From a virus (Duplodnaviria > Caudoviricetes), in IMG/VR virus record IMGVR_UViG_3300042884_000410, positions 1 through 60,358 of that record: a stretch of 60,358 nucleotides of DNA. One strand, written 5' to 3'. This document shows positions 1 through 60,358 of the stretch, piece after piece. How positions within the stretch are numbered: the stretch's first letter is position 1; each line of letters starts with the position of its first letter. A program made the translations under genes and the position numbers. The notes under the pieces are model-generated. The model saw only the letters and a program-made list of their open reading frames with translations, made no database searches and had not been told where the DNA came from.

Positions 1-303
1 ACAGGGGGGGAACTAACACATAGGCACGGGGGCGCGGGGGGGCCCGGGAGCCCGCACGGAGCCCGCACAGGCCCGCGCTTCTTCGTGCGCATGGGGCAGC
101 GCGGGACCGCTCAAAGGCCCGCAGAACCGCAGCCTCGCAGCCTCGCGGGCATTCCCGGGCGGGGGCATGGTGCAAAAGGTCCGGTTGGCCCCTGTTTACG
201 GGGGCCAACCACAGCCGTTTTCTGACCAGTTTCGGCTGACCACCACCCCACCCACCACCCCACCGCTGATCGGCCCACAGGCAGGCAGCCACGGGCTCAG
301 GAA
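1..303. repeat. Left terminal direct repeat (imperfect copy of 60056-60358)
   Basis: Colinear with 60056-60358; 12 substitutions, all between positions 98 and 176; contains hairpin GGTTGGCCCC/GGGGCCAACC at 183-210. Confidence 0.95.
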
Positions 304-397
304 AGCATCGCAGCGCGGCAGGCAGGAAAGCAGCGCGGTCGGTGTGCGGGAAAGCAGCGCAGCCCACGGGAAGCATCGCAGCGCGGGAAAGCAGCGC
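300..397 (+). repeat. Five short direct repeats GG(A/G)AAGCA(G/T)CGC next to the terminus
   Basis: Copies at 300-311, 325-336, 349-360, 368-379, 386-397. Confidence 0.8.
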
Positions 398-499
398 GGT
401 CGGCAGGCTTCCCGGTCGGTCGGCATCTTCCCCGCATTGTTCGCCCTGGCCGCGCTGTTTTTCGCGCTCTCTCGCGTGTGCGCTGTCTTACGCACGCGG

Positions 500-526
500 A
501 ATTTCTGAAAGAAATTTGGCCCAGTT
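500..526 (+). promoter_or_regulatory. Hairpin-box element copy 1 (7-bp stem, GNA loop, then GCCCAGT)
   Basis: AATTTCT-GAA-AGAAATT-T-GGCCCAGTT, upstream of the first early gene. Confidence 0.7.
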
Positions 527-586
527 GGTTGGTGTCGACATCGATCACTTCGGTCGGTGCCGGCAATCCTCTTCGGAGCCACCAAC

Positions 587-1354
587 ATGGCAAAGCCCAC
601 CAAGCCCCTCGGGATCGTTCTCCACCGTGGCCGCTCTCCGTTTGCAGACGGCCAGTATGTCGTGATCGCCCTCCTGGGCAAGTCGAGCAACGAGAAGACG
701 GGGGGCATGATCCAAACGTATGTGATCGTTGACGATGCGGCCAAGCCCACCGAAACGGTTAAGGCGGGGACCGACAGCATCGTGTGCGGCGACTGTCCCC
801 TCCGTGGCATCCTCGGGAAGATGGGCCGCGCCTGCTATGTGAACCTTGGGCAGGGGCCGCGAGCGGTTCATCAAGCGTACCTTGCGGGCAAATACGCGGA
901 GTACGATCCCGCGATCCACGACAGATTTTTCGCCGGGAAGATGATCCGGTGGGGCACCTACGGCGAGCCGGTTTTGATCCCCCTGGCGACGGTTCAACAC
1001 CTCAATGGGCTGGCGAGCGGGTGGACGGGCTACACCCACCAGTGGAGCAAGCCGGAATTCGCAGCCTACCGAGACGTTTTCATGGCCAGTGTCCACGACA
1101 GCCGCTCGGCTGACCACGCGAAGCACCTCGGCTGGCGGTACTTCAGGTCGGCGGTTGACGCTACCCCCGGCCCTGGCGAGATCGTGTGCCCCGCCTCGAA
1201 AGAGGCTGGCAAGCGCACCACCTGCGCCGACTGTGGCATCTGCAACGGTCGTGGTCCGAATGACACCCCCAACCGGGTTTCGGTCGTGATCGCGATTCAC
1301 GGCGGGTTCGGTGTGATGGCAGCCGCCAAACACACCCCCGCCATCGCGTCTTAA
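587..1354 (+). CDS. Cys-rich phage protein, Gp88-like (putative Fe-S/metal-binding)
   Basis: GGAG RBS then ATG 587; motifs SSNEKTGGM, CGDCPLR..CY, WTGYTHQW, CPAS..TCADCGIC. Confidence 0.6.
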   Translation: MAKPTKPLGIVLHRGRSPFADGQYVVIALLGKSSNEKTGGMIQTYVIVDDAAKPTETVKAGTDSIVCGDCPLRGILGKMGRACYVNLGQGPRAVHQAYLAGKYAEYDPAIHDRFFAGKMIRWGTYGEPVLIPLATVQHLNGLASGWTGYTHQWSKPEFAAYRDVFMASVHDSRSADHAKHLGWRYFRSAVDATPGPGEIVCPASKEAGKRTTCADCGICNGRGPNDTPNRVSVVIAIHGGFGVMAAAKHTPAIAS

Positions 1355-1380
1355 ATCCCCGAAGGGGATTCAGCCCAGTT
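1354..1380 (+). promoter_or_regulatory. Hairpin-box element copy 2
   Basis: AATCCCC-GAA-GGGGATT-C-AGCCCAGTT. Confidence 0.75.
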
Positions 1381-1387
1381 GATTGGC

Positions 1388-1437
1388 AGCGGTTGGCTGA
1401 CGGAAGCCACACCCCGGTTCGATTCCGGGGGACCGCT
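1388..1437 (+). ncRNA. tRNA-like three-way junction, copy 1 (no anticodon arm)
   Basis: P1 AGCGGTT/GACCGCT; P2 GGCT-GACGGA-AGCC; P3 CCCCGG-TTCGATT-CCGGGG (T-loop). Confidence 0.7.
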
Positions 1438-1477
1438 CTGTTTCGCGTTCGGTTCACCACACCAGAGGGCATTCACG

Positions 1478-1702
1478 ATGGCACGACACCACGACAGCGA
1501 CGGTTACATCTCCGCAAAGCACACCGCTGTGGCAATGGCGCAGCACACCAACCAAACCCGCTATGTGATCGAAATCGACAGCGGAGAGGGGCGGGCTTTC
1601 ACCTCCTGCGGAGAGGACTACATCGACGGGCCGGAATACATCGCGTTCGACGGGATGGTGTATGCGACCGTCTACCCGGACGGGGAAATCCACGCGGAGT
1701 GA
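1478..1702 (+). CDS. Hypothetical protein, 74 aa
   Basis: GAGGG RBS, ATG 1478 (MARHHDSDG), acidic small ORF between repeated elements. Confidence 0.75.
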   Translation: MARHHDSDGYISAKHTAVAMAQHTNQTRYVIEIDSGEGRAFTSCGEDYIDGPEYIAFDGMVYATVYPDGEIHAE

Positions 1703-1709
1703 AGCGACG

Positions 1710-1758
1710 GCGGCTGGCAGACGGGAGCCACCACCCTGGTCCGATTCCAGGGGGCCGC
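1710..1758 (+). ncRNA. tRNA-like three-way junction, copy 2
   Basis: P1 GCGGCT/GGCCGC; P2 GGC-AGACGGGA-GCC; P3 CCCTGG-TCCGATT-CCAGGG; compensatory changes versus copy 1. Confidence 0.7.
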
Positions 1759-1799
1759 ATTGGTTACGGGTTCGGGTTCACACACTGAGGGCATTCACG

Positions 1800-2198
1800 A
1801 TGGCTGAAACACTGACGATTGGCGACGTTGTTCTGACGGTCTGCGGACGGGATCGGGACTGGAAGGGCCGCACTTGTTACGAGGTGTCGATTGCCTTCCC
1901 CGAAGGGTATTCCTACACCGACAAGCACGGGGAAACGCAGTTCATCGACCGGGGATTCATCCACCGGGAACGTGACCTGCGGTCTGGCTGCCACGGCGGA
2001 ACGGAACGCGACGGCATGGAATCCCTCCTGGGATTTCTGACGGCGGCGGCGGAATCGCATGGCTACACCGTGCGGACGGGCCGCGAGAGCGACAACAGCG
2101 ACCTGTTCCCCGCCTTCATCGTGGAATGGGCTTACCAGAATGCTGACGAGATCAGCATCGCATCCTTCGATACGGATCGCCCTCTCACGGGTGCGTAA
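1800..2198 (+). CDS. Hypothetical protein, 132 aa
   Basis: Leader GAGGGCATTCACG-ATGGC identical to that of the 1478 gene. Confidence 0.8.
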   Translation: MAETLTIGDVVLTVCGRDRDWKGRTCYEVSIAFPEGYSYTDKHGETQFIDRGFIHRERDLRSGCHGGTERDGMESLLGFLTAAAESHGYTVRTGRESDNSDLFPAFIVEWAYQNADEISIASFDTDRPLTGA

Positions 2199-2223
2199 TC
2201 TCCGAAGGAGATTCAGCCCAGTC
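2197..2223 (+). promoter_or_regulatory. Hairpin-box element copy 3
   Basis: AATCTCC-GAA-GGAGATT-C-AGCCCAGTC; C-G to T-A covariation versus copy 2. Confidence 0.75.
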
Positions 2224-2230
2224 CATTGGC

Positions 2231-2277
2231 AGCGACGTTGGTTGACCGCAAGGGTGGTTCGATTCCGCCCTGTCGCT
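2231..2277 (+). ncRNA. tRNA-like three-way junction, copy 3
   Basis: P1 AGCGACG/TGTCGCT; weak P2 TTG..CAA; P3 GGGTGG-TTCGATT-CCGCCC. Confidence 0.65.
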
Positions 2278-2312
2278 CTGGTTCGATTGTCCACACCTTG
2301 GGAGACACGACG

Positions 2313-2708
2313 ATGCACACGCCAAACATTCCGCAGAAAACTCTCCCGGCCCACTTCATGGTCGGTGACGATGGCAACCTGTACCGCGAGGTCAGGGTTG
2401 CAGGGGGGCTTTCGTTTGTCCCGGTTCGGCTTCTCTACCGCTACCACCACCGGACCATCCGGTCTGTGGCTGACATGAAAGCCTGCCTGCGGGCCGGGAA
2501 ATACGCTTGGCCCGGTGGCTATGCCTGCTACTTCATCACCTCTGACGGGGAAATCCTGTCCTTTGAGGCAGTGCGGGAGGAACTGACGCAGGTCATGGAC
2601 GCAATCAAGCACAACCTGCGGTCTGGCTGGAAGGTGGTCGGCATGGCCTGCACCGCAGAGGACGACGAAACCGCACGGTGCTGCCACACCGGCAAGGAAA
2701 TCGACTGA
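2313..2708 (+). CDS. Phage hypothetical protein (AWPGGY motif)
   Basis: GGAG RBS, ATG 2313; KYAWPGGYACYFITSDG...RCCHTG. Confidence 0.8.
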   Translation: MHTPNIPQKTLPAHFMVGDDGNLYREVRVAGGLSFVPVRLLYRYHHRTIRSVADMKACLRAGKYAWPGGYACYFITSDGEILSFEAVREELTQVMDAIKHNLRSGWKVVGMACTAEDDETARCCHTGKEID

Positions 2709-2715
2709 CGGCACC

Positions 2716-2766
2716 CTGCCACCCCCTCTGTTCAGAGCAGAGGGGAGAGTTGGGGATCGTTGGGTT
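2716..2766 (+). repeat. Second intergenic repeat family, copy A
   Basis: CTGCCA-CCCC(stem-loop)GGGG-nnAGTTGGGGATCG; homologous to 3491-3539. Confidence 0.6.
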
Positions 2767-2788
2767 ACACACACGAAGGAGGTGGCAC

Positions 2789-3031
2789 ATGCCACGGATC
2801 GCAGTCTGCTTGAACATCGCGGAGATCAATGACCCGCACTTCTCCGGGGAGAACGATTACCCGGACTACTGCCGCCGGTGCTATGCGAAGGCCAGCGAGG
2901 CGAAGATTGCCCAGGAATACGGGGTGCCGCTGGAGGCAGTGGAAAAGATTGGTGACGAACACCCTGGGTATGAGGGTGAGGACTACACATGCACGGCTTG
3001 CAACAAAACCCTGACCGGAAAGGATGACTGA
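2789..3031 (+). CDS. Small putative Zn-binding protein, 80 aa
   Basis: AAGGAGGT RBS; CRRC...H...CTAC. Confidence 0.8.
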   Translation: MPRIAVCLNIAEINDPHFSGENDYPDYCRRCYAKASEAKIAQEYGVPLEAVEKIGDEHPGYEGEDYTCTACNKTLTGKDD

Positions 3032-3033
3032 CC

Positions 3034-3258
3034 ATGACTGACCAGTTCACCAAGCCGATTGACATCGACATCGTAGCCCGCAACCTGTTCGGGATTACGG
3101 GGCCGGAACTGCGGGCCATCATGCAGAAAGCTGGGATGCCCTGCGATGGGCCGACCGTGAAGCTGTTGGATGCCGTGAAAGCAGGAAGCATGTGCCCCCC
3201 CGTGCGTGACGAGAGGGCCGAAGAATTGCGGATGACTCGTATGAGAAGGGAGCGATGA
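3034..3258 (+). CDS. Hypothetical protein, 74 aa
   Basis: Tightly packed ORF in early operon. Confidence 0.7.
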   Translation: MTDQFTKPIDIDIVARNLFGITGPELRAIMQKAGMPCDGPTVKLLDAVKAGSMCPPVRDERAEELRMTRMRRER

Positions 3259-3479
3259 TGACCCACACAACGACGGTTGACCTGACCAGAGGTGAGCTTT
3301 CCATCCTTGCTACCTCTCTGGAAAGAGAGTGGCAGCGGACGAGCAAGCTGTGGACCGATGGTAACCGGGACGGTTGGTATGACGAGAAGGCGAAGGAGCG
3401 GGTGGAAGTCCACCTGTACGAGACTGACAAGCTGTTCAACAAACTCAGGAAGCTAATCAAGGAGATGGACAATCGCTGA
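3255..3479 (+). CDS. Hypothetical protein, 74 aa
   Basis: GGAG RBS, ATGA overlap with upstream gene. Confidence 0.75.
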   Translation: MMTHTTTVDLTRGELSILATSLEREWQRTSKLWTDGNRDGWYDEKAKERVEVHLYETDKLFNKLRKLIKEMDNR

Positions 3480-3490
3480 TCTGCGGCCCA

Positions 3491-3539
3491 CTGCCAACCC
3501 CCGTGACTGAGACACGGGGGCCAGTTGTGGATCGGGGTT
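3491..3539 (+). repeat. Second intergenic repeat family, copy B
   Basis: CTGCCA-ACCCCC(stem-loop)GGGGG-CCAGTTGTGGATCG; homologous to 2716-2766. Confidence 0.6.
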
Positions 3540-3559
3540 CGACTAACAAGGGAGGTGTA

Positions 3560-3793
3560 ATGGTTCCGTATTTCACCACGACGGCACGGCTGAAGGAGCG
3601 GGTGGGTTGTTACGGTCTGTCGATAGAGACTGGTGCGGCTGGCGAGGAGGTGGGCGTGAAGCTGTATGTGGCTCCAGGTTTTTCCGCCTCGCAATCCGAC
3701 GCCTGGGAGATCACGACGGGGCGTATGAAAGGTTCATTCATCGACGGCAAGTTGTTGTCGTTCGACCTACCCACCAGTGAAGGAGGTGAGTGA
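3560..3793 (+). CDS. Hypothetical protein, 77 aa
   Basis: GGAGGT RBS, ATG 3560. Confidence 0.7.
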   Translation: MVPYFTTTARLKERVGCYGLSIETGAAGEEVGVKLYVAPGFSASQSDAWEITTGRMKGSFIDGKLLSFDLPTSEGGE

Positions 3794-3996
3794 TGCAGAC
3801 ACAAAAGGTTAGCGAACTGAATGTGGGCGACCGCATTCGCTTCAACGACGAAGACTATGTGGTGTCAGGCGTGGACTGGCTGGCGCGTCATGACTGTGCG
3901 GTGTACCTGTGCAACGAGCAGGCAACCGACTGGCGATTGCCGCTTCAAGCTGGCGACAAGGTAGAGGTTGTGAGTTTCTCAACGGAGGACGAGTGA
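3793..3996 (+). CDS. Hypothetical protein (small beta-rich)
   Basis: AGGAGGT RBS, TGATG coupling; ELNVGDRI. Confidence 0.75.
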   Translation: MQTQKVSELNVGDRIRFNDEDYVVSGVDWLARHDCAVYLCNEQATDWRLPLQAGDKVEVVSFSTEDE

Positions 3997-4229
3997 TGAG
4001 CAAGCGTGACGGGTGGCGGGTTGGGCATTCCGTTGTCGCATGGGAGTTGGCACTGCCGTATAGCAATGCTCGGCTCCGGTGTCTCAACAGCCCTTTGCTG
4101 CACAGGCGCATGGCAACCATCATGGATGACGCATGGGCAGATGATGCCGATCACCTACGGTGGGTGAACACGGCGAAGGTGGCAGAGATCGTGAAGTGGG
4201 CGGAAGCAATCGAAAGGAATGGTGAGTGA
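3996..4229 (+). CDS. Hypothetical protein, 77 aa
   Basis: GGAGG RBS, TGATG coupling. Confidence 0.7.
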   Translation: MSKRDGWRVGHSVVAWELALPYSNARLRCLNSPLLHRRMATIMDDAWADDADHLRWVNTAKVAEIVKWAEAIERNGE

Positions 4230-4486
4230 TGTGGCAGAGCGAGGAGAGTGGCAGGGAGCGGGATGCTCGTTGGCGCAAGCGTGTCAACCAACTGGCCGAT
4301 GAGGCGGCGCAGCACGGCGACCTACTTGGTGCCGCACTGTGTGCCAAGGCATTGGGTGATGATCTCCGTGGGTATGCACTGAACGAGGCACAGCGGGAGA
4401 ACGTGGAGTCAGCAACGAAAGAGGAAGTGATTCGACAGGTCAACCATATGCTGCACGATGAGGCAGCAAGAAAGGCAGGTGGCTGA
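4229..4486 (+). CDS. Hypothetical protein, 85 aa
   Basis: TGATG coupling on both sides. Confidence 0.75.
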   Translation: MWQSEESGRERDARWRKRVNQLADEAAQHGDLLGAALCAKALGDDLRGYALNEAQRENVESATKEEVIRQVNHMLHDEAARKAGG

Positions 4487-4695
4487 TGAGCGGACACAAG
4501 GTGATCTATCACACCGTCCAGACCCAGCACCGACTGAGCGAAAGCTCGGCACGGGGTGAGGTTGTCGGTGTGTTTGAGGTGTGGGCGAGGGACACAGCCA
4601 TCGGAAATTCATGGCTTGTGGCAAAGTGCGAGACTCGTTCAGAGGCGGATGAGATTACGAAGAAACACAAGGCAGGAAAGGAAGGCGAGCGATGA
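4486..4695 (+). CDS. Hypothetical protein, 69 aa
   Basis: Coupled ORF in early operon. Confidence 0.7.
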   Translation: MSGHKVIYHTVQTQHRLSESSARGEVVGVFEVWARDTAIGNSWLVAKCETRSEADEITKKHKAGKEGER

Positions 4696-5000
4696 GAACG
4701 ACGATGACCCTGGTGCTGGCACTGGTAGCTGGCACCGCATTCGGTCAGTACCCCGTGCCAGGATGGGGCTACTTCAACAAGGCTGAAGCCATGCAGCAAC
4801 AGGCATGGCAGAACCAGCAATGGCAGCGTGAGCAGCGGGAGAAGGAAGCGAACTACCTATGGGGCGGCGACCCTATGGAGTACGCAGAGCGAGGTGCCCG
4901 CATTCGGATGATGAAGGAACAGACCCGGGCCCTGCGGTTGCAGAATGACTACCGCGAGAAGACGGGCAACCCCTTCATCGACAACAATCCGTTTCGTTAG
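4692..5000 (+). CDS. Putative exported small protein
   Basis: Signal-peptide-like N-terminus MRTTMTLVLALVAGTAFG-Q. Confidence 0.7.
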   Translation: MRTTMTLVLALVAGTAFGQYPVPGWGYFNKAEAMQQQAWQNQQWQREQREKEANYLWGGDPMEYAERGARIRMMKEQTRALRLQNDYREKTGNPFIDNNPFR

Positions 5001-5029
5001 TTGACAATGTACGCATGTATATGTAGACT
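5001..5029 (+). promoter_or_regulatory. Sigma70-type promoter
   Basis: TTGACA (5001-5006), 17-nt spacer, TAGACT (5024-5029). Confidence 0.85.
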
Positions 5030-5039
5030 CGCGGGCACG

Positions 5040-5066
5040 AAGTAACGGAGTTACTTCAGCCCAGTT
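5040..5066 (+). promoter_or_regulatory. Hairpin-box element copy 4
   Basis: AAGTAAC-GGA-GTTACTT-C-AGCCCAGTT, just downstream of the predicted start site. Confidence 0.75.
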
Positions 5067-5081
5067 AGATAGCAACGACAA

Positions 5082-5130
5082 GGACAGACCCCGGCAGCCA
5101 ACTTCGGCTGACCGGGGTCTGTTCGTTTTT
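5082..5130 (+). terminator. Intrinsic terminator-like hairpin in the leader of the DUF932 gene
   Basis: GGACAGACCCCGG/CCGGGGTCTGTTC stem plus inner CAGCC/GGCTG, followed by GTTTTT. Confidence 0.7.
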
Positions 5131-5143
5131 ACCCCCAAAGGAA

Positions 5144-6019
5144 ATGACCATGACCCCTCTCAACAGTTCGATTGTCGAGCGTGTCCGCAACTTCTTCCCC
5201 GATGTGACCAAGCAGTCGCTGTACTCGCCGGACATGAAGCCCACTCCTCACTGCGGCCTGTTCCGCAATGACACCGGGGCTTGCTTCGGTCCTGCGGTCA
5301 GTGCCAACTACGAGCTTCACACCACCGATGACATCTGTGCCCTGGTGGAAGCGAGCGAGCCGGTGCTGGGTGAGTGCGGCGACGTTCAGTTGGGCTTCCG
5401 CGATGGACACTATGTCTCCATCCAGCCCACCAAGGAGCATCTGTTTACCGTTCACAAGAACGACACGGTGTTCCCCCGGCTGATCGTGACGGCCCGCTAT
5501 GGCGAGGCTTTCACTGCCACCATCGGGTTGTTCCGGGTGGTGTGCGGCAACCTCGCCATCTTCCAGAAGGTGGCGGGAACCTCGGTGCGGATCAGGCACA
5601 CCTACTCCCTCCGCTCCAAGATGGAAGACCTGATCGAAGACTTCCACTCCCTGCGGAATGGGGTGGGCAACCTTGAGGTGGCCATCAGAGAGATGGCTGA
5701 CCGCAAGGTGCGTCTGGCTGATTTCCTCGACGGCATCTACGGCACTCCGCTTGAGAGTGCAACGGAGCGGTCGATCACCATGCACCGCAACCGCACTGAG
5801 CAGATCGTGCGGCGGCTGATGCGTGAGCAGGTTGCATTGGGTGAGCCCACTGCAATCAACGAGGTCAGTGCATGGGCCGCATTCAATGCGGTCCAGGGGT
5901 TCATCCAGCATGACTCCCGCCGCAAGGGCAAGCCGGGTGATTTCGACCGGGCCATCATGGCTCTGTCGGACGCGAAGGTGATGCAGGCACAACACCTCGC
6001 TCTCACCATGTCGGTCTAG
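5144..6019 (+). CDS. DUF932-family phage/plasmid protein
   Basis: GLFRNDTG..VSANYE; GLFRVVCGN; VRIRHT; SAWAAFNAVQGF. Confidence 0.8.
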   Translation: MTMTPLNSSIVERVRNFFPDVTKQSLYSPDMKPTPHCGLFRNDTGACFGPAVSANYELHTTDDICALVEASEPVLGECGDVQLGFRDGHYVSIQPTKEHLFTVHKNDTVFPRLIVTARYGEAFTATIGLFRVVCGNLAIFQKVAGTSVRIRHTYSLRSKMEDLIEDFHSLRNGVGNLEVAIREMADRKVRLADFLDGIYGTPLESATERSITMHRNRTEQIVRRLMREQVALGEPTAINEVSAWAAFNAVQGFIQHDSRRKGKPGDFDRAIMALSDAKVMQAQHLALTMSV

Positions 6020-6031
6020 TCACAAGGCAGT

Positions 6032-6064
6032 GCGGGGCGGGGAGTGCGTTGCTCCTCGCCCCGC
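6032..6064 (+). terminator. GC-rich intergenic hairpin (no U tract)
   Basis: GCGGGGCGGGGAGT/GCTCCTCGCCCCGC. Confidence 0.45.
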
Positions 6065-6084
6065 TGGCCACAAGGGGAACGAAC

Positions 6085-6396
6085 ATGAACAGGCTGACTG
6101 AATACCGAATGAGCGAGCGACGGCTACTGAAACCGGGCACACGATTCACCGCACGGGGCGGGCCGGTCTACCAGCTAGCCGATGGGACTGCCGTGCCCCT
6201 GGCATCACGCGGACCCTTTGAGTTCATCGCCTACTGCCAAGCGGATGGGTACGACTTCATCCAGGCACGGGACAGGGATGGGTGTAGTGCGGTGCTGCAC
6301 CTGTCTGGGCACCGGCAGACTGTCAGCCCAGAGATTATCGGCAGGCCATACCAACTAGGGAAAGTGTTCCGTAAGAAGCAACCACGGAGGAAGTGA
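6085..6396 (+). CDS. Hypothetical protein, 103 aa
   Basis: AAGGGG RBS, ATG 6085. Confidence 0.7.
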   Translation: MNRLTEYRMSERRLLKPGTRFTARGGPVYQLADGTAVPLASRGPFEFIAYCQADGYDFIQARDRDGCSAVLHLSGHRQTVSPEIIGRPYQLGKVFRKKQPRRK

Positions 6397-6572
6397 TGTT
6401 CAAGCACAGCTATAGGCACGGACTGGCCCAGGCTGAGAGCGAGATGATTCGGCAGCTTCGGCTCAAGGGATTCGCTATCGTAGTGATGAAGGCCGGGGCT
6501 CTGGAACGAGGCGCAGTGGAGGAAGCCATGCGGAAGGCAGCCAAGACAACCATGAAAGAGAGGGTGACATGA
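6396..6572 (+). CDS. Hypothetical protein, 58 aa (not in ORF track)
   Basis: GGAG RBS; MFKHSYRHG...KERVT fills the gap with coupled start and stop. Confidence 0.7.
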   Translation: MFKHSYRHGLAQAESEMIRQLRLKGFAIVVMKAGALERGAVEEAMRKAAKTTMKERVT

Positions 6573-6826
6573 CCGCACTGATTGAGATCGCGTATCTGTA
6601 CTACTGGTGGACTACGTTCAGCACCTCGTCCACCGATGGTGCGACCTACCGGCAGCGGGCCTGGGTGACTGCCGCCATGATCGTGTTCCTGATTGTGGCC
6701 GGTCACTCCGCGAGCAAGGATTTGTTTGCGGTCCTGGCTGGCTGGGCAGTGGCAGTGGAGGTGGTGTGTTTTGTCCTGGCGTTCATGGACATGGATGACA
6801 GACTCTTTCCCCGGGAGGTGAATTGA
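6569..6826 (+). CDS. Small membrane protein
   Basis: Two hydrophobic segments. Confidence 0.7.
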   Translation: MTALIEIAYLYYWWTTFSTSSTDGATYRQRAWVTAAMIVFLIVAGHSASKDLFAVLAGWAVAVEVVCFVLAFMDMDDRLFPREVN

Positions 6827-7023
6827 TGGACCCATACGAAGAACGGAGCTTGCCCAAGGTGGACTACAAGTCGCTGGAGTGGCGGATGTACCACGCACTG
6901 TCCGCTTGCTACAGCTACCTGGATGAGAACGATCCCAAGCAGAAAGCATTGAAGCAGCTTTGCAATGATCTACCTCGGGAGTACGAGGAGCGGGCTATGC
7001 GTAACCACAAGGAGAGGAACTGA
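6826..7023 (+). CDS. Hypothetical protein, 65 aa
   Basis: GGAGGT RBS, TGATG coupling. Confidence 0.75.
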   Translation: MDPYEERSLPKVDYKSLEWRMYHALSACYSYLDENDPKQKALKQLCNDLPREYEERAMRNHKERN

Positions 7024-7025
7024 CC

Positions 7026-7274
7026 ATGACCAACCCGTGGAAGCAAGAGCTTGACCCGCTGACTGAACGTCAGGAAGAGATACTCAGGTACATCGCAAGG
7101 CACATTGACCTCAATGGATTTCAGCCGTCGATTCGGGAGCTTGGAGAAAGGTTCCGCATCCGCTCTCCCAATGGAGTGGTCGGCCACCTCAAGGCAATGG
7201 AACGCAAGGGTTACTTGTCTCTTAATTCAATGACAGCCCGTGGGATTTCTTTTATGTGGAAGGAGTGGGTCTAA
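7026..7274 (+). CDS. LexA-type DNA-binding domain protein (no peptidase domain)
   Basis: LTERQEEILRYI...GFQPSIRELG..F.IRSPNGVVGHLKAMERKGYL. Confidence 0.9.
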   Translation: MTNPWKQELDPLTERQEEILRYIARHIDLNGFQPSIRELGERFRIRSPNGVVGHLKAMERKGYLSLNSMTARGISFMWKEWV

Positions 7275-8128
7275 TGAAGGCATACATCTACACCCGTGTC
7301 TCAACCACGGATCAGAACCTGACACCTGAGTGGCAGGCCAACGTGTGCATTGCGTACTACGAGAACAGCCTCAAGAAGAAGGGTTACGAACTGGTCGGTG
7401 TGTTCCATGACCACGGTGTGTCGGCCTACAAAATCAACTGGCGTGACAGGCCGAAGGGCAGGGAAGTGTTTGCCATGATGAAGCCTGGGGACATCATCAT
7501 CTGCCCCAAGCAGGACCGTGTCTTCAGGACAACACGCGACAAGGAGAATACCCTTCACTTCCTCCAGCAAACCGGGATCAACATCGCGATCCTCGACTGT
7601 ATGCTGGACACCACCACCGCAGCCGGGAAGTTTGCGGCTTCCATCATCGCTGCCGGTGGCCAGTTTGAGAGCGACACCAAGAGCGAGAGGGCACGGGCTA
7701 CCGCTTCGGTACGCAAGGCACACAAGCTGCCATCGAAGACAAGGCCACCGGCTGGGTGGAAGTATGACAAGCTGATTGACGAACTGATCCCCGACTGGGA
7801 CGAGCGGCGTCTGCTCGCCACGATCTATGACCTGAGGGATCGCGGCATCCAGCACGTTGCTGGCTCTGCCCGCACCCTCAAGGACAAGGGGATCAAGAGG
7901 GACTGCGGCTACGGCTACAACAAGGCGTGGCTCTGCCGTGCATACGGGCAGTTCCTGAGGAACTTCCCTCAAGAAGGGTTCGTCAAGTCACGCGGCAACA
8001 CCAAGGTGGCAGTGAAGGCGGGGCGGGTTAAGTCCTCTCTGTCCCGGGCGGAACGCGAGAGAGTCCTGCGTTCAACCGAAGTCGCCCCAGCTTTGCGGCC
8101 ATTAGCTTCGCAACTTGGCGGGTACTGA
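7274..8128 (+). CDS. Serine recombinase (resolvase catalytic domain plus C-terminal DNA-binding region)
   Basis: YIYTRVST catalytic motif, DHGVSA, QDRVFR, TTTAAGKF, FESDTKSERA. Confidence 0.9.
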   Translation: MKAYIYTRVSTTDQNLTPEWQANVCIAYYENSLKKKGYELVGVFHDHGVSAYKINWRDRPKGREVFAMMKPGDIIICPKQDRVFRTTRDKENTLHFLQQTGINIAILDCMLDTTTAAGKFAASIIAAGGQFESDTKSERARATASVRKAHKLPSKTRPPAGWKYDKLIDELIPDWDERRLLATIYDLRDRGIQHVAGSARTLKDKGIKRDCGYGYNKAWLCRAYGQFLRNFPQEGFVKSRGNTKVAVKAGRVKSSLSRAERERVLRSTEVAPALRPLASQLGGY

Positions 8129-8582
8129 TGCCCCTGTCCCTGGCCATCTGCCGGATGCTGGTTCCCTCTATGACATGATCCGTGATCCACTGCCGATCCT
8201 CGGCGGGCATGGCATGGAGGGCAACCAGCATCTCGGCGGGTGGCCCATCTTCTTCACGGGCCGGGAGTTTTCTTTCAACAACTTCCAGCGTCACCCGGTA
8301 CACGCTCCTAGACAGGGCACCCAGCCCACCATTGGAGCGTATCTCTGACCTACAACTCTTCAGTAGCTCATGCAGAATCGCCCGTGAGAAGTAAGCACTC
8401 ATCCCCCTGGCGGGATCGTAAGTGCGGGCGGCTACCACACAGGCAAGGCGAGCGGCAGACTCCAGGTCTTCCCTATCTACCACCTCCCGAAGGCACGGGT
8501 AGGACTCCAGAAAGTAGTGCAGGCACGGAGGGATTAGCTCCAGTGCCCGCTCTGCATAGCCCTGTTGTACTCGGGTCAGCAT
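8028..8582 (-). CDS. Sigma70/ECF-like sigma factor
   Basis: Region-2-like EDLESAARLA..AARTYDPARGMSAY; region-4-like GTSIRQMARDRGISTRQV. Confidence 0.8.
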   Translation of the reverse strand: MLTRVQQGYAERALELIPPCLHYFLESYPCLREVVDREDLESAARLACVVAARTYDPARGMSAYFSRAILHELLKSCRSEIRSNGGLGALSRSVYRVTLEVVERKLPAREEDGPPAEMLVALHAMPAEDRQWITDHVIEGTSIRQMARDRGISTRQVAKLMAAKLGRLRLNAGLSRVPPGTERT

Positions 8583-8585
8583 TAT

Positions 8586-8762
8586 CTACATGCGCGCAGA
8601 GGTTGCCTCCCTATACACGCGGCTGCAATGAATCTCATAGCAGTCCCGACAACGCACATCTTCCGTGGTCATGCCGTATGGGTCAACAGTAACCGTGGCC
8701 TTCTTGCCACAGTCAACGCACTCACCAGGGAACCCGGGTTGGCTTGTCTCTTCGCTTGCCAT
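8586..8762 (-). CDS. Small Zn-finger protein, 58 aa (not in ORF track)
   Basis: GAGGAG RBS; CVDC...CRDC. Confidence 0.65.
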   Translation of the reverse strand: MASEETSQPGFPGECVDCGKKATVTVDPYGMTTEDVRCRDCYEIHCSRVYREATSARM

Positions 8763-9066
8763 GAGCGTACTCCTCTATCTTTTTACGGGCCACTTCGGGG
8801 GAAACCTGGAGGAGTTCGCAGCAATCCTCCATCGTAACCACGCCAACCCCACCGTTCAGCCACCGCTCGGCGGCAGCCCAGTCATCCCGTTGCTGCATGG
8901 CCCAGGAGCGGCAGGCAAAAGCCTCAACCCCCCGGGCCTGCCGGTAAAGGTTACGGCTCTCTGCCATCTTCTGGGCGGCATCATGCAGGAGCCCCACGCA
9001 CAGTAACCTCCAGCCCCCTTGCAGGGTCAGGTTGTCGAGGTGCCGTGTCTCTATGTCGCCAGTCAT
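8722..9066 (-). CDS. Hypothetical protein, 114 aa
   Basis: Coupled ORF; AERWLNGG..TMEDCCELL. Confidence 0.75.
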   Translation of the reverse strand: MTGDIETRHLDNLTLQGGWRLLCVGLLHDAAQKMAESRNLYRQARGVEAFACRSWAMQQRDDWAAAERWLNGGVGVVTMEDCCELLQVSPEVARKKIEEYAHGKRRDKPTRVPW

Positions 9067-9389
9067 TTCTTGGCCTCCGTATCTATCGCCATCAGGAGGT
9101 TCGCTGCGGCGTGACCCAGGTGATCCTCTGACTGGTCGCCAGCCAAGAAGCTGTAGATGTGGCTCAACGCATGGTTCAATATGTCGCTGACCGGGAACCC
9201 CTTCTCCCAGTTGTTGGTGCCGTACTTCTCCGCACCCTCTGCCATCGTCAGGGCGACTCGCTTGAGCCCGATGAGGGGGACGAGGTCATAGCGTTCGGCA
9301 AGGTGGGATCGCCGCGCCCCGGTGTCATAGAGCTTGAAAGCATCGACACCAGCCGGGGAAGGTCGGTCAACCTCAGTGTGATCAGCCAG
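9063..9389 (-). CDS. DUF5664 (dATP/dGTP diphosphohydrolase-type) protein; start uncertain
   Basis: TGARRS..RYDLVP..GAEKYGTNNWEKG..HALSH..EDHLGHAAAN; nearest plausible start is CTG at 9389. Confidence 0.8.
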   Translation of the reverse strand: MADHTEVDRPSPAGVDAFKLYDTGARRSHLAERYDLVPLIGLKRVALTMAEGAEKYGTNNWEKGFPVSDILNHALSHIYSFLAGDQSEDHLGHAAANLLMAIDTEAKK

Positions 9390-9667
9390 TCTGTCCGTTT
9401 CTTCTTGTGACAGACCACGGCTAACTTGCTCATGCCAGCTTCTTGCACGGCTCGCTCCATCGTTGGGTGGATCGATAAGGCTTCCACCATCTTGCTCTCC
9501 ACATGGAGAAGCGGAACCTCCGCTATCACTAGGTCCGCTGCCCCACCCTCCACACAACCGTTGAACTGCTGCGACCGACGCGCCGATTCCCATCCCATCA
9601 CCTCCCTTAGTGTTTGTGCTAGTAACCTTTCTGCCCTCGCCCCCTTGGCCCTGCTATTCAACGGCAT
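9248..9667 (-). CDS. Holliday junction resolvase (Hjc-like PD-(D/E)xK)
   Basis: NSRAKGARAER...RRSQQF..G.ADL...HVESK. Confidence 0.85.
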   Translation of the reverse strand: MPLNSRAKGARAERLLAQTLREVMGWESARRSQQFNGCVEGGAADLVIAEVPLLHVESKMVEALSIHPTMERAVQEAGMSKLAVVCHKKKRTDWLITLRLTDLPRLVSMLSSSMTPGRGDPTLPNAMTSSPSSGSSESP

Positions 9668-9914
9668 GACCACCCTCCGCTTCTCTCTTAGCAATCTGCT
9701 TCTTCAACCAAGCTGGCAGCTTGGGTTTGTGCCCCAGGAATACATACCTGTGCTGCACCCGGAGCGATCCCTCATGAGTGGTCTTCAGTGCGTGTCTGTA
9801 GGTGAACCTCCTGCCTTCGCAGTCATAGGTCAGGTACTCCACCAGATCAGACTCATGCAGCTTCTCGGCCCTCCCACACAGCGGGCCACCCACATAGACA
9901 ACTCGACGTTTCAT
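9654..9914 (-). CDS. Hypothetical protein, 86 aa
   Basis: AAGGAG RBS; YVGGPLCG motif. Confidence 0.7.
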   Translation of the reverse strand: MKRRVVYVGGPLCGRAEKLHESDLVEYLTYDCEGRRFTYRHALKTTHEGSLRVQHRYVFLGHKPKLPAWLKKQIAKREAEGGHAVE

Positions 9915-10222
9915 GCTTGCTCCTTCACGAAGACACCACCCGAAACCATCTTGCCCTTCCGATCCTTGATCTCCTCATGGGCCGCAGCCAAACACACAGG
10001 CAGCGTCAGGCCGCACAGCTTGGACAGGATGACCAGCACCACGGTGCAGTCACCGATGCCGTCCACGATCCCAGCCTCATCACCCTTGACGATGGCATCA
10101 CACAACTCACCCACCTCAGACACCAACTTGAGAGCCTGGGCCTTGGCGTTGCTGTGCGTGAGGATGTGCCGGTCCTCGGCCCACTTCTCCACCAACTCAA
10201 TCAGGTAGTCCGCACTCTTCAC
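9911..10222 (-). CDS. MazG-like nucleotide pyrophosphohydrolase
   Basis: WAEDR..QALKLVSEVGEL..DGIGD..EIKDRKGKM; GTG start with AGGAG. Confidence 0.85.
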   Translation of the reverse strand: MKSADYLIELVEKWAEDRHILTHSNAKAQALKLVSEVGELCDAIVKGDEAGIVDGIGDCTVVLVILSKLCGLTLPVCLAAAHEEIKDRKGKMVSGGVFVKEQA

Positions 10223-10292
10223 GGCATCTCTCCTCGGGGTTAGGGCAGCGGAAACGATCTGTTGCTTGACTGTCATGCAGCGGTGTAGGTAC

Positions 10293-10553
10293 TCAGGCAT
10301 TCTCCACCTCGGCCACGAACAGGGGCCCGTGCTTCCCCATGTACGCGCCCAGCGTATTGAAGTGCAGGAACTCCTCGGCTCCCTCCCTGTCCATGCCGTC
10401 ACGATCCATGAGAATCTGGACGCACTTCTCAAAGGAGTAGACGGCGACCTGGGAGTGATGGTGGTTGGCGGTGACACCGATGAAGGCAGCCTCCAGTCCA
10501 TCAGCCAGGAGCATCTCGGGATTGATCTCAGCCAGCTTGTCTCGGTCCATCAT
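10293..10553 (-). CDS. Phage hypothetical protein
   Basis: ADGLEAAFIG..VAVYS..A.EF..FN.LGAYMG..P; GAGGAG RBS. Confidence 0.8.
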   Translation of the reverse strand: MMDRDKLAEINPEMLLADGLEAAFIGVTANHHHSQVAVYSFEKCVQILMDRDGMDREGAEEFLHFNTLGAYMGKHGPLFVAEVENA

Positions 10554-10990
10554 TCTCCTCGCTCTAGGTAAGGGGCTCGGGATGTAAGGAGTCGAGCGTT
10601 GGCTTTGCGTTCCTCGGCCACCCAATCAGGCAGCGGCTTAGGGTCCTCCTTCAGGCCAGCCCTCCGTAGCAGCTTGGCCAGGAAGGCGAGGTCGAACATC
10701 TCTTCCCCGTCCTCCTCCAACTTGGCAGTGAGGATGTGCCCCAGCGTCAACTCCCTGCGGGAATCACCGTCATGGTGCAGACGATGGCAGTCCTCACAGC
10801 ACGCGAGCAAATTCCTGTGATCGTGAGGATCAAGGCCGCGCCGCCCAACGATGTGGTGCAGGCAGATTGTCTTGCCCCACTTCTTCACATACTTGGGGTG
10901 CCAGCAAATGGCACAGCGTTCAGCCATCACGGCATAGGCTTCTAGCTGCCGATGGATTCGGTCTGACTTCTTACTCACAGAGTCTCCCAT
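10550..10990 (-). CDS. HNH endonuclease
   Basis: CAIC...HHIVGR...RNLLACCEDCHRLHH. Confidence 0.8.
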   Translation of the reverse strand: MGDSVSKKSDRIHRQLEAYAVMAERCAICWHPKYVKKWGKTICLHHIVGRRGLDPHDHRNLLACCEDCHRLHHDGDSRRELTLGHILTAKLEEDGEEMFDLAFLAKLLRRAGLKEDPKPLPDWVAEERKANARLLTSRAPYLERGE

Positions 10991-11436
10991 TTGATGTTGT
11001 CGAGCGGGCAGAAATAGAACTCTTGAGTGTGGTCAACGAACCGGCTGTCAGTCCTGGTGGATACCGTCCACTTGTCACGGGTGTCAGTCTTGACGATGGC
11101 CGCGTGGGTCATGTCGCTATTGAGGATCACATAGGCATAGGGCTTGGGCTTGGCACGGTCGAAGGAGTGACGGGAACACACGATGAACTTGTCCCCGAAT
11201 GGCCAGTCATGCTGACCCGTGAAGTTCGCCGTGAGCCGCTTCACCTCGACACGTTGCTGGATGTAGAGGTCGCCACTGTCTGTGTGATCCTGCCACTCGC
11301 TGCGGGTCTTGGCCTTGGTGATGGGCATGACCACCACCGGGAAGCCACGCTCCTTCAGCCAGCCAGCCACGCGCCACACGGCAGCATGGGACTCATCAAG
11401 GAACTTCAGGAACAGTGAGTGATTGGTGTCTACCAT
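10975..11436 (-). CDS. Putative PD-(D/E)xK nuclease-like protein
   Basis: DSGDL...RVEVK motif. Confidence 0.6.
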   Translation of the reverse strand: MVDTNHSLFLKFLDESHAAVWRVAGWLKERGFPVVVMPITKAKTRSEWQDHTDSGDLYIQQRVEVKRLTANFTGQHDWPFGDKFIVCSRHSFDRAKPKPYAYVILNSDMTHAAIVKTDTRDKWTVSTRTDSRFVDHTQEFYFCPLDNIKWETL

Positions 11437-11500
11437 TGTCGGTCCTGTGTGTATTGAAGACAGGGTTTTGGTGGACCGGACCCTGCGAACCGGGATGGAA

Positions 11501-11854
11501 CTAGAAAGCGTCATCGAAGGCGGCGGCGGATGCAGACTGTTGCTGCTTCTGCCACTTCTGCCAGCCATTGCCTGGGAGGAACGAGCCATCCTTGCCCTTG
11601 CGGCGCGGGAACAACTTGTTGCCCACCCTCGTCTGCCCGAATCCCAGCGTGGCACCACAGTCCTTGCAGACCATTTCGTGGTACACGTTGCCGTCACGCT
11701 CACGGACTGCGGGCACGGTGTTGGCACTGTCGCAGGCACCACACACAGAGTTGCTGAACACCTCCACGGCGGCAGCCAGTTCCGTGAAACAGTCCTTTAC
11801 ATCAGCACCCTCAACCTCAATCTCCAGCCGGTCGGACTTGTGTCGAATCCTCAT
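11501..11854 (-). CDS. Zn-ribbon protein with acidic/aromatic tail (possible SSB analogue)
   Basis: AAGGAGG RBS; CGAC..CKDC; C-terminus QQQSASAAAFDDAF. Confidence 0.65.
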   Translation of the reverse strand: MRIRHKSDRLEIEVEGADVKDCFTELAAAVEVFSNSVCGACDSANTVPAVRERDGNVYHEMVCKDCGATLGFGQTRVGNKLFPRRKGKDGSFLPGNGWQKWQKQQQSASAAAFDDAF

Positions 11855-11982
11855 TGGTTGGCCTCCTTGTGCCATTGGTCAATCACTCTGTCGTTCACTA
11901 CCACTCGGTTCTGAATCTCCCTGCACATGGCTTGGAGTTCTTGGATTGTCAGTTTGCTCAGGTCAATTGTTTCTGTTGGCAT
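11851..11982 (-). CDS. Hypothetical protein, 43 aa (not in ORF track)
   Basis: GAGGGG RBS; MPTETIDLSKLTIQELQAM; ATGA overlap with next gene. Confidence 0.65.
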   Translation of the reverse strand: MPTETIDLSKLTIQELQAMCREIQNRVVVNDRVIDQWHKEANQ

Positions 11983-11994
11983 TACCCCCTCTTT

Positions 11995-12526
11995 TTAGTA
12001 ATCGGCCCCGGTCTATTAACCCTAGTAGGGTGTATCTATGTATCTAGTTATCTTGTTACTGAGTAAGACACTCTTAACAGTGTCCGCTCTTAGGAAACAG
12101 GACGGGTGCAGGGAAAGGTCCGTAGTCGGTTCCCTTTCGGGCAATCCGACTGCGACCCTTTCTCCTCACCGATCTCCTGTCACCTGAGAGCCCAGATTTT
12201 GTGTCCGCTCTTGAGGTATCCAGTGTCTTCAAGGGTCCCTGCTCATAGCATTCACAGGGCTCGTCATCTTCTTTTCCCGATGCTCCGGGTGCAGCTAGGC
12301 TATTTGACTATTAGGGCTTGCCTTTGGGTTGTGCTGCGCCGACCGTCACCACCACGATTACCCGTGGCCCTCCGTCTGATAACCCTTTAAATGTAAGCCC
12401 ATCAGATCAGGGCCAACATCGACCGACTGCCTTGTTCTCCGTCCCCTTCAGGCGTATGGGGTAGTGTGATCAATAGCGTTACCCTGCCGTTGAATTTCTG
12501 GCAAGGGTTTGGTCAAAAGATTTCTG
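11995..12526. other. Long structured non-coding region (candidate origin or ncRNA)
   Basis: No convincing ORF; ~104-nt hairpin 12087-12190, hairpins 12210-12233 and 12366-12414; 12-bp direct repeat GTGTCCGCTCTT at 12080 and 12201. Confidence 0.6.
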
Positions 12527-14104
12527 TTACCACTGGCCAACAGATTCCTCTGCTAGCACAGCTTCTCTCCGATCCACCTCTTGCTTCACGGCAGCCGACC
12601 ACATGGCATTCAATTTCCCCTCCCTCAACATCCACTGGAGGTAGGACAAGGGCACCACAGGGTCGCGCAGGGGCCTTCCTCGCCATCTGCCAAAGGGCAC
12701 CCTGAATCCACGCACGGTGGGAGTCTTGGCATCAGGGCGGGCGAACAGGTCGCGGGACCGGGAATCGAAGGTGACCCCGATGACCAGCTTCTTCCTCCGC
12801 TCCTTCTCGGCCTCCCGCTCCAGCCGCTCCATCTCCTTGAGGGCATCAAGCTCTGCCTGCAAGCTGGCATCCAGTTCATCAAGGGTCACTTCCTCGTCAG
12901 CGTTCTCCTCCTTGATCTTGTCGATGATCTCCTTCGGCCCGCTCAGGAGCATCTCAATGGCAGTGACCGGGGAGTGGAACCGGCTGGTGTTCGTGATGTC
13001 GTGGAAAATCCAGTCCGGCTTGGCACTGGCAGCGATGGCAGCCAGCCTCTCCTCTGCCGTGTGCAGTCCATCTAGGGTCCCGGTCAGTGCCCTGGTCCCC
13101 CGTCCCAGACCTTGAAGGAACGTGCCCTTCGATTTCGTGGGGGCCGCATTGAAAATCTCGTTGACCTGAGGGCAATCCCAGCCGCGCCCAAGCACCCGGC
13201 AATTGGTAATGAGAGTGTTCTCGCCGCTCTCAAACTTCTTGATCTCGGCCTCTCGCTCCTCGGGGTTCTGCTCCCCCCAGACGCACGAAACCTTGAGCCC
13301 ATAGCGGTCGGTCAGCATCTCCCTGATGGCCTTTGCCTGGGGCACAGACCGGCAGCGGATTACACCGTGACTCTTCTTGTGGTGCTGCTTCACCAGTTGA
13401 CATATGTCATGCCGGACAGACTCGGACATGAGGATGCCGTCGATCTCATGGGGCAGGAAGTCCACCTTCGTCTTGGTAAGGGCATCGAAGTTAATGGACT
13501 TGACGGTGTGGACAATGACCCTCGGCTTTACCAGCCAGCCCTGCTTGAAGGCTTCCATTAGCTCCATTGAGTAGGGGCATGAGGTGTAGAAGCCGAACAG
13601 CGGGCTGTGTTTGTCGGCTCGGTGGGGTGTAGCTGTTACTCCCAGCACCCTCGCCCCGGCGGCGATGAACTCCTGCATCATCTCCCTGAACTTCACAGAG
13701 AAATGAATGTCAGCCTCGTCAATAATGATCAGGTCAACGTGCCCGACAAACCGCTTGTACCTGCCATTCATTTTCAAGGTCTGGTGGGTAGCCACGATCC
13801 ACTCGTCGCCAGCATCCGCCTTGAGGATGGCCTGTTCGACCGATGCCACCCGGCCCCGCAGCCTGCGGATGGTGGCCACGGTCTGCTTGTTCACGGCATC
13901 CTGGCCCGACACCACCATCACCCTTGCCCCTTCGCGGGGCAGGGCGACGAACGCGGTGGTCTTCCCGACACCCGTAGGCAGGACGAGAAGAACAGCTTGG
14001 TGCCCATCTCGGTATGCCTGCCGGATGGCGACGATGGCTTCCTTCTGGTAGGGGCGAAGCACATCGGTGTCGAACAGGGGCAGGAAGACTTGTCCTTTCT
14101 TCAT
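12527..14104 (-). CDS. Superfamily 2 (DEAD/ResIII-like) helicase
   Basis: LRPYQ, LPTGVGKT, IIDEAD, GVTATPHR, QGLGRGTR; C-terminal PFGRWRG..P.SYLQW module. Confidence 0.9.
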   Translation of the reverse strand: MKKGQVFLPLFDTDVLRPYQKEAIVAIRQAYRDGHQAVLLVLPTGVGKTTAFVALPREGARVMVVSGQDAVNKQTVATIRRLRGRVASVEQAILKADAGDEWIVATHQTLKMNGRYKRFVGHVDLIIIDEADIHFSVKFREMMQEFIAAGARVLGVTATPHRADKHSPLFGFYTSCPYSMELMEAFKQGWLVKPRVIVHTVKSINFDALTKTKVDFLPHEIDGILMSESVRHDICQLVKQHHKKSHGVIRCRSVPQAKAIREMLTDRYGLKVSCVWGEQNPEEREAEIKKFESGENTLITNCRVLGRGWDCPQVNEIFNAAPTKSKGTFLQGLGRGTRALTGTLDGLHTAEERLAAIAASAKPDWIFHDITNTSRFHSPVTAIEMLLSGPKEIIDKIKEENADEEVTLDELDASLQAELDALKEMERLEREAEKERRKKLVIGVTFDSRSRDLFARPDAKTPTVRGFRVPFGRWRGRPLRDPVVPLSYLQWMLREGKLNAMWSAAVKQEVDRREAVLAEESVGQW

Positions 14105-14322
14105 CAGACACCCCCTTCCTGGCGACGACGCTCCTCCCGCTCGGCCTGCGCTTGCAGCCTGCCGTACTTCCCGACCAACTCCTCCCTGAGAATCGTGTAC
14201 TCAGGGGGCGCGTCGATCCCGATCCGCACGGCACCACCTTGGGTGATGTGCGTCACCGTGATCTTGATGTTCCCCGGTTCGATCACGATGGTCTGATTCA
14301 CCCTGCGGCCTAGCACCAACAT
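14104..14322 (-). CDS. csrA: Carbon storage regulator CsrA homolog
   Basis: MLVLGRR..QTIVI..NIKITV....AVRIGIDAP.EY.ILREEL. Confidence 0.9.
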   Translation of the reverse strand: MLVLGRRVNQTIVIEPGNIKITVTHITQGGAVRIGIDAPPEYTILREELVGKYGRLQAQAEREERRRQEGGV

Positions 14323-14879
14323 CACTCACCTCCGTGTGTAATTGGTTCGATTCCCAACGCTCCATCCAACACCGATGACTTCTTTGGTGGTCGCCCCCGA
14401 CGCTTCCTCACTGAAGCATCTGGCTGGCTGCCATCGACAGGTCTGTCTCCTTCTTGTTGGCGAACCTCCCCACCCACCGGGTTGACCATTCGTGCGTTGT
14501 CCACTGGTCTTGAACCCACTTGATCCGCTCGGCCAGATCGTCCGGCACTGGCCTCATCAACCCGCTCCTGGCTGACCGCCGATACTGGGTGTATTGGCTC
14601 CGCAGTTCGTGGAGCCGCAGGTCCGGCATCCGCTTCCTGACCTCTAGGAAGTCCAGCCCCTGCGACACCAGTTCCGACAGAAGCACCTCGTCCTCGTCCG
14701 TCATCTCTCTCAAGCAACCCATCGAAGAAGTTCTCCGCTTGTTCATCCAGGGCCGACTGCATCGTTCGCAACTCCGCGAACAGCAACGGCAAGACTTTCA
14801 TCAGCACGTTGGGCAACTCATTAAGGGTGGCGCGACACAAGTACCCTTCAAGCTGGTCGATGTCGGCTTTAGACAGCAC
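14322..14879 (-). CDS. Hypothetical protein with low-complexity C-terminus and AT-hook
   Basis: GTG start after AGGAGG; KRRGRPPKK. Confidence 0.65.
   Translation of the reverse strand: MLSKADIDQLEGYLCRATLNELPNVLMKVLPLLFAELRTMQSALDEQAENFFDGLLERDDGRGRGASVGTGVAGAGLPRGQEADAGPAAPRTAEPIHPVSAVSQERVDEASAGRSGRADQVGSRPVDNARMVNPVGGEVRQQEGDRPVDGSQPDASVRKRRGRPPKKSSVLDGALGIEPITHGGE
14408..14704 (-). CDS. Nested hypothetical protein, 98 aa (alternative frame)
   Basis: GAGAG then ATG; globular-looking sequence wholly inside 14322-14879. Confidence 0.55.
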   Translation of the reverse strand: MTDEDEVLLSELVSQGLDFLEVRKRMPDLRLHELRSQYTQYRRSARSGLMRPVPDDLAERIKWVQDQWTTHEWSTRWVGRFANKKETDLSMAASQMLQ

Positions 14880-15570
14880 CGGCCACCTCCTCTTCCTTGG
14901 GGAGAAGGGCACCGAACTGGCGGCGCAACTTGCTGATCTCGTCAGCCGTCAGGTCACCTGTCTCAGCCAGCGACTCAGCCTGGGCGAAGACCTTGGCAAG
15001 CTCGGCGGGCAGCTTGGTCAGGGTCTTGCACTTGTTCTCAACCCTCTTGTACAGATCGTTCTTCGCTGCCTTGGGTGCAGGGGCAGGAGCCTTCTCCTTG
15101 GCCACCTCGGCGTTGACTTGAGAGTGAGCTTCCTCGGCTTGCTCCAAGTCTTCGGCACCAACGCTCCAGCCACCGGCAAGCTGGAGGAACAACTGCTTCT
15201 TCGTGTAGGTGCTGGCAGCCTCAAGGGACTGGTTGTCCTCACGCCTGTTGCCGTTCTTGTCGATTTGATCCCGCATCGGCAGGACGCACGACACCCACTC
15301 ACCCGTCTTGTGAACGAGGCGACCGACCATCACCAACTCGGTGCCCATGTAGCCTGTCTGAAACAACGGCATGGGGAAGCCATGCTTGTTCAAGGCAGGC
15401 AGCAAGGCAACACAGATGTCACCGAGAGTCGAGTAATCAAACTTGCCGTACTCATTACGGCCAGTCTTCTTGATCGGCTTGTACTCCATCTGGGCCAGAG
15501 CCAAGGCAGTTACTAGCTGCTTGGTTTCCGGGGATGAGGTTACGCCGCGAATGTAGTTGTCGATCTCCAT
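14869..15570 (-). CDS. erf: ERF-family ssDNA annealing protein
   Basis: ALALAQ..PIKK..N..F.Y.TL.DI...L.H.TGEW...Q....A.TY.K. Confidence 0.85.
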   Translation of the reverse strand: MEIDNYIRGVTSSPETKQLVTALALAQMEYKPIKKTGRNEYGKFDYSTLGDICVALLPALNKHGFPMPLFQTGYMGTELVMVGRLVHKTGEWVSCVLPMRDQIDKNGNRREDNQSLEAASTYTKKQLFLQLAGGWSVGAEDLEQAEEAHSQVNAEVAKEKAPAPAPKAAKNDLYKRVENKCKTLTKLPAELAKVFAQAESLAETGDLTADEISKLRRQFGALLPKEEEVAGAV

Positions 15571-15587
15571 GTGTTACTCCTTTGTTA

Positions 15588-16460
15588 CTATTCGACCTGT
15601 GAAAAAACCCGATCCCCAAAACCAGGCATGGTCAATTCATTAACCTTGCCGTAACCGTCCTCCATCCAATCGCCGGTTGCCCTGCGACGAGCGATGTCAG
15701 TGAGAAGTTCATCCAGCCTGCGGCGGGCCCAATCCATGTAGGAAGGCGGCAGGGTGATGACCTGGGTGAGAAATGGGTGGACCGTCTGGGTCACCACGAA
15801 TTGCATGGGGGGCTCGGCCATCCCCGACACCACACAGCCCTGTTCGTAGAGGGCCGCACTGATGCCATACCCATAGAGCTTCACCGACCGGGCCCAGTCC
15901 TTGAGAATGTTCTTCTCAGAGGTGGTCTTGTAGTCCCCCAACTGTCCGCTGTTGCAGATGAAGTCAGGGCGGCAGCGGGCCATGACCCCAGCCGTGGACT
16001 CCCACCGGATTGAGGCTTCCCTATGGAGGATGTCCTCTTCAAGCTCTACTGCCTGGGAGTTCCGCACGAAGCGGTCGTGCATCTTCCCAAGAATTTCCCC
16101 CATCTCGGGGGACAAGATGATGGCATCTGGGGGCAGGGTGGCGAGCCACTCCTTGGTTGCCTTCTTCGTTGACAACCCCCCAGATGCGGTACAATGCTCC
16201 TCAGGGGCAGTGACCGCCCGCTCTGAGAACTGGTCGTAACCAATCTCCCTGAGCGTGTGCCAAGCACTTCCTAGCTGGAGGGCTGCCGACTTGGAGTCGG
16301 AACCCCACCCCATCTCCACGTTGTCATGGAAGACCGTGGCTGACTCTGCCAGACGAATCTGGGTGGAGCCAAGGTGAACCAGATCACCGTGATAGGTGGT
16401 GATCGGCTCGTCATAGAGAACCGAAAAGCGGGCGAGGCCATGGACAAAAGGATCGGTCAT
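15588..16460 (-). CDS. RecE/ExoVIII-like PD-(D/E)xK exonuclease
   Basis: YH...GS..H...RCRPD....DYKTT...YGY..SAALY. Confidence 0.85.
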   Translation of the reverse strand: MTDPFVHGLARFSVLYDEPITTYHGDLVHLGSTQIRLAESATVFHDNVEMGWGSDSKSAALQLGSAWHTLREIGYDQFSERAVTAPEEHCTASGGLSTKKATKEWLATLPPDAIILSPEMGEILGKMHDRFVRNSQAVELEEDILHREASIRWESTAGVMARCRPDFICNSGQLGDYKTTSEKNILKDWARSVKLYGYGISAALYEQGCVVSGMAEPPMQFVVTQTVHPFLTQVITLPPSYMDWARRRLDELLTDIARRRATGDWMEDGYGKVNELTMPGFGDRVFSQVE

Positions 16461-17209
16461 GCCGCCACCCCCTTTCCCATTTCTTGGGACAGGGCAGTGA
16501 ACAGAGCCAAGGCTTCCGGCTGGATCGAGTCTCCCTTTGTGGCGTTCTCCTCAAACCAAAGGGGTTGCAGGTTCCTGAAGTTATTGGCTGCAAGGAACTG
16601 GGTGCGGTCGGTCAGGTCTGCCGCAGCAAGCGGGTACAGGTGGTCTATGCACCACTTGCCATGGCCGTTCCCCCAGTTTTCCCATGACATACCGGGCTGG
16701 AACTGGGCCTCAAGCCACCCCTTCAGAAACTCCCCAGTACAACCAAGATCGCGGACGGCAGAGCCAGCCTTCAGCCCTAGGGTTACTGCATCGCTGACGC
16801 GGCTGCGAAGGTACTTCCTGATCCTGTACTGGATGTCTTCATCACGACGCTCACGCTCGCGGCAGGCCCGCTTGACCTTGGCCTCTGGCTTGGCCCTGTA
16901 TCTGCGGTCAGCCTCTCGCCTCTTCTGTCGATTGGCCGGGGCAGAGGACCACTTTGCGTCCCGCGTTCGACTCTTGGCCCTCTGGTCGGGCCGAGCCGCG
17001 AGCCGCCGCATGTACAGGAGATATGCCGCCCACTCTTCGGGGGTGGCCTCTGACTTCTTCTTGTTGCATTTCCGGGGGGCTACCCCCTGTGCAATGAAGA
17101 GCTTGACCGATTCGTTGAAAGCGGGCGCGGGGACTCGAACCCCGGCATCTAGCTTGGGAAGCTGCGGGCCGTGAGAAACGGCAGCTTCAGCACAACTGGA
17201 GTTATCCAT
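16457..17209 (-). CDS. HNH-type endonuclease; N-terminus reads through attP
   Basis: LGC..EFLK.WLE.QF.PGMSWENWG..WCIDH.YPL..NNFRNLQPLW..EN..KGD. Confidence 0.75.
   Translation of the reverse strand: MDNSSCAEAAVSHGPQLPKLDAGVRVPAPAFNESVKLFIAQGVAPRKCNKKKSEATPEEWAAYLLYMRRLAARPDQRAKSRTRDAKWSSAPANRQKRREADRRYRAKPEAKVKRACRERERRDEDIQYRIRKYLRSRVSDAVTLGLKAGSAVRDLGCTGEFLKGWLEAQFQPGMSWENWGNGHGKWCIDHLYPLAAADLTDRTQFLAANNFRNLQPLWFEENATKGDSIQPEALALFTALSQEMGKGVAA
17120..17163 (-). mobile_element. Putative attP core: 3' half of tRNA-Gly(CCC)
   Basis: Minus strand AGC-TTCCCAA-GCTAG-ATGC-CGGGG-TTCGAGT-CCCCG-CGCCCGC-T; no 5' half or D arm; ~200 bp from integrase start. Confidence 0.85.
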
Positions 17210-17360
17210 GAGGGTCAACAATCCTTTGTTTTCAACGGGAAAAACAGGGGGCTACGTTACCCCCTGCAATGCGGAGCCACCTAGAGGGGGCGGTGGCAAG
17301 TCCCCCAGATCGTGGCACTGTTGGTCACACCAAGAGAGTGACCACCATGAGAGGGATGCA

Positions 17361-18182
17361 ATGACCCTGACTGAGGTTGCGGTTGAGTACCTAGCGAGTA
17401 GGGACTTGTGCCACAACTACCAGCGGCATTTGATGCGAACGGCTGAGATGCTTCAGGCATCTGGGCTAACCTCCGTGGCCGACTTGACTCCTCAACGGGT
17501 CACCCGTTGGCTCGACTCTCTTGCGGTCAGTAAGACCACGAAGTCGAACTACCGTCGCCAAGCCCTCACGATTATTCGTGCGGCACTCGGTCCCGGTTGT
17601 GCAGATTTTATCGAAGGGGTCAGGCGTGTCAAGCACTCGGTTCCGCCGCCAGTGGCATGGACGAGAGAAGAGTTGTCGAGGTTGCTGCACGTTGCTCGAC
17701 ACCTCCCCGGCAAGCTGCAATGCGGATGCCCGGTCCACGTTTTCTTCACAGCTTGGTTGCTGGCAGGGTACTCCTGTGGGCTGCGCTTCAGTGACCTGTT
17801 GAACCTGAGGTGCAGTCAGATCAGGGACGGCAGGCTCTACACCATCCAGAGCAAGACGGGGGACTCCTTGGTACAGGTGTTGCCCCACGAATGCGTGGAT
17901 GCCCTCAACGAACTGATGGAGCTATCGCCAGACGGCAGGGTCTTCCGCTGGGCACTGGCAGAGAAGTGGCTGCGGATTCGCTGGGACCGCATGGTGGCGG
18001 CAGCGAAGCTCACAGGCACCTGCAAGTGGATGCGGCGCACGGGAGCCACTTGGGTTGAGGCTACCCAGCCCGGGAGTTCCAGCCGATTCCTTGGGCATCG
18101 GAGCCCTGAACTGGCCATGAAGCATTATGTGGACCGGACGCTCCTGCCCAACTCCTGCCCCATGCCCCCGCCCATCCGCTAA
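17361..18182 (+). CDS. int: Tyrosine recombinase/integrase (short, no arm-binding domain)
   Basis: GLRFSDL (R), QSKTG (K), KWMRR (K in place of H-x-x-R), FLGH, KHY (Y). Confidence 0.9.
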   Translation: MTLTEVAVEYLASRDLCHNYQRHLMRTAEMLQASGLTSVADLTPQRVTRWLDSLAVSKTTKSNYRRQALTIIRAALGPGCADFIEGVRRVKHSVPPPVAWTREELSRLLHVARHLPGKLQCGCPVHVFFTAWLLAGYSCGLRFSDLLNLRCSQIRDGRLYTIQSKTGDSLVQVLPHECVDALNELMELSPDGRVFRWALAEKWLRIRWDRMVAAAKLTGTCKWMRRTGATWVEATQPGSSSRFLGHRSPELAMKHYVDRTLLPNSCPMPPPIR

Positions 18183-21100
18183 AGAAGGAAGGGATTGCCC
18201 AGGTCGCCAAAGTTTTTGGCCTGAGCTTTCTTCGCCGCCCTGGCTTCCTTCCTCATCTGCCTGTCGAGCCGGTAGAGGAGAACGTCATCGGGGCTGGCGT
18301 ATGGGAGCATTTCCTCTGGAATGTACTTGGACTCAAATTTCTTGATTGCTGGGGAATCAGAGAGCATATCGGTCAGTTCACGGCTGGCATCCATCCTCGC
18401 CGCATCCTCAGAGATGTTCGTGATCTTGCTGCCGGTCAGCATATTGAAGGCATTCTGACCCAGCCGCGCCGACAGGTTGGGCACCCGCTCATCGTCCATC
18501 AGACGGTTCGTAAGCTGAAGCACTCTCGGTGCGTGGGGAACGAAGTCGAGCAGCATATTGCTGCCCTTCAACAGGTAGTCCGGTGTGCTGTATGGGTCCA
18601 CGCCAGCCGCCCGCCCCAGCTTTTGGATCGTAGGCTCAAACTCATTCAGCGATTTACCAGTGTGGAGGTTACGGCCAGACAGTAACTCCACACCGTCGCG
18701 GATGATCGGGTGCATTAGCTGACTGGTAGTATCAAGGAAGGTGTTATATGCACTGTCCCCGTACTTCACGCTACCATCAAGCCCCTGCTTGATGTTGAAC
18801 ATATTGATAAGACTGCGACCGGGAACGTCGATGGAGTTCAGGAAGCTGTTGACACCCGGGGTTTCTGGGGCCAGTGCGTCGATCACACTCCCCAGCCCTG
18901 GGACACCACGCAATCCCTCCAGGCTGAACCCTACGCTCTCCTTGATTTGCTTGGGCGTATAGGAATCATCGGGGTTGTCAGCGTCAGTCTGATTAACAAC
19001 GGCATCCGGTGCCCGCAGTGCTATGTTTGTGTAGGCACCACCCGGTCGGTTCCATATCTTCTGTGCTACATATGCACCAATTCTGGAATTGTAACTCCAG
19101 AAGGGCACGAAGCTCTTAATGAACCCCTTCTCAAACCTTGTTAGTGAACCGTAGTCCACCTGAGCCGCCATGATTCTGCGACTCGCCTCTGGCACACTGA
19201 CCCCTTGAAACATTAAACCGGCGTAACCCCCAACCCGATTGATCGTGTCGGTAGTGTCACCAAGTTTGGCACCCCACCTCAACAGCGGGTCAGTGAGTTG
19301 GCGGTCAGCTATGTAGTCAGAGAAGTTCTCGCCACCGAACGGGTTGATCGCCCCAGCAAACCTTCTGAGAGGGTCTGTGTATGACCTGAGTCCACCTCTA
19401 TAGAACTCGGAGTAGGCGGCATTGCTCGGGCTGAGAGGGGTTCTACCGCTCAGTGCATCACCGACTTGATAGCCAACGGTGGTGACAGGGCTGGCACCAG
19501 GGAGGACGGCATCGCGGATCGACTCGCCTGTCTGGCTGCCGGTCCATCGGGCACCAACGTCCTCAACCCTGCGGCCACCCAGAATCCCAGACGCGCCCAG
19601 GTCATCGCGGAACGCTGCGATGGCAGCATCCATGTTGGTTTCGGCCAGAGTTTTGTAGCGGGGCATCTGGGCGACGAGTGGACCCAGCCGGTCGGTCTGA
19701 CCCTGCAATAGATACTTGGCGGCGGCATACCCATTCCGCAGATCGTTGACGTTGCCCACCTCAATGGTGTTGCTGATCGCACCTGAGAACCAGTCACGCG
19801 CAAAACGGGCAGGCCATGTGAGGATGCTCGACTTCCACATATTGGTCAGATCGTCCATGAATTTCCCAAGGACACCCTGCACTTCGGGCATCGCGTAGTA
19901 GTCGGAAATCCTGTTGAATCGGTCAACGATTCTCTGGTCGATTGACACGTTGGCGAGATCGGCAGCGGTGAGTGTCTGCCCCGTCCCGGCCAGTCGAGCA
20001 TTGATGCGGTCGAGGATTTGCTGTTGAGCCCCCTGCAACACACCATTGGTATTGGTGGTGCGAAGGTCGAGGTCTGTGAGCGTCCGCAGCATGGAGTCAT
20101 GCCTGCCGCCCGGGACTTGCAGATAGTTCTCAAGGTTGGCCGATGACCCCAGAGCGTCATAGAGAACCCGCGACCTACCGATGGCCCGCTCCCGGCCACG
20201 CACATACCGGCTGGCATCCTCTAGGAAGTGCCGGTCGAACAGCCCTCGACCAGAAGCACGGGCCTCGGGACTCATGGACCGGATGTCCCTGGCCAGCTTG
20301 ACCGCTTGAGCCCGCGTGTAGGCAGGGCCAGCACCCACCCGGGAATTGACTGTCTGAAGAATGTGGTCGGCAGCAATGGCATCGTTGGCCGCGCCGGTCA
20401 CCGCAGCATCCCGGGACAGTTCGTTGATGGTATTCGTACCACCCGGAACTTGGTAAGCCGCATCTCTCGCAAGCTGATCGCCGGTCATTACAGACCAGTC
20501 TTTGCCAGACTTGCCGCCCATGTCGGGTGCGTTGCGGCCAAACACACCATCGTCCACGCCACGCGGGAAATACTTTGTACCGTAGGGATCGTTCAACTCG
20601 CCGGAACCAATGCCAGCTTCCCGGCTGCGGGTGATGTAGTCATCGGCTGTCTGCCGCCACTGTGTAACGAAGCTATCTAGATTGTTGCTGGTGACGAGTG
20701 CTTGGTCAGCCGCACTAGCTGTTCCCTCAATGACGTTGCGGACGGCAGTCGAAACCTGGGGGTCACCGAATGCGGCGGGCGAACGATCTGCCAACTCCCG
20801 GGCCATGCGAGTTGTCCACCGGGAAGCTGCCTCGGCGGCGGCTCGGTCGGATCGGACGAGACTCTTAGAGAGGATTTGCTGACCCTCTTCAGTCGCACCC
20901 TGCACGTTGTCGCCAAAGATGTTGCTGGCAGACACTCCATAGCGACCAAGTTTCGACCACCGCAGTGCCTGACCAGCCCGGTCAAACAGGGCAGCGGACC
21001 CAGCACCTAGAGCCCTGCCGCCAAAGGCATCGGGAATCTGGGCACCCACCGGGCCACCAAGAACCTTAGGCAGCCACAACCCCACATCGTTGTAGAGCCG

Positions 21101-21817
21101 GTCGTTGGCCACATCCGCATAGCCCATGCGGTGGTTCTTCTGGAGCCACTGTTCGATACCCTCTCGGGCTGCGTCTGGGTTGGCCTGGGCCTCGACCAGT
21201 TCCCTGAGCGTGGTGTTCCTGCCTGCCGTGCGACTGCCGACAATCGGGCGAGACAACAGGTCATCATCGGTCAGGTCTGCGATGCCCTTACCGAAGTTGT
21301 CATGCAGGGAGCGGGTGGCGTTGCGGGCGTAACCCATGTCGCCAAGCCGGTCGATGTCGCGGGCACCACGGGCAACGTCATCGACCAGATTGCGACCGGC
21401 AACTCGGGTCACATCGTCTGCGATACCAGCCGCCCTGGCTGCGAGAGTAGCCTTGCTGGCAGCACCCGCACCAAACGAGACAAGATTCAGGGGGTCAGTC
21501 CCAGCGTCGAAAGCGAACTCTGCGATTGGCCTGCCCCACCCACCCCAGGCATCCTCGCTCGGACGAATGCCATAAGCATCCATCGTTTCGCCAGTCTCTG
21601 ATCCAGAGAACAGGGGCCGTCCCATCAAGAGGTCATTCTTGAGGGAGTTGGCCCCGTTCAACCACCCAAGCAGCTTGCTTGAGGTGGGGCGGGTTCCGCG
21701 AGTCAGACCCTCCAGTGCCTCATCCCGCTGCCATGCGGGGAGGTCTGCCAGTGCAGGCGTGTCATCTGCTATTGGCAGGAACGGATTGCTGTCGAGGAGC
21801 GGGTTGCGCCATGCCAT
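18179..21817 (-). CDS. Large internal virion/ejection protein (putative), 1212 aa
   Basis: Size, Ala/Gly-rich helical composition, end of morphogenesis block; DYGSLTRFE...VPFWSY region. Confidence 0.65.
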   Translation of the reverse strand: MAWRNPLLDSNPFLPIADDTPALADLPAWQRDEALEGLTRGTRPTSSKLLGWLNGANSLKNDLLMGRPLFSGSETGETMDAYGIRPSEDAWGGWGRPIAEFAFDAGTDPLNLVSFGAGAASKATLAARAAGIADDVTRVAGRNLVDDVARGARDIDRLGDMGYARNATRSLHDNFGKGIADLTDDDLLSRPIVGSRTAGRNTTLRELVEAQANPDAAREGIEQWLQKNHRMGYADVANDRLYNDVGLWLPKVLGGPVGAQIPDAFGGRALGAGSAALFDRAGQALRWSKLGRYGVSASNIFGDNVQGATEEGQQILSKSLVRSDRAAAEAASRWTTRMARELADRSPAAFGDPQVSTAVRNVIEGTASAADQALVTSNNLDSFVTQWRQTADDYITRSREAGIGSGELNDPYGTKYFPRGVDDGVFGRNAPDMGGKSGKDWSVMTGDQLARDAAYQVPGGTNTINELSRDAAVTGAANDAIAADHILQTVNSRVGAGPAYTRAQAVKLARDIRSMSPEARASGRGLFDRHFLEDASRYVRGRERAIGRSRVLYDALGSSANLENYLQVPGGRHDSMLRTLTDLDLRTTNTNGVLQGAQQQILDRINARLAGTGQTLTAADLANVSIDQRIVDRFNRISDYYAMPEVQGVLGKFMDDLTNMWKSSILTWPARFARDWFSGAISNTIEVGNVNDLRNGYAAAKYLLQGQTDRLGPLVAQMPRYKTLAETNMDAAIAAFRDDLGASGILGGRRVEDVGARWTGSQTGESIRDAVLPGASPVTTVGYQVGDALSGRTPLSPSNAAYSEFYRGGLRSYTDPLRRFAGAINPFGGENFSDYIADRQLTDPLLRWGAKLGDTTDTINRVGGYAGLMFQGVSVPEASRRIMAAQVDYGSLTRFEKGFIKSFVPFWSYNSRIGAYVAQKIWNRPGGAYTNIALRAPDAVVNQTDADNPDDSYTPKQIKESVGFSLEGLRGVPGLGSVIDALAPETPGVNSFLNSIDVPGRSLINMFNIKQGLDGSVKYGDSAYNTFLDTTSQLMHPIIRDGVELLSGRNLHTGKSLNEFEPTIQKLGRAAGVDPYSTPDYLLKGSNMLLDFVPHAPRVLQLTNRLMDDERVPNLSARLGQNAFNMLTGSKITNISEDAARMDASRELTDMLSDSPAIKKFESKYIPEEMLPYASPDDVLLYRLDRQMRKEARAAKKAQAKNFGDLGNPFLL

Positions 21818-23202
21818 CAGTCAGCCCACGGGGTAAGGCCACGGATTGCGTTGCCAATGCCAAATCCAAGGTTGTCGCCAAACTGAGCATACGAAGCGTT
21901 CTTCCCAAAGATTCTCTGGAAGTGCTTCTGGTTATCTACCGTGTCGGGCAGGCCAGCATACTGCATGAACTGGGAATAGCTCATGTTGCCAGCCACCTGT
22001 TGGAGTTCAGACAACTCATCCGGGGAGAGCTTGTCCAGCCGCTTCGCCATGTCTCGGACGATGGGCTGGTAGTGGTTCTCCACTGCCTTCTTTGCTGCCG
22101 CCGCATCACCGTTGCTTCTCTGCATGTGCAGGGTTTCAATGGCAGTTTTGCGTCCTTGCCCAGGAGGCATCGCGGCAATCTCCTTCATGCCCTTGTCCAC
22201 AGACTCCAATGCTGTCGGAGGTACTGGCTTCTGGGAGGCGAGTTCACCCTTCGCCTTCTCGGAAGCATTGTGCTGATCGGTCATGTTGCGGGCGGCATAG
22301 AGGAAGCTCTGCCCGTAAATCTGTCCGTACATGGCAGCCTTCGCACTGGCATCGGCTAGGTCGCCCCGTGCCGCACTGGCCGACACATCTTCCATAGCCA
22401 TGATGTATCCGCGAGGTACACCCATCTGCCGTGCAATGTTGTTCTGCTTGGCTTGGTTGTCCACGTTGATGCCGATCTGGGCAGCTTTCTGTGCGTCCAG
22501 ATGATCGGTCAACGCACGGGTGGCAACAGCCCTTGCTGAATGAGAAGGCCCACCTTGGTCATACGAGGCAACCATGTCGGTGTACATGGCGGGGTTCGCA
22601 GCGATTTCATTCCGGTAGCGATTAGCTTGCTGCTTCAGAAACATCTTCCGCCGCCAATCATCGGGCACGCCCATGCCATTGGTTCGTGGCTGCGGCGCAC
22701 CTTCCCCTGTCTTGACCCACCCGCCACCGTAGTCTCGGTAGCCAGCCGCCAGCATCTCTTCCCTTGTTGCCGTCTTGGGATCGACCGTGGGAAGGGGAGG
22801 GGGGGGTGGTGCCGATGGCTGCGGGGGAGCCGGGGCAGGCTGCGGATCACCACCACCACCAATTCCATTGAGTACAGTGCCAAGCCCATAGCCGCCAGCC
22901 GCCACTGCGGCAGCGATCTGAGCCGCCCTCTGCCAGCCACTCACGCCAGGAGCCCGGGGCGTTGGCGTTGGAGGGGCTGTCGGCCCGGGGAGATTTCTAG
23001 TCGGGGGAGGCGACGGCAGGTTGCGGCCAGTGGGAGTCGGCGTAGCTGGAGTAGGTGCGGCTGGGGTGGGTGCAGCGGGAGTAGGCGGCACAACACCTGG
23101 GCGACCAGCGGGAGTGCCTGGGGCACCAGACGGCAGCGGAGAAACAACACCCGCAGCGGCATCGGTAAGCCACTTGATTCCATTTCTGATGGCACGGCTC
23201 AT
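21817..23202 (-). CDS. Putative internal virion protein, Pro-rich N-terminus
   Basis: MSRAIR start; coupled to neighbours. Confidence 0.6.
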   Translation of the reverse strand: MSRAIRNGIKWLTDAAAGVVSPLPSGAPGTPAGRPGVVPPTPAAPTPAAPTPATPTPTGRNLPSPPPTRNLPGPTAPPTPTPRAPGVSGWQRAAQIAAAVAAGGYGLGTVLNGIGGGGDPQPAPAPPQPSAPPPPPLPTVDPKTATREEMLAAGYRDYGGGWVKTGEGAPQPRTNGMGVPDDWRRKMFLKQQANRYRNEIAANPAMYTDMVASYDQGGPSHSARAVATRALTDHLDAQKAAQIGINVDNQAKQNNIARQMGVPRGYIMAMEDVSASAARGDLADASAKAAMYGQIYGQSFLYAARNMTDQHNASEKAKGELASQKPVPPTALESVDKGMKEIAAMPPGQGRKTAIETLHMQRSNGDAAAAKKAVENHYQPIVRDMAKRLDKLSPDELSELQQVAGNMSYSQFMQYAGLPDTVDNQKHFQRIFGKNASYAQFGDNLGFGIGNAIRGLTPWAD

Positions 23203-23204
23203 GG

Positions 23205-26177
23205 CTACCTCGTCCAGTTCTGGAGAATTTGCGTGTTGGGATTCAGGTTCATGTTGAAGTTACGCAGGGCACGAATCCGGTCCTCGGGCTTGGCACCCAG
23301 GTCTTGGCTTCCCTCGCCACCACGGGGAACGTAGGGGAAGGGGAATCCCTCTGGGCCTTGAGGTCCCATCGGCGGGATGTTGCCCGGGGGTGGCGGCTCA
23401 ATGCCACCACCAACCGGCGGCTGCCCACCACCAACTGGAGGTTGACCGCCACGAATCAGGAGTTCACGAATCCCCAACGCGCCACCGACAAGTCCAGCCC
23501 GCTTGGCCCACTTCTTCCACTGAGGCTCGGCCTGCGGCGTTGCATCAGGGGTGCGCAAGGACGGGTCTTCAGGACGGTTGATTACCACATCTTCTAGGTC
23601 AGGCTCTCTCTTAACCTCAACCGGATCAGGCTCTCTCTTGATCTCAAACTCTGCATCAATCGGCTCGTTGTTGAGGTCGAGGTCCCTGCGGGGCGGCAGA
23701 ATCTCGTCAGCATCAATGGGTGTGGAGGATGCCGCCAGCTTGCCACCTTGAAGGTCGGCAGTAGTGCTTGGGATCAACGCACCACCTGGGGCAGCACTCT
23801 GACTACCGGGCACCATAGAGCCACCGGCAGAGCCAGGATGGGCAGGGGTGACAGGAATCAAGTCGCCGCCGGTCTGTGCCGGGAACGGATTGAACGGACG
23901 AGTGACCGTGCCAGTCTCAGGGTCCATCGTCTGCATGGAGTTGACTTTGGACATGGTGTCCAGACGCTCTGCCAACCGCAGCCGCCTCTGGAGTTCCGCG
24001 ATCTGGGTAGCCCTCTCTGCCGCAGCACTGGTGCCAGGGGCCTCGGGGATCGCGTTGCCGTTGACGGGGTTGCGGTTCTCAATCAGTTCCCGCAACTGTT
24101 GGCGAAGAACAGAGGACCGCTCCGTTTCCCCGCCAACCGTCTTGTTCCATTCCTTTGCAAACAGCAGCCTTCGCTCTAGGTCGGAGTCGCTGACCACCCG
24201 GTTCTCACGGTTGTAGGCAGCAAATGGACGCTGGCCATCAGGGAAGAGCTTCCGTTGTCCGTCAGCCCCGCGCCCCACCTCGTTGTATGCCCCAGGCTTG
24301 TGGCCCGTTACTTCCCTGGTCTGGGTCCGGCCCACGCGACTCCTGTCACCAAGGTCGCGTCCACGGGCAAAGTTGGGGTCCACCTCTTCAGTCGAGATCG
24401 GGCCACCCTCACCACCAACTTGCTGTTGAAGATCGGCAAGCTCTTCGGGGCCAACATCTTCGCCCAGTTCCATGCCGGGATTGCCACTGTCCAGAGGTGC
24501 CCGTGGCTTCTGCGGAGTCCTGACCAACGGCTGGCTCTCATCGAAGTAGCCAGTGCCCGTGTCTGGGTCACCCTGCTTGATGCGACGAAGGGCTGCATCC
24601 TTCTCCTGTTCGTAACTGGTCAGCTTCTCGTCATAGGAGCGACCATCAACGTCAGGAGTGCCTCGACGGTTTGCAGTGCCAATAGCGTGGACGTTGCGGT
24701 CGGGGACGCTGGCTGGGTCCTGAGTGGTAGCAACACCTTCACCGATTCCACCAGCCGGGGCCACAGGCTCATCCGTACCCGGGCGGGTGCTGGGCCGGTA
24801 GTTTTCACCCCAGCCCTGATGCCCGAAAATATCCTCAAACTTGCGGGTGAGCGAAGCAATGGTTTGCTCCTGCATCAGTGCCCGCTCTGCCGTCTTGGTG
24901 GCCCGCACCGTGTCAGGCATATTCTCTTTGACCAGTCGACCTGCCGTCGAGGGCTTGACGTTCCCCTGTTCATCTCCATTGACGATCCGGTCGATCAGGT
25001 TGTCAGGGTTGTTGGAGTAGTCATCAATCAGAGCGGTTGCATCCGCCCTCTGGCCGGGGGTGATCGGGGTGATGTTCAGCCCCTCTGGGTCAGCACTCTC
25101 CACGAATGCACGGGCAAACTCCTCTGCGGAGTTGTACTGTTGGTTGGGGGTTGTGAACTTCCCCTTCTTCACGTTCTGGAATGCACGAAGAGCATCGCTG
25201 TGATCAGCGGGCCGGACTCTGGTGATGTGTCTCTTCATCTTGCTGCCGGTGTTGCCGGGAGCAAAGACGCTCGGGTTGTCCTGGTTGCCGTCCGCAGCCT
25301 CAAACATCAGCGGGTCATCTGACCTTCGGCTATCGACCACACCGTGCGAGTTGCTGGTTTCAGCCAGCCGGTGCATCAGGCGGGTGACTTCTTCCTTGGG
25401 AGTGCGAGTGCCCGATACAAGGGCAGTCCCAGCACGGCGACCAGGAGGGGTATTTAGGGCATCGTCATAGATCGGTCCAACTCGCAGCCCCTCTTCCGCC
25501 CTCTTGATAGCCGCCTTGGTCTGCCTGTCATAAGCCTGATTGAGGTACTCAATGGTGAAGTTGCCGTTCTTGTCTTCCGTGACCGTTTCCTTGCCACGGA
25601 ATGCAGGCACATCCTTCTTCGTCACCCGGCTATCAGACTGATACTGCGGCTGAAACGCATGGGGCTCCAGGTCAGCCTCTGCGCTCAGTGTCTCAAGACG
25701 AGTGCCGCCGCCCGGGGTGACAGGCTTGTTCATCACAAGCGAAGGCTCTCCCGGTTTCAGGGAGGCATCGGGGTCTGCGCCATCGAACACGGTGGCCATC
25801 ATCATCTTGCCTTCCGGGGTCAAGCTGATGGGGCGGGCCTTTCCCGTCTTGGGGTCAACACCGCTCGGAACTTGAGGGTCGCGCGTCGAAAGAGCAATCG
25901 ACTTCATCAAGTTGGACTTAGCCCGGGGCGACATACTGTCAACGATCTGCCGCAACTGGGCGAGGTCTTCCGGGGCACCGCTGTAGATCAGATTGCGAAC
26001 AACGTCGATGGGAAGATTGGCATCCACATTGTGGAGGTCGGTGTCACCGGGCTGGGCCTGAGCCATAGCCTTGCGCGCGGCATCATCACCCATCCTTGGA
26101 GGGCGGGGATTATCCGGGGCGTTTCCGCCGGTCATGACACGGATGTTGTCGGTGGCTTTTCGTGCTGCCCTACTCAT
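23205..26177 (-). CDS. Putative internal virion protein, 990 aa
   Basis: MSRAARK start; largely low-complexity. Confidence 0.6.
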   Translation of the reverse strand: MSRAARKATDNIRVMTGGNAPDNPRPPRMGDDAARKAMAQAQPGDTDLHNVDANLPIDVVRNLIYSGAPEDLAQLRQIVDSMSPRAKSNLMKSIALSTRDPQVPSGVDPKTGKARPISLTPEGKMMMATVFDGADPDASLKPGEPSLVMNKPVTPGGGTRLETLSAEADLEPHAFQPQYQSDSRVTKKDVPAFRGKETVTEDKNGNFTIEYLNQAYDRQTKAAIKRAEEGLRVGPIYDDALNTPPGRRAGTALVSGTRTPKEEVTRLMHRLAETSNSHGVVDSRRSDDPLMFEAADGNQDNPSVFAPGNTGSKMKRHITRVRPADHSDALRAFQNVKKGKFTTPNQQYNSAEEFARAFVESADPEGLNITPITPGQRADATALIDDYSNNPDNLIDRIVNGDEQGNVKPSTAGRLVKENMPDTVRATKTAERALMQEQTIASLTRKFEDIFGHQGWGENYRPSTRPGTDEPVAPAGGIGEGVATTQDPASVPDRNVHAIGTANRRGTPDVDGRSYDEKLTSYEQEKDAALRRIKQGDPDTGTGYFDESQPLVRTPQKPRAPLDSGNPGMELGEDVGPEELADLQQQVGGEGGPISTEEVDPNFARGRDLGDRSRVGRTQTREVTGHKPGAYNEVGRGADGQRKLFPDGQRPFAAYNRENRVVSDSDLERRLLFAKEWNKTVGGETERSSVLRQQLRELIENRNPVNGNAIPEAPGTSAAAERATQIAELQRRLRLAERLDTMSKVNSMQTMDPETGTVTRPFNPFPAQTGGDLIPVTPAHPGSAGGSMVPGSQSAAPGGALIPSTTADLQGGKLAASSTPIDADEILPPRRDLDLNNEPIDAEFEIKREPDPVEVKREPDLEDVVINRPEDPSLRTPDATPQAEPQWKKWAKRAGLVGGALGIRELLIRGGQPPVGGGQPPVGGGIEPPPPGNIPPMGPQGPEGFPFPYVPRGGEGSQDLGAKPEDRIRALRNFNMNLNPNTQILQNWTR

Positions 26178-26455
26178 GCGTCTTCCTTCTTCTTCTTGCG
26201 GCGGAACGGAAGATCGTTGTCACCAAGATCGTCCTTCGTGACTTTTGGAGTCTTGGGCTTGCCGTTCTTGGCTTCCTTCAGATCAGCGAGGGCATCGGAC
26301 TTCTCTTCATCCTTGTCCGCATGTTCTTCCTTCTCCTCGTCTGTCTTCTTGCCGTAGGGGAGTTGATTACGCACAAGCCCATTCAGCATCTTGCGAAGCT
26401 GCTTAGGGGTGAGGTCATCCAGATCAAGACCGCTAATCGCTTGGTGGCTCATCAC
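26174..26455 (-). CDS. Small highly charged protein
   Basis: AGGAG RBS; K/E/D-rich. Confidence 0.75.
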   Translation of the reverse strand: MMSHQAISGLDLDDLTPKQLRKMLNGLVRNQLPYGKKTDEEKEEHADKDEEKSDALADLKEAKNGKPKTPKVTKDDLGDNDLPFRRKKKKEDA

Positions 26456-26460
26456 TACTC

Positions 26461-26922
26461 CTATGCAAGACCCTTACCCAACATGGCAAGACGCAGACGT
26501 TGCTGTGCCTGTTGGCGAGCGTATCGAACAGACGCTCGGTTGGTTTGTTGATTGAACTTGTATCCAAACATCGCATCGTTCGCGTCAGTCATCTGGCCAT
26601 AGTCGAAAGCCATAGCCCCTTGGCGAAGCATCTCGTTGTCGAATTTCGCCTGAGAGTTAAAGCCCTGGTCTTCCGCACGAACTGAGGCAGCACCCTTGGC
26701 CCCCTCGGCGGCACCGGCTGCCTCGGCCTGGGCGGCATACATCCGTTGGTTGGCACCAACGGAAAAGCCCTTGCCAGCGTTGGCCTGCAAGGCATCCCTG
26801 CCTGCGGTCTGCCCCTTCTGCAAGCCACTGGCATAGACGTTGTTCGCCATGTCCTCGGTAGCTGAGTCGGCAATCAGCCGGGGCGGCTTGATGCGGAACG
26901 GTGTGTTGCTTGCGCCTAGCAT
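26461..26922 (-). CDS. Putative internal virion protein (A/Q-rich)
   Basis: Helical A/Q/G-rich sequence, coupled ORF. Confidence 0.65.
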   Translation of the reverse strand: MLGASNTPFRIKPPRLIADSATEDMANNVYASGLQKGQTAGRDALQANAGKGFSVGANQRMYAAQAEAAGAAEGAKGAASVRAEDQGFNSQAKFDNEMLRQGAMAFDYGQMTDANDAMFGYKFNQQTNRASVRYARQQAQQRLRLAMLGKGLA

Positions 26923-26924
26923 GG

Positions 26925-27344
26925 TTACCCAATCATTCCGATGAGGCTGGTCTGCCAATCGCTCTGCAATCCGATCTGTTGCTCAAGCAGCTTGGCGGCG
27001 AGAGAGGACTGTTGGTTACGCTGCCCCATCAGTTGCTTGTAACGCCCCATCTGAGCCTGCCTCCATTGCTGGCCCATCTGCTCGCCTTGCTGTGCCTGCT
27101 TGTTGCCCATGTCCGCGTTGGCCTTCATGGAGTCCCGGTTCACCTGGGCGGCATTGGAGAAAGCCATACCCTTGGCGTAATCGCTGGCAGCCCGGTCCCC
27201 GGTAGCCGTCCCGGTTTTCGGAGTGAAGGCAGAAGACTCCTTGAGAAGCCCCTGGCGGATAGAGCCAGTGCTGATCCCCTGCCCATTGGTGGGCATCTTG
27301 GGGGCTGAATTCGGTGTGGGTGCTTGTGGGAGCGGCGACTTCAT
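26925..27344 (-). CDS. Putative internal virion protein (Q/M-rich)
   Basis: Composition and position. Confidence 0.65.
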   Translation of the reverse strand: MKSPLPQAPTPNSAPKMPTNGQGISTGSIRQGLLKESSAFTPKTGTATGDRAASDYAKGMAFSNAAQVNRDSMKANADMGNKQAQQGEQMGQQWRQAQMGRYKQLMGQRNQQSSLAAKLLEQQIGLQSDWQTSLIGMIG

Positions 27345-27347
27345 GGA

Positions 27348-27875
27348 TTAACCCAACAGTGAGCGGGCGAGTGGGCTGTTGCCGAAAGGGTGAGGGGTGA
27401 CCGTCCGGTTCCCCTGCCCGTCATATCGAAGAGTGCGGCCACCTATCCCTGCCATCCCCAAGAGAGAGCGATTACGGGCCTGACGGGCGGCATCTGAAGG
27501 GGCGGCAGAGTAGGCTTGTGATGCCGCACCCCGCTGTGAAGCACCTTGCTGCCGCAGCATTTCTAGCTGGTACTCATGTGCTTGCTTGCGGGCCTCTCGG
27601 GCCTGAGCCACCCGTGAGTCATGCTCTCTCTGCCAAGCATCCTGGGTGGACTTGTACATATCTGCCTGCATGGCAGCGTGTTCTTGAAACATATTCATGC
27701 TGTTCTGCGGCTTTCGGGAGGGGGCAGCCTGGGCAGCCTGCGGTCGAGGCTGGGCGGCTGGCTGCGGTGCCTCTTTCTCGTCTTCCTTCTCGTCATCCGC
27801 TGGCTTGGCGGGGGCAGGCTGCGCGTTGCCCCAGTTAAAGCTGCCAAGAACGGAGTTGGCCCAAGGGTTTTTCAT
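27348..27875 (-). CDS. Putative internal virion protein (Q/A-rich)
   Basis: Directly downstream of promoter motif 27881-27914. Confidence 0.65.
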   Translation of the reverse strand: MKNPWANSVLGSFNWGNAQPAPAKPADDEKEDEKEAPQPAAQPRPQAAQAAPSRKPQNSMNMFQEHAAMQADMYKSTQDAWQREHDSRVAQAREARKQAHEYQLEMLRQQGASQRGAASQAYSAAPSDAARQARNRSLLGMAGIGGRTLRYDGQGNRTVTPHPFGNSPLARSLLG

Positions 27876-27880
27876 CACCT

Positions 27881-27914
27881 TATTTATGTCCCGCTCGCAT
27901 CAAACTGAAACGCT
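27881..27914 (-). promoter_or_regulatory. Putative late promoter, class A copy 1
   Basis: AGCGT-N16-CGGGACATAAATA. Confidence 0.75.
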
Positions 27915-28325
27915 ACTTTGGGCTTTTCTCTCAGCCAGCGTAACCGCAGCCATAACCAAGGCCCTCCCGGCCATGCGGACAAACGGCAGGCCCCGCTTCT
28001 TGGACTCCTCTGCCAGCCAATCGACCACGGTTTCGATGTTGTCCCGGGTCCATTGGCAGCCCATCTTGTCCATGTGGGCAGCCTTGGCGTTACAGCTACA
28101 GTTTGGGGTAGCCGTAATCCCAATCCTCTTGAGCAAGCCCTTGAGTTGGGTGCCTGCCAGACAAGGCGGCAGCTTGGGGCCAATGGCATGGGGGTAGCTG
28201 GCGTGAGTCTCGTCTATGACCCACAAGTCCCCTTTCTGCTTGACTACACAGGGCATGACTTCTTCAAGGGTGTAGCCCCGCTCTTGGCATCTGGCTATCA
28301 GGTTGTCTTTGTGGCAGGTAATCAT
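27900..28325 (-). CDS. Cys-containing hypothetical protein
   Basis: RCQERGYTLEEVMPC; GTQLK.LL..IGI...NCSCN..A..MD..G..W. Confidence 0.8.
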   Translation of the reverse strand: MITCHKDNLIARCQERGYTLEEVMPCVVKQKGDLWVIDETHASYPHAIGPKLPPCLAGTQLKGLLKRIGITATPNCSCNAKAAHMDKMGCQWTRDNIETVVDWLAEESKKRGLPFVRMAGRALVMAAVTLAERKAQSSVSV

Positions 28326-29206
28326 GGGAGGGGGTTCTCTCTTGTGCCACCAAACTCAACCCGGCAAGTGCTTTGGCGGTCAAAGGCAATGTTTCTGGGA
28401 GTTAGGAGCGTTAGGTCTGGGGCGGGGGCCGTGGTGCGCAGTGCCCCAAAAGTCCACCCCGAAGCAAAGGGCGGCAGCGGCTCAGAGTTGCCTCGACTGA
28501 ATATGGCACTTACGCACTGCGAGGAGGTTATCTGAATCTGCGCCCAGTTGCATGACTCAAAGGACTCCGTGCCGCGATAAAGATATACCTTGTGTGCGGA
28601 CCACCCGTCAGGAAGAGACAACTCACCAATCCAAGTAATAGGCTCGGCTGGCACCGGGTCTTTCAGGGTCAGATTTACCGTCTGATTAAAGAAGGCCGCA
28701 TACCCTGTTTGCCCTCCCACGCAGGGTGGCTTGAAAGCTCGGTCAATGAATCCACACAGGTTGACAGTAGCGGTCCTTGGGACAGGAACCCCGCAGGAAA
28801 CTGGCGGTGGCGGCTCGCACACCACGCCTTCGGGAGGGCTGGAGCCCGTGTAGCCGCCCTGCTCGGAACAATCTTTGGCGTAAGCTGGCTTGTTGACCCA
28901 CACCCCGTCCTCGCAGAACCAGCAATCACATAGGGGATTGGGGTTGGCCGCATACCATTGATTGCAGGCCGACTCGCTCTTGCAGTCGTATGGAAACCCA
29001 TTGCAAACGTCAGGGTCATCTGGGTCTAGCAAGAGTGTTGGGCGACAGTTTCCTGTAGAGCAAGGGTCGGGTGGCCTCCAGATGCAGAGCCCGAATAGGC
29101 AGGGGTCACCAGTGGGACAGCACTTACAGCTTGCGGGGTCAGAGGACTTAACCAGCTTCCCGTTCTGCTTGACCAGCTTGCCTTCTTTTTTCAGGAACTT
29201 GCTCAT
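28322..29206 (-). CDS. Cys-rich putative tail-associated protein
   Basis: Dense Cys (CKCC, CDCWFC) after repeated GKLVK. Confidence 0.7.
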   Translation of the reverse strand: MSKFLKKEGKLVKQNGKLVKSSDPASCKCCPTGDPCLFGLCIWRPPDPCSTGNCRPTLLLDPDDPDVCNGFPYDCKSESACNQWYAANPNPLCDCWFCEDGVWVNKPAYAKDCSEQGGYTGSSPPEGVVCEPPPPVSCGVPVPRTATVNLCGFIDRAFKPPCVGGQTGYAAFFNQTVNLTLKDPVPAEPITWIGELSLPDGWSAHKVYLYRGTESFESCNWAQIQITSSQCVSAIFSRGNSEPLPPFASGWTFGALRTTAPAPDLTLLTPRNIAFDRQSTCRVEFGGTRENPLP

Positions 29207-29853
29207 GAGTCTGGGCAGTCCACCGTGTCCTCAAGCATCTTTTCGATCTTGTCCAGCCGCCCTCTGATCTCTTTGAGCATTCGGGCTTGAGAGTCCACGA
29301 CAGCGCAGAGAGACTGGCCGTTGAGCATTCCCGTGCCGCCATACCCGGGGCAGCACTTGGGGTTGCACTTATCACACCCCTCGCAGCCGCCCCCCGTCTT
29401 AATCCCGCAATCATTGAGCTTTTTCTTCAGTGAATCGCAGGGAACTCTGCCTAGGTCTACGCCACTACCACCGCCGACAACCGTAGTGCTGTAATCATAG
29501 AATGTGTTGTAGTTGTCGCTGCTACCGTCTTGGCCGTCTTGGCCAGCGGCTCCAGTGGCACCCCTCGCCCAAGCACTTAGACCATCCTTGCCTGCCCTAC
29601 CAGCGAGTCCCGGCTTGCGATCCTCTTCAGGGGCACCAAAGCGGTTCCTGAAGGCAGCACCTTCGCTGTTGGCCCGGGAGATGTTGTCGAGGTTGGTGGA
29701 CGAGTTATCGCCGCCGCCACCGTTTGCACGGTAGTCATAGTACAGAGACAATGCCGATGACAGACGGGCGGCTATGTCCTGTGCATGACCCGGAGGAATG
29801 CCTGTCTGGGTAAGCAGACCTTGGATTTCGTTGATAGCTTTTTCGTAGGACAC
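29203..29853 (-). CDS. Tail-associated protein with short collagen, Cys cluster and coiled coil
   Basis: G-X-Y stretch, CEGCDKCNPKCC, C-terminal heptads. Confidence 0.65.
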   Translation of the reverse strand: MSYEKAINEIQGLLTQTGIPPGHAQDIAARLSSALSLYYDYRANGGGGDNSSTNLDNISRANSEGAAFRNRFGAPEEDRKPGLAGRAGKDGLSAWARGATGAAGQDGQDGSSDNYNTFYDYSTTVVGGGSGVDLGRVPCDSLKKKLNDCGIKTGGGCEGCDKCNPKCCPGYGGTGMLNGQSLCAVVDSQARMLKEIRGRLDKIEKMLEDTVDCPDS

Positions 29854-32756
29854 TACTCGCTCCCGGCGGCTGCAACTCCATCTAAATCTACAGAGTGGAT
29901 TACAACGGGGCCAGAGTTGCTTTGCTGCCCATGTAGGCGAACAGATACATGGGAGTCATTGCCATAGAAAGCCTCTATGGTCTTGCCCGCAAACAGGGCT
30001 CTGGCAATGCCGTGCGACTCAGCCTCTTGGTGGGGCAGCTTGACCATGTTGACAAAGGCTTCCGGTGCCTCCATGTCATGGATGAACCCCACCCCGCGAT
30101 CCCTCATGGCTACGTTGCCTCGGGGGGTGTTGCTGCCGTTGTAAAAGTTGGACAGTTTCAGCAAGGAATCGGAGTCAGTTGGCCGATAGACCACGGCGAC
30201 ATTGCGGGAGTTTTGCTGACCACCGTTCTTGGCAGTGGAATCGGTGATGAACTCCATGTTCCCGGTGCGGAATGCGTAATCCACGGGGGTGCCATCGTCC
30301 GTAAGACCATCGGCAAACAAGTGGAGGTTCGACTCGCTGGCAGTGATGGCTTGGATAGAGCCATCTTCCATCCGCGCCTCGGTGGCGGCACTGAAAACGT
30401 AGGGGTACTTCTCCTGCCAGTAGGTCTTGGAGTCGGGGTCATAGACAATCTGGCGGGATGGGTAGATGCCCTCGTCCCCGTTGAATGAAACGTGGATGCG
30501 GATGACCCCCAAGTTCTTGTCGGCCCTCACGAAGAACCATTCCCGCTTGCTGAAATCAATGGTGTCCACGGTCGGATCGGGACTGGTGCGGAACAAGCTG
30601 GCAATGTTGTCCGATATGTCCTCGACCTGACCCTGAGGATCAAGCGTGTAGAAGCCGTTGTCATCCAAGAGGTAGCCAGTACCCATCCAGATGTCCCAGC
30701 ACCTCTGATTCAGGCAGCCTCGGTAGGCAACCAGCGAGGTGGTGGCATCCATCTCGGGACGGGAGACAAAGTTCAGCCGGTTGATGTGCCTCGACTGGCA
30801 GACCATCAGGGCTCCCGCGTAGGGTATCAGTGCCGTGATGTAGTCCGTATCGCGGACGTTGGTCTGTAGCGGTAGCTCGTTGGTTTCGGGGACAGCCTCG
30901 GGCTTGTCGGCCTCGGAGAACAGCAAGGTATTGGGGCGTTTCCCTGTGGTATCTACTCCAAGGAAAGTGCGGTCCTGAAACACCACCCCCACCGCGAAGT
31001 CCGCGCTGGCGATCCCGTACTTGTTCATATTCAGGCTGCCGTCTGAGTAGAGAATAGGCTGGGTTTCGTAGCCTTCTCTCTTGGTGTCCTGCACTAGGTC
31101 GGCATCTGACAGAAGGTCTTCGTAGGTGGTGGTCGAGGCAGGCAGCTTGACAACCCTGAATAGCTGGGTGGCCTGATTGCTACTGGACCGCCAAAGCTCT
31201 ACATGAGTGGCAGTTGCTGGAGGGGTGCCCGGTAGCGTCCATGTGAGCTTCTTCGCCACATCACCGCAGTCCACTTCATTGACGGGACTGAGGTTTGAGT
31301 AGATCGGTCCACCGCTCTCCTTGCTCACGCTCTCGTCTGCGTATCTGTAGTAACACTGATATTTGCCCCGGAAGTGGGCCCTGACGATAGCCAGCCCCCT
31401 AGCACCACCAACGTCCCCGTCCTCGTTTACCAGCTTGGGAGGAAAGAGGTAGAGTTTTTCTGGCTCCGCAAGGATCAGCTTGGTGACCTTGCCGTCACAA
31501 TCGACCTCGGTGTTGATGATGTCGCCACCCTCAGTTGTGAAGACTGGCGGGGTCAGGTATCCAGAGCCACCGTTGGCTACCTTGGTCTTAATCCTTCTCT
31601 GCTTGTATGGGTTTGCCTCAATGATCGAAGTAAGATCAGGCGCAGTGGGGCCATACCGGGTGACACCCTCCGCTTTTAGCTGGCATTGCTGATAGGTATT
31701 GCAGTCTGGGCCGGTTTGGCCAAAACTACTCGTCCAACTGTTTGCCACATGAATCTGCGCAGTGACAACATCCCCTGCTTTGTAGCCTGAGCCAAAGTTA
31801 TAAGCCTGAACGCGAACACCAAAGTCGCTCAGTTCCGTGCCGTCTGCGTTCTGGTCGAGGCAGTTGCCGTTGTATAGGCCACCGTCAAGCCAGAAAATAG
31901 CACTGGCACCACTGCCAGAACCACCCGTTGCGTTGACAATGATGCCCTGCCCCTCGCGGGCGTAGGTAGACAGGCAGAGCCAGAACCAAGTGGGTAGCTC
32001 GGATATTTCCCAGTAGACGATGCCGGTGTCTTGATCACCTATTCCATGACCATCTTCTAGCTCAATGCTGGCTGATGCGCCCGTTCCAGTAGCTGGTCCG
32101 TTGGGTGTGTCAGTGAAAGTGACACAGGGTACTTTTTCGTAACCAGAGCCATTGCTGACCATCTCAGTTTCTGACACTCGCGCGTCAGAGATGCGAGAGA
32201 GTGCCGTAGCCTGCTTGCCACCAGCGGGAGGAGCGGCAATGCTGACAGCCGGGGGAAGGTTGTATCCGTTGCCAGCATCGATGATGTCTACGCGGGCAAC
32301 GTAGTAGCTGGCAGTGGTGTCGATGGTGATTTCGGGCTTGTCCTTTGGGGCATCCAAGCCAACTGGTCGAACAGTCCCCGATGAGTCTCGCACCAGTCCA
32401 CGCTTGCCGTAGCCTTGATAGATGTAGACCTCACCACGGCGACCTTGGGAGAAGGCCACTGGGTGATCTCCGGTGAACTGACCAGCCAGCTTGGTGGTTT
32501 CGATGCCCTCATCGAACTGCACGATGTCCCCGTTTTCGCCCTGACCAAGAATGATGTCGGTCTTGGCGGTGCCGGTGGACAGCCCCCATAGCTCGACCAT
32601 CCGCTTGCTGGTGGGGATGATTTTCTTTGAGCCGCCGCGAACGGCAATCTGGCCGGGGGTCAGGCAGGTGAAGTTGACCTGCTCGACAGCACCACCCGGG
32701 GGCAGGATGTACCGGGAGAATGCCGGGGCCCAGCCCTTGAACTTGTTTATCTTCAT
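29853..32756 (-). CDS. Tail tubular/stabilisation protein (podovirus gp10/nozzle-like)
   Basis: ~967 aa beta-rich; follows adaptor gene; inserted GSGY..P repeats. Confidence 0.65.
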   Translation of the reverse strand: MKINKFKGWAPAFSRYILPPGGAVEQVNFTCLTPGQIAVRGGSKKIIPTSKRMVELWGLSTGTAKTDIILGQGENGDIVQFDEGIETTKLAGQFTGDHPVAFSQGRRGEVYIYQGYGKRGLVRDSSGTVRPVGLDAPKDKPEITIDTTASYYVARVDIIDAGNGYNLPPAVSIAAPPAGGKQATALSRISDARVSETEMVSNGSGYEKVPCVTFTDTPNGPATGTGASASIELEDGHGIGDQDTGIVYWEISELPTWFWLCLSTYAREGQGIIVNATGGSGSGASAIFWLDGGLYNGNCLDQNADGTELSDFGVRVQAYNFGSGYKAGDVVTAQIHVANSWTSSFGQTGPDCNTYQQCQLKAEGVTRYGPTAPDLTSIIEANPYKQRRIKTKVANGGSGYLTPPVFTTEGGDIINTEVDCDGKVTKLILAEPEKLYLFPPKLVNEDGDVGGARGLAIVRAHFRGKYQCYYRYADESVSKESGGPIYSNLSPVNEVDCGDVAKKLTWTLPGTPPATATHVELWRSSSNQATQLFRVVKLPASTTTYEDLLSDADLVQDTKREGYETQPILYSDGSLNMNKYGIASADFAVGVVFQDRTFLGVDTTGKRPNTLLFSEADKPEAVPETNELPLQTNVRDTDYITALIPYAGALMVCQSRHINRLNFVSRPEMDATTSLVAYRGCLNQRCWDIWMGTGYLLDDNGFYTLDPQGQVEDISDNIASLFRTSPDPTVDTIDFSKREWFFVRADKNLGVIRIHVSFNGDEGIYPSRQIVYDPDSKTYWQEKYPYVFSAATEARMEDGSIQAITASESNLHLFADGLTDDGTPVDYAFRTGNMEFITDSTAKNGGQQNSRNVAVVYRPTDSDSLLKLSNFYNGSNTPRGNVAMRDRGVGFIHDMEAPEAFVNMVKLPHQEAESHGIARALFAGKTIEAFYGNDSHVSVRLHGQQSNSGPVVIHSVDLDGVAAAGSE

Positions 32757-33826
32757 GCGATGGGATTCCCGCAACTGTCATAGACCGTATCGGAGGTGCC
32801 GCCGTTGACCTCACCTTCGGGGATACAGCACACACCTTCCGCGTTGGGCCCGCCGGTCGTGCAGCACTCGGTCCCCTGATCCACACCCGGTCGGAGATAC
32901 CAGAGCGCGTAGTAGCCGCCACCACCAGCTTGGCCACCATTGTGGTTTCGCTGACCAGAGAGAACGGCAATGGCATCGCTCTCAAATGCCATCCTGAGGT
33001 CACGCCCGTAGACTCCAGTCGCACCCTCAATGTTCTTCCCAGTCATCCTCGCCATCCAGACTTCCGCTCCACTCAGGAGGGCCGTGTACATCCCGGGCGA
33101 GATGTCCAGATAGTCGGTGATTACGAACTTAGTGCCCTCTGGATAAGCCATCGCTCCAGCCGGGGAGTGGGCATACAGCTTGCCCGTGTTGGCAACACCG
33201 TAGATAAGCCCCTCGTCCGCGTAGGCATTCATGCCAGTCAGAGATTCAGGATGCTTCTTGGGGTCAGCACTCACTCGGATGACGCTGCCAACCATCAGAT
33301 TGGTGAAGGTAGTGCCTGAGCCATAAGCCTCTTGGCCGGTCCAAGAAATCGTTCCGTTTCGGGTCTGCGGCTCCCAGCCCGTGAACCGGAGGTCACGGGG
33401 GCGGCGACGGTAGGTGACCGACACACAGCTATCAGATGCCCAACCGTTGTAGACAATGAGGTCATAGCGGTCAGGAACCTGAGTGGAAGGGGCGACCGTC
33501 CAAGCAATGCGGGCAAACCCCCGGAACTGCAAATGAATCAGACGGTTGAACTCGGTAGGGCTCAGGTACTCAGCGATCACGCCAGTCTGGGGCAAAATGA
33601 ACGAATCTACGGAAGTCACGCCCCACGGCAGGGTATGCCTGGAGATGGTGTCCTGCCCGCAGATGTCGATCATCTCCTCGGCCTGATACCACCTCCAGTC
33701 ACGCACAGACACAAGGTCCCGGTAGGCAGAGAACAGAGCCTGCCTCAGGACACGATTCTCCTGATCCTGTGCGCCGCCCCCGGTGGAGTCCATGAGGTAG
33801 CTGATTGCGTCAAAAGCTGTGTACAC
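32753..33826 (-). CDS. Head-tail adaptor protein (putative)
   Basis: Helical N-terminus AYRDL....DWRWY; position. Confidence 0.6.
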   Translation of the reverse strand: MYTAFDAISYLMDSTGGGAQDQENRVLRQALFSAYRDLVSVRDWRWYQAEEMIDICGQDTISRHTLPWGVTSVDSFILPQTGVIAEYLSPTEFNRLIHLQFRGFARIAWTVAPSTQVPDRYDLIVYNGWASDSCVSVTYRRRPRDLRFTGWEPQTRNGTISWTGQEAYGSGTTFTNLMVGSVIRVSADPKKHPESLTGMNAYADEGLIYGVANTGKLYAHSPAGAMAYPEGTKFVITDYLDISPGMYTALLSGAEVWMARMTGKNIEGATGVYGRDLRMAFESDAIAVLSGQRNHNGGQAGGGGYYALWYLRPGVDQGTECCTTGGPNAEGVCCIPEGEVNGGTSDTVYDSCGNPIA

Positions 33827-33833
33827 AAATCAC

Positions 33834-35417
33834 CTACTTGGAGTAGAGGGATACGCCCGTGGAACTGGTCATGAGGAACTGGCCGTTGCCATAAGCCACG
33901 CTTGTCCAGTTGGCAGACCTAGGCAGGGTCACCTTCGTCCAGTTGATGCCGTCTGAAGAGATGGCTGAGATTGCGGATGGGCCACCAACTGCAACCCAAG
34001 TCCCATTGCCAAACGCAACTCCCGTCCAGTTCAGCGTTGCAGGCATACTGACAACTGCCCAGTTGATGCCGTCAGTGCTGGTGACCGCATTGGCACCGTC
34101 GCACACTGCCACGAACCGGCCATTCCCGTAGGTAACGTCGTTCCAGACCGCAGCGAACGGGAGGGTTGTCCCTACCCAGCCCTTTGCGTCTGCCGCACGA
34201 ATGCACTTATTGGTGGTGGCCCGCGTGACTGTGGCTAAAGAGTTCCTGAAGTAACCCGCGCCGACAGCCACAGACAGTGTGGTGCTGTTTGCCACCCCGT
34301 TGACATAAGCAAGATCGTACTGCGTGTTGGGTGTGGTGGTTGCGATGAGCCCAGATACCGCACCCTTTGCCCACGACAATCCGTCCGCTGAGTAGTAAGG
34401 CACCACATTGTCTTCAATTACGGAGAAGGCTGGCTTTGCAAAAGAAAAGAACTGGCCGTTCAGGTATGAACTCCACTTTGTCCCCAAATAAGAAACTGGC
34501 AATGGGGATCGGAGAGTCCAGTTGATGCCGTCTGGGCTTGTGCATGGGGTCACGCCGTTTATGCCTGACCATGTGCCTTTACCGAAAGCGGGCACTGTCT
34601 CAAGGGTGCTGATTCCGGTCCATGTCAGGCCATCGACAGAAAAGCCGCCGCCAAGACCTGAGAATTGATCTTCGTAGAACTGGATCAGCGACGGTGCCTT
34701 ACTGAAGCCATCTCGCCATGTCGAGCCCGGGATGCTTGGCTTAACAGTCAGGTCGGACAACAGGGAGTAGGCAGGCCCCAAGGTGGCCGTGCTGGCCTTG
34801 CATCGGTAGGTCTTGCCGTTGTCAGCAAGGACTGCCTTGAACTTGAGAGACTGGCCGGGTGCCACATCTGTCCAATTAGCCCCGCCGTCTGTGGTCATCT
34901 GCCACATATAGACGATGGGAGTCTCGGTGGACTGAGCATTGGCATAAAGGCTGACATCATCACCAACGTAGACACTCTGGTCTGACGGAGAAGACACGAA
35001 AGTGAGGGTGTCGGTGCCGCCGCCGCCACTGCTTGGCAGGACTAGGTTCAGGGTCTGGGTGGGTGGTGTGCCCGTGATGGTTGCCAGCGGGACCGGGCCT
35101 GTGGTCACAGAGCCAATGACCAATGAGTACAAGGGAGCCGCAGGGCCAACAGCACCAGCGGGGCCAGCGGGGCCAGCCTCGCCCGGGGGGCCAGCTACAC
35201 CGGGCTCGGCCTGATAGGGCAAGTCCATGTAGGTGCTAGTGCCGTCACCGATCTTCCACTTGCCGGTGTCGGACTCATAGGCAGTCGCCCCCGCACTAAG
35301 CACGGGGTTAGATATGAACCACTCCGAAGAGGTCTTGGAGGGCATAGCAAACGGAGATGGAGAGCCGCAGCCGCAGCCAGAGGTAGTGCCGGTGCAGGTG
35401 CTTGGTACAAAGCTCAT
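33834..35417 (-). CDS. Fibre/spike protein: Mtd-type N-terminus, collagen, Ig-like domain, propeller repeats
   Basis: NPVL.AG..AYESDTGKWKIGDG; G-X-Y; PSDQSV..YMWQ..YRC; repeated SxDGINW / V.YGNG.FVAV. Confidence 0.8.
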   Translation of the reverse strand: MSFVPSTCTGTTSGCGCGSPSPFAMPSKTSSEWFISNPVLSAGATAYESDTGKWKIGDGTSTYMDLPYQAEPGVAGPPGEAGPAGPAGAVGPAAPLYSLVIGSVTTGPVPLATITGTPPTQTLNLVLPSSGGGGTDTLTFVSSPSDQSVYVGDDVSLYANAQSTETPIVYMWQMTTDGGANWTDVAPGQSLKFKAVLADNGKTYRCKASTATLGPAYSLLSDLTVKPSIPGSTWRDGFSKAPSLIQFYEDQFSGLGGGFSVDGLTWTGISTLETVPAFGKGTWSGINGVTPCTSPDGINWTLRSPLPVSYLGTKWSSYLNGQFFSFAKPAFSVIEDNVVPYYSADGLSWAKGAVSGLIATTTPNTQYDLAYVNGVANSTTLSVAVGAGYFRNSLATVTRATTNKCIRAADAKGWVGTTLPFAAVWNDVTYGNGRFVAVCDGANAVTSTDGINWAVVSMPATLNWTGVAFGNGTWVAVGGPSAISAISSDGINWTKVTLPRSANWTSVAYGNGQFLMTSSTGVSLYSK

Positions 35418-35689
35418 TGTTGCTCCTCAGTTGTCAGTGCCGCCCGGTACGCATCACACTCTGCCTTGACTGCCGCCAGTGCCGCATCTTGCTCGGCAGC
35501 GAGAGAAGCCTCATCGGCTCGGAGTTGATCCATCTCTGCCAGAACTTGCGCTTGCTTGTCCTGTGCGGCTTTGTCCTGTGCCTGCAACTCGGCCTGCATC
35601 TCGGCCTGCCGCTTGGCCTGTTCGGCTGCGGCCATGTCGATGACAGGTTCGGCTACGGTTTCGGTCACTACTTCGTTTTCAGTTGTCAT
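35414..35689 (-). CDS. Small coiled-coil protein
   Basis: A/Q/E-rich heptads. Confidence 0.7.
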   Translation of the reverse strand: MTTENEVVTETVAEPVIDMAAAEQAKRQAEMQAELQAQDKAAQDKQAQVLAEMDQLRADEASLAAEQDAALAAVKAECDAYRAALTTEEQQ

Positions 35690-35785
35690 GGCTAACCCTA
35701 GAGAGCTGTTAGTGCTGCTTTTTCCAGCTACCACTGGCGACACAGATATAAAGAAAGTTGGCATCCCACTTCATGTCGCCCACAT

Positions 35786-38011
35786 TTACTCGAAAACGAA
35801 CCATGTGTTCGCGGCCACTTTGAGCAGCGTGAGCTTGAAGTTATTGGCAGGTGGCGACAGCGTCTGCGGCCCGGCCCCACCTGCGTCGCCATTGGAGCCA
35901 CCTGTGAGTGAACTGTTCCACCGCATCGTTTGGCCCACTGGACACTGGATCGTGGTAGTGGCTGACAAGCTGCAATCGAACACCTTGATCTGAGTGCCAA
36001 CAGGGCAAACGCTATCGGCTGGCAGAGTGAACACTACAGCAGTGGAATTGGTGGAGTTGTTGGCTATGTCCCTGCCAACATCGCTGGCACCTATGGTGCG
36101 GCTGGCTTGATAGAAGTTGGTAGAGTTATTGACGGGAGTGGGAGTTGATGGGGTGAACGCATCCCCCACCCTGTCGTTTGACCACACGCCATTTTCGGTG
36201 GCTGAGTAGTACCGTATGGAGTAAACGAAATTCGTAACCCCAGACCCTTCTGCTGGGCCTAGCACCGCATGTTTCTCGTTTGGGCCGAGAGTCATCGAAA
36301 CCCAATCGGAGTACAGAGCCACGCCACCAGTAAATATTCCGGTCGCGGTGTTGAACTTGCCGAGAGTCGTTACGGCAAATGTCCCGCCATACTGCACATC
36401 TAACTTAGTCCTGAACCTATGATGGACTCCAAGGAGGGTTGCGCTTGCTGTGGGCGGGGTATTGAGGACTAGTATCGGCCTGTTGGAGCCAAGAGCACCA
36501 TTGCCCGTGGTGCTGTTGATGTCCCATGCGTTCTCCAGCACGGGGGCTTGGATGCCCGGGTTATTTGTGATCAACGGCTGGTTGACCCAGTTCGTTCCGT
36601 TGTATTGGATTACCTGTCCGAATGTGGGGGTGGTTACAGCAACGTCCGTAAGGTCATCCAGCTTGAGGCTGGCTGAGGCCACAGAGAGTGTGCCATCCAC
36701 AGCCAGCGTCAGCCCGGTGCCAGCCTTGACGGCACCAGCTTGACCAATGGCAGCTAATGGCAGCGGCCCCAGTGCCGAGTAAGTGGGCAGCTTGTGTTGA
36801 TGATCGGCACGGGCGTAAGTGGTCGCGCTACCAGCGGCGGCAACAGAGGACAGGTCGAGCGGGGCGGTGCTGGCGGCGGCTGGCACTCCATTGATGGCCG
36901 ACGCCGGAATGGACTTGGCAGCAAAGTTATGGGCGGTGCCAGTGGAGGTGATGTTGCCAACTACCTCTAGGGTAGACCGCAGCTTGGTTGCTCCACCGAC
37001 CTCTAGCAGGACTGTTGGGGTTGACCACCCAATGCCCACGTTGGACTTGAAGTACGAATCGGCATCACCCTGAAACTGGACAGCGTATGACCCGTCAGCC
37101 TTCGGAACATCAACGTACAGACCAATGTTGCGGGTGCCGCCGCTGACAGTGGAACGAAGGCCAAAATTCTGCGTTGCAGTGGCGGTGACAGTGGCAGCAA
37201 CGCCAATTCCCGTACTAGCAGTGCCAGTGACCTGACCAAGAACGCCCGCGACGGAGCCGCTGGTGAGGCTTGTGCCGGTGCATTTCGCTTGGATGCCATA
37301 GCCGGTTTCGCCGCTACCGACGTTGGATGTCTCAAACTGACCAGCGGTTCCGAGCCGCGCCCGCTGAACAAGAATCCCGTCCTTGCTGGTGATAAACCCA
37401 GAGTTGTTAACAGAGAAATTGCCGTTGGCGGAAACAACGCTACCAGCGCTATCGACCGTGAAGTTCGTAGCCGTGCAGGCGAAAGTGCTGGTATTGAGAG
37501 TGATCCGCCCCTTAGCGGTCGTGTCGCCCGCAGCCGGTGTAACGTCACAAGCGACGATGATGCTCGCCGGATTTGCGACCGTGCCGTTAGGCAGCAAGCC
37601 GTAATACGCAATCGTCCCAAGATTGTCGTTTGCTTGAACGCTGGACGGTGCCGCAACCGTACCGCGAGTACGAAAGAATCTCACTTGCGGAGTGCCCGTT
37701 CCGTTCGCATCGCCGCGTCCTTGAATGGCTACCGCTGGCTGAAAGCCCTGCCCCGATATTTGGATATGACCGGCGGGCGAAGTCAGTGCAGCCGATGGCG
37801 TGACGGCCAGCGGCCCCGTCATCGTATCGCCAGCCAAGTTGACATAGATCGCATCTAGGTCTGGCTGAGAGACAAGGAGCTTTCCGTCTGTGCCGATTTT
37901 TGCGAGGTTCTTGGCATCGGCACTGACTACGGTCGGGCCTTCTGCCCCATCGGCTCCCTGAAGGGGTAGCCACTTGGTGCCGTCGAAGATGTGTGGTTTT
38001 GGATCAGCCAT
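35786..38011 (-). CDS. Tail fibre protein
   Basis: YVNLAGDTMTGPL, YARADHQH, LDDLTDV..GQVIQYNGTNWVN, FTLP C-terminal module. Confidence 0.85.
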   Translation of the reverse strand: MADPKPHIFDGTKWLPLQGADGAEGPTVVSADAKNLAKIGTDGKLLVSQPDLDAIYVNLAGDTMTGPLAVTPSAALTSPAGHIQISGQGFQPAVAIQGRGDANGTGTPQVRFFRTRGTVAAPSSVQANDNLGTIAYYGLLPNGTVANPASIIVACDVTPAAGDTTAKGRITLNTSTFACTATNFTVDSAGSVVSANGNFSVNNSGFITSKDGILVQRARLGTAGQFETSNVGSGETGYGIQAKCTGTSLTSGSVAGVLGQVTGTASTGIGVAATVTATATQNFGLRSTVSGGTRNIGLYVDVPKADGSYAVQFQGDADSYFKSNVGIGWSTPTVLLEVGGATKLRSTLEVVGNITSTGTAHNFAAKSIPASAINGVPAAASTAPLDLSSVAAAGSATTYARADHQHKLPTYSALGPLPLAAIGQAGAVKAGTGLTLAVDGTLSVASASLKLDDLTDVAVTTPTFGQVIQYNGTNWVNQPLITNNPGIQAPVLENAWDINSTTGNGALGSNRPILVLNTPPTASATLLGVHHRFRTKLDVQYGGTFAVTTLGKFNTATGIFTGGVALYSDWVSMTLGPNEKHAVLGPAEGSGVTNFVYSIRYYSATENGVWSNDRVGDAFTPSTPTPVNNSTNFYQASRTIGASDVGRDIANNSTNSTAVVFTLPADSVCPVGTQIKVFDCSLSATTTIQCPVGQTMRWNSSLTGGSNGDAGGAGPQTLSPPANNFKLTLLKVAANTWFVFE

Positions 38012-38523
38012 TAGACAGCCTCGCCGCAGTATGGAATGAGCTTGATTGTGTCGGGATGGATCGTGCCGGTGTGATGGAACTTCATGTGGTCGCGGTCGGT
38101 TGGGAAAACCCAGAGGTTGGCGGGTCGGTTGTCTGACCGGCATCCATTGACATGGTGGACTACTTCAACGCTGGTGAGCGGCCGGGCAAGGACGGCTTCG
38201 GCAATCATTCTGTGCTGCTTCTGCGATGCGATTATTCGATACCCTTCCGAGTCGAGGCCCGTTGCGAATTTGGACACCGAGACTCGCTGTCGGCGGCGAA
38301 TTGCTTTGGCAGCCTCACTCCTCCCGCGAACTCCACTGCCGTCTTGCCTGAGCCACCTCTGAACCGTCTGCCCCGAAACACCGATCTCTCGACCAATCTC
38401 GACACACGAACGCCCCTCGTCCCAGTGCTGCCGCCGAAGGTCTGCGGCAGAAAGGCTACGCGCAGGCCACCTGTGCTTATTGAGCGTCGAGGAGTTAGGT
38501 CGTGTCTGGTTTGGCCCTGCCAT
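38011..38523 (-). CDS. HNH homing endonuclease with HTH
   Basis: EIGREIGVSGQTVQRWL; HR..AE..L.RPL...EVVHHVNG.RSDNRPANL. Confidence 0.85.
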   Translation of the reverse strand: MAGPNQTRPNSSTLNKHRWPARSLSAADLRRQHWDEGRSCVEIGREIGVSGQTVQRWLRQDGSGVRGRSEAAKAIRRRQRVSVSKFATGLDSEGYRIIASQKQHRMIAEAVLARPLTSVEVVHHVNGCRSDNRPANLWVFPTDRDHMKFHHTGTIHPDTIKLIPYCGEAV

Positions 38524-38591
38524 TTCATATACCTCTCGGGGGTGGTGGCATCATTCCACCAGTATACCCCCGTGCAGTTTGCTAACCCCAG

Positions 38592-39209
38592 TTACGTCGT
38601 GGAGAACCAGATCGCGCCCTTCGCGGCACCGACCGGCTCGTTCGGCTGCGGCCCGTATACCTCCTGACTGAGGCCGTCCGCGCCATCGGCACCGTCCGCA
38701 CCAGCCTCACCCTTCTCGCCGGGATCGCCCTTCGCACCATCGGCACCGGCGACACCGTCATCACCGTCCGCACCAGCGGGGCCTTGCGGGCCAACCGGGC
38801 CACGCACGGGGCCGACGTTGATCCACGCCGCCGAATCCCACACGATCCCGTCGCCGGGCTGGGCAGGGCCGCTCGCGCTGGCGGGAGTGCCAACCGGAAC
38901 CGGATCACCAGCAAGCCACATATCACCAACATCGGGAGCAGCATCAGGCGGGTAGGTAGTGGCAGTGCCCTTGATGGTCACGCCGCTGCCCGAGTCGCCC
39001 TTGTCACCCTTCTCACCGGCAGGGCCTTGCTCGCCCGGATCGCCCTTCGGGCCAGCCTCACCAGCGGCACCGTCCGCACCGGCAGGGCCAGCGGGGCCGA
39101 CCTCGCCCTGCGCGCCGTCAGCACCGGGCTGACCATCCGCACCAGCCGTACCAGCGGGGCCACGCAGAGAAATCCACTCAACGCCATTAAAGCAAAGGAC
39201 ATCAGCCAT
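38592..39209 (-). CDS. Collagen-repeat fibre protein
   Basis: Two long G-X-Y tracts. Confidence 0.85.
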   Translation of the reverse strand: MADVLCFNGVEWISLRGPAGTAGADGQPGADGAQGEVGPAGPAGADGAAGEAGPKGDPGEQGPAGEKGDKGDSGSGVTIKGTATTYPPDAAPDVGDMWLAGDPVPVGTPASASGPAQPGDGIVWDSAAWINVGPVRGPVGPQGPAGADGDDGVAGADGAKGDPGEKGEAGADGADGADGLSQEVYGPQPNEPVGAAKGAIWFSTT

Positions 39210-39222
39210 GTTCAGGTTCCTT

Positions 39223-39474
39223 TCAAGTTAAGTCATCAAGAGTTCGGTAGGTCTTCAGTTGGTCGAGAGTTCGGTAGGTCTTCTTCGCGTCTTCGTTAAT
39301 CCAGTGGTCACCCACGCTGGCAGTGGTGGGCATGGTGGTCTGAACGAAGACGTTGATTGATTTGCCATCAGCACCAGCGGGACCGGCTGGACCCTGTGGG
39401 CCAACACTGCCGCCGCCACCCGTTGAGATCGGCTGCCAGCCCGTGCCGTCAAAGTAGTAGAGGTTGTTTGCCAT
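39223..39474 (-). CDS. Mini collagen/fibre linker protein, 83 aa
   Basis: YYFDGTGW, short G-X-Y, VGDHWIN, duplicated KTYRTLD. Confidence 0.8.
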   Translation of the reverse strand: MANNLYYFDGTGWQPISTGGGGSVGPQGPAGPAGADGKSINVFVQTTMPTTASVGDHWINEDAKKTYRTLDQLKTYRTLDDLT

Positions 39475-41189
39475 TACGCAACCTTTGCTTTGAGTTCTGC
39501 AATGTCAGCTTGTGCTTGCGTGAGTGCCGCCCGCAATGCCGTCAACTCGTCCACTAGGGTCAACTCATCAGCCACGAACTTTGGAGCAAAGTTACCGTCA
39601 ACGTAGTCCTTGCGGGTCAGGTGACTGGCTGCCGTAGGGGCCGCAGCGGTGGACTCCACGTTCGCGGAAATAGACACAACGCCAGAGGCATTGGTTACGG
39701 TCGGGCCACCTGAGCCAAACCGAATGGCTGTACCAGTTGCCCGCACCTCAAGCAGCACCACCGCAGCGACACTGGTAGTGGTCACAAGCAGCAAGTTGGA
39801 GTTGTTGTTGCGGAAAGCAACGCCACCGCTGGAGCCAAAGATGTTGTAGGTCGTGGCCCAAGTCATCGTGTTGACTGCGGTCGGGGCCACAATGGTGCCC
39901 GTCATAGTCCCGCCGGTAGTCTTCAGGAATGCCGTGCTTCCTGAGACAGCCCCATCAACGTACTTCTTGTTGGTGAGGTCCTTATCATCGGCGGGAGTGA
40001 ATGGTGTCTGCGGGTTGGCACCGAGGAACTGCACAACAGCCGTGTCTGGAGCAGCAACAAAAGCCTGCTTGCCACCCGGCATATACAGACGGTAATAGGA
40101 ACCGTCGTAGTAGGTGTAGACATCAGTGCCATTGAATCCGGCGGGCCCAGCGTTTGGCGCGTATCGCAGGGGTCCGTTCATGACATCCCCTGCCTTGCTG
40201 ACATAGTTGCCAGCAAGGGAAGCCGTGCAAACTCCATTGGCATCAATTGCCAAGCCAGTGCCGATCTTGATGCCGCCCAGAATTGCAGCACTAGCCTTAG
40301 GCAAAACATAGTCACTACCAGCACTTGCACTGATGGTGCCGTCAGCCGTGACCGTGATTCCACTACCAATCTTCACCCCACCAAGAACAGTGGCAGTGGC
40401 AATAGCGGTAGGTCCAGCGGGTCCGACTTCACCCTGCGGGCCAGCGGGGCCAGTGACAGAATCACCCTTGGGGCCAGCAACCCCGGGCTCGCCCTGAATG
40501 CCTTGGGTGCCTTGGGGACCCGCCACACCCTGTGGGCCTTGCACTGGGCCAGAGTCTTGCCATGCTGCCTTAGTGTCATCCCAAACAAAACCCCTAGCTG
40601 GCTCTGGGGTCGAGACAACATAGAGATCGCCCTGAGTGGCAGAAGCTGGAAGGTCGCCTTGGGCAGCGACCGTGCCCATGTACTTAATGCCAAGACCCGG
40701 CTGACCTTGAATACCTTGAGGACCCTGAATGCCTTCTGGGCCTTGAATGCCCTGCTCGCCCTGAGGGCCAGCTTCACCAGCCACGCCGGGATCACCCTTC
40801 GGACCAGCAACTCCCGCCTCACCCTGCGGCCCAGCGGGACCAGCTACACCGGCTTCACCCTTCACACCGGGCAAGCCCTGCGGAATCTTGAACGACAGGG
40901 ATGCCTTGTTCTCGTTGCCGATATTGATCACTTCGGCTGGCAGCCCACCTTCAATCGTGATCGTTTCGGCTACTTCGATTGTGGCAGCAAGGCCCGGTTC
41001 GCCTTGAGGGCCGGGTTCACCCTCACCCGGAGAGCCGGGAGGTGCAGTGCCGTTGGGCTGAATCCACAAGTCACCGACAGCCGCCGGGGTGGTGGGCATG
41101 GTGTCAGACACAATGTGTGCGGAGTCAGAGCCGCCACCTGTGGAGATCGGCAGCCACTCGCTTCCTGACCAGTAATACATTGCAGCCAT
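39474..41189 (-). CDS. Collagen-repeat tail fibre protein
   Basis: G-X-Y tracts, LGGVKIG repeats, TNKKYVD / TRKDYVD, C-terminal coiled coil. Confidence 0.85.
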
Positions 41190-41365
41190 TACTTGTACTT
41201 CTCCTCATCTTCACGGAGTTGTCGAATGTGTTCGTCAAGCCACTTCTGAAGGGCACGATGCTCTGCGTCCATCCACCAGCCAATGGCTAGGCCGACTAGG
41301 TATCCAGAGATGAATAGCCCGCCTAGGACAATGACTGCCCAGACGATAACTGTGTCGATCTGCAT
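41189..41365 (-). CDS. Small single-TM membrane protein, 58 aa (not in ORF track)
   Basis: [31 protein letters not shown]; coupled TGATG/TAATG junctions. Confidence 0.7.
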
Positions 41366-42894
41366 CAGTAGGCTGCCTTCCAGCGAATGCCTGAGAAGTT
41401 AGCCTCACTTGACTTCGCACCGGGACTGCATGAAATGTCGCGGTTTTTGTTGCTAACGGTGCAGTAGCCGTAGGTAACGGCAGTCCCAACGAGCCGCATG
41501 GCAAGCGGGTAGCTGGCTTCAAGTTCCGCCATCGGGAACTGTGGCGGCAGTCGCAGAGGCACCCACGCGCCGCTGCCAGCACCGAACGACAGGGTGCCCT
41601 TGAGTTCGATGAACCCACCGATCATCCTCGCCTGAATCTCGGTAGAGACAGACTCCTTCGCCCCATCCATGCGAACCATCCATGTCCAGTCAATGTCTGC
41701 CGGTGGCATTTTCGTGCCACCCACCAGCATCAACTTCACAGCGTCGAGGATGGAGGTCTTGAAGCCAGCCAGTGCGGGGTCGTTGATCGAATTGGCACCA
41801 ACAGGACTGATCGCCGCCAGCTTGTCATCGACTTGCTTGCGGGAGTACAGCATCAGGGCCATCTGGTTATCGAAGTCAACCTTGCTGAATGCTTGGTCAA
41901 TCCGCATGAAGCGGTCATCAACCTGTTTCTGGGTGTAGACGTCGGCCTGATAGGCGAACCGATCAATATCCACAAGCGTCAGAAACTTGGCATCGCACTC
42001 AGCCTTCGTGTAGGCATCAATCGTCGGAGCGGCCTTGCTCTCAAGGGCATCCATGCGGGACTTGAGGGGATCGAAGTCAGACTTCATCACCACATATTCG
42101 ATGCTCGACCCAGTAGCCAGCACCAGCCGCTCGCCGTAGCCCTCTCCCGTGTCGGTGTAGGTCAGGGCGGCGGGCGGCTCGTTCTTGTCACCGAATCCGT
42201 AGCCCTGTGCCGTAACAACTTTGGCTAGAAGGTTCTGCGTGTTGTCACTGATCTTGGCATAGGCAGTCAGGTCAACCGGGCCAACCTGAGAAATGATTTC
42301 AGTGATCTGCTCGGGGGTAAGCTGCCCGCTCACAGCACCAGCAATGGCTTCGTCCACTTCGGGCTTGGTGTAGGTGCCATCCTTCACCTCCATGATGCTG
42401 TTCATCAGGGTGGTGCTAAGACCTGACACGGCGGTCTTGTCGGCCTTCAGGTCGAGGGCTGCATCAACGTCAGGCTTCTGGGCCACAGTTGCGAAGCCCT
42501 GATTCAGGAGCCGGAAATACTCCCTGAACTCAGACTCCAAGGTGCCGTACTGGCCCTGAAACTGCGAGAACTCAGACTGGTCAGCCTTGCCAGCGAGCTT
42601 TGCATCAATCTGAGTGCTTAGTTCGCCAGCAACAAATGGAACTAAGTCGGCAACACCCTGCACTCCAAGATTGGCATCAGTCACGCCTTGCTGAAGGGCC
42701 GCAACCTTTGCGTCTACTTCTTGCTTCGTGTACCGCTCTTGAAAAGCCATCGTGGACATGGCCTTGATCTCGCCTGTTTGACCATCGACATATTCGGTGG
42801 TCGCATAGGCAGACAGGTCAGCATCAGTGCCGCCGCCTAGAGGAATGGCAACCCACTCCTGCTTGTCCTTGTCGAAGTAATTCAGGCTTGGCAT
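41365..42894 (-). CDS. Fibre protein with YTKxEVD repeats
   Basis: YATTEYVD, YTKQEVD, YTKPEVD, YTKAECD; beta-sandwich-like C-terminus. Confidence 0.8.
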   Translation of the reverse strand: MPSLNYFDKDKQEWVAIPLGGGTDADLSAYATTEYVDGQTGEIKAMSTMAFQERYTKQEVDAKVAALQQGVTDANLGVQGVADLVPFVAGELSTQIDAKLAGKADQSEFSQFQGQYGTLESEFREYFRLLNQGFATVAQKPDVDAALDLKADKTAVSGLSTTLMNSIMEVKDGTYTKPEVDEAIAGAVSGQLTPEQITEIISQVGPVDLTAYAKISDNTQNLLAKVVTAQGYGFGDKNEPPAALTYTDTGEGYGERLVLATGSSIEYVVMKSDFDPLKSRMDALESKAAPTIDAYTKAECDAKFLTLVDIDRFAYQADVYTQKQVDDRFMRIDQAFSKVDFDNQMALMLYSRKQVDDKLAAISPVGANSINDPALAGFKTSILDAVKLMLVGGTKMPPADIDWTWMVRMDGAKESVSTEIQARMIGGFIELKGTLSFGAGSGAWVPLRLPPQFPMAELEASYPLAMRLVGTAVTYGYCTVSNKNRDISCSPGAKSSEANFSGIRWKAAY

Positions 42895-42896
42895 GG

Positions 42897-43622
42897 CTAT
42901 CCCTTTGGATTGATCCAGATACTAGAGGTGGTCGTTGGAGCTAGGTCAGACACCACGAACGGCGGCTCGACAGTGGGAGCAATGCCGCCACCAGCCGGGT
43001 TCAGCCAGAGCGTGGAGAGGTTGCCCGGTGCGGTGGTGCCAACGTAGATGTTGCCGCTGTTGGCAAGCACCCACTCTTCGGTGGCTATGCTCTCCTCGAC
43101 AATGCCCTTGAGTGGAGTGCCGTCCACCCGGAGTGAGAGCTTGGCAGTGCCGTCTGGATTGGCAGTGATAAAGAGAGTGTTGGGGCCGTCCAAGTCGATG
43201 GCCTTAGGGGCAATGACCTTGCCGCGAATCGCAGCCAGAACGTCGATGTTCGCAGCTTCGATGTCGGCTGTGGGGTCAATCCACAGGTCACCGATCTCTT
43301 GCCCGGGTGGCGGCTCGACCTCGGAGACAATGTGTAGGGCATCGTGGCCGGGAGGGCCTTCTGGACCGGCTGGACCCTGTGGCCCGGGAGTGCCAGCGGT
43401 GCCGTCACCACTCGATATCCAAGGAAGCTGGGACCACTTAACCCACCCGTCGCCTACCTTGAGGTTCGGGCCATCGGTGGCACCAATAACGTAACCCATC
43501 TCGCCAGAGGCAAGGATCGGGTCATTCTTGAGCCAGTTCTCAGCCGTGTCCTGGCGGAACCTGATCCTCTGGTAGCCCCTCTCATCAGAGGCACAGTTGG
43601 GATGGGTGCTAGGCGTGGACAT
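42897..43622 (-). CDS. Fibre anchor protein (Mtd-type N-terminus, short collagen)
   Basis: RQDTAENW...PILASGEMGY....LKVGDG..KWSQLP. Confidence 0.8.
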   Translation of the reverse strand: MSTPSTHPNCASDERGYQRIRFRQDTAENWLKNDPILASGEMGYVIGATDGPNLKVGDGWVKWSQLPWISSGDGTAGTPGPQGPAGPEGPPGHDALHIVSEVEPPPGQEIGDLWIDPTADIEAANIDVLAAIRGKVIAPKAIDLDGPNTLFITANPDGTAKLSLRVDGTPLKGIVEESIATEEWVLANSGNIYVGTTAPGNLSTLWLNPAGGGIAPTVEPPFVVSDLAPTTTSSIWINPKG

Positions 43623-43637
43623 AGAATGCTCCTGCAC

Positions 43638-43671
43638 TATTTATGTCCCGGCCAGACAAAACTGAACCGCT
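43638..43671 (-). promoter_or_regulatory. Putative late promoter, class A copy 2
   Basis: AGCGG-N16-CGGGACATAAATA. Confidence 0.75.
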
Positions 43672-44206
43672 ACTTGCCACGTTTCCAGGCAGGCGCGTGT
43701 TTGTCCTTGACCTGTCGAACAGCTTCCTGGCGGGTCAGCTTGGGGTTACTCGCCATAGCCTGCTTGGCCAGCTTGTCCACGATCTTGGCATTTAGGGCTG
43801 GCTTGACGGGCTCGACCTCATGCCCCTCCACATTCACGATCCCGCTGACGTTGAGGTTACGCGACTTGGCCACCCGCTTGATGTCGCTTACAGAATCCAC
43901 CCAAGCACCAGGGTCCATGTGCCCGCGTTTGTCAGCCAGCCCGCCCAGGTAATACTTGCCGCTGATGTTGATGCCCGATGCCTTAGCTTCCCTGGCCATC
44001 TTCTTGGCCATCCTGGGCGGGATGCCGTCCATCCAGTTGCCGTCGAGCCTGCCCTGCATGAAGGCCCGGTCGGTGCCTTGGGTGCCTGGGGGTTGCTGGA
44101 GGGCGCACATCTCAGCGAACCGGGGAGACTGCCCAGCGTTGACCATGCGGATGTAATGCTCTCGGACCTCCAGGCTGGCCCGCTGAATGTCAAAGGGAAG
44201 GTTCAT
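43670..44206 (-). CDS. Hypothetical protein downstream of portal
   Basis: Coupled ORF, 178 aa. Confidence 0.8.
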   Translation of the reverse strand: MNLPFDIQRASLEVREHYIRMVNAGQSPRFAEMCALQQPPGTQGTDRAFMQGRLDGNWMDGIPPRMAKKMAREAKASGINISGKYYLGGLADKRGHMDPGAWVDSVSDIKRVAKSRNLNVSGIVNVEGHEVEPVKPALNAKIVDKLAKQAMASNPKLTRQEAVRQVKDKHAPAWKRGK

Positions 44207-44433
44207 CACATCTCCGGTCTGGGGCCTTGGCCTGACAAAAACTTCTCCAACGCAACCAATGTGGGTTCGGAGATCAACTCTTGATTGTTGAGGAGAGCGT
44301 CCTGAAGGCCACCAGAGATTCCCCCTGGCACAGCCATCGGGTCAGGAGTTCCGCCCTGCCTGACCTTCTCCCGCTCGTTATCCAGAAGAATTTTGAGGGC
44401 AATCACTCTGGGATACCCAGATATGCGACTCAC
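44206..44433 (-). CDS. Hypothetical protein, 75 aa
   Basis: GTGA/TGATG coupling. Confidence 0.6.
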   Translation of the reverse strand: MSRISGYPRVIALKILLDNEREKVRQGGTPDPMAVPGGISGGLQDALLNNQELISEPTLVALEKFLSGQGPRPEM

Positions 44434-46538
44434 GGCTGCATCTCCGGGGGAACCTGATTCGGCTCAGGTGGTGGTGGCGGAACCTCCCCGCCACCTTCCG
44501 GGGCCGGGGAGGCGGCATCGGCTGGTCCGGCTGGTGGCTGGGGAGGCTGCGGCGGCGGCTCGGGGATCATGTAAGGCGTGTAATCAACGTCGATGGCCTC
44601 GCAGTAATCCCTCAGAAGGGCATTCATCGGCCCCGGCATCCCCTGCATCACAAGTGGCTGGAGGACCGGGCCCAGCGTCTGGAGAGCGATCTGGAGAGCT
44701 TCGATGCGACCAGCCTTGTTCGGCTTCCTCGCGCTGCCAGCTTCGATCCGGTAGTCATAGTTCATGGCAAGCTGGCCCAGGCTCACTTGCTCTTGGAGAC
44801 TCTTCCAGACAGACGCACCGATGGGGCCAAGCACAGGAGCGATGTCCTCTTCTTGGAGCAACCAACGGGCAGCCAGAGCTTCACGGCGGGCCAGCATGGA
44901 CATAGCGTCCTCCAGCACGTTCGCCATATCGTCTGGCCTGACCGAAATCTGTTCCGACTTCACCTGCGCTTCTGCGGCACTTCTATAGGAATTTCTCGTC
45001 ATACCGTAAGTGAGTTCTGTGAGTCCGACTCTTTTGTCGAACATCTCCGAAACGGCTTGAACGATTTGCCATAACTCAGGCGTGACCTGAGGAAGCTGTA
45101 GCACAGACACGATGTCATTCACTGACCGTCCAAGAGTCTCGGACAACTCAATGAGCGAGAACCCCGATTGCTCATGTCGGAGCAACTGTTCCTTGATGTC
45201 ATCCCCCGCTGCCTTGCTCACGCCCACCATCGTCTTAGACGAGATCATCACCCGGGTGGCAAGGAAGGAAAGTGCCCAGTTCAGGAACTTGAGTTCCGGC
45301 ATCCCCGGTTTCATGTGACTGATCGGCCACACTGACCCAGGCTTGCGGTGGCACTGGAACGGGGTGAAAGGCCAGCCGTTGTGATCCGCGTAAAACGGGA
45401 TGGGCCAGCGAGTCCGCGTGAACAAACTGTTGGGAAGACCTGTCTCGTCTGGTTCCTCTAGGGCAATGCCCTTGGGGACATTCAAGGGGTAATCGACACC
45501 CTCTGCCACCACCAGATAACAGTTCGGGCCCAGCCCATCGAACATCTGGGCGTATTCTTTCGGGGAGCCCTTGAGATTGTGGCCGAATCCAGTCTTTGAC
45601 CAGATTTTCCAGTAGACGATCAGGTCGTTCGTCTTACCGTTCTTTTTCTTCATCTTGTAGCCACGGTCTTCTTCCATAGACCGGGCCACGAAGCTCTCCA
45701 TGTGCCCCTTCAGTTCCGACCGCTCCAAGCCGTACTTCTCAGCCACCTCGGCAATCGGGTGAACACAGCGACGGGCACACCACAGGATGTCTTCCTGTTC
45801 GTCCGCATCCGGGTCAAGAAGCAAGTTGTCCACGTTGTCGTGGAATGAACCGATGAGCCCAACCGGCGGGCCATCCTCGCCACCCATCTCAATCAGTTCG
45901 GTCCACCACACACCCATCCCCTTGAGGATGCCCTCGTCCACCACCTTGCGGGTGTGTTCCTTCAGGTTCAACTGGCCGGGGGTGTAGTTCAAGTACGCGC
46001 TGATGATCTCAGAGAACGCTTCCCGCTGTTGCTCGACCATGCCAATCTGTTGGCTGGCCTGGATGTACTGCTCAATCTCCGGGGGAAGGATCGGCTGCCC
46101 AGTCATCGGGTCAGTCTGGGGCTGCTGGTTCGCGTCGATCCCAACAGCTTCAGGCGGGACGGCTGGGAACTTCTTTGCCGTCACCGTCCGCACCGGGTTG
46201 CGGGCATAGATGACTGAGCCAATGAGCTTCACAGCCTCAAAAGCACGGTTCACAGTCATCCGAAAGCTGGGGGGAGAAATCTTGGAGTAGGGGGCCGCGC
46301 CCTCTTTCCAGAAGAAGTTCTCTCCACCATCGAAGAAATTCATCGCTTCCTTGGCATCGTCCGAAAAAGCCTTCTTTGCCTTGCGGGCAAGCTCCAGCTT
46401 CTTCAGCCAGCCTGTGGAGATGCTTCTGAGGGCATCCTCCATCTGACGCTGGGGCACAACATCCGGCGGCGGGTCAGCCAGTTGGCTTGGATCACCACCG
46501 GACATGGGAACGTCTGGATCGATGTTAGCTTCGCTCAT
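44430..46538 (-). CDS. Portal protein
   Basis: 702 aa near TerL; ARNP..TV, LLLDPDA, RSAAEAQVK, YRIEAGS..KPN; P/Q-rich tail. Confidence 0.85.
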   Translation of the reverse strand: MSEANIDPDVPMSGGDPSQLADPPPDVVPQRQMEDALRSISTGWLKKLELARKAKKAFSDDAKEAMNFFDGGENFFWKEGAAPYSKISPPSFRMTVNRAFEAVKLIGSVIYARNPVRTVTAKKFPAVPPEAVGIDANQQPQTDPMTGQPILPPEIEQYIQASQQIGMVEQQREAFSEIISAYLNYTPGQLNLKEHTRKVVDEGILKGMGVWWTELIEMGGEDGPPVGLIGSFHDNVDNLLLDPDADEQEDILWCARRCVHPIAEVAEKYGLERSELKGHMESFVARSMEEDRGYKMKKKNGKTNDLIVYWKIWSKTGFGHNLKGSPKEYAQMFDGLGPNCYLVVAEGVDYPLNVPKGIALEEPDETGLPNSLFTRTRWPIPFYADHNGWPFTPFQCHRKPGSVWPISHMKPGMPELKFLNWALSFLATRVMISSKTMVGVSKAAGDDIKEQLLRHEQSGFSLIELSETLGRSVNDIVSVLQLPQVTPELWQIVQAVSEMFDKRVGLTELTYGMTRNSYRSAAEAQVKSEQISVRPDDMANVLEDAMSMLARREALAARWLLQEEDIAPVLGPIGASVWKSLQEQVSLGQLAMNYDYRIEAGSARKPNKAGRIEALQIALQTLGPVLQPLVMQGMPGPMNALLRDYCEAIDVDYTPYMIPEPPPQPPQPPAGPADAASPAPEGGGEVPPPPPEPNQVPPEMQP

Positions 46539-46873
46539 CTGCTACCGTACCTTCTGCAACAGTACCACTGACCGCTCGGGCTCTGTGCGTAACCAACGTC
46601 AACGTCAGGCATCCCTGAGGTGGCGTAACAACAATTTCGATAGGCCGCATCTGGCGTGGAGCCCATGCCCAGACCCTCTGGGCCAGAGTTACCACCCAGG
46701 TGCTGGAGCCGCCCCATGCGGGCACAGGCTTCCGCGACACCCTGAGCGGTGTTAGTAGCCGCCCGTGCCATGTTCTGGACCGGCTGGCCTTGCTGGTACT
46801 GGCGACGAGGCTTTGCGTGAGCCACCCCCGTCAAGATCGAACACATAGCGAAAGCCGTAAGAAGGCGACTCAT
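46535..46873 (-). CDS. Small exported Cys-rich protein, CAP-like
   Basis: Signal peptide; H.GG..EGLGMG..NCCY..DVGYA..G.WYCCRRY. Confidence 0.65.
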   Translation of the reverse strand: MSRLLTAFAMCSILTGVAHAKPRRQYQQGQPVQNMARAATNTAQGVAEACARMGRLQHLGGNSGPEGLGMGSTPDAAYRNCCYATSGMPDVDVGYAQSPSGQWYCCRRYGSR

Positions 46874-47277
46874 TCGGCCACCTCCACTTCCACAGCGTCT
46901 TCCTTGCGGGGGCGACCTGGGCCACGGCGAACAGGCTCGTCACTGGGGGTGCGGGCCTCGGCCATCTTGAGCTTTGTCAAGAAAGGCTTGAGTTCCTTGA
47001 GAATCTCGGTGGTCGGGTGGACCGTGAAACAGCCCCACTGGAGCCAGTTGCCAGCGATCTCAGACTCACGCCAGAACGGATCGTCCTTGTGGCGAACGCT
47101 CTTCTTCTCAACAAGACCTGAGTTCTCGGAGAAGATCAGGATGGAGATTGTCTCTCGCCCCTTCTGAGTCACCCAACCCAAGCTGGGAGGGCTGGCGTTT
47201 GACATGGGGTCATCGTGCCAAAGCACTAGGTCGCCAATCGACAATTCCGAAATAACCTGAACTGAAACAATATGCAT
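46870..47277 (-). CDS. Hypothetical protein with AT-hook-like motif
   Basis: RRGPGRPRK near C-terminus. Confidence 0.75.
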   Translation of the reverse strand: MHIVSVQVISELSIGDLVLWHDDPMSNASPPSLGWVTQKGRETISILIFSENSGLVEKKSVRHKDDPFWRESEIAGNWLQWGCFTVHPTTEILKELKPFLTKLKMAEARTPSDEPVRRGPGRPRKEDAVEVEVAE

Positions 47278-47313
47278 GGTTTTGCCTCCACCACGGGGAA
47301 AGGTACTGGCAGT

Positions 47314-47350
47314 AGCGTACTGACCCCCGGAGGGCGGGCAATAGTTACGC
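47314..47350 (-). promoter_or_regulatory. Putative promoter, class B copy 1
   Basis: GCGTAACTA-TTGCCC-N16-TACGCT. Confidence 0.6.
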
Positions 47351-49006
47351 GACGTATGTCTGGGAGGTGTAACTTGAGGGGGCTAGGTACACCACGCTGG
47401 CTTCCTCGCCACGATCCCGCCGCCTCTTGGCAAGCCACGGCTCCCACCACGCAACCTCGGCCTTAACCTCTGGCTTGTGGTACTTGGGGTCTGCGGCAAA
47501 TATGTAACGCATACAGTCCATCAAGTGAGACACAGACCGGGGGTGGGGCTTGTCGAGGACGATTGAGTGACCACCCACAACTGTGGACTGCCGCTTGTAC
47601 CGCTTGATCTCTCGGATGAAGTTGGGCATGGCCCCTTCAAGGACTCGGAGGTAAGGAGTCCCCTTCGACCGGATGTGCATGGCGTTACGGACGCTCTCAA
47701 TGCCAGCCATGATGTCATCGCTGCCGTGCATGAATGACGAGCCGGTGGCCTTCGACCGCACCCCAAGTAACTCAAGCTGTTCCGCGTACTGTTGGCCGGG
47801 GGACTTGCCGCCGCCGATGTCGGTCAGGCGGGCACCATGCGAGTCGATAATGAAGGCATAGAACTGGGGCTGCCCTGCCAGCTTGGCCGCGAACTTCTCG
47901 GCAAACACCACGGCGGAACAGTTGGGGATATAGAGTTCGTCATAGATCAGGACGAAATCCCCGGAGGGCGGGACTGCCGCGAACATCACAGCACAGATCG
48001 CATGGCCCGGGTCAATCGCCGCATACCGGCACCAGTCTGCGGGAATCTGACCTTCCGGCAGTTCCCTGCGGGAGAAGCCGTGGATGCCCATGTTGAAATT
48101 GCCGTACATCAAAACAGAGTCGAAGGTGAACTCGCCCTCCGCTCTCATCCTCAGGACTTCCTCGCCCTGCGCGGCCCACTGCTCCACTGCCAAGGCACGG
48201 GCCTCTTTGGAGATGTGTTCGTTGTCGAGGAACCTCAGGACAAACTTCTTGGGGTTGCTGTGCCCTTCCTCTGCCGCTTTATCCGCCCGTTCGCACAGGC
48301 CAAAGAGTGCGTCATTCTTTGAGTGCGGGGTTGCCGACCACACCAGCCTTCCCTTGTAGTCCGCAAGACGAGCCTGCAACTCAGCCAGCCAAGTGCTTTC
48401 GGATGACAAGTCCTCGTCAATCCACGCAAGATGGGCCCGGTAGCCCTGAGGAGGATCGCCCTCAGACGAGAAGAAATAAATCTGCCAGCCGTTGGTCAGC
48501 TCGCATGACTGCATATATTGAGCGGACTTGAGGACCCAACTGATGTTCTTGATCATCCGGGGTGGGATCAAGGGAGGGGATGGCTTGGCTTCTGACTCCC
48601 GGGCCCTGTCCGCAACCGGGTCATACGCGCGCCACTCTTTAGTATGGGCATCCTGAATGATCTTAAATGCGCCAGCCTTAAATAAGCCTCTGACGCAGAC
48701 CATCCCGATGTGCCGCCAGTCGGCCCCCACCACCACCGCAGTGCCATTCTCTTTCGGGTACTTGCCCTCGACGGGGTGCGTCCCGGTTACCGCCCAGGCG
48801 AACTCAAGCATGGCAGCCGTAGTCTTGCCGCTCCGATTGCCGCCCAGCACGATCCGCTCGGAAGCCATGTCATCGTGGAAGGGCTTCTGATTGGCATTGG
48901 GCCGGTAGAGCCGGACAGACTCAAGCTGGCGGGATGCCAACTCCCTCTGGAGGTCGAGCATCTCCTGCCTGGAGTGCTGCGAGACATTATCAAGAGGGTT
49001 CGCCAT
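47345..49006 (-). CDS. terL: Terminase large subunit
   Basis: GGNRSGKT Walker A, AWIDE Walker B, SATP, AIDPG nuclease Asp, HLMDCMRY. Confidence 0.95.
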   Translation of the reverse strand: MANPLDNVSQHSRQEMLDLQRELASRQLESVRLYRPNANQKPFHDDMASERIVLGGNRSGKTTAAMLEFAWAVTGTHPVEGKYPKENGTAVVVGADWRHIGMVCVRGLFKAGAFKIIQDAHTKEWRAYDPVADRARESEAKPSPPLIPPRMIKNISWVLKSAQYMQSCELTNGWQIYFFSSEGDPPQGYRAHLAWIDEDLSSESTWLAELQARLADYKGRLVWSATPHSKNDALFGLCERADKAAEEGHSNPKKFVLRFLDNEHISKEARALAVEQWAAQGEEVLRMRAEGEFTFDSVLMYGNFNMGIHGFSRRELPEGQIPADWCRYAAIDPGHAICAVMFAAVPPSGDFVLIYDELYIPNCSAVVFAEKFAAKLAGQPQFYAFIIDSHGARLTDIGGGKSPGQQYAEQLELLGVRSKATGSSFMHGSDDIMAGIESVRNAMHIRSKGTPYLRVLEGAMPNFIREIKRYKRQSTVVGGHSIVLDKPHPRSVSHLMDCMRYIFAADPKYHKPEVKAEVAWWEPWLAKRRRDRGEEASVVYLAPSSYTSQTYVA

Positions 49007-49646
49007 GCGGAACCTCCACAAGGCGGCGCATGGACATGGCCTGCTCTATTTCCACTACGGGAATCTGGTTGGCCTGAATCATCCCATCGGGGATTTCCAC
49101 CTCAGTGGACTGGTTCAGGTACTCCAGATTCTTCTGCGACTCCGCAGCCAAGGCAATCTTCTGGGCAAGCCTCTGCTCCAACTCATCGTCAGTGAGGAGC
49201 GACACTGGCTTCTGAACCGCCCCGCTATCCGCCACGTTGTTCGTGAGCCTGACCACAGTCTCCAGGATGCTGGTGCGGATACGCCCGCCTGGAGGTGCTG
49301 AGTGGTAGGTGTGGGCTAGCTCATTGGCCAGCCCGTTGACACCACCGAATAACCCGTAGATCGACTCCAGCAACTCAGTAGAGTGCGGGATGTTACTGCC
49401 ACCCTTGCGGACCATCGGGGCCCGCATGAACGCTTCCGCTGCCCGCCGGGAGGTTGTCTCTACCTTCTGCCGGTGCTTGACCAGCTTGTAGCAGGCTTTG
49501 CAGATCGGCTGGAGCGTGTGCTGGGTTCCGGGGACCAAGGGCCACCGTCGCCGGTCGAGCGGCTTGACTAGGCCACACGCTTCGCAGGCACGGCTATCGA
49601 CAAGAGGACCGTCCGGCTGAACGTCTGGTATGTCGATCTCTTCCAT
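48990..49646 (-). CDS. Possible terminase small subunit (Zn-finger N-terminus)
   Basis: Immediately upstream of terL; CEAC..CKAC; LTDDELE motif. Confidence 0.5.
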   Translation of the reverse strand: MEEIDIPDVQPDGPLVDSRACEACGLVKPLDRRRWPLVPGTQHTLQPICKACYKLVKHRQKVETTSRRAAEAFMRAPMVRKGGSNIPHSTELLESIYGLFGGVNGLANELAHTYHSAPPGGRIRTSILETVVRLTNNVADSGAVQKPVSLLTDDELEQRLAQKIALAAESQKNLEYLNQSTEVEIPDGMIQANQIPVVEIEQAMSMRRLVEVPHGEPS

Positions 49647-49649
49647 GCT

Positions 49650-49865
49650 TCACCTATCAAGCTGGAGTGAAGACACGCTGGGGTCAGGTCGAACGCCAGA
49701 AGCCATCTTCTGCATCTTCACCAGAGGGCTCTCTTCCTCAGGTGGCTGGCCATCTTGTCGGGCCATCAGGTCGCCAACGCTCTGACCAGTCAGGAAGTTC
49801 CCAAGTCCAGCTACCGCATCAGAGGGCAGCCGGGAGTCGAGGAGCTTGCGGATCATGTCGCTCAT
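49650..49865 (-). CDS. Hypothetical protein, 71 aa
   Basis: Coupled ORF. Confidence 0.65.
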   Translation of the reverse strand: MSDMIRKLLDSRLPSDAVAGLGNFLTGQSVGDLMARQDGQPPEEESPLVKMQKMASGVRPDPSVSSLQLDR

Positions 49866-50269
49866 TCGATCCCGTTCTCCCTTCCCTTGCGGCGGGCATA
49901 CTCCTCGTCTGTTTCCTGTCGGAGAAAGCCGTAGCCGCCGTTGTTGTTCTGCTGCTTCTTCCTGAGCAAGGCATCATCCAGAACGAGCGGGTCCTTCTTG
50001 GGGTAGTACGGCTGGGGCATCATGTTCTGGTAGTCCGGCCCCTCTCCGGGGACGGGTTTTCTTGGCCGATATGGCATCGGCATAACGTCAGGGCCAGCGT
50101 TCGGGTCAACCGGCTGATTGATGTACGGCATCTTCCTGATAGTGCCATCGTCATTCTCAAGGTCACGGAGCCGCTGCTTGTGAAGCTCCTGTCCCAACAG
50201 GGCGCGAATGCGATCCTCTGTGGTGGTTGCCTTGGGCTGCTTGAGATATTGCTCGTATGGATTCGGCAT
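49862..50269 (-). CDS. Hypothetical Pro-rich protein
   Basis: GAGGG RBS, MPNPYEQ; repeated GPD..MP.PY. Confidence 0.65.
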   Translation of the reverse strand: MPNPYEQYLKQPKATTTEDRIRALLGQELHKQRLRDLENDDGTIRKMPYINQPVDPNAGPDVMPMPYRPRKPVPGEGPDYQNMMPQPYYPKKDPLVLDDALLRKKQQNNNGGYGFLRQETDEEYARRKGRENGIE

Positions 50270-50368
50270 GGCATTGACCCTCGGAAGATTCCCGTGAAAC
50301 CTTGCGTAAAGCCCGGGGGGAGTGGCGTGACTCACTCGCCCCCGGGCCCCACACAACACACACTCAGA

Positions 50369-50788
50369 TCAGTTACCGAAGAAAGCCTTGGCAGTCACGC
50401 CTTCCGCAGCCGCAGCACCGGCAGCTTCCTGAGCCTTAGCAGCGGCCTTGGCAGCCTTGCGACCAGCCGAAGCCTCTTCACGCATGGCCTTGGCAACCTT
50501 CTTCGATGCCTTGTGGGCACCACGGCGGCTCATCGGAGCCTTGCCAGCCGGGGAGCCTTCGCCCACCGACACCTCTTCGGTCACGGTCACTTCGCAGGGA
50601 CCATCGACCTCGACAGTTTCCTTGACCTTGACGCTGGGGGCCACGGTCACATCCTGCTCGACTTCGACAGCCACCGGGGCGGCGGTCTTCTTGGTCTTCT
50701 TGGTCCCGTGACAATCGCCAGCATTGATGATGCCAGCGGTCAGGCTGCCCAACAGGAGGGCAGTGGCGAACAACAGATACTTCTTCAT
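50369..50788 (-). CDS. Exported protein (V/E-rich then A/K-rich)
   Basis: Signal peptide MKKYLLFATALLLGSL. Confidence 0.75.
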   Translation of the reverse strand: MKKYLLFATALLLGSLTAGIINAGDCHGTKKTKKTAAPVAVEVEQDVTVAPSVKVKETVEVDGPCEVTVTEEVSVGEGSPAGKAPMSRRGAHKASKKVAKAMREEASAGRKAAKAAAKAQEAAGAAAAEGVTAKAFFGN

Positions 50789-50793
50789 GGGAA

Positions 50794-51387
50794 TTACTCC
50801 GGGGAGGAAAGGGAAAGCTCAAGGGACATCAACTCTTCACGTTTCTTTTCGTAGGCGGCAGATGCTTCTTCGGGGGTTGCGAAATTTCCGATGAACTTTC
50901 CGGCAGCCTTCGCAGCGTATGGCCTGACCCTTGGCTTTCCATTTCCGTTGAACGGCACAAAAGACACCCCTCTGGGCAGGCCGGATTTCTTTGGCCTATT
51001 TTTTTGATTCAGGGCCTGAAGGCTAGGTGTGGCAATTCGCAAATTCTCTAGGCGGTTGTCTTTGGGGTCGCGGTTGCAGTGGTCGATTGTCAGAGGAAGT
51101 GCCGGGAGCGTTCTGCCAGAAAGTTCCCAGATGAAATTGTGGAGAGGGATTTTTTTGACTCTGCCGTTCTCGGTTCGTCGTGTCACCGCATAGCCACCCC
51201 GGAGTCTCCAGATCAGATTGCCGACTTTCTCTTGAAAGCACTCGTCAACAACAAAGCCGTCTGGCAGGCCCGTGGTGCTGCCTCGACGCTTTCTTTGGCC
51301 GCAGGAGATACAGCGGGGCCGATACTTGCTCTGCGTATCGCAGCCGCAGTCACAGCACTTGCCGGGGTATTTCCACTCTCTCTTCAT
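50794..51387 (-). CDS. HNH homing endonuclease with AP2-like domain
   Basis: IDHCNRDPKDNRLENLR; RGV...IGNFATPEEASAAY. Confidence 0.9.
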   Translation of the reverse strand: MKREWKYPGKCCDCGCDTQSKYRPRCISCGQRKRRGSTTGLPDGFVVDECFQEKVGNLIWRLRGGYAVTRRTENGRVKKIPLHNFIWELSGRTLPALPLTIDHCNRDPKDNRLENLRIATPSLQALNQKNRPKKSGLPRGVSFVPFNGNGKPRVRPYAAKAAGKFIGNFATPEEASAAYEKKREELMSLELSLSSPE

Positions 51388-51391
51388 GCCA

Positions 51392-51847
51392 TCACCTGAA
51401 AGTTTGCGTCCACGAAGAATTGACCTGCCCGGTTCCGATGTAAGTATAACGACTAGAAAGCATATTCCTGCGGTGTGGCGGGCTTCTTATCCACGCTTGA
51501 ACTGCCGCCTCTGGTGTTGCGTAACCTTTGCAAATGTTCTCGCCGTAAGGACCGCGACTATGAACCATCCTGCCGTTAGCCATGACCCCCGACCAGTTGC
51601 GAGAAAACTTCATCATGGCCGGGTCAGGAATTAACGACTTCAGGCCATGTTTGTTTCGGAAGTCATTTGTTAGCTGGATTACCTTCATCTCGTAAACATT
51701 TCCGATTGGCAGGGCCTTCTTGACTACCTTCTTGGGAGGCGGGCAAGCTGCGGGCTCATCGGGTATCAGTAGGGGAACAACTTGGTTGAGACATAGCAAC
51801 GCAAAGGCTGCCATAGCCAATCCGAATGCCGCTCTCAGCGGAGTCAT
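51392..51847 (-). CDS. CAP (SCP) domain protein with N-terminal hydrophobic segment
   Basis: TN.FR.KHGL..L; GENI; W..SP.HR.NML....IG.G. Confidence 0.9.
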   Translation of the reverse strand: MTPLRAAFGLAMAAFALLCLNQVVPLLIPDEPAACPPPKKVVKKALPIGNVYEMKVIQLTNDFRNKHGLKSLIPDPAMMKFSRNWSGVMANGRMVHSRGPYGENICKGYATPEAAVQAWIRSPPHRRNMLSSRYTYIGTGQVNSSWTQTFR

Positions 51848-52140
51848 TTTGGATTACTTTCCAGCTTGAACTTCTCCATCTTCTCTGGCGGCTTGGCATC
51901 GTAGATCACCGCATACACAAGGTCCCTGGTTACATTGGCCGCAACATCACAACCCTGTCGCTCCAGGCTGTTCTTGAGTTCCAGTAGTTGAATGACCGTT
52001 CCGATCTCACGGGACTGTTCGCGGTTTCTCCTCCACAGGAGAGAGGACAGCCACAAGCTGATGGTCTTGGTTACAAACGGGCTCGTCAGGAGCAATACGC
52101 CAACGATCAAGATCAGGTTCTGTGGTGTGGCCCAGTCCAT
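51844..52140 (-). CDS. Small membrane-anchored protein
   Basis: N-terminal hydrophobic segment. Confidence 0.7.
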   Translation of the reverse strand: MDWATPQNLILIVGVLLLTSPFVTKTISLWLSSLLWRRNREQSREIGTVIQLLELKNSLERQGCDVAANVTRDLVYAVIYDAKPPEKMEKFKLESNPK

Positions 52141-52141
52141 C

Positions 52142-52927
52142 TTATTCCTTTGTTAGGGAGGCGAATCTGTCCGACTGCCATTCGATGAAGTTGGAGAGGT
52201 TCTGGATGTCCGCGTAATCGGGGTCACGCTTCTTGACCACGGACAACATCACCCGGCAGTACCTCTCCATCTCCCTGGCAAAGTCTTCAGTCTCGCTACG
52301 TTTCTCCCATCCAAGTTGGCGGCGGGCAATAGTTCCCGTGATGTAGGCATTCCACTCGTCCAGCAAATAGATCGGACTCTTGTTCCAGTCCTTCCGTTGC
52401 TCGACCATGTAGAGCTTGTAGATCGGCCCCCGCTGGTTCTTGGGGACCGTGTTGGCTACCTGTTCGATGGTTATCTCTGGGTGCCTGAGGACGATCCCAT
52501 TGCCGTTCCCTACATAAATGCCGTGTTTGACCGTGCTAGCGTGAAGTCGGTTGCTCACCCCGTGATTCATTTCGTGCGCCCAGGTCACCAGATCACCGGG
52601 CTCTGTGGGGTCAGCCCAGTAGTGAGGGTTCTCCAGGCGGCAGTAGAGGTCAGTAAGAACGTCGCACTTCTGCGGTGTTGGCTTCCTGAGGGGCGGGCAG
52701 ATTCCAGTGACAAAGGGAAGGTCCGGCTTGACCAGCACCGACACAGTTTTGGGTTTGGGCGGGGGTGGGTCAGGAAGCCGGACTTGAGTTGGTTCTGTTC
52801 TCAGTTGGTAGGGCTGAAAAGATTTCGGCTGGCGGGGAGCTTTGGGCTCATCCCGCCAGCCGAAGATCGCAAGCACTAGGCCAACCAGAATGGCAATCCG
52901 CCCAGCGGTGATTGCTAGGGATTCCAT
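52142..52927 (-). CDS. Membrane-anchored HEXXH putative metallopeptidase
   Basis: N-terminal TM, Pro linker, TWAHEMNHG, YLLDEWNAY. Confidence 0.7.
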   Translation of the reverse strand: MESLAITAGRIAILVGLVLAIFGWRDEPKAPRQPKSFQPYQLRTEPTQVRLPDPPPPKPKTVSVLVKPDLPFVTGICPPLRKPTPQKCDVLTDLYCRLENPHYWADPTEPGDLVTWAHEMNHGVSNRLHASTVKHGIYVGNGNGIVLRHPEITIEQVANTVPKNQRGPIYKLYMVEQRKDWNKSPIYLLDEWNAYITGTIARRQLGWEKRSETEDFAREMERYCRVMLSVVKKRDPDYADIQNLSNFIEWQSDRFASLTKE

Positions 52928-52938
52928 TCTTGGGTTGG

Positions 52939-53670
52939 TCAGGCAGTGGGCTCAGGCGTGACAGCCGGATCGACAACCGGGTCCACCACCGGAGCAACTT
53001 CCGGGGCAACAACCGGCTCGACCACCGGGGCCGGGGCAACCTCGACCACGGGCTCAACAGCCGTGGAAGGAGCCGCAGCCGGATCGACGGCAGCGTCCTC
53101 AGTCGCAGGAGCTTCCTCGTCGGCACCCTTCGTCACCGGCACCACCGAAGCACCAGCTTGCACGTTGACGAGCGTCCGAACCTTGCCCTTCACAACGGGC
53201 GAGATCGCAACGCCAATCGAAGTACCAGCCGCACCAACCGCCGCAGTACCACCAGCACCGATACCCACCAGCGCACCGGGGGCAAAGGTAGCCGAGGTCA
53301 TGATGGCAGTCGGGCCAACGGTCACCAGCCAGAAGATGTCACCAACGGCAACACCTGCGGGCGGGAGATACTCGTCAACCACACCAATCGGAGCGTCGGC
53401 AACCGAAGTCGCTGGGCCGTCCACCTCGTCAAGGATGGCCGACTTCTTGAACTTGACAACCGTGCCACCGAGAAGGGGACCAGCCGAGGTGTTACGAACC
53501 GCGATGCAAGTCACAAGCCGGTTGCTCAGGAACACACCGGCATTGTTCGTCCTGGGATCGGTGTCGGTGAACACCTTAGACGAGCCGGTGACATTCGTAC
53601 CCTGAAGGGCAGAAGTAACACCGAGCGTCTGACCCCGGCCAAACCAAGGATCGGCACTGATAATGGACAT
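52939..53670 (-). CDS. Capsid decoration/cement protein
   Basis: Follows MCP; GVVDEYLP..GV..GDIFWLV..GP; acidic P/V/E tail. Confidence 0.65.
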   Translation of the reverse strand: MSIISADPWFGRGQTLGVTSALQGTNVTGSSKVFTDTDPRTNNAGVFLSNRLVTCIAVRNTSAGPLLGGTVVKFKKSAILDEVDGPATSVADAPIGVVDEYLPPAGVAVGDIFWLVTVGPTAIMTSATFAPGALVGIGAGGTAAVGAAGTSIGVAISPVVKGKVRTLVNVQAGASVVPVTKGADEEAPATEDAAVDPAAAPSTAVEPVVEVAPAPVVEPVVAPEVAPVVDPVVDPAVTPEPTA

Positions 53671-53700
53671 GAAGTTCTACTTTCAGGTGAGGGGTTGGGA

Positions 53701-54834
53701 TCAGGCAATCGCTTGCAGCTTAAAGAAGTTACGCGGAGATTTCAGCTTCATGTTCCCGAGGACACTCACGACGTACCTGTACGCCTGTGTATCTTCGTTA
53801 TAGAATGGACCCTCGCTTGTCAGGAGATTGCTCTCCATGCAGTAGAGTTCCATGTTGGCGACTGACAATCCGTACCCGCAGCCTGCCGGAACGGCATACT
53901 CGGTCGTGATGTCGCATCCATCCTGCATGAAGGAGTCATTGAAGCCGTACTGCTTCAGGCCGGTGTTACTGGAGATGAGAGCCCGCTCCTTGCTGTCGAG
54001 CTTGTTCATGTAGCTGATGTACAGCTTACGATCAAGCACAACCATGTCGATCTGGCTCTCCTTAGTATCATTGCGCTTGGCCTGCTGAATGCCCTCGCGC
54101 ACAGCCTGGACACACTGATCATCCCAGGTGAACGAGTCGCCACCCGTGGAGTTCTTGCCCTTGAAGTAACGGCTGGTGTAGTTGACCACAATCGGCGACC
54201 AGTGATCATACTCAGGATCAGCCACACCGTTGGGCCACGAACCCTCAAGCTGCGAGCCAGCCACGGCACCAAGGCCAGTGCTGAGTCCAGCGTAGTTGTC
54301 GGCGGGCCAGCCAAACGGATCGTCAGGGTTCGCAGTCCGCTTGCTACCATCGGTGATGTTGACCGTACCGTCGATGGCGAACATGGACTCAAGACCGTGG
54401 AAACGAAGCTCGTTACCAGCCTTGTTACCGTCGATGTAGATTTCCTTGGACAGATGCTCGCTCATCGACTCCTCAAGCCGCGTGGCCATGCCACCAGCGA
54501 CGTTGATAAGTGCGGCCTGACCACGGTTCGTCAGCATCTCGCGCTTGAAAATCGAGTCCGTAACTTGATAGCCACGGTAAGGGAGGGTCGCGGTCGAGAA
54601 GAGATTCTGACGGGCAAAGACTCGGGGAGTCTCACCGTTGTTACCAGACACCGGCTGGTTCCGCATACGGACCTGCCAGTTGAGATTGAGGCCAGCACTG
54701 TTCATCACCACATTGCCTGAGCCTTCCAGCATGGCGAAGACCTTAAAGCGACGGAACGTGGTCTGTTCAGTCTCCCGAAGGTAGTTCTGGATCGTAGTCT
54801 GAATAACCCGGGCCCAGTCAGTGCTATTAGCCAT
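53701..54834 (-). CDS. Major capsid protein
   Basis: 377 aa after scaffold; ..IYIDG...FHGL; HK97-fold-like size and position. Confidence 0.85.
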   Translation of the reverse strand: MANSTDWARVIQTTIQNYLRETEQTTFRRFKVFAMLEGSGNVVMNSAGLNLNWQVRMRNQPVSGNNGETPRVFARQNLFSTATLPYRGYQVTDSIFKREMLTNRGQAALINVAGGMATRLEESMSEHLSKEIYIDGNKAGNELRFHGLESMFAIDGTVNITDGSKRTANPDDPFGWPADNYAGLSTGLGAVAGSQLEGSWPNGVADPEYDHWSPIVVNYTSRYFKGKNSTGGDSFTWDDQCVQAVREGIQQAKRNDTKESQIDMVVLDRKLYISYMNKLDSKERALISSNTGLKQYGFNDSFMQDGCDITTEYAVPAGCGYGLSVANMELYCMESNLLTSEGPFYNEDTQAYRYVVSVLGNMKLKSPRNFFKLQAIA

Positions 54835-54848
54835 TTGGCTCTCCTAGT

Positions 54849-55919
54849 TCAGATGTAACCGGCGGCATTAAGGTTTTCCGCCAACATTTGCTCAAACGTC
54901 AGTTTCTGCTTCGGCTGTCGAGGATCATTGTTGGCGGCACCGGCTGACCGACTCGGATTTCGGCTGGCTTCCCGGCGTAAGTAACTCATGTTCTGTGCGG
55001 CAAGGTCTTGAGGTGCTGGTGCTTGGGCCACGGGGGCTTGCTGCACTGGCGGTGCCGCCTGGGGTGGTTGGGGCTGGTACTGCGGCTGGGGTGGGGCAGA
55101 CTCTTGGGAGTACCGTTGCCGGAACAACTCAAGCTCTACCTTCTCAACTGCATACTCAGCCCGTTCCTTCCCGGGCGGAATTCCTCGCGCTCTTGCTTCG
55201 TCTACATATTTATGGAGTAGTAAGCCCGCTGGTGAAACGCTACCTGTGTTTTGGTCATACAACCAGTCAGCGTTTTCCTTCTCGAAATCGGTTACATAGT
55301 TCTCCCGATCACGGGTGGCGAGTTGCTCATTGATGATCTCCTGAGCCTGTTTTTGAGCCATTTCCGCAACCATCGGACCAATGGCATCCTCTGGGTTACT
55401 CAGGAACTTCTGGGCAAAGTCGGCCCGGTAGTTCTGCCATTCGGAAAGTGCCAGCCGCGCGTCATACGGAGCATCAGGGTGGATTACATCCCGCCCGCTC
55501 TCGTCCTTGGTCAGGTAACGCTTGTAGCTTTCCTTCAGTTCTGGAGGGTTCCACCACTTCTTGGCCTGGGGGGCAGCCTGTTGCGGAGCTTGCTGTTGGG
55601 GCTGTTGCTGCGCCTGTTGCTGGGATTCAAGCCACTTCTGGTACTGGGGCCGATTGGAGATGTACTCCTGAGTAATCGGCATGATCGACTGGTACTGTTG
55701 CAACTGGCGGGTGGCAGCTTGCTCCCGCTGCATAGCCTGATAGAGGCTCGTTGCTATTGCCCGGTCATCCTGGCCCTGAAACTGGGGCAGTTGCTTGAAG
55801 CTGTCCCAAGGCGAGTGTGCGACTTCAGCCTGGGGGGCGGAGTGTGATTCCGGCTGCGAGTCCGCAACAGGAGCATCGTTCTCAACGGGAACGGAATTCT
55901 GCTCAATGTCTTCTGACAT
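54849..55919 (-). CDS. Capsid scaffolding protein
   Basis: Acidic Q/P-rich, upstream of MCP, GGAGG RBS. Confidence 0.75.
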   Translation of the reverse strand: MSEDIEQNSVPVENDAPVADSQPESHSAPQAEVAHSPWDSFKQLPQFQGQDDRAIATSLYQAMQREQAATRQLQQYQSIMPITQEYISNRPQYQKWLESQQQAQQQPQQQAPQQAAPQAKKWWNPPELKESYKRYLTKDESGRDVIHPDAPYDARLALSEWQNYRADFAQKFLSNPEDAIGPMVAEMAQKQAQEIINEQLATRDRENYVTDFEKENADWLYDQNTGSVSPAGLLLHKYVDEARARGIPPGKERAEYAVEKVELELFRQRYSQESAPPQPQYQPQPPQAAPPVQQAPVAQAPAPQDLAAQNMSYLRREASRNPSRSAGAANNDPRQPKQKLTFEQMLAENLNAAGYI

Positions 55920-55951
55920 GGTGGCCTCCATTTAGGAAGTAAGACCACCGA

Positions 55952-55988
55952 ATTGTGTCAAGGGTCTGGCGGCGGGCAATAGTTACGC
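55952..55988 (-). promoter_or_regulatory. Putative promoter, class B copy 2
   Basis: GCGTAACTA-TTGCCC-N16-CACAAT; 18 bp identical to 47333-47350. Confidence 0.6.
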
Positions 55989-55995
55989 CAAGTAA

Positions 55996-57447
55996 TTACT
56001 TAGCGAGTAACCCACCAAGAAAGCCACCAGCCTTGGTTACATTTGTCTGAGGACGAATAATCTGGTCGTTCATGGACTCAAGACGCTTAACTGCTTGCTG
56101 TCTCTGAGCCTCTTCCATCTTGTCCTCTGCATCGAACTGCTCCTTTGATCGCGTGTCGCCAGGAGCAACGTAACTCATAAAGGCATCTCCAAAGTTGGTG
56201 ATGTCACCAGCTTCTTCCATCGCTTCTTGGCCCAGGCGACCTAGATACGTTGGCTTTTGGGCCAGATGGTTGGTGATGCTGTTTGCCGTGGAGTTGGCGA
56301 ACTGCTTGAGCCCGGGAACGGGAGCCTTGGCGACACCACGGGCAACACCACGGACAAGATTAGGGATGGCTTTCGTGGACCCAGCCATGATGGACCCGTC
56401 CAGAAGACCGTTGGCGAGCCCCATGCCAGCGTTGATCAGCGGCTGGATGAGCGGAATCTGCCCCTTCCAGTCCTTGGGGAGGTACGGTTCCGCGATTTTG
56501 CGGAACATATCCCCTGCATACATACCCTCGGAGTCCCGGTGGGCAGCCCGCCCCTCCTCAACAAATGCGTTGTTCGCCCGCCAGCCGTTGTCCTTAGCCA
56601 GAACCGGGGAGCTACGGTTGAAGTCCGCACCGTAGGACCGGACGGCAGTGTCACCAGCCGCAGCACTTGCGTCAGTTCCCCGTAGTAGTGCAGTCCCTAG
56701 ATTGCTCCACCCGTCAGAGAGAGCCCCGCCCATCTTGGTAGTGAAGGCTCCAGCAAAGTTCTCTGGATTGCCCATCTCCCGGCTCACAACATTGCCGTCA
56801 ATCGGCTTGAATCCAGAGGGATAGCCAGTGGGATTGCCGACTGGATCACCGTACTGGTCTGTGTGCTGATGGGAATTGTCCGGCGAGTAACCCATCTGAG
56901 TCGGGTAGGGGATGCCCATGATGTGACCGGCAGAGGCTTTCCGGTCGATGGAATTGCCGTAGGTCTGCGCCGCCCGCTCCATGTTGTCCTTCTGAACCTC
57001 CTCATCGGTGCTTTGCCGCTGAGAGAAGTTGGGGACAAATCCGCCTGGAGAGGACATTCCACGGGATGGGGTAGTTGCTTTTGCCGTGTGGGCCTTGAGC
57101 ATATCGTCATGCAGACGCATTCTGGCTTCCGCCTGGGCCGTCATCTTCCCGCCCGGGGAATACTCATAGGAGTCTGGGGTCCTGCCGTTCAACTGGTCGG
57201 GAAACCATTGCTCTCCCCGGTATCCAGCGAGCATGTGGTCTTGTTGCTCAAACTCATTCGCACTCTGGGGAACGTAGCTGGGGTGGCCGATCTTCATGTG
57301 GCCACGGAGCATCTCGGCTCTCGGGTGCTGCTTGCCAGCCGCGTGGGCAGCCGCCATAGCTTCGGCATCGAACCCAGCTTGTAGCTCCGGGGGCAGCCGG
57401 GAAATGTCCTGGGAGTAGGCGTGGCGAAGTGCTTCTTCAGGTGTCAT
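55996..57447 (-). CDS. Putative internal virion protein, 483 aa
   Basis: G/A-rich helical sequence in late block. Confidence 0.6.
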   Translation of the reverse strand: MTPEEALRHAYSQDISRLPPELQAGFDAEAMAAAHAAGKQHPRAEMLRGHMKIGHPSYVPQSANEFEQQDHMLAGYRGEQWFPDQLNGRTPDSYEYSPGGKMTAQAEARMRLHDDMLKAHTAKATTPSRGMSSPGGFVPNFSQRQSTDEEVQKDNMERAAQTYGNSIDRKASAGHIMGIPYPTQMGYSPDNSHQHTDQYGDPVGNPTGYPSGFKPIDGNVVSREMGNPENFAGAFTTKMGGALSDGWSNLGTALLRGTDASAAAGDTAVRSYGADFNRSSPVLAKDNGWRANNAFVEEGRAAHRDSEGMYAGDMFRKIAEPYLPKDWKGQIPLIQPLINAGMGLANGLLDGSIMAGSTKAIPNLVRGVARGVAKAPVPGLKQFANSTANSITNHLAQKPTYLGRLGQEAMEEAGDITNFGDAFMSYVAPGDTRSKEQFDAEDKMEEAQRQQAVKRLESMNDQIIRPQTNVTKAGGFLGGLLAK

Positions 57448-58694
57448 GAGAGTAGAGCCGTCCGTAGGTTGGGCTTGGTGGAGCCGGTCTTGTAGTTGAT
57501 GTCATCAATGTCATTGAGCGCATCTGGACCGGCGTTATTCAGGATGTCCTGAAGTGCCCGAATTTGATGCTCATACCCGTGGGCCGGGGCTCCCATATTG
57601 GGGTGCCCGTCGAGATTGATGGAAGGATCAGCACCCGTTGGCTTGTAGGCCCGAACGTAATCAAGCCAGTTCTTCAGGGTGTTCTTGTCCACACCCACAT
57701 CCCGCATCCCGGGCTCGACCGTTTCGGTCATTCGCTTGGTGTGAAAGATGAGATTTGCTAGCTCCTCGCCTCGGCTCGACATATACCGGGCATCCGGTGC
57801 AGAAAGCAGATCGCGGCGGATGTCTCCAATAGCGGGGCGGGTGTGCTGGGTGGGGTTCCCAAACTCGTCAAGAATCTGTTGCGAAGACCACGCTTGGCTG
57901 GGCATCTGGTTGTGGAAGATGCTGTGGATGACTTCATGCTGACCAGTGTTCATGCCACGGCGAACTGACTCGTTCCATTTGGATGCGTGTTGGTCCCCGG
58001 TCCTATTCAGGAAAATCGACTTATTCACCCCATCGGCAAACCCTTCGGTGCCTTTGCTCTCGTCAAACTGGTCATTGAGGGAACGATAAGCCATCCACGG
58101 ACTGTTGAGTTGGTCTTCTAGGTCATCCAGGTGATAGACAACCGACTTATTGAGCCCGCCAGCGTCGTTTCTCAGAGCTAGTCTGGTGCCGACACGATCA
58201 CTCTGGGCACTGTTCCCAGTGATCCCATCTAGGCCACTCCAAGGAGTGAAGCGTGTAACTCCCACCTTGTCGGATATGCCCATCAACTCAGGGCCCTGAA
58301 GCTCTGGGTCAAAGTTTGTGTGGATCGTTCCCCGGTATCGGACGGTGGGGGAGTTCCCAAGAACGCTATTAGCCAAATCCTTGGTGGGCCTGCCGTCCCG
58401 CTTGAACTGGCTCCACATCACTTCGTTCGCACGAATGGCAGCGTCTGGATTGCCGGTGAACCTGACCGCATCCAGGGCAACACCAGCGGGGGCAATGTTG
58501 TTGTCCGTGAAGTGGCGGCGATCATCCAGCTTGTCTTTAGCAATCAATTCCCCGTGGTCAGCCGACTTGGGGTTGTAGGCCCGCTCGTCGCTGACCACCC
58601 TCCTCATGTTGTCTTGCTGGAGCGCAACAACCTGATCCGGGGTCAGAGTCCGTGGAACCTGTTGGGTGAAAGCTCGTCTGGCGGCTCGACTCAT
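57444..58694 (-). CDS. Putative virion protein with HEXXH (zincin-like) motif
   Basis: AGGAGG RBS, MSRAARR; QHEVIHS...EELAN. Confidence 0.65.
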   Translation of the reverse strand: MSRAARRAFTQQVPRTLTPDQVVALQQDNMRRVVSDERAYNPKSADHGELIAKDKLDDRRHFTDNNIAPAGVALDAVRFTGNPDAAIRANEVMWSQFKRDGRPTKDLANSVLGNSPTVRYRGTIHTNFDPELQGPELMGISDKVGVTRFTPWSGLDGITGNSAQSDRVGTRLALRNDAGGLNKSVVYHLDDLEDQLNSPWMAYRSLNDQFDESKGTEGFADGVNKSIFLNRTGDQHASKWNESVRRGMNTGQHEVIHSIFHNQMPSQAWSSQQILDEFGNPTQHTRPAIGDIRRDLLSAPDARYMSSRGEELANLIFHTKRMTETVEPGMRDVGVDKNTLKNWLDYVRAYKPTGADPSINLDGHPNMGAPAHGYEHQIRALQDILNNAGPDALNDIDDINYKTGSTKPNLRTALLS

Positions 58695-58846
58695 TAGCCG
58701 TGCCCTCCTACTTGTTGTTCCGCTCACGCCACCGGGCGACAAGCTCCGCAATCCCACCCACAAGCGCAACGCCACCCACGACAAAAGCGAGGTAGCACAC
58801 CATCGCGTAAGTCAGGTCAACGACGAAGCGGGCGGGTTCCATGCCC

Positions 58847-58880
58847 TATTTATGTCCCGGCTGGCGGATTTTGCTCCGCT
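58847..58880 (-). promoter_or_regulatory. Putative late promoter, class A copy 3
   Basis: AGCGG-N16-CGGGACATAAATA at head of the late block. Confidence 0.75.
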
Positions 58881-59062
58881 TCCTTGGCTTTGCGGTTGGC
58901 TCGGTACTGCTTCATGTAGGCAGCCTTCTTGAGCTTGAAAGCCTTGTAAGCAGCGGGGTCCTGCTTCAGCAACCGGCGACGTTCGTGGTAGCCACGGCGA
59001 TCAGACTCAAGGTCAGCGTCAGCGTTGATGGCGAGATAGGCAGCGGACCTGTGCAGCGGCAT
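58850..59062 (-). CDS. Small basic helical protein
   Basis: GGAG RBS; LKQDPAAYKAFKLKKAAY. Confidence 0.65.
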   Translation of the reverse strand: MPLHRSAAYLAINADADLESDRRGYHERRRLLKQDPAAYKAFKLKKAAYMKQYRANRKAKEAEQNPPAGT

Positions 59063-59135
59063 TGGGAATCTCCCGGGGGTAATCGAACCTCGTTGATTAC
59101 AAGCACCCTCGGGGAGGCGGGCAATCCTTTGGGGA

Positions 59136-59170
59136 GTAACTATGGACCCCCGCGTAACTCACCGGATACT
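59136..59170 (+). promoter_or_regulatory. Putative promoter, class B copy 3 (leaderless)
   Basis: GTAACTA-TGGACC-N16-GATACT, 6 nt before ATG 59177. Confidence 0.5.
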
Positions 59171-59176
59171 CAGGGC

Positions 59177-59584
59177 ATGAGCAACGCATCGCGGTGCCGG
59201 ACCTATTACCAGAAGCTCAAGGCAGACCCAGAGAGGTGGAAGGCATTCATGGAAAAGAGAGCCGCCTACAAGACCGGGGCGCGTGAACCATGTGAACCAT
59301 GTGAACCTAAGGGGAAGCCAACCTCGGAGGAACGGGCGGCATTGCTGGCAGCGTTCGATGAGCCTGCCCCGTCAGTAGCGCACCTCGGTGGCAAACACGC
59401 AGCCCCATCCACCGTCTATCACGGCATCCCACCTGAGGCACTCATCAAGCAATACCAAGAACACCACGCCAAGCAGCTTCCCCAGCAAGTGCCCCTCCAC
59501 GAACACCCCTTCATCAAAGCCCTCCAAGAGAGACTCCCATGCACCCTAGTCAAGGAACTGCCCCCCAAGGAGAAACCACAATGA
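59177..59584 (+). CDS. Hypothetical protein, 135 aa
   Basis: LKADPERWKAFMEKRAAY; 9-bp tandem repeat encoding EPCEPCEP. Confidence 0.7.
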   Translation: MSNASRCRTYYQKLKADPERWKAFMEKRAAYKTGAREPCEPCEPKGKPTSEERAALLAAFDEPAPSVAHLGGKHAAPSTVYHGIPPEALIKQYQEHHAKQLPQQVPLHEHPFIKALQERLPCTLVKELPPKEKPQ

Positions 59585-59889
59585 CTGACCCAGTGGCATG
59601 GGCCGTAACCATTGGCCCGCCTGACGATGTGTCGGTGTACGAGGCTTATGCGGCCCATCAAAAGGAAGAGGCAGTAGCAATGGCCGACGAGTGCAGGTTT
59701 GGCGACAAGGACAAGCCGCTGCCTCTGGCTCCGCTCTACTTCCTGCCCGCCCTCACCGCAGAGGAGCGGGAAGCGATTAAGCATGCCATCGGCATAGTCG
59801 ATTGGCACAAAGCCTACTTCTCCCACCTGAAGCATGATGAGCCGCTGCCGTCTGCCACCCTCCGCAAGCTACTGGAGAGGCTGACATGA
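59581..59889 (+). CDS. Hypothetical protein, 102 aa
   Basis: AAGGAG RBS; PVAWAV..PLY..P.LT.EEREAI. Confidence 0.75.
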   Translation: MTDPVAWAVTIGPPDDVSVYEAYAAHQKEEAVAMADECRFGDKDKPLPLAPLYFLPALTAEEREAIKHAIGIVDWHKAYFSHLKHDEPLPSATLRKLLERLT

Positions 59890-60014
59890 CCTCCGCAATC
59901 CTGCAAATCTGTTCCGTGGTGCTGGTAGTGAGCATCACCGCGATGGTGGCCACAGGTAGCCTCTGCATGGTGTGCATGATGATCCGGGTTCTTGTGGGGA
60001 AAGACACAGACTGA
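59886..60014 (+). CDS. Small hydrophobic peptide, 42 aa (not in ORF track)
   Basis: GAGG RBS, ATGA overlap, single hydrophobic stretch. Confidence 0.5.
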   Translation: MTSAILQICSVVLVVSITAMVATGSLCMVCMMIRVLVGKDTD

Positions 60015-60055
60015 GCGACCTGGATGTAATCAAGATTCTTGATTTGGGAAAAAAG

Positions 60056-60358
60056 ACAGGGGGGGAACTAACACATAGGCACGGGGGCGCGGGGGGGCCC
60101 GGGAGCCCGCACGGAGCCCGCACAGGCCCGCGCTTCTTCGTGCGCATGGGGCCGCGCGGGACCGCTCAAAAGCCCGCAGAACCGCAGCCACGGGCGTTCC
60201 CGGGCATTCCTGGGCGGGGGCGTGGTGCAAGAGGTCCGGTTGGCCCCTGTTTACGGGGGCCAACCACAGCCGTTTTCTGACCAGTTTCGGCTGACCACCA
60301 CCCCACCCACCACCCCACCGCTGATCGGCCCACAGGCAGGCAGCCACGGGCTCAGGAA
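60056..60358. repeat. Right terminal direct repeat
   Basis: Copy of 1-303 with 12 substitutions. Confidence 0.95.

Follow-up and report, generated by a model that had tools for sequence, protein, structure and literature searches.

The boxB hairpin of lambda-type nut sites, a stem of about 5 bp with a GNRA-like pentaloop, is among the described leader signals closest to the repeated element analysed here; the accompanying boxA is a conserved, unpaired sequence that also occurs in the rrn leaders of the host. Specialised NusG paralogues make use of other signals of this kind, RfaH reading the non-template strand of ops DNA and LoaP a leader RNA hairpin. Phage early RNAs can also be cut: RNase III sites lie in between the early genes of T7, and RNase P, whose minimal recognised shape is an acceptor/T-arm helix, has the phage P1/P7 C4 RNA precursor among its substrates. 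In T4-type phages, homologous recombination has been proposed at promoter-stem-loop cassettes, while integron attC sites undergo structure-specific recombination. The early promoters of phage N4 are themselves hairpins; the passages on promoter structure in PMC4496689 and PMC13037366 describe stems of 5-7 bp with 3-nt GGA or GAA loops, in which the ends of the loop and the pair closing it are conserved, the stem bases can vary and the start keeps a set distance from the loop, and that in PMC4496689 places the G-R-A loop on the template strand.

In the window, that is, the whole 60,358-bp IMG/VR phage record that was analysed, the initial annotation had pointed to four hairpins of identical geometry, each joined to a GCCCAGT box (500-526, 1354-1380, 2197-2223 and 5040-5066, all on the gene-sense + strand). 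Positions, geometry and stem interiors were all found to be exact, and the observation is confirmed in a stronger form than first stated. The composite pattern AA-N5-GNA-N5-TT-NN-GCCCAGT occurs four times forward across the record, and neither in reverse nor in a read-backwards control. GCCCAGT by itself is present at 17 sites record-wide against 13.9 ± 3.9 expected (at least 17 in 26 of 100 shuffles), and this lack of enrichment places the signal in the hairpin and its fixed offset. Counting both strands, the record has four perfect Watson-Crick hairpins of at least 7 bp that carry a G[AG]A triloop, and all four are elements; 200 dinucleotide shuffles give 0.29 ± 0.60 with a maximum of 4. The features are collected in Table 1; the sequence after the hairpin at 3480..3560 is similar to the box of element 1.

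Table 1. Hairpin/box elements and associated features of the window.
Feature	Position	Strand	Remarks
Element 1	488..532	+	opens the cassette array
Element 1, purine/pyrimidine-alternating tract	488-499	+	
Element 1, hairpin	500-516	+	7 bp, GAA loop
Element 1, spacer and following motif	TGGTTGG at 526-532	+	9-nt spacer containing GCCCAGT, then TGGTTGG
Stem-loop after element 1	526..589	+	z -3.68; 0/200 shuffles fold as well
Element 2	1342..1386	+	hairpin 1354-1370, beginning within the TAA stop of gene 587-1354
tRNA-like three-way junction A	1384..1445	+	70.6 bits; after element 2
tRNA-like three-way junction B	1705..1767	+	55.4 bits; no hairpin/box element before it
Element 3	2185..2229	+	hairpin 2197-2213, beginning within the TAA stop of gene 1800-2198
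tRNA-like three-way junction C	2227..2285	+	66.2 bits; after element 3
Second-kind cassette boundary	2709..2790	+	8-bp GC hairpin (7-nt loop) followed by AGTTGGGGATCGTTGG and a CA-rich leader
Second-kind cassette boundary, another	3480..3560	+	hairpin, then CCAGTTGTGGATCGG
Sigma-70-type promoter	5001..5029	+	TTGACA-17-TAGACT, 10/12 matches
Element 4	5028..5072	+	GGA-loop hairpin 5040-5056
Intrinsic terminator	5082..5130	+	long GC stem, UUCG-type loop, T tract; z -6.82

Five related IMG/VR phage genomes hold 34 further elements, bringing the total to 38 in six genomes, and the carriers are a few related lake phages, all uncultured. The stem has 7 bp and the triloop reads G-R-A in all 38 elements, with GGA in 35 and GAA in three; the relatives have GGA throughout (34/34), and only one of the four window loops does. 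Among the 38 elements there are 20 different hairpins, whose stems vary and yet always pair, as had been claimed from the four copies: 245 of 245 stem cells are paired, compared with 153 ± 5 in shuffles (0 of 1000 reaching 245), and sliding the stem partner leaves only 67-122 paired cells. Pairs 2-6 show 3-4 pair types at each position, whereas the closing pair is C-G and the basal pair A-T in 18 of the 20 hairpins each. The common architecture continues with a fixed 9-nt spacer and TGGWTGG, a G/U-rich stretch able to fold into a weak second hairpin, and the third base 3' of the hairpin is a purine in 37/38 elements. G·U accounts for one of 133 element stem pairs and for 125 of 740 pairs in MFE folds of the adjoining RNA, a control set that contains spurious pairs (Fisher 5.6e-9). 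All 38 elements are intergenic and on the gene-sense strand, 87-129 nt upstream of the next ATG (one value of 67 nt reflects a false ATG within a junction), and 15 hairpins start in, or just after, the upstream stop codon. A T tract directly follows none of the 38 hairpins, which rules out the 7-bp hairpin as an intrinsic terminator itself.

The box is uniform inside a genome and different between genomes: GCCCAGT is peculiar to the window, and the relatives carry CCCTGT, GCCTCT or CCCTCT. Thus, when the motif is followed into related phages, the hairpin is present and covarying, but each relative has another 6-7-mer in the place of GCCCAGT. Its suggested role as a conserved boxA-like sequence had to be abandoned, and as the box differs even among phages 93-99% identical in DUF932, this phage-to-phage comparison, rather than one with host rrn leaders, indicates that GCCCAGT cannot be the host boxA.

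The second structure noted 8-16 nt after each copy is a start-codon stem-loop at copy 1, a junction at copies 2 and 3 and a terminator at copy 4, and the same three kinds follow the 38 elements as 16 tRNA-like three-way junctions, 16 intrinsic terminators and 6 first-gene stem-loops. In the outer helix of the stem-loop after element 1, the TGGTTGG region pairs with the ATG of gene 587-1354 and the bases just ahead of it, while the ribosome-binding GGAG lies inside a small UUCG hairpin; the equivalent region is kept in the five relatives. Junction A has an acceptor-like helix of 6 bp, a small arm and a T-arm, also of 6 bp, whose loop reads UUCGAUU, and in the family the 6-bp helix is stacked on the 6-bp T-arm with its canonical 7-nt T-loop, 13 of 19 alifold pairs showing compensatory changes. 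The junction model has 17 matches of 55-72 bits, all within the six genomes. ARAGORN detects no tRNA or tmRNA gene, and Rfam yields no family over 1-6000, not even with the cut-off relaxed to E<=10, no gathering score being reached; without a D-arm and a 7-nt anticodon loop, the fold after copies 2 and 3 is ruled out as a tRNA or tmRNA. The strong terminators (13 picked out by a strict script, and 3 more, with bulged stems, recognised by eye) consist of a GC hairpin and a T tract 20-50 nt past the element and some 20 nt ahead of the ribosome-binding site that follows, and because of this position the genes behind them need read-through. In L407 all four strong + strand terminators come after an element, as do three of the four + strand terminators (at least 9 pairs or a DUF932-type stem) in L408. 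Another terminator, at about 183-225, comes ahead of the first element, which could not aid polymerase past it.

At copy 4 the promoter, the hairpin with its T tract and the DUF932 gene (E 1.4e-15) that had been reported around the element were all recovered. The promoter has a counterpart in all five relatives, with the six-genome consensus TTGACR-17/18-TA..(A/G)T; it lies 10 nt upstream of the element, and the transcript is predicted to start at about 5037, some 3-5 nt before hairpin 4. The terminator ends 13 nt before the DUF932 ribosome-binding site, and the order promoter, hairpin/box, terminator and DUF932 is preserved in 6/6 genomes. As this is the only sigma-70-like promoter near the array with at least 9/12 matches, the downstream genes depend on read-through. 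No sigma-70-like promoter precedes the array. Element 4 is also a candidate source of an sRNA of about 95 nt.

The genes between the elements are a mosaic among relatives. Between 587 and 5000 the window has 13 genes, and 4692-5000 is the only one with homologues throughout the five relatives; one hairpin is joined to differing upstream genes and downstream modules, genome by genome. Metagenome contig alignments also break at element borders (537->1389, 2131->2227, 2305->2702, 4903->5064 and 4993->5115), while a conserved serine recombinase gene closes the operon. With this gene, an integrase and a LexA-like repressor encoded and no polymerase gene found, the phage looks temperate and reliant on the host polymerase.

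Taken together, the hairpin/box element probably controls the passage of transcription between neighbouring cassettes, as judged from sequence comparison. We infer that it acts in RNA, by protein binding and with read-through as the outcome; more specifically, it is possible, and is proposed here tentatively, that the element is a shape-recognised, boxB-like leader hairpin licensing read-through into the next cassette. After the element is copied into early + strand RNA, a protein would recognise the shape of the hairpin, namely the G and A of the loop with a purine between them, closure by a C-G pair and the length of the stem, and the stem sequence would go unread. The hairpin-protein complex would then let RNA polymerase pass the following intrinsic terminator or structured spacer. 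In favour of read-through, the last hairpin lies a few nucleotides after the predicted transcript start with the terminator behind it in 6/6 genomes. No alternative pairing was seen between the element and terminator arms, so a classical attenuator is not indicated. Of the read-through signal proposed by the initial annotation, a structure-selected hairpin preceding terminators in 16/38 cases is upheld, but another 16/38 elements precede a tRNA-like fold without a terminator or T tract. With six more before a start-codon stem-loop, terminator read-through is therefore not the whole story.

Like lambda nut, the element combines a short hairpin of free stem sequence and sheared G·A loop closure with an adjoining single-stranded box, and the last copy stands between a promoter and terminators in what would be a temperate phage early operon. 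The hairpin does not, however, match a lambda-type boxB: its 7-bp stem carries a triloop, where boxB has a GNRA-like pentaloop on a stem of 5 bp. In addition, the hairpin precedes the box, whose sequence changes even among close relatives, and there are 4-7 copies per operon, each by its own terminator, whereas lambda has one per operon. The sole arginine-rich candidate for an N-like protein (4226-4486) occurs in 2/6 genomes, so that none is seen to be shared, and no Pfam or PHROG antiterminator match was above threshold. No trans-acting factor was identified, and the early proteins encoded before the last promoter, the 4692-5000 product excepted, are not six-genome-wide. The RfaH and LoaP systems resemble the element in having a short sense-strand leader signal just after a promoter, one that would make polymerase resistant to terminators downstream in horizontally acquired operons; here, in contrast, the phage shows no gene resembling NusG, the hairpin is far larger than the ops fold, and multiple copies lie inside the operon.

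The tRNA-like junctions, which stand in place of a terminator, would most likely be processing sites dividing the cassette mRNAs, with RNase P acting at the acceptor/T-arm helix. That the elements as a whole serve RNA processing and stability, host nucleases cutting the polycistronic early RNA at each boundary and the 7-bp hairpin forming a 3' or 5' protective cap, is somewhat unlikely. As in T7 and P1/P7, repeated structured elements lie between early cistrons, and the junction architecture, its compensatory changes and its restriction to the six genomes would suit such a role, as would the frequent start of the hairpin at the upstream stop; hairpin 4, about 3 nt from the predicted 5' end, would occupy a classic stabiliser position. 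Nevertheless, a generic protective hairpin has no need of an invariant G-R-A triloop, exactly 7 bp, a fixed spacer and a box; RNA stability would prefer UUCG or GNRA loops, and neighbouring RNA helices are indeed capped by UUCG; and the hairpin would be redundant with the terminator in terminator-type cassettes. A long duplex suited to RNase III is absent, and the predicted fold, besides lacking a D-arm and a 7-nt anticodon loop, is not recognised as a tRNA by ARAGORN or Rfam.

An N4-style DNA promoter, in which the inverted repeat extrudes from supercoiled DNA, initiation occurs at the purine 11 nt past the loop centre and each cassette is its own transcription unit, is unlikely, even though the stem length, loops, closing pair and free stem all agree with N4. 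The near-absence of G·U is unusual for an RNA helix and cuts against a purely RNA reading, as do the C-GNA-G loops, which are the mini-hairpin caps found in N4 promoter DNA; the account of these caps in PMC13037366 describes C-GGA-G and C-GAA-G as extraordinarily stable in DNA mini-hairpins. The purine at the third base after the hairpin, several same-orientation copies before early genes, the constant distance range to a gene, an array with no preceding sigma-70-like promoter and a box constant per genome but variable between genomes, as in phage-polymerase promoters, point the same way. Against it, all 38 elements present the G-R-A loop on the non-template side of their downstream genes, opposite to N4 as described in PMC4496689, and the phage appears to be temperate. 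Neither Pfam and PHROGs searches of ORFs of at least 357 aa, whose matches were none or to non-polymerase families, nor PDB sequence search, Atlas or a scan for catalytic motifs detected a phage RNA polymerase; two proteins of 990 aa and 461 aa are without family assignment, and two others resemble different families (1212 aa, LPD38 polyvalent proteins, score 0.95; 785 aa, tail fibres). Moreover, the elements have both a sigma-70 promoter and terminators beside them, a canonical promoter already stands 10 nt upstream of the last one, and a promoter directly before a terminator is sensible only with a terminator-blind polymerase. In favour of action in RNA, the elements adjoin, at fixed spacing, structures that are clearly RNA, with UUCG loops, with G·U pairs and with a T-arm showing compensatory changes.

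It is doubtful that the conserved flanks and hairpin are chiefly exchange points shuffling accessory genes by homologous (T4-type-like) or structure-specific (attC-like) recombination. The mosaic gene content, the identical hairpin beside different neighbours, the broken contig alignments and the serine recombinase accord with it, and the locus resembles T4-type cassettes and attC in its one-orientation array, small exchangeable genes, structured repeats of conserved shape and variable sequence, and stop codons within the repeat. Yet any conserved intergenic repeat yields equal mosaicism without a dedicated function, a sequence-specific serine recombinase does not fit variable half-sites, and it is left unexplained why loop, length and strand obey such strict rules and why the link to RNA structures is fixed. 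No early promoter consensus follows the stem-loop, unlike in T4-type cassettes, and the hairpin is 17 nt long, as against 57-141 nt with extrahelical bases in attC; an integron-type integrase was not identified.

Binding of the hairpins by the phage CsrA, or titration of host CsrA, is very improbable: known CsrA sites have 5-6-nt loops, a C-G-closed triloop buries the G and A, and the three GAA window loops, with pairing still perfect through compensatory changes relative to orthologues, show the constraint to be G-R-A rather than GGA. A CsrA-family gene is present (14104-14325, - strand; Pfam E 5.7e-17), in 4/5 relatives and all three complete ones, and the part of PMC13443453 on CsrA targets gives GGA in hairpin loops as typical, which fits every loop of the relatives but one in four in the window.

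On the preferred reading of a leader hairpin for read-through, the element would be a cis-acting signal punctuating an array of exchangeable early accessory-gene cassettes, a local boxB-like antitermination signal that each cassette would carry along with it.

The hairpin element carried by the window is a real, strongly covarying and undescribed signal, so far confined to six freshwater phage genomes: the window and five close relatives (L406-L410), which were found by searching with the DUF932 gene and the 102-aa gene upstream of it. The catalogue holds 38 elements, every one on the sense strand: four in the window and 7, 7, 7, 7 and 6 in the relatives. The hairpin stem is 7 bp long in every copy, with 20 distinct sequences, and is capped by a GGA triloop in 35 copies and by GAA in three, all of the latter in the window. 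The covariation in related genomes on which the initial annotation had staked its proposal is present, as the stems pair in 245 of 245 cells across the six genomes, against a mean of 153 ± 5 in shuffles (0 of 1000 at 245) and 67-122 for slid partners. Of the 20 hairpins, 18 have A-T as basal pair and 18 have C-G as closing pair, while each of the five inner pairs takes 3-4 pair types. Within the window, the four copies lie exactly where the initial annotation placed them and with the geometry it described; the composite pattern occurs four times forward and never in reverse or in the control, and the only perfect G[AG]A-loop hairpins of at least 7 bp are these four (0.29 ± 0.60 in 200 shuffles).

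On the 5' side, the hairpin is preceded by a tract of about 10 nt in which purines and pyrimidines alternate (8.2 of 11 alternating steps vs a background of 5.4 ± 1.7; p 1.5e-14), and on the 3' side it is followed by a spacer of exactly 9 nt containing the box, for which identity with the boxA of the host had been raised as a question. This identity is rejected, because near-identical phages carry different boxes: the box is constant inside a genome and varies across genomes (GCCCAGT in the window vs CCCTGT, GCCTCT or CCCTCT in the relatives), and one L407 element has the box type of L408. GCCCAGT by itself occurs in the window at chance frequency (17 sites vs 13.9 ± 3.9). A purine occupies the third position downstream of the hairpin in 37 of 38 copies, and the spacer is followed by TGGWTGG, with T, G and G at ≥90%, which can pair weakly with the spacer CC through G·U pairs in a shifting register. 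The stop codon of the upstream gene ends within the hairpin in 15 of 38 copies, and the next ATG lies 87-129 nt downstream of the element. A small leader ORF beginning in TGGATGG was rejected, since it is not conserved and copy 4 has stop codons there, as was an ECF-type or sigma-54-type promoter reading of the box, since spacing and motifs vary among copies. A second boundary type, with a different hairpin and related downstream sequence, is found at two window sites.

The element family is not in Rfam. A core-pattern scan of all viral contigs gave 68 matches, of which 11 had the full stem, all in the five relatives, and the remaining 57 paired at no more than 4 of 6 positions; the same scan of prokaryote genome contigs gave a full stem in 0 of 121 among the matches listed, with no host among them. 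An exact-motif scan of viral contigs with GAA-N5-TTCAGCCCAGT matched at least 119 loci, none with a pairing stem among the matches listed. The 255-aa gene that follows element 1 has 489 relatives in viral contigs, and the element was missing from all 80 examined loci, in which this gene is at most 51% identical; these loci hold 18 other GNA hairpins of at least 7 bp, of unrelated kinds. One of these, in loci L076/L077, does no more than hold a ribosome-binding GGAG ahead of an ATG. Other conserved structures occur in distant phages with the 255-aa gene. On the minus strand of L061, L064, L065, L073, L075, L078-L081 and L084, a 9-bp GAA-triloop hairpin (TGTGTGTCT/AGACACACA) is flanked by GTCCGAAATGTG and TTCGGACG, and in L006-L024 a leader about 120 nt upstream of the homologue, directly after a TGA stop, has a long stem (CCCGGGCAGG ... 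CTGCCCGGG) and then a TTCGGYTGCCG hairpin, once per locus.

The window spans the entire 60,358-bp IMG/VR virus record, which is 100% complete according to CheckV. Its two ends carry imperfect copies, differing by several mismatches and indels, of a direct repeat about 304 bp long. The repeat probably reflects assembly wrap-around on a circular or permuted genome, together with variation among strains. In the relatives, the gene array lies mid-record, and this together with the repeat indicates that the left end of the window is an assembly wrap-around and no physical terminus. Genes are on the plus strand from ~59.2 kb through the record junction to ~8.1 kb, and elsewhere mostly on the minus strand. 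The phage looks temperate, and it encodes an integrase, a serine recombinase, a LexA-type DNA-binding protein, an ERF recombinase, CsrA, a helicase, a P22-type portal, a terminase and a major head protein. Collagen-repeat and tail-fibre proteins are encoded near the protein matching Mtd_N. The two arms are headed by divergent genes whose products share a K-x-DP-x3-KAF-x2-K-x-AAY-K-like motif and are possibly paralogous regulators. Between an upstream terminator-like hairpin and element 1 lie about five copies, arranged much as tandem repeats, of GGAAAGCA(K)CGCAGCGCGG, which look like iterons or operators and have no counterpart of the same form in the relatives.

Coordinates of the features discussed, in window positions
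Feature	Position	Strand	Remark
Terminal direct repeat	1-304; 60055-60358		imperfect
Terminator-like hairpin	183-225		
GGAAAGCA(K)CGCAGCGCGG copies	290-420		
Elements 1-4	500-526; 1354-1380; 2197-2223; 5040-5066	+	
255-aa gene	587-1354		
tRNA-like junction A	1384-1445		early mRNA; canonical T-arm GG-UUCGAUU-CC, acceptor-like helix
tRNA-like junction B	1705-1767		as A; no hairpin element before it
tRNA-like junction C	2227-2285		as A
Second boundary type	2709-2790; 3480-3560		
Gene matched in all five relatives	4692-5000		
Promoter-like site	5001-5029		10/12; spacer 5007-5023
Terminator	5082-5130		
LexA-type protein gene	7026-7274		same operon as the 5001-5029 promoter, downstream
184-aa protein gene	8028-8582	-	
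CsrA homologue gene	14104-14325	-	73 aa; Pfam E 5.7e-17
Promoter match	17605-17632	-	TTGACA-16-TAAAAT, 11/12
Mtd_N protein gene	33834-35417	-	527 aa; N-terminal match to Mtd_N (major tropism determinant)
Arm-heading gene	58850-59062	-	
Arm-heading gene	59177-59584	+	

An intrinsic terminator follows 16 of the 38 elements, about 20 nt ahead of the next ribosome-binding site (13 found by a strict script and three with bulged stems read by eye), and the opening element of every array, six of the 38 in total, is followed by a conserved stem-loop reaching the start codon. A single sigma-70-like promoter is present in or near each array, always about 10 nt ahead of the last hairpin, and the stretch at 57-60.4 kb gave none; in the window, the promoter-like site, terminator and DUF932 gene described around copy 4 are all borne out. 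The promoter spacer and its equivalents in the relatives contain repeated GTATAC/ATGTAC-type half-sites, likely an operator, and the LexA-type protein is encoded downstream in that operon. The top sigma-70-like match in the scanned 6-20 kb lies within the integrase ORF and is directed leftward. Several observations count toward RNA: the strict sense-strand placement, the fixed distance to plainly RNA structures (UUCG loops, G·U pairs, T-arm), the position of a conserved promoter, from which the transcript would begin a few bases ahead of the last hairpin, and the order promoter, element, terminator and gene, which makes sense only with regulated passage. The likeliest of the readings, put forward as a possibility, is a leader hairpin recognised by its shape that would permit transcription to read through into the cassette behind it. 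Such a hairpin would act like a local nut/boxB site without belonging to that family. Inspection gave no antiterminator/terminator alternative pairing. The earlier idea that copy 4 defines an sRNA is compatible with several of the readings considered here.

A tRNA-like three-way junction follows another 16 of the 38 elements. It consists of an enclosing 6-bp helix, a small arm and a 6-bp T-arm whose UUCGAYU loop is closed by G-C. RNAalifold gave compensatory changes in 13 of its 19 pairs, with G·U pairs among the helices, and with a covariance model 17 copies scored 55-72 bits, none of them outside the six genomes, the next match reaching 18.7 bits. Neither ARAGORN nor Rfam called these junctions, and real tRNA or tmRNA genes were therefore rejected. 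Processing and stability punctuation of the mRNA is a doubtful alternative to read-through.

An N4-like DNA-hairpin promoter is unlikely. Toward DNA, only 1 of 133 stem pairs is G·U, against 125 of 740 when the neighbouring RNA is folded by MFE (Fisher 5.6e-9), a generous control because MFE folds add spurious pairs, and the caps C-GGA-G and C-GAA-G form very stable DNA mini-hairpins that are also the loops of N4 early promoters. N4 promoters share with the element a 5-7-bp stem, free stem bases and a start fixed relative to the loop; however, their G-R-A loop sits on the template strand, whereas that of the element is on the non-template strand. A leftward reading with the plus strand as template was rejected, since a consistent C is lacking at the expected +1 and no genes run leftward. 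No RNA polymerase was found in the phage by Pfam, PHROGs or PDB sequence searches, and the polymerase active-site motifs scanned for are absent from its proteins; a 1212-aa protein is similar to LPD38 polyvalent proteins and a 785-aa protein to tail fibres, and no family was assigned to the 990-aa and 461-aa proteins. In the 184-aa protein, sigma-70 region 2 (E 0.0016) and region 4 (E 0.0045) are matched weakly and below threshold, in the correct order, which makes it a possible ECF-like sigma factor of the phage; its gene and the serine recombinase ORF share about 100 nt at the 3' end of the former. It is improbable, but conceivable, that the hairpin acts as non-template-strand DNA, a C-GNA-G mini-hairpin that supercoiling would extrude or transcription would expose. 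Host RNA polymerase would read it with a phage factor, for example this protein, causing initiation at each cassette or a terminator-resistant polymerase, and the signal would be linked with tRNA-like punctuation of a cassette array resembling an integron. The strand would then be mirrored relative to N4, in a temperate phage without its own polymerase.

The genes between elements are a mosaic: among the 13 window genes at 587-5000, one alone has a match in all five relatives, while DUF932 and later genes are shared, and alignments break at element borders in metagenome DNA contigs of four lake runs. That the element itself is a recombination boundary is likewise improbable.

Least probable, and very unlikely, is a CsrA site. 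The phage CsrA homologue is kept at 83-99% identity in four of the five relatives, and GGA hairpin loops are known CsrA targets (PMC13443453); the three GAA-loop stems of the window, however, are kept by compensatory changes relative to their orthologues (the first element has AATTTCT/AGAAATT vs AATCTCC or AATCCCC elsewhere), so the constraint is the G-R-A fold and not GGA. The leader of the phage CsrA gene has a ACACGGAGG ribosome-binding site.

The 38 copies form a natural mutagenesis set with exact rules: a stem of 7 bp, a G-R-A loop closed by C-G, 9 nt of spacer and hardly any wobble pairs. The junctions within mRNAs, with their canonical T-arms, offer a clean candidate for punctuation of the tRNA type in a phage. 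If the element acts as DNA, hairpin-DNA signals would reach past N4-like phages to temperate phages on host polymerase. If it governs read-through, it would be a portable, cassette-borne antitermination signal, with every accessory gene carrying its own insulator, the terminator, and its own key, the hairpin, which would explain the free shuffling of early genes without loss of operon expression.
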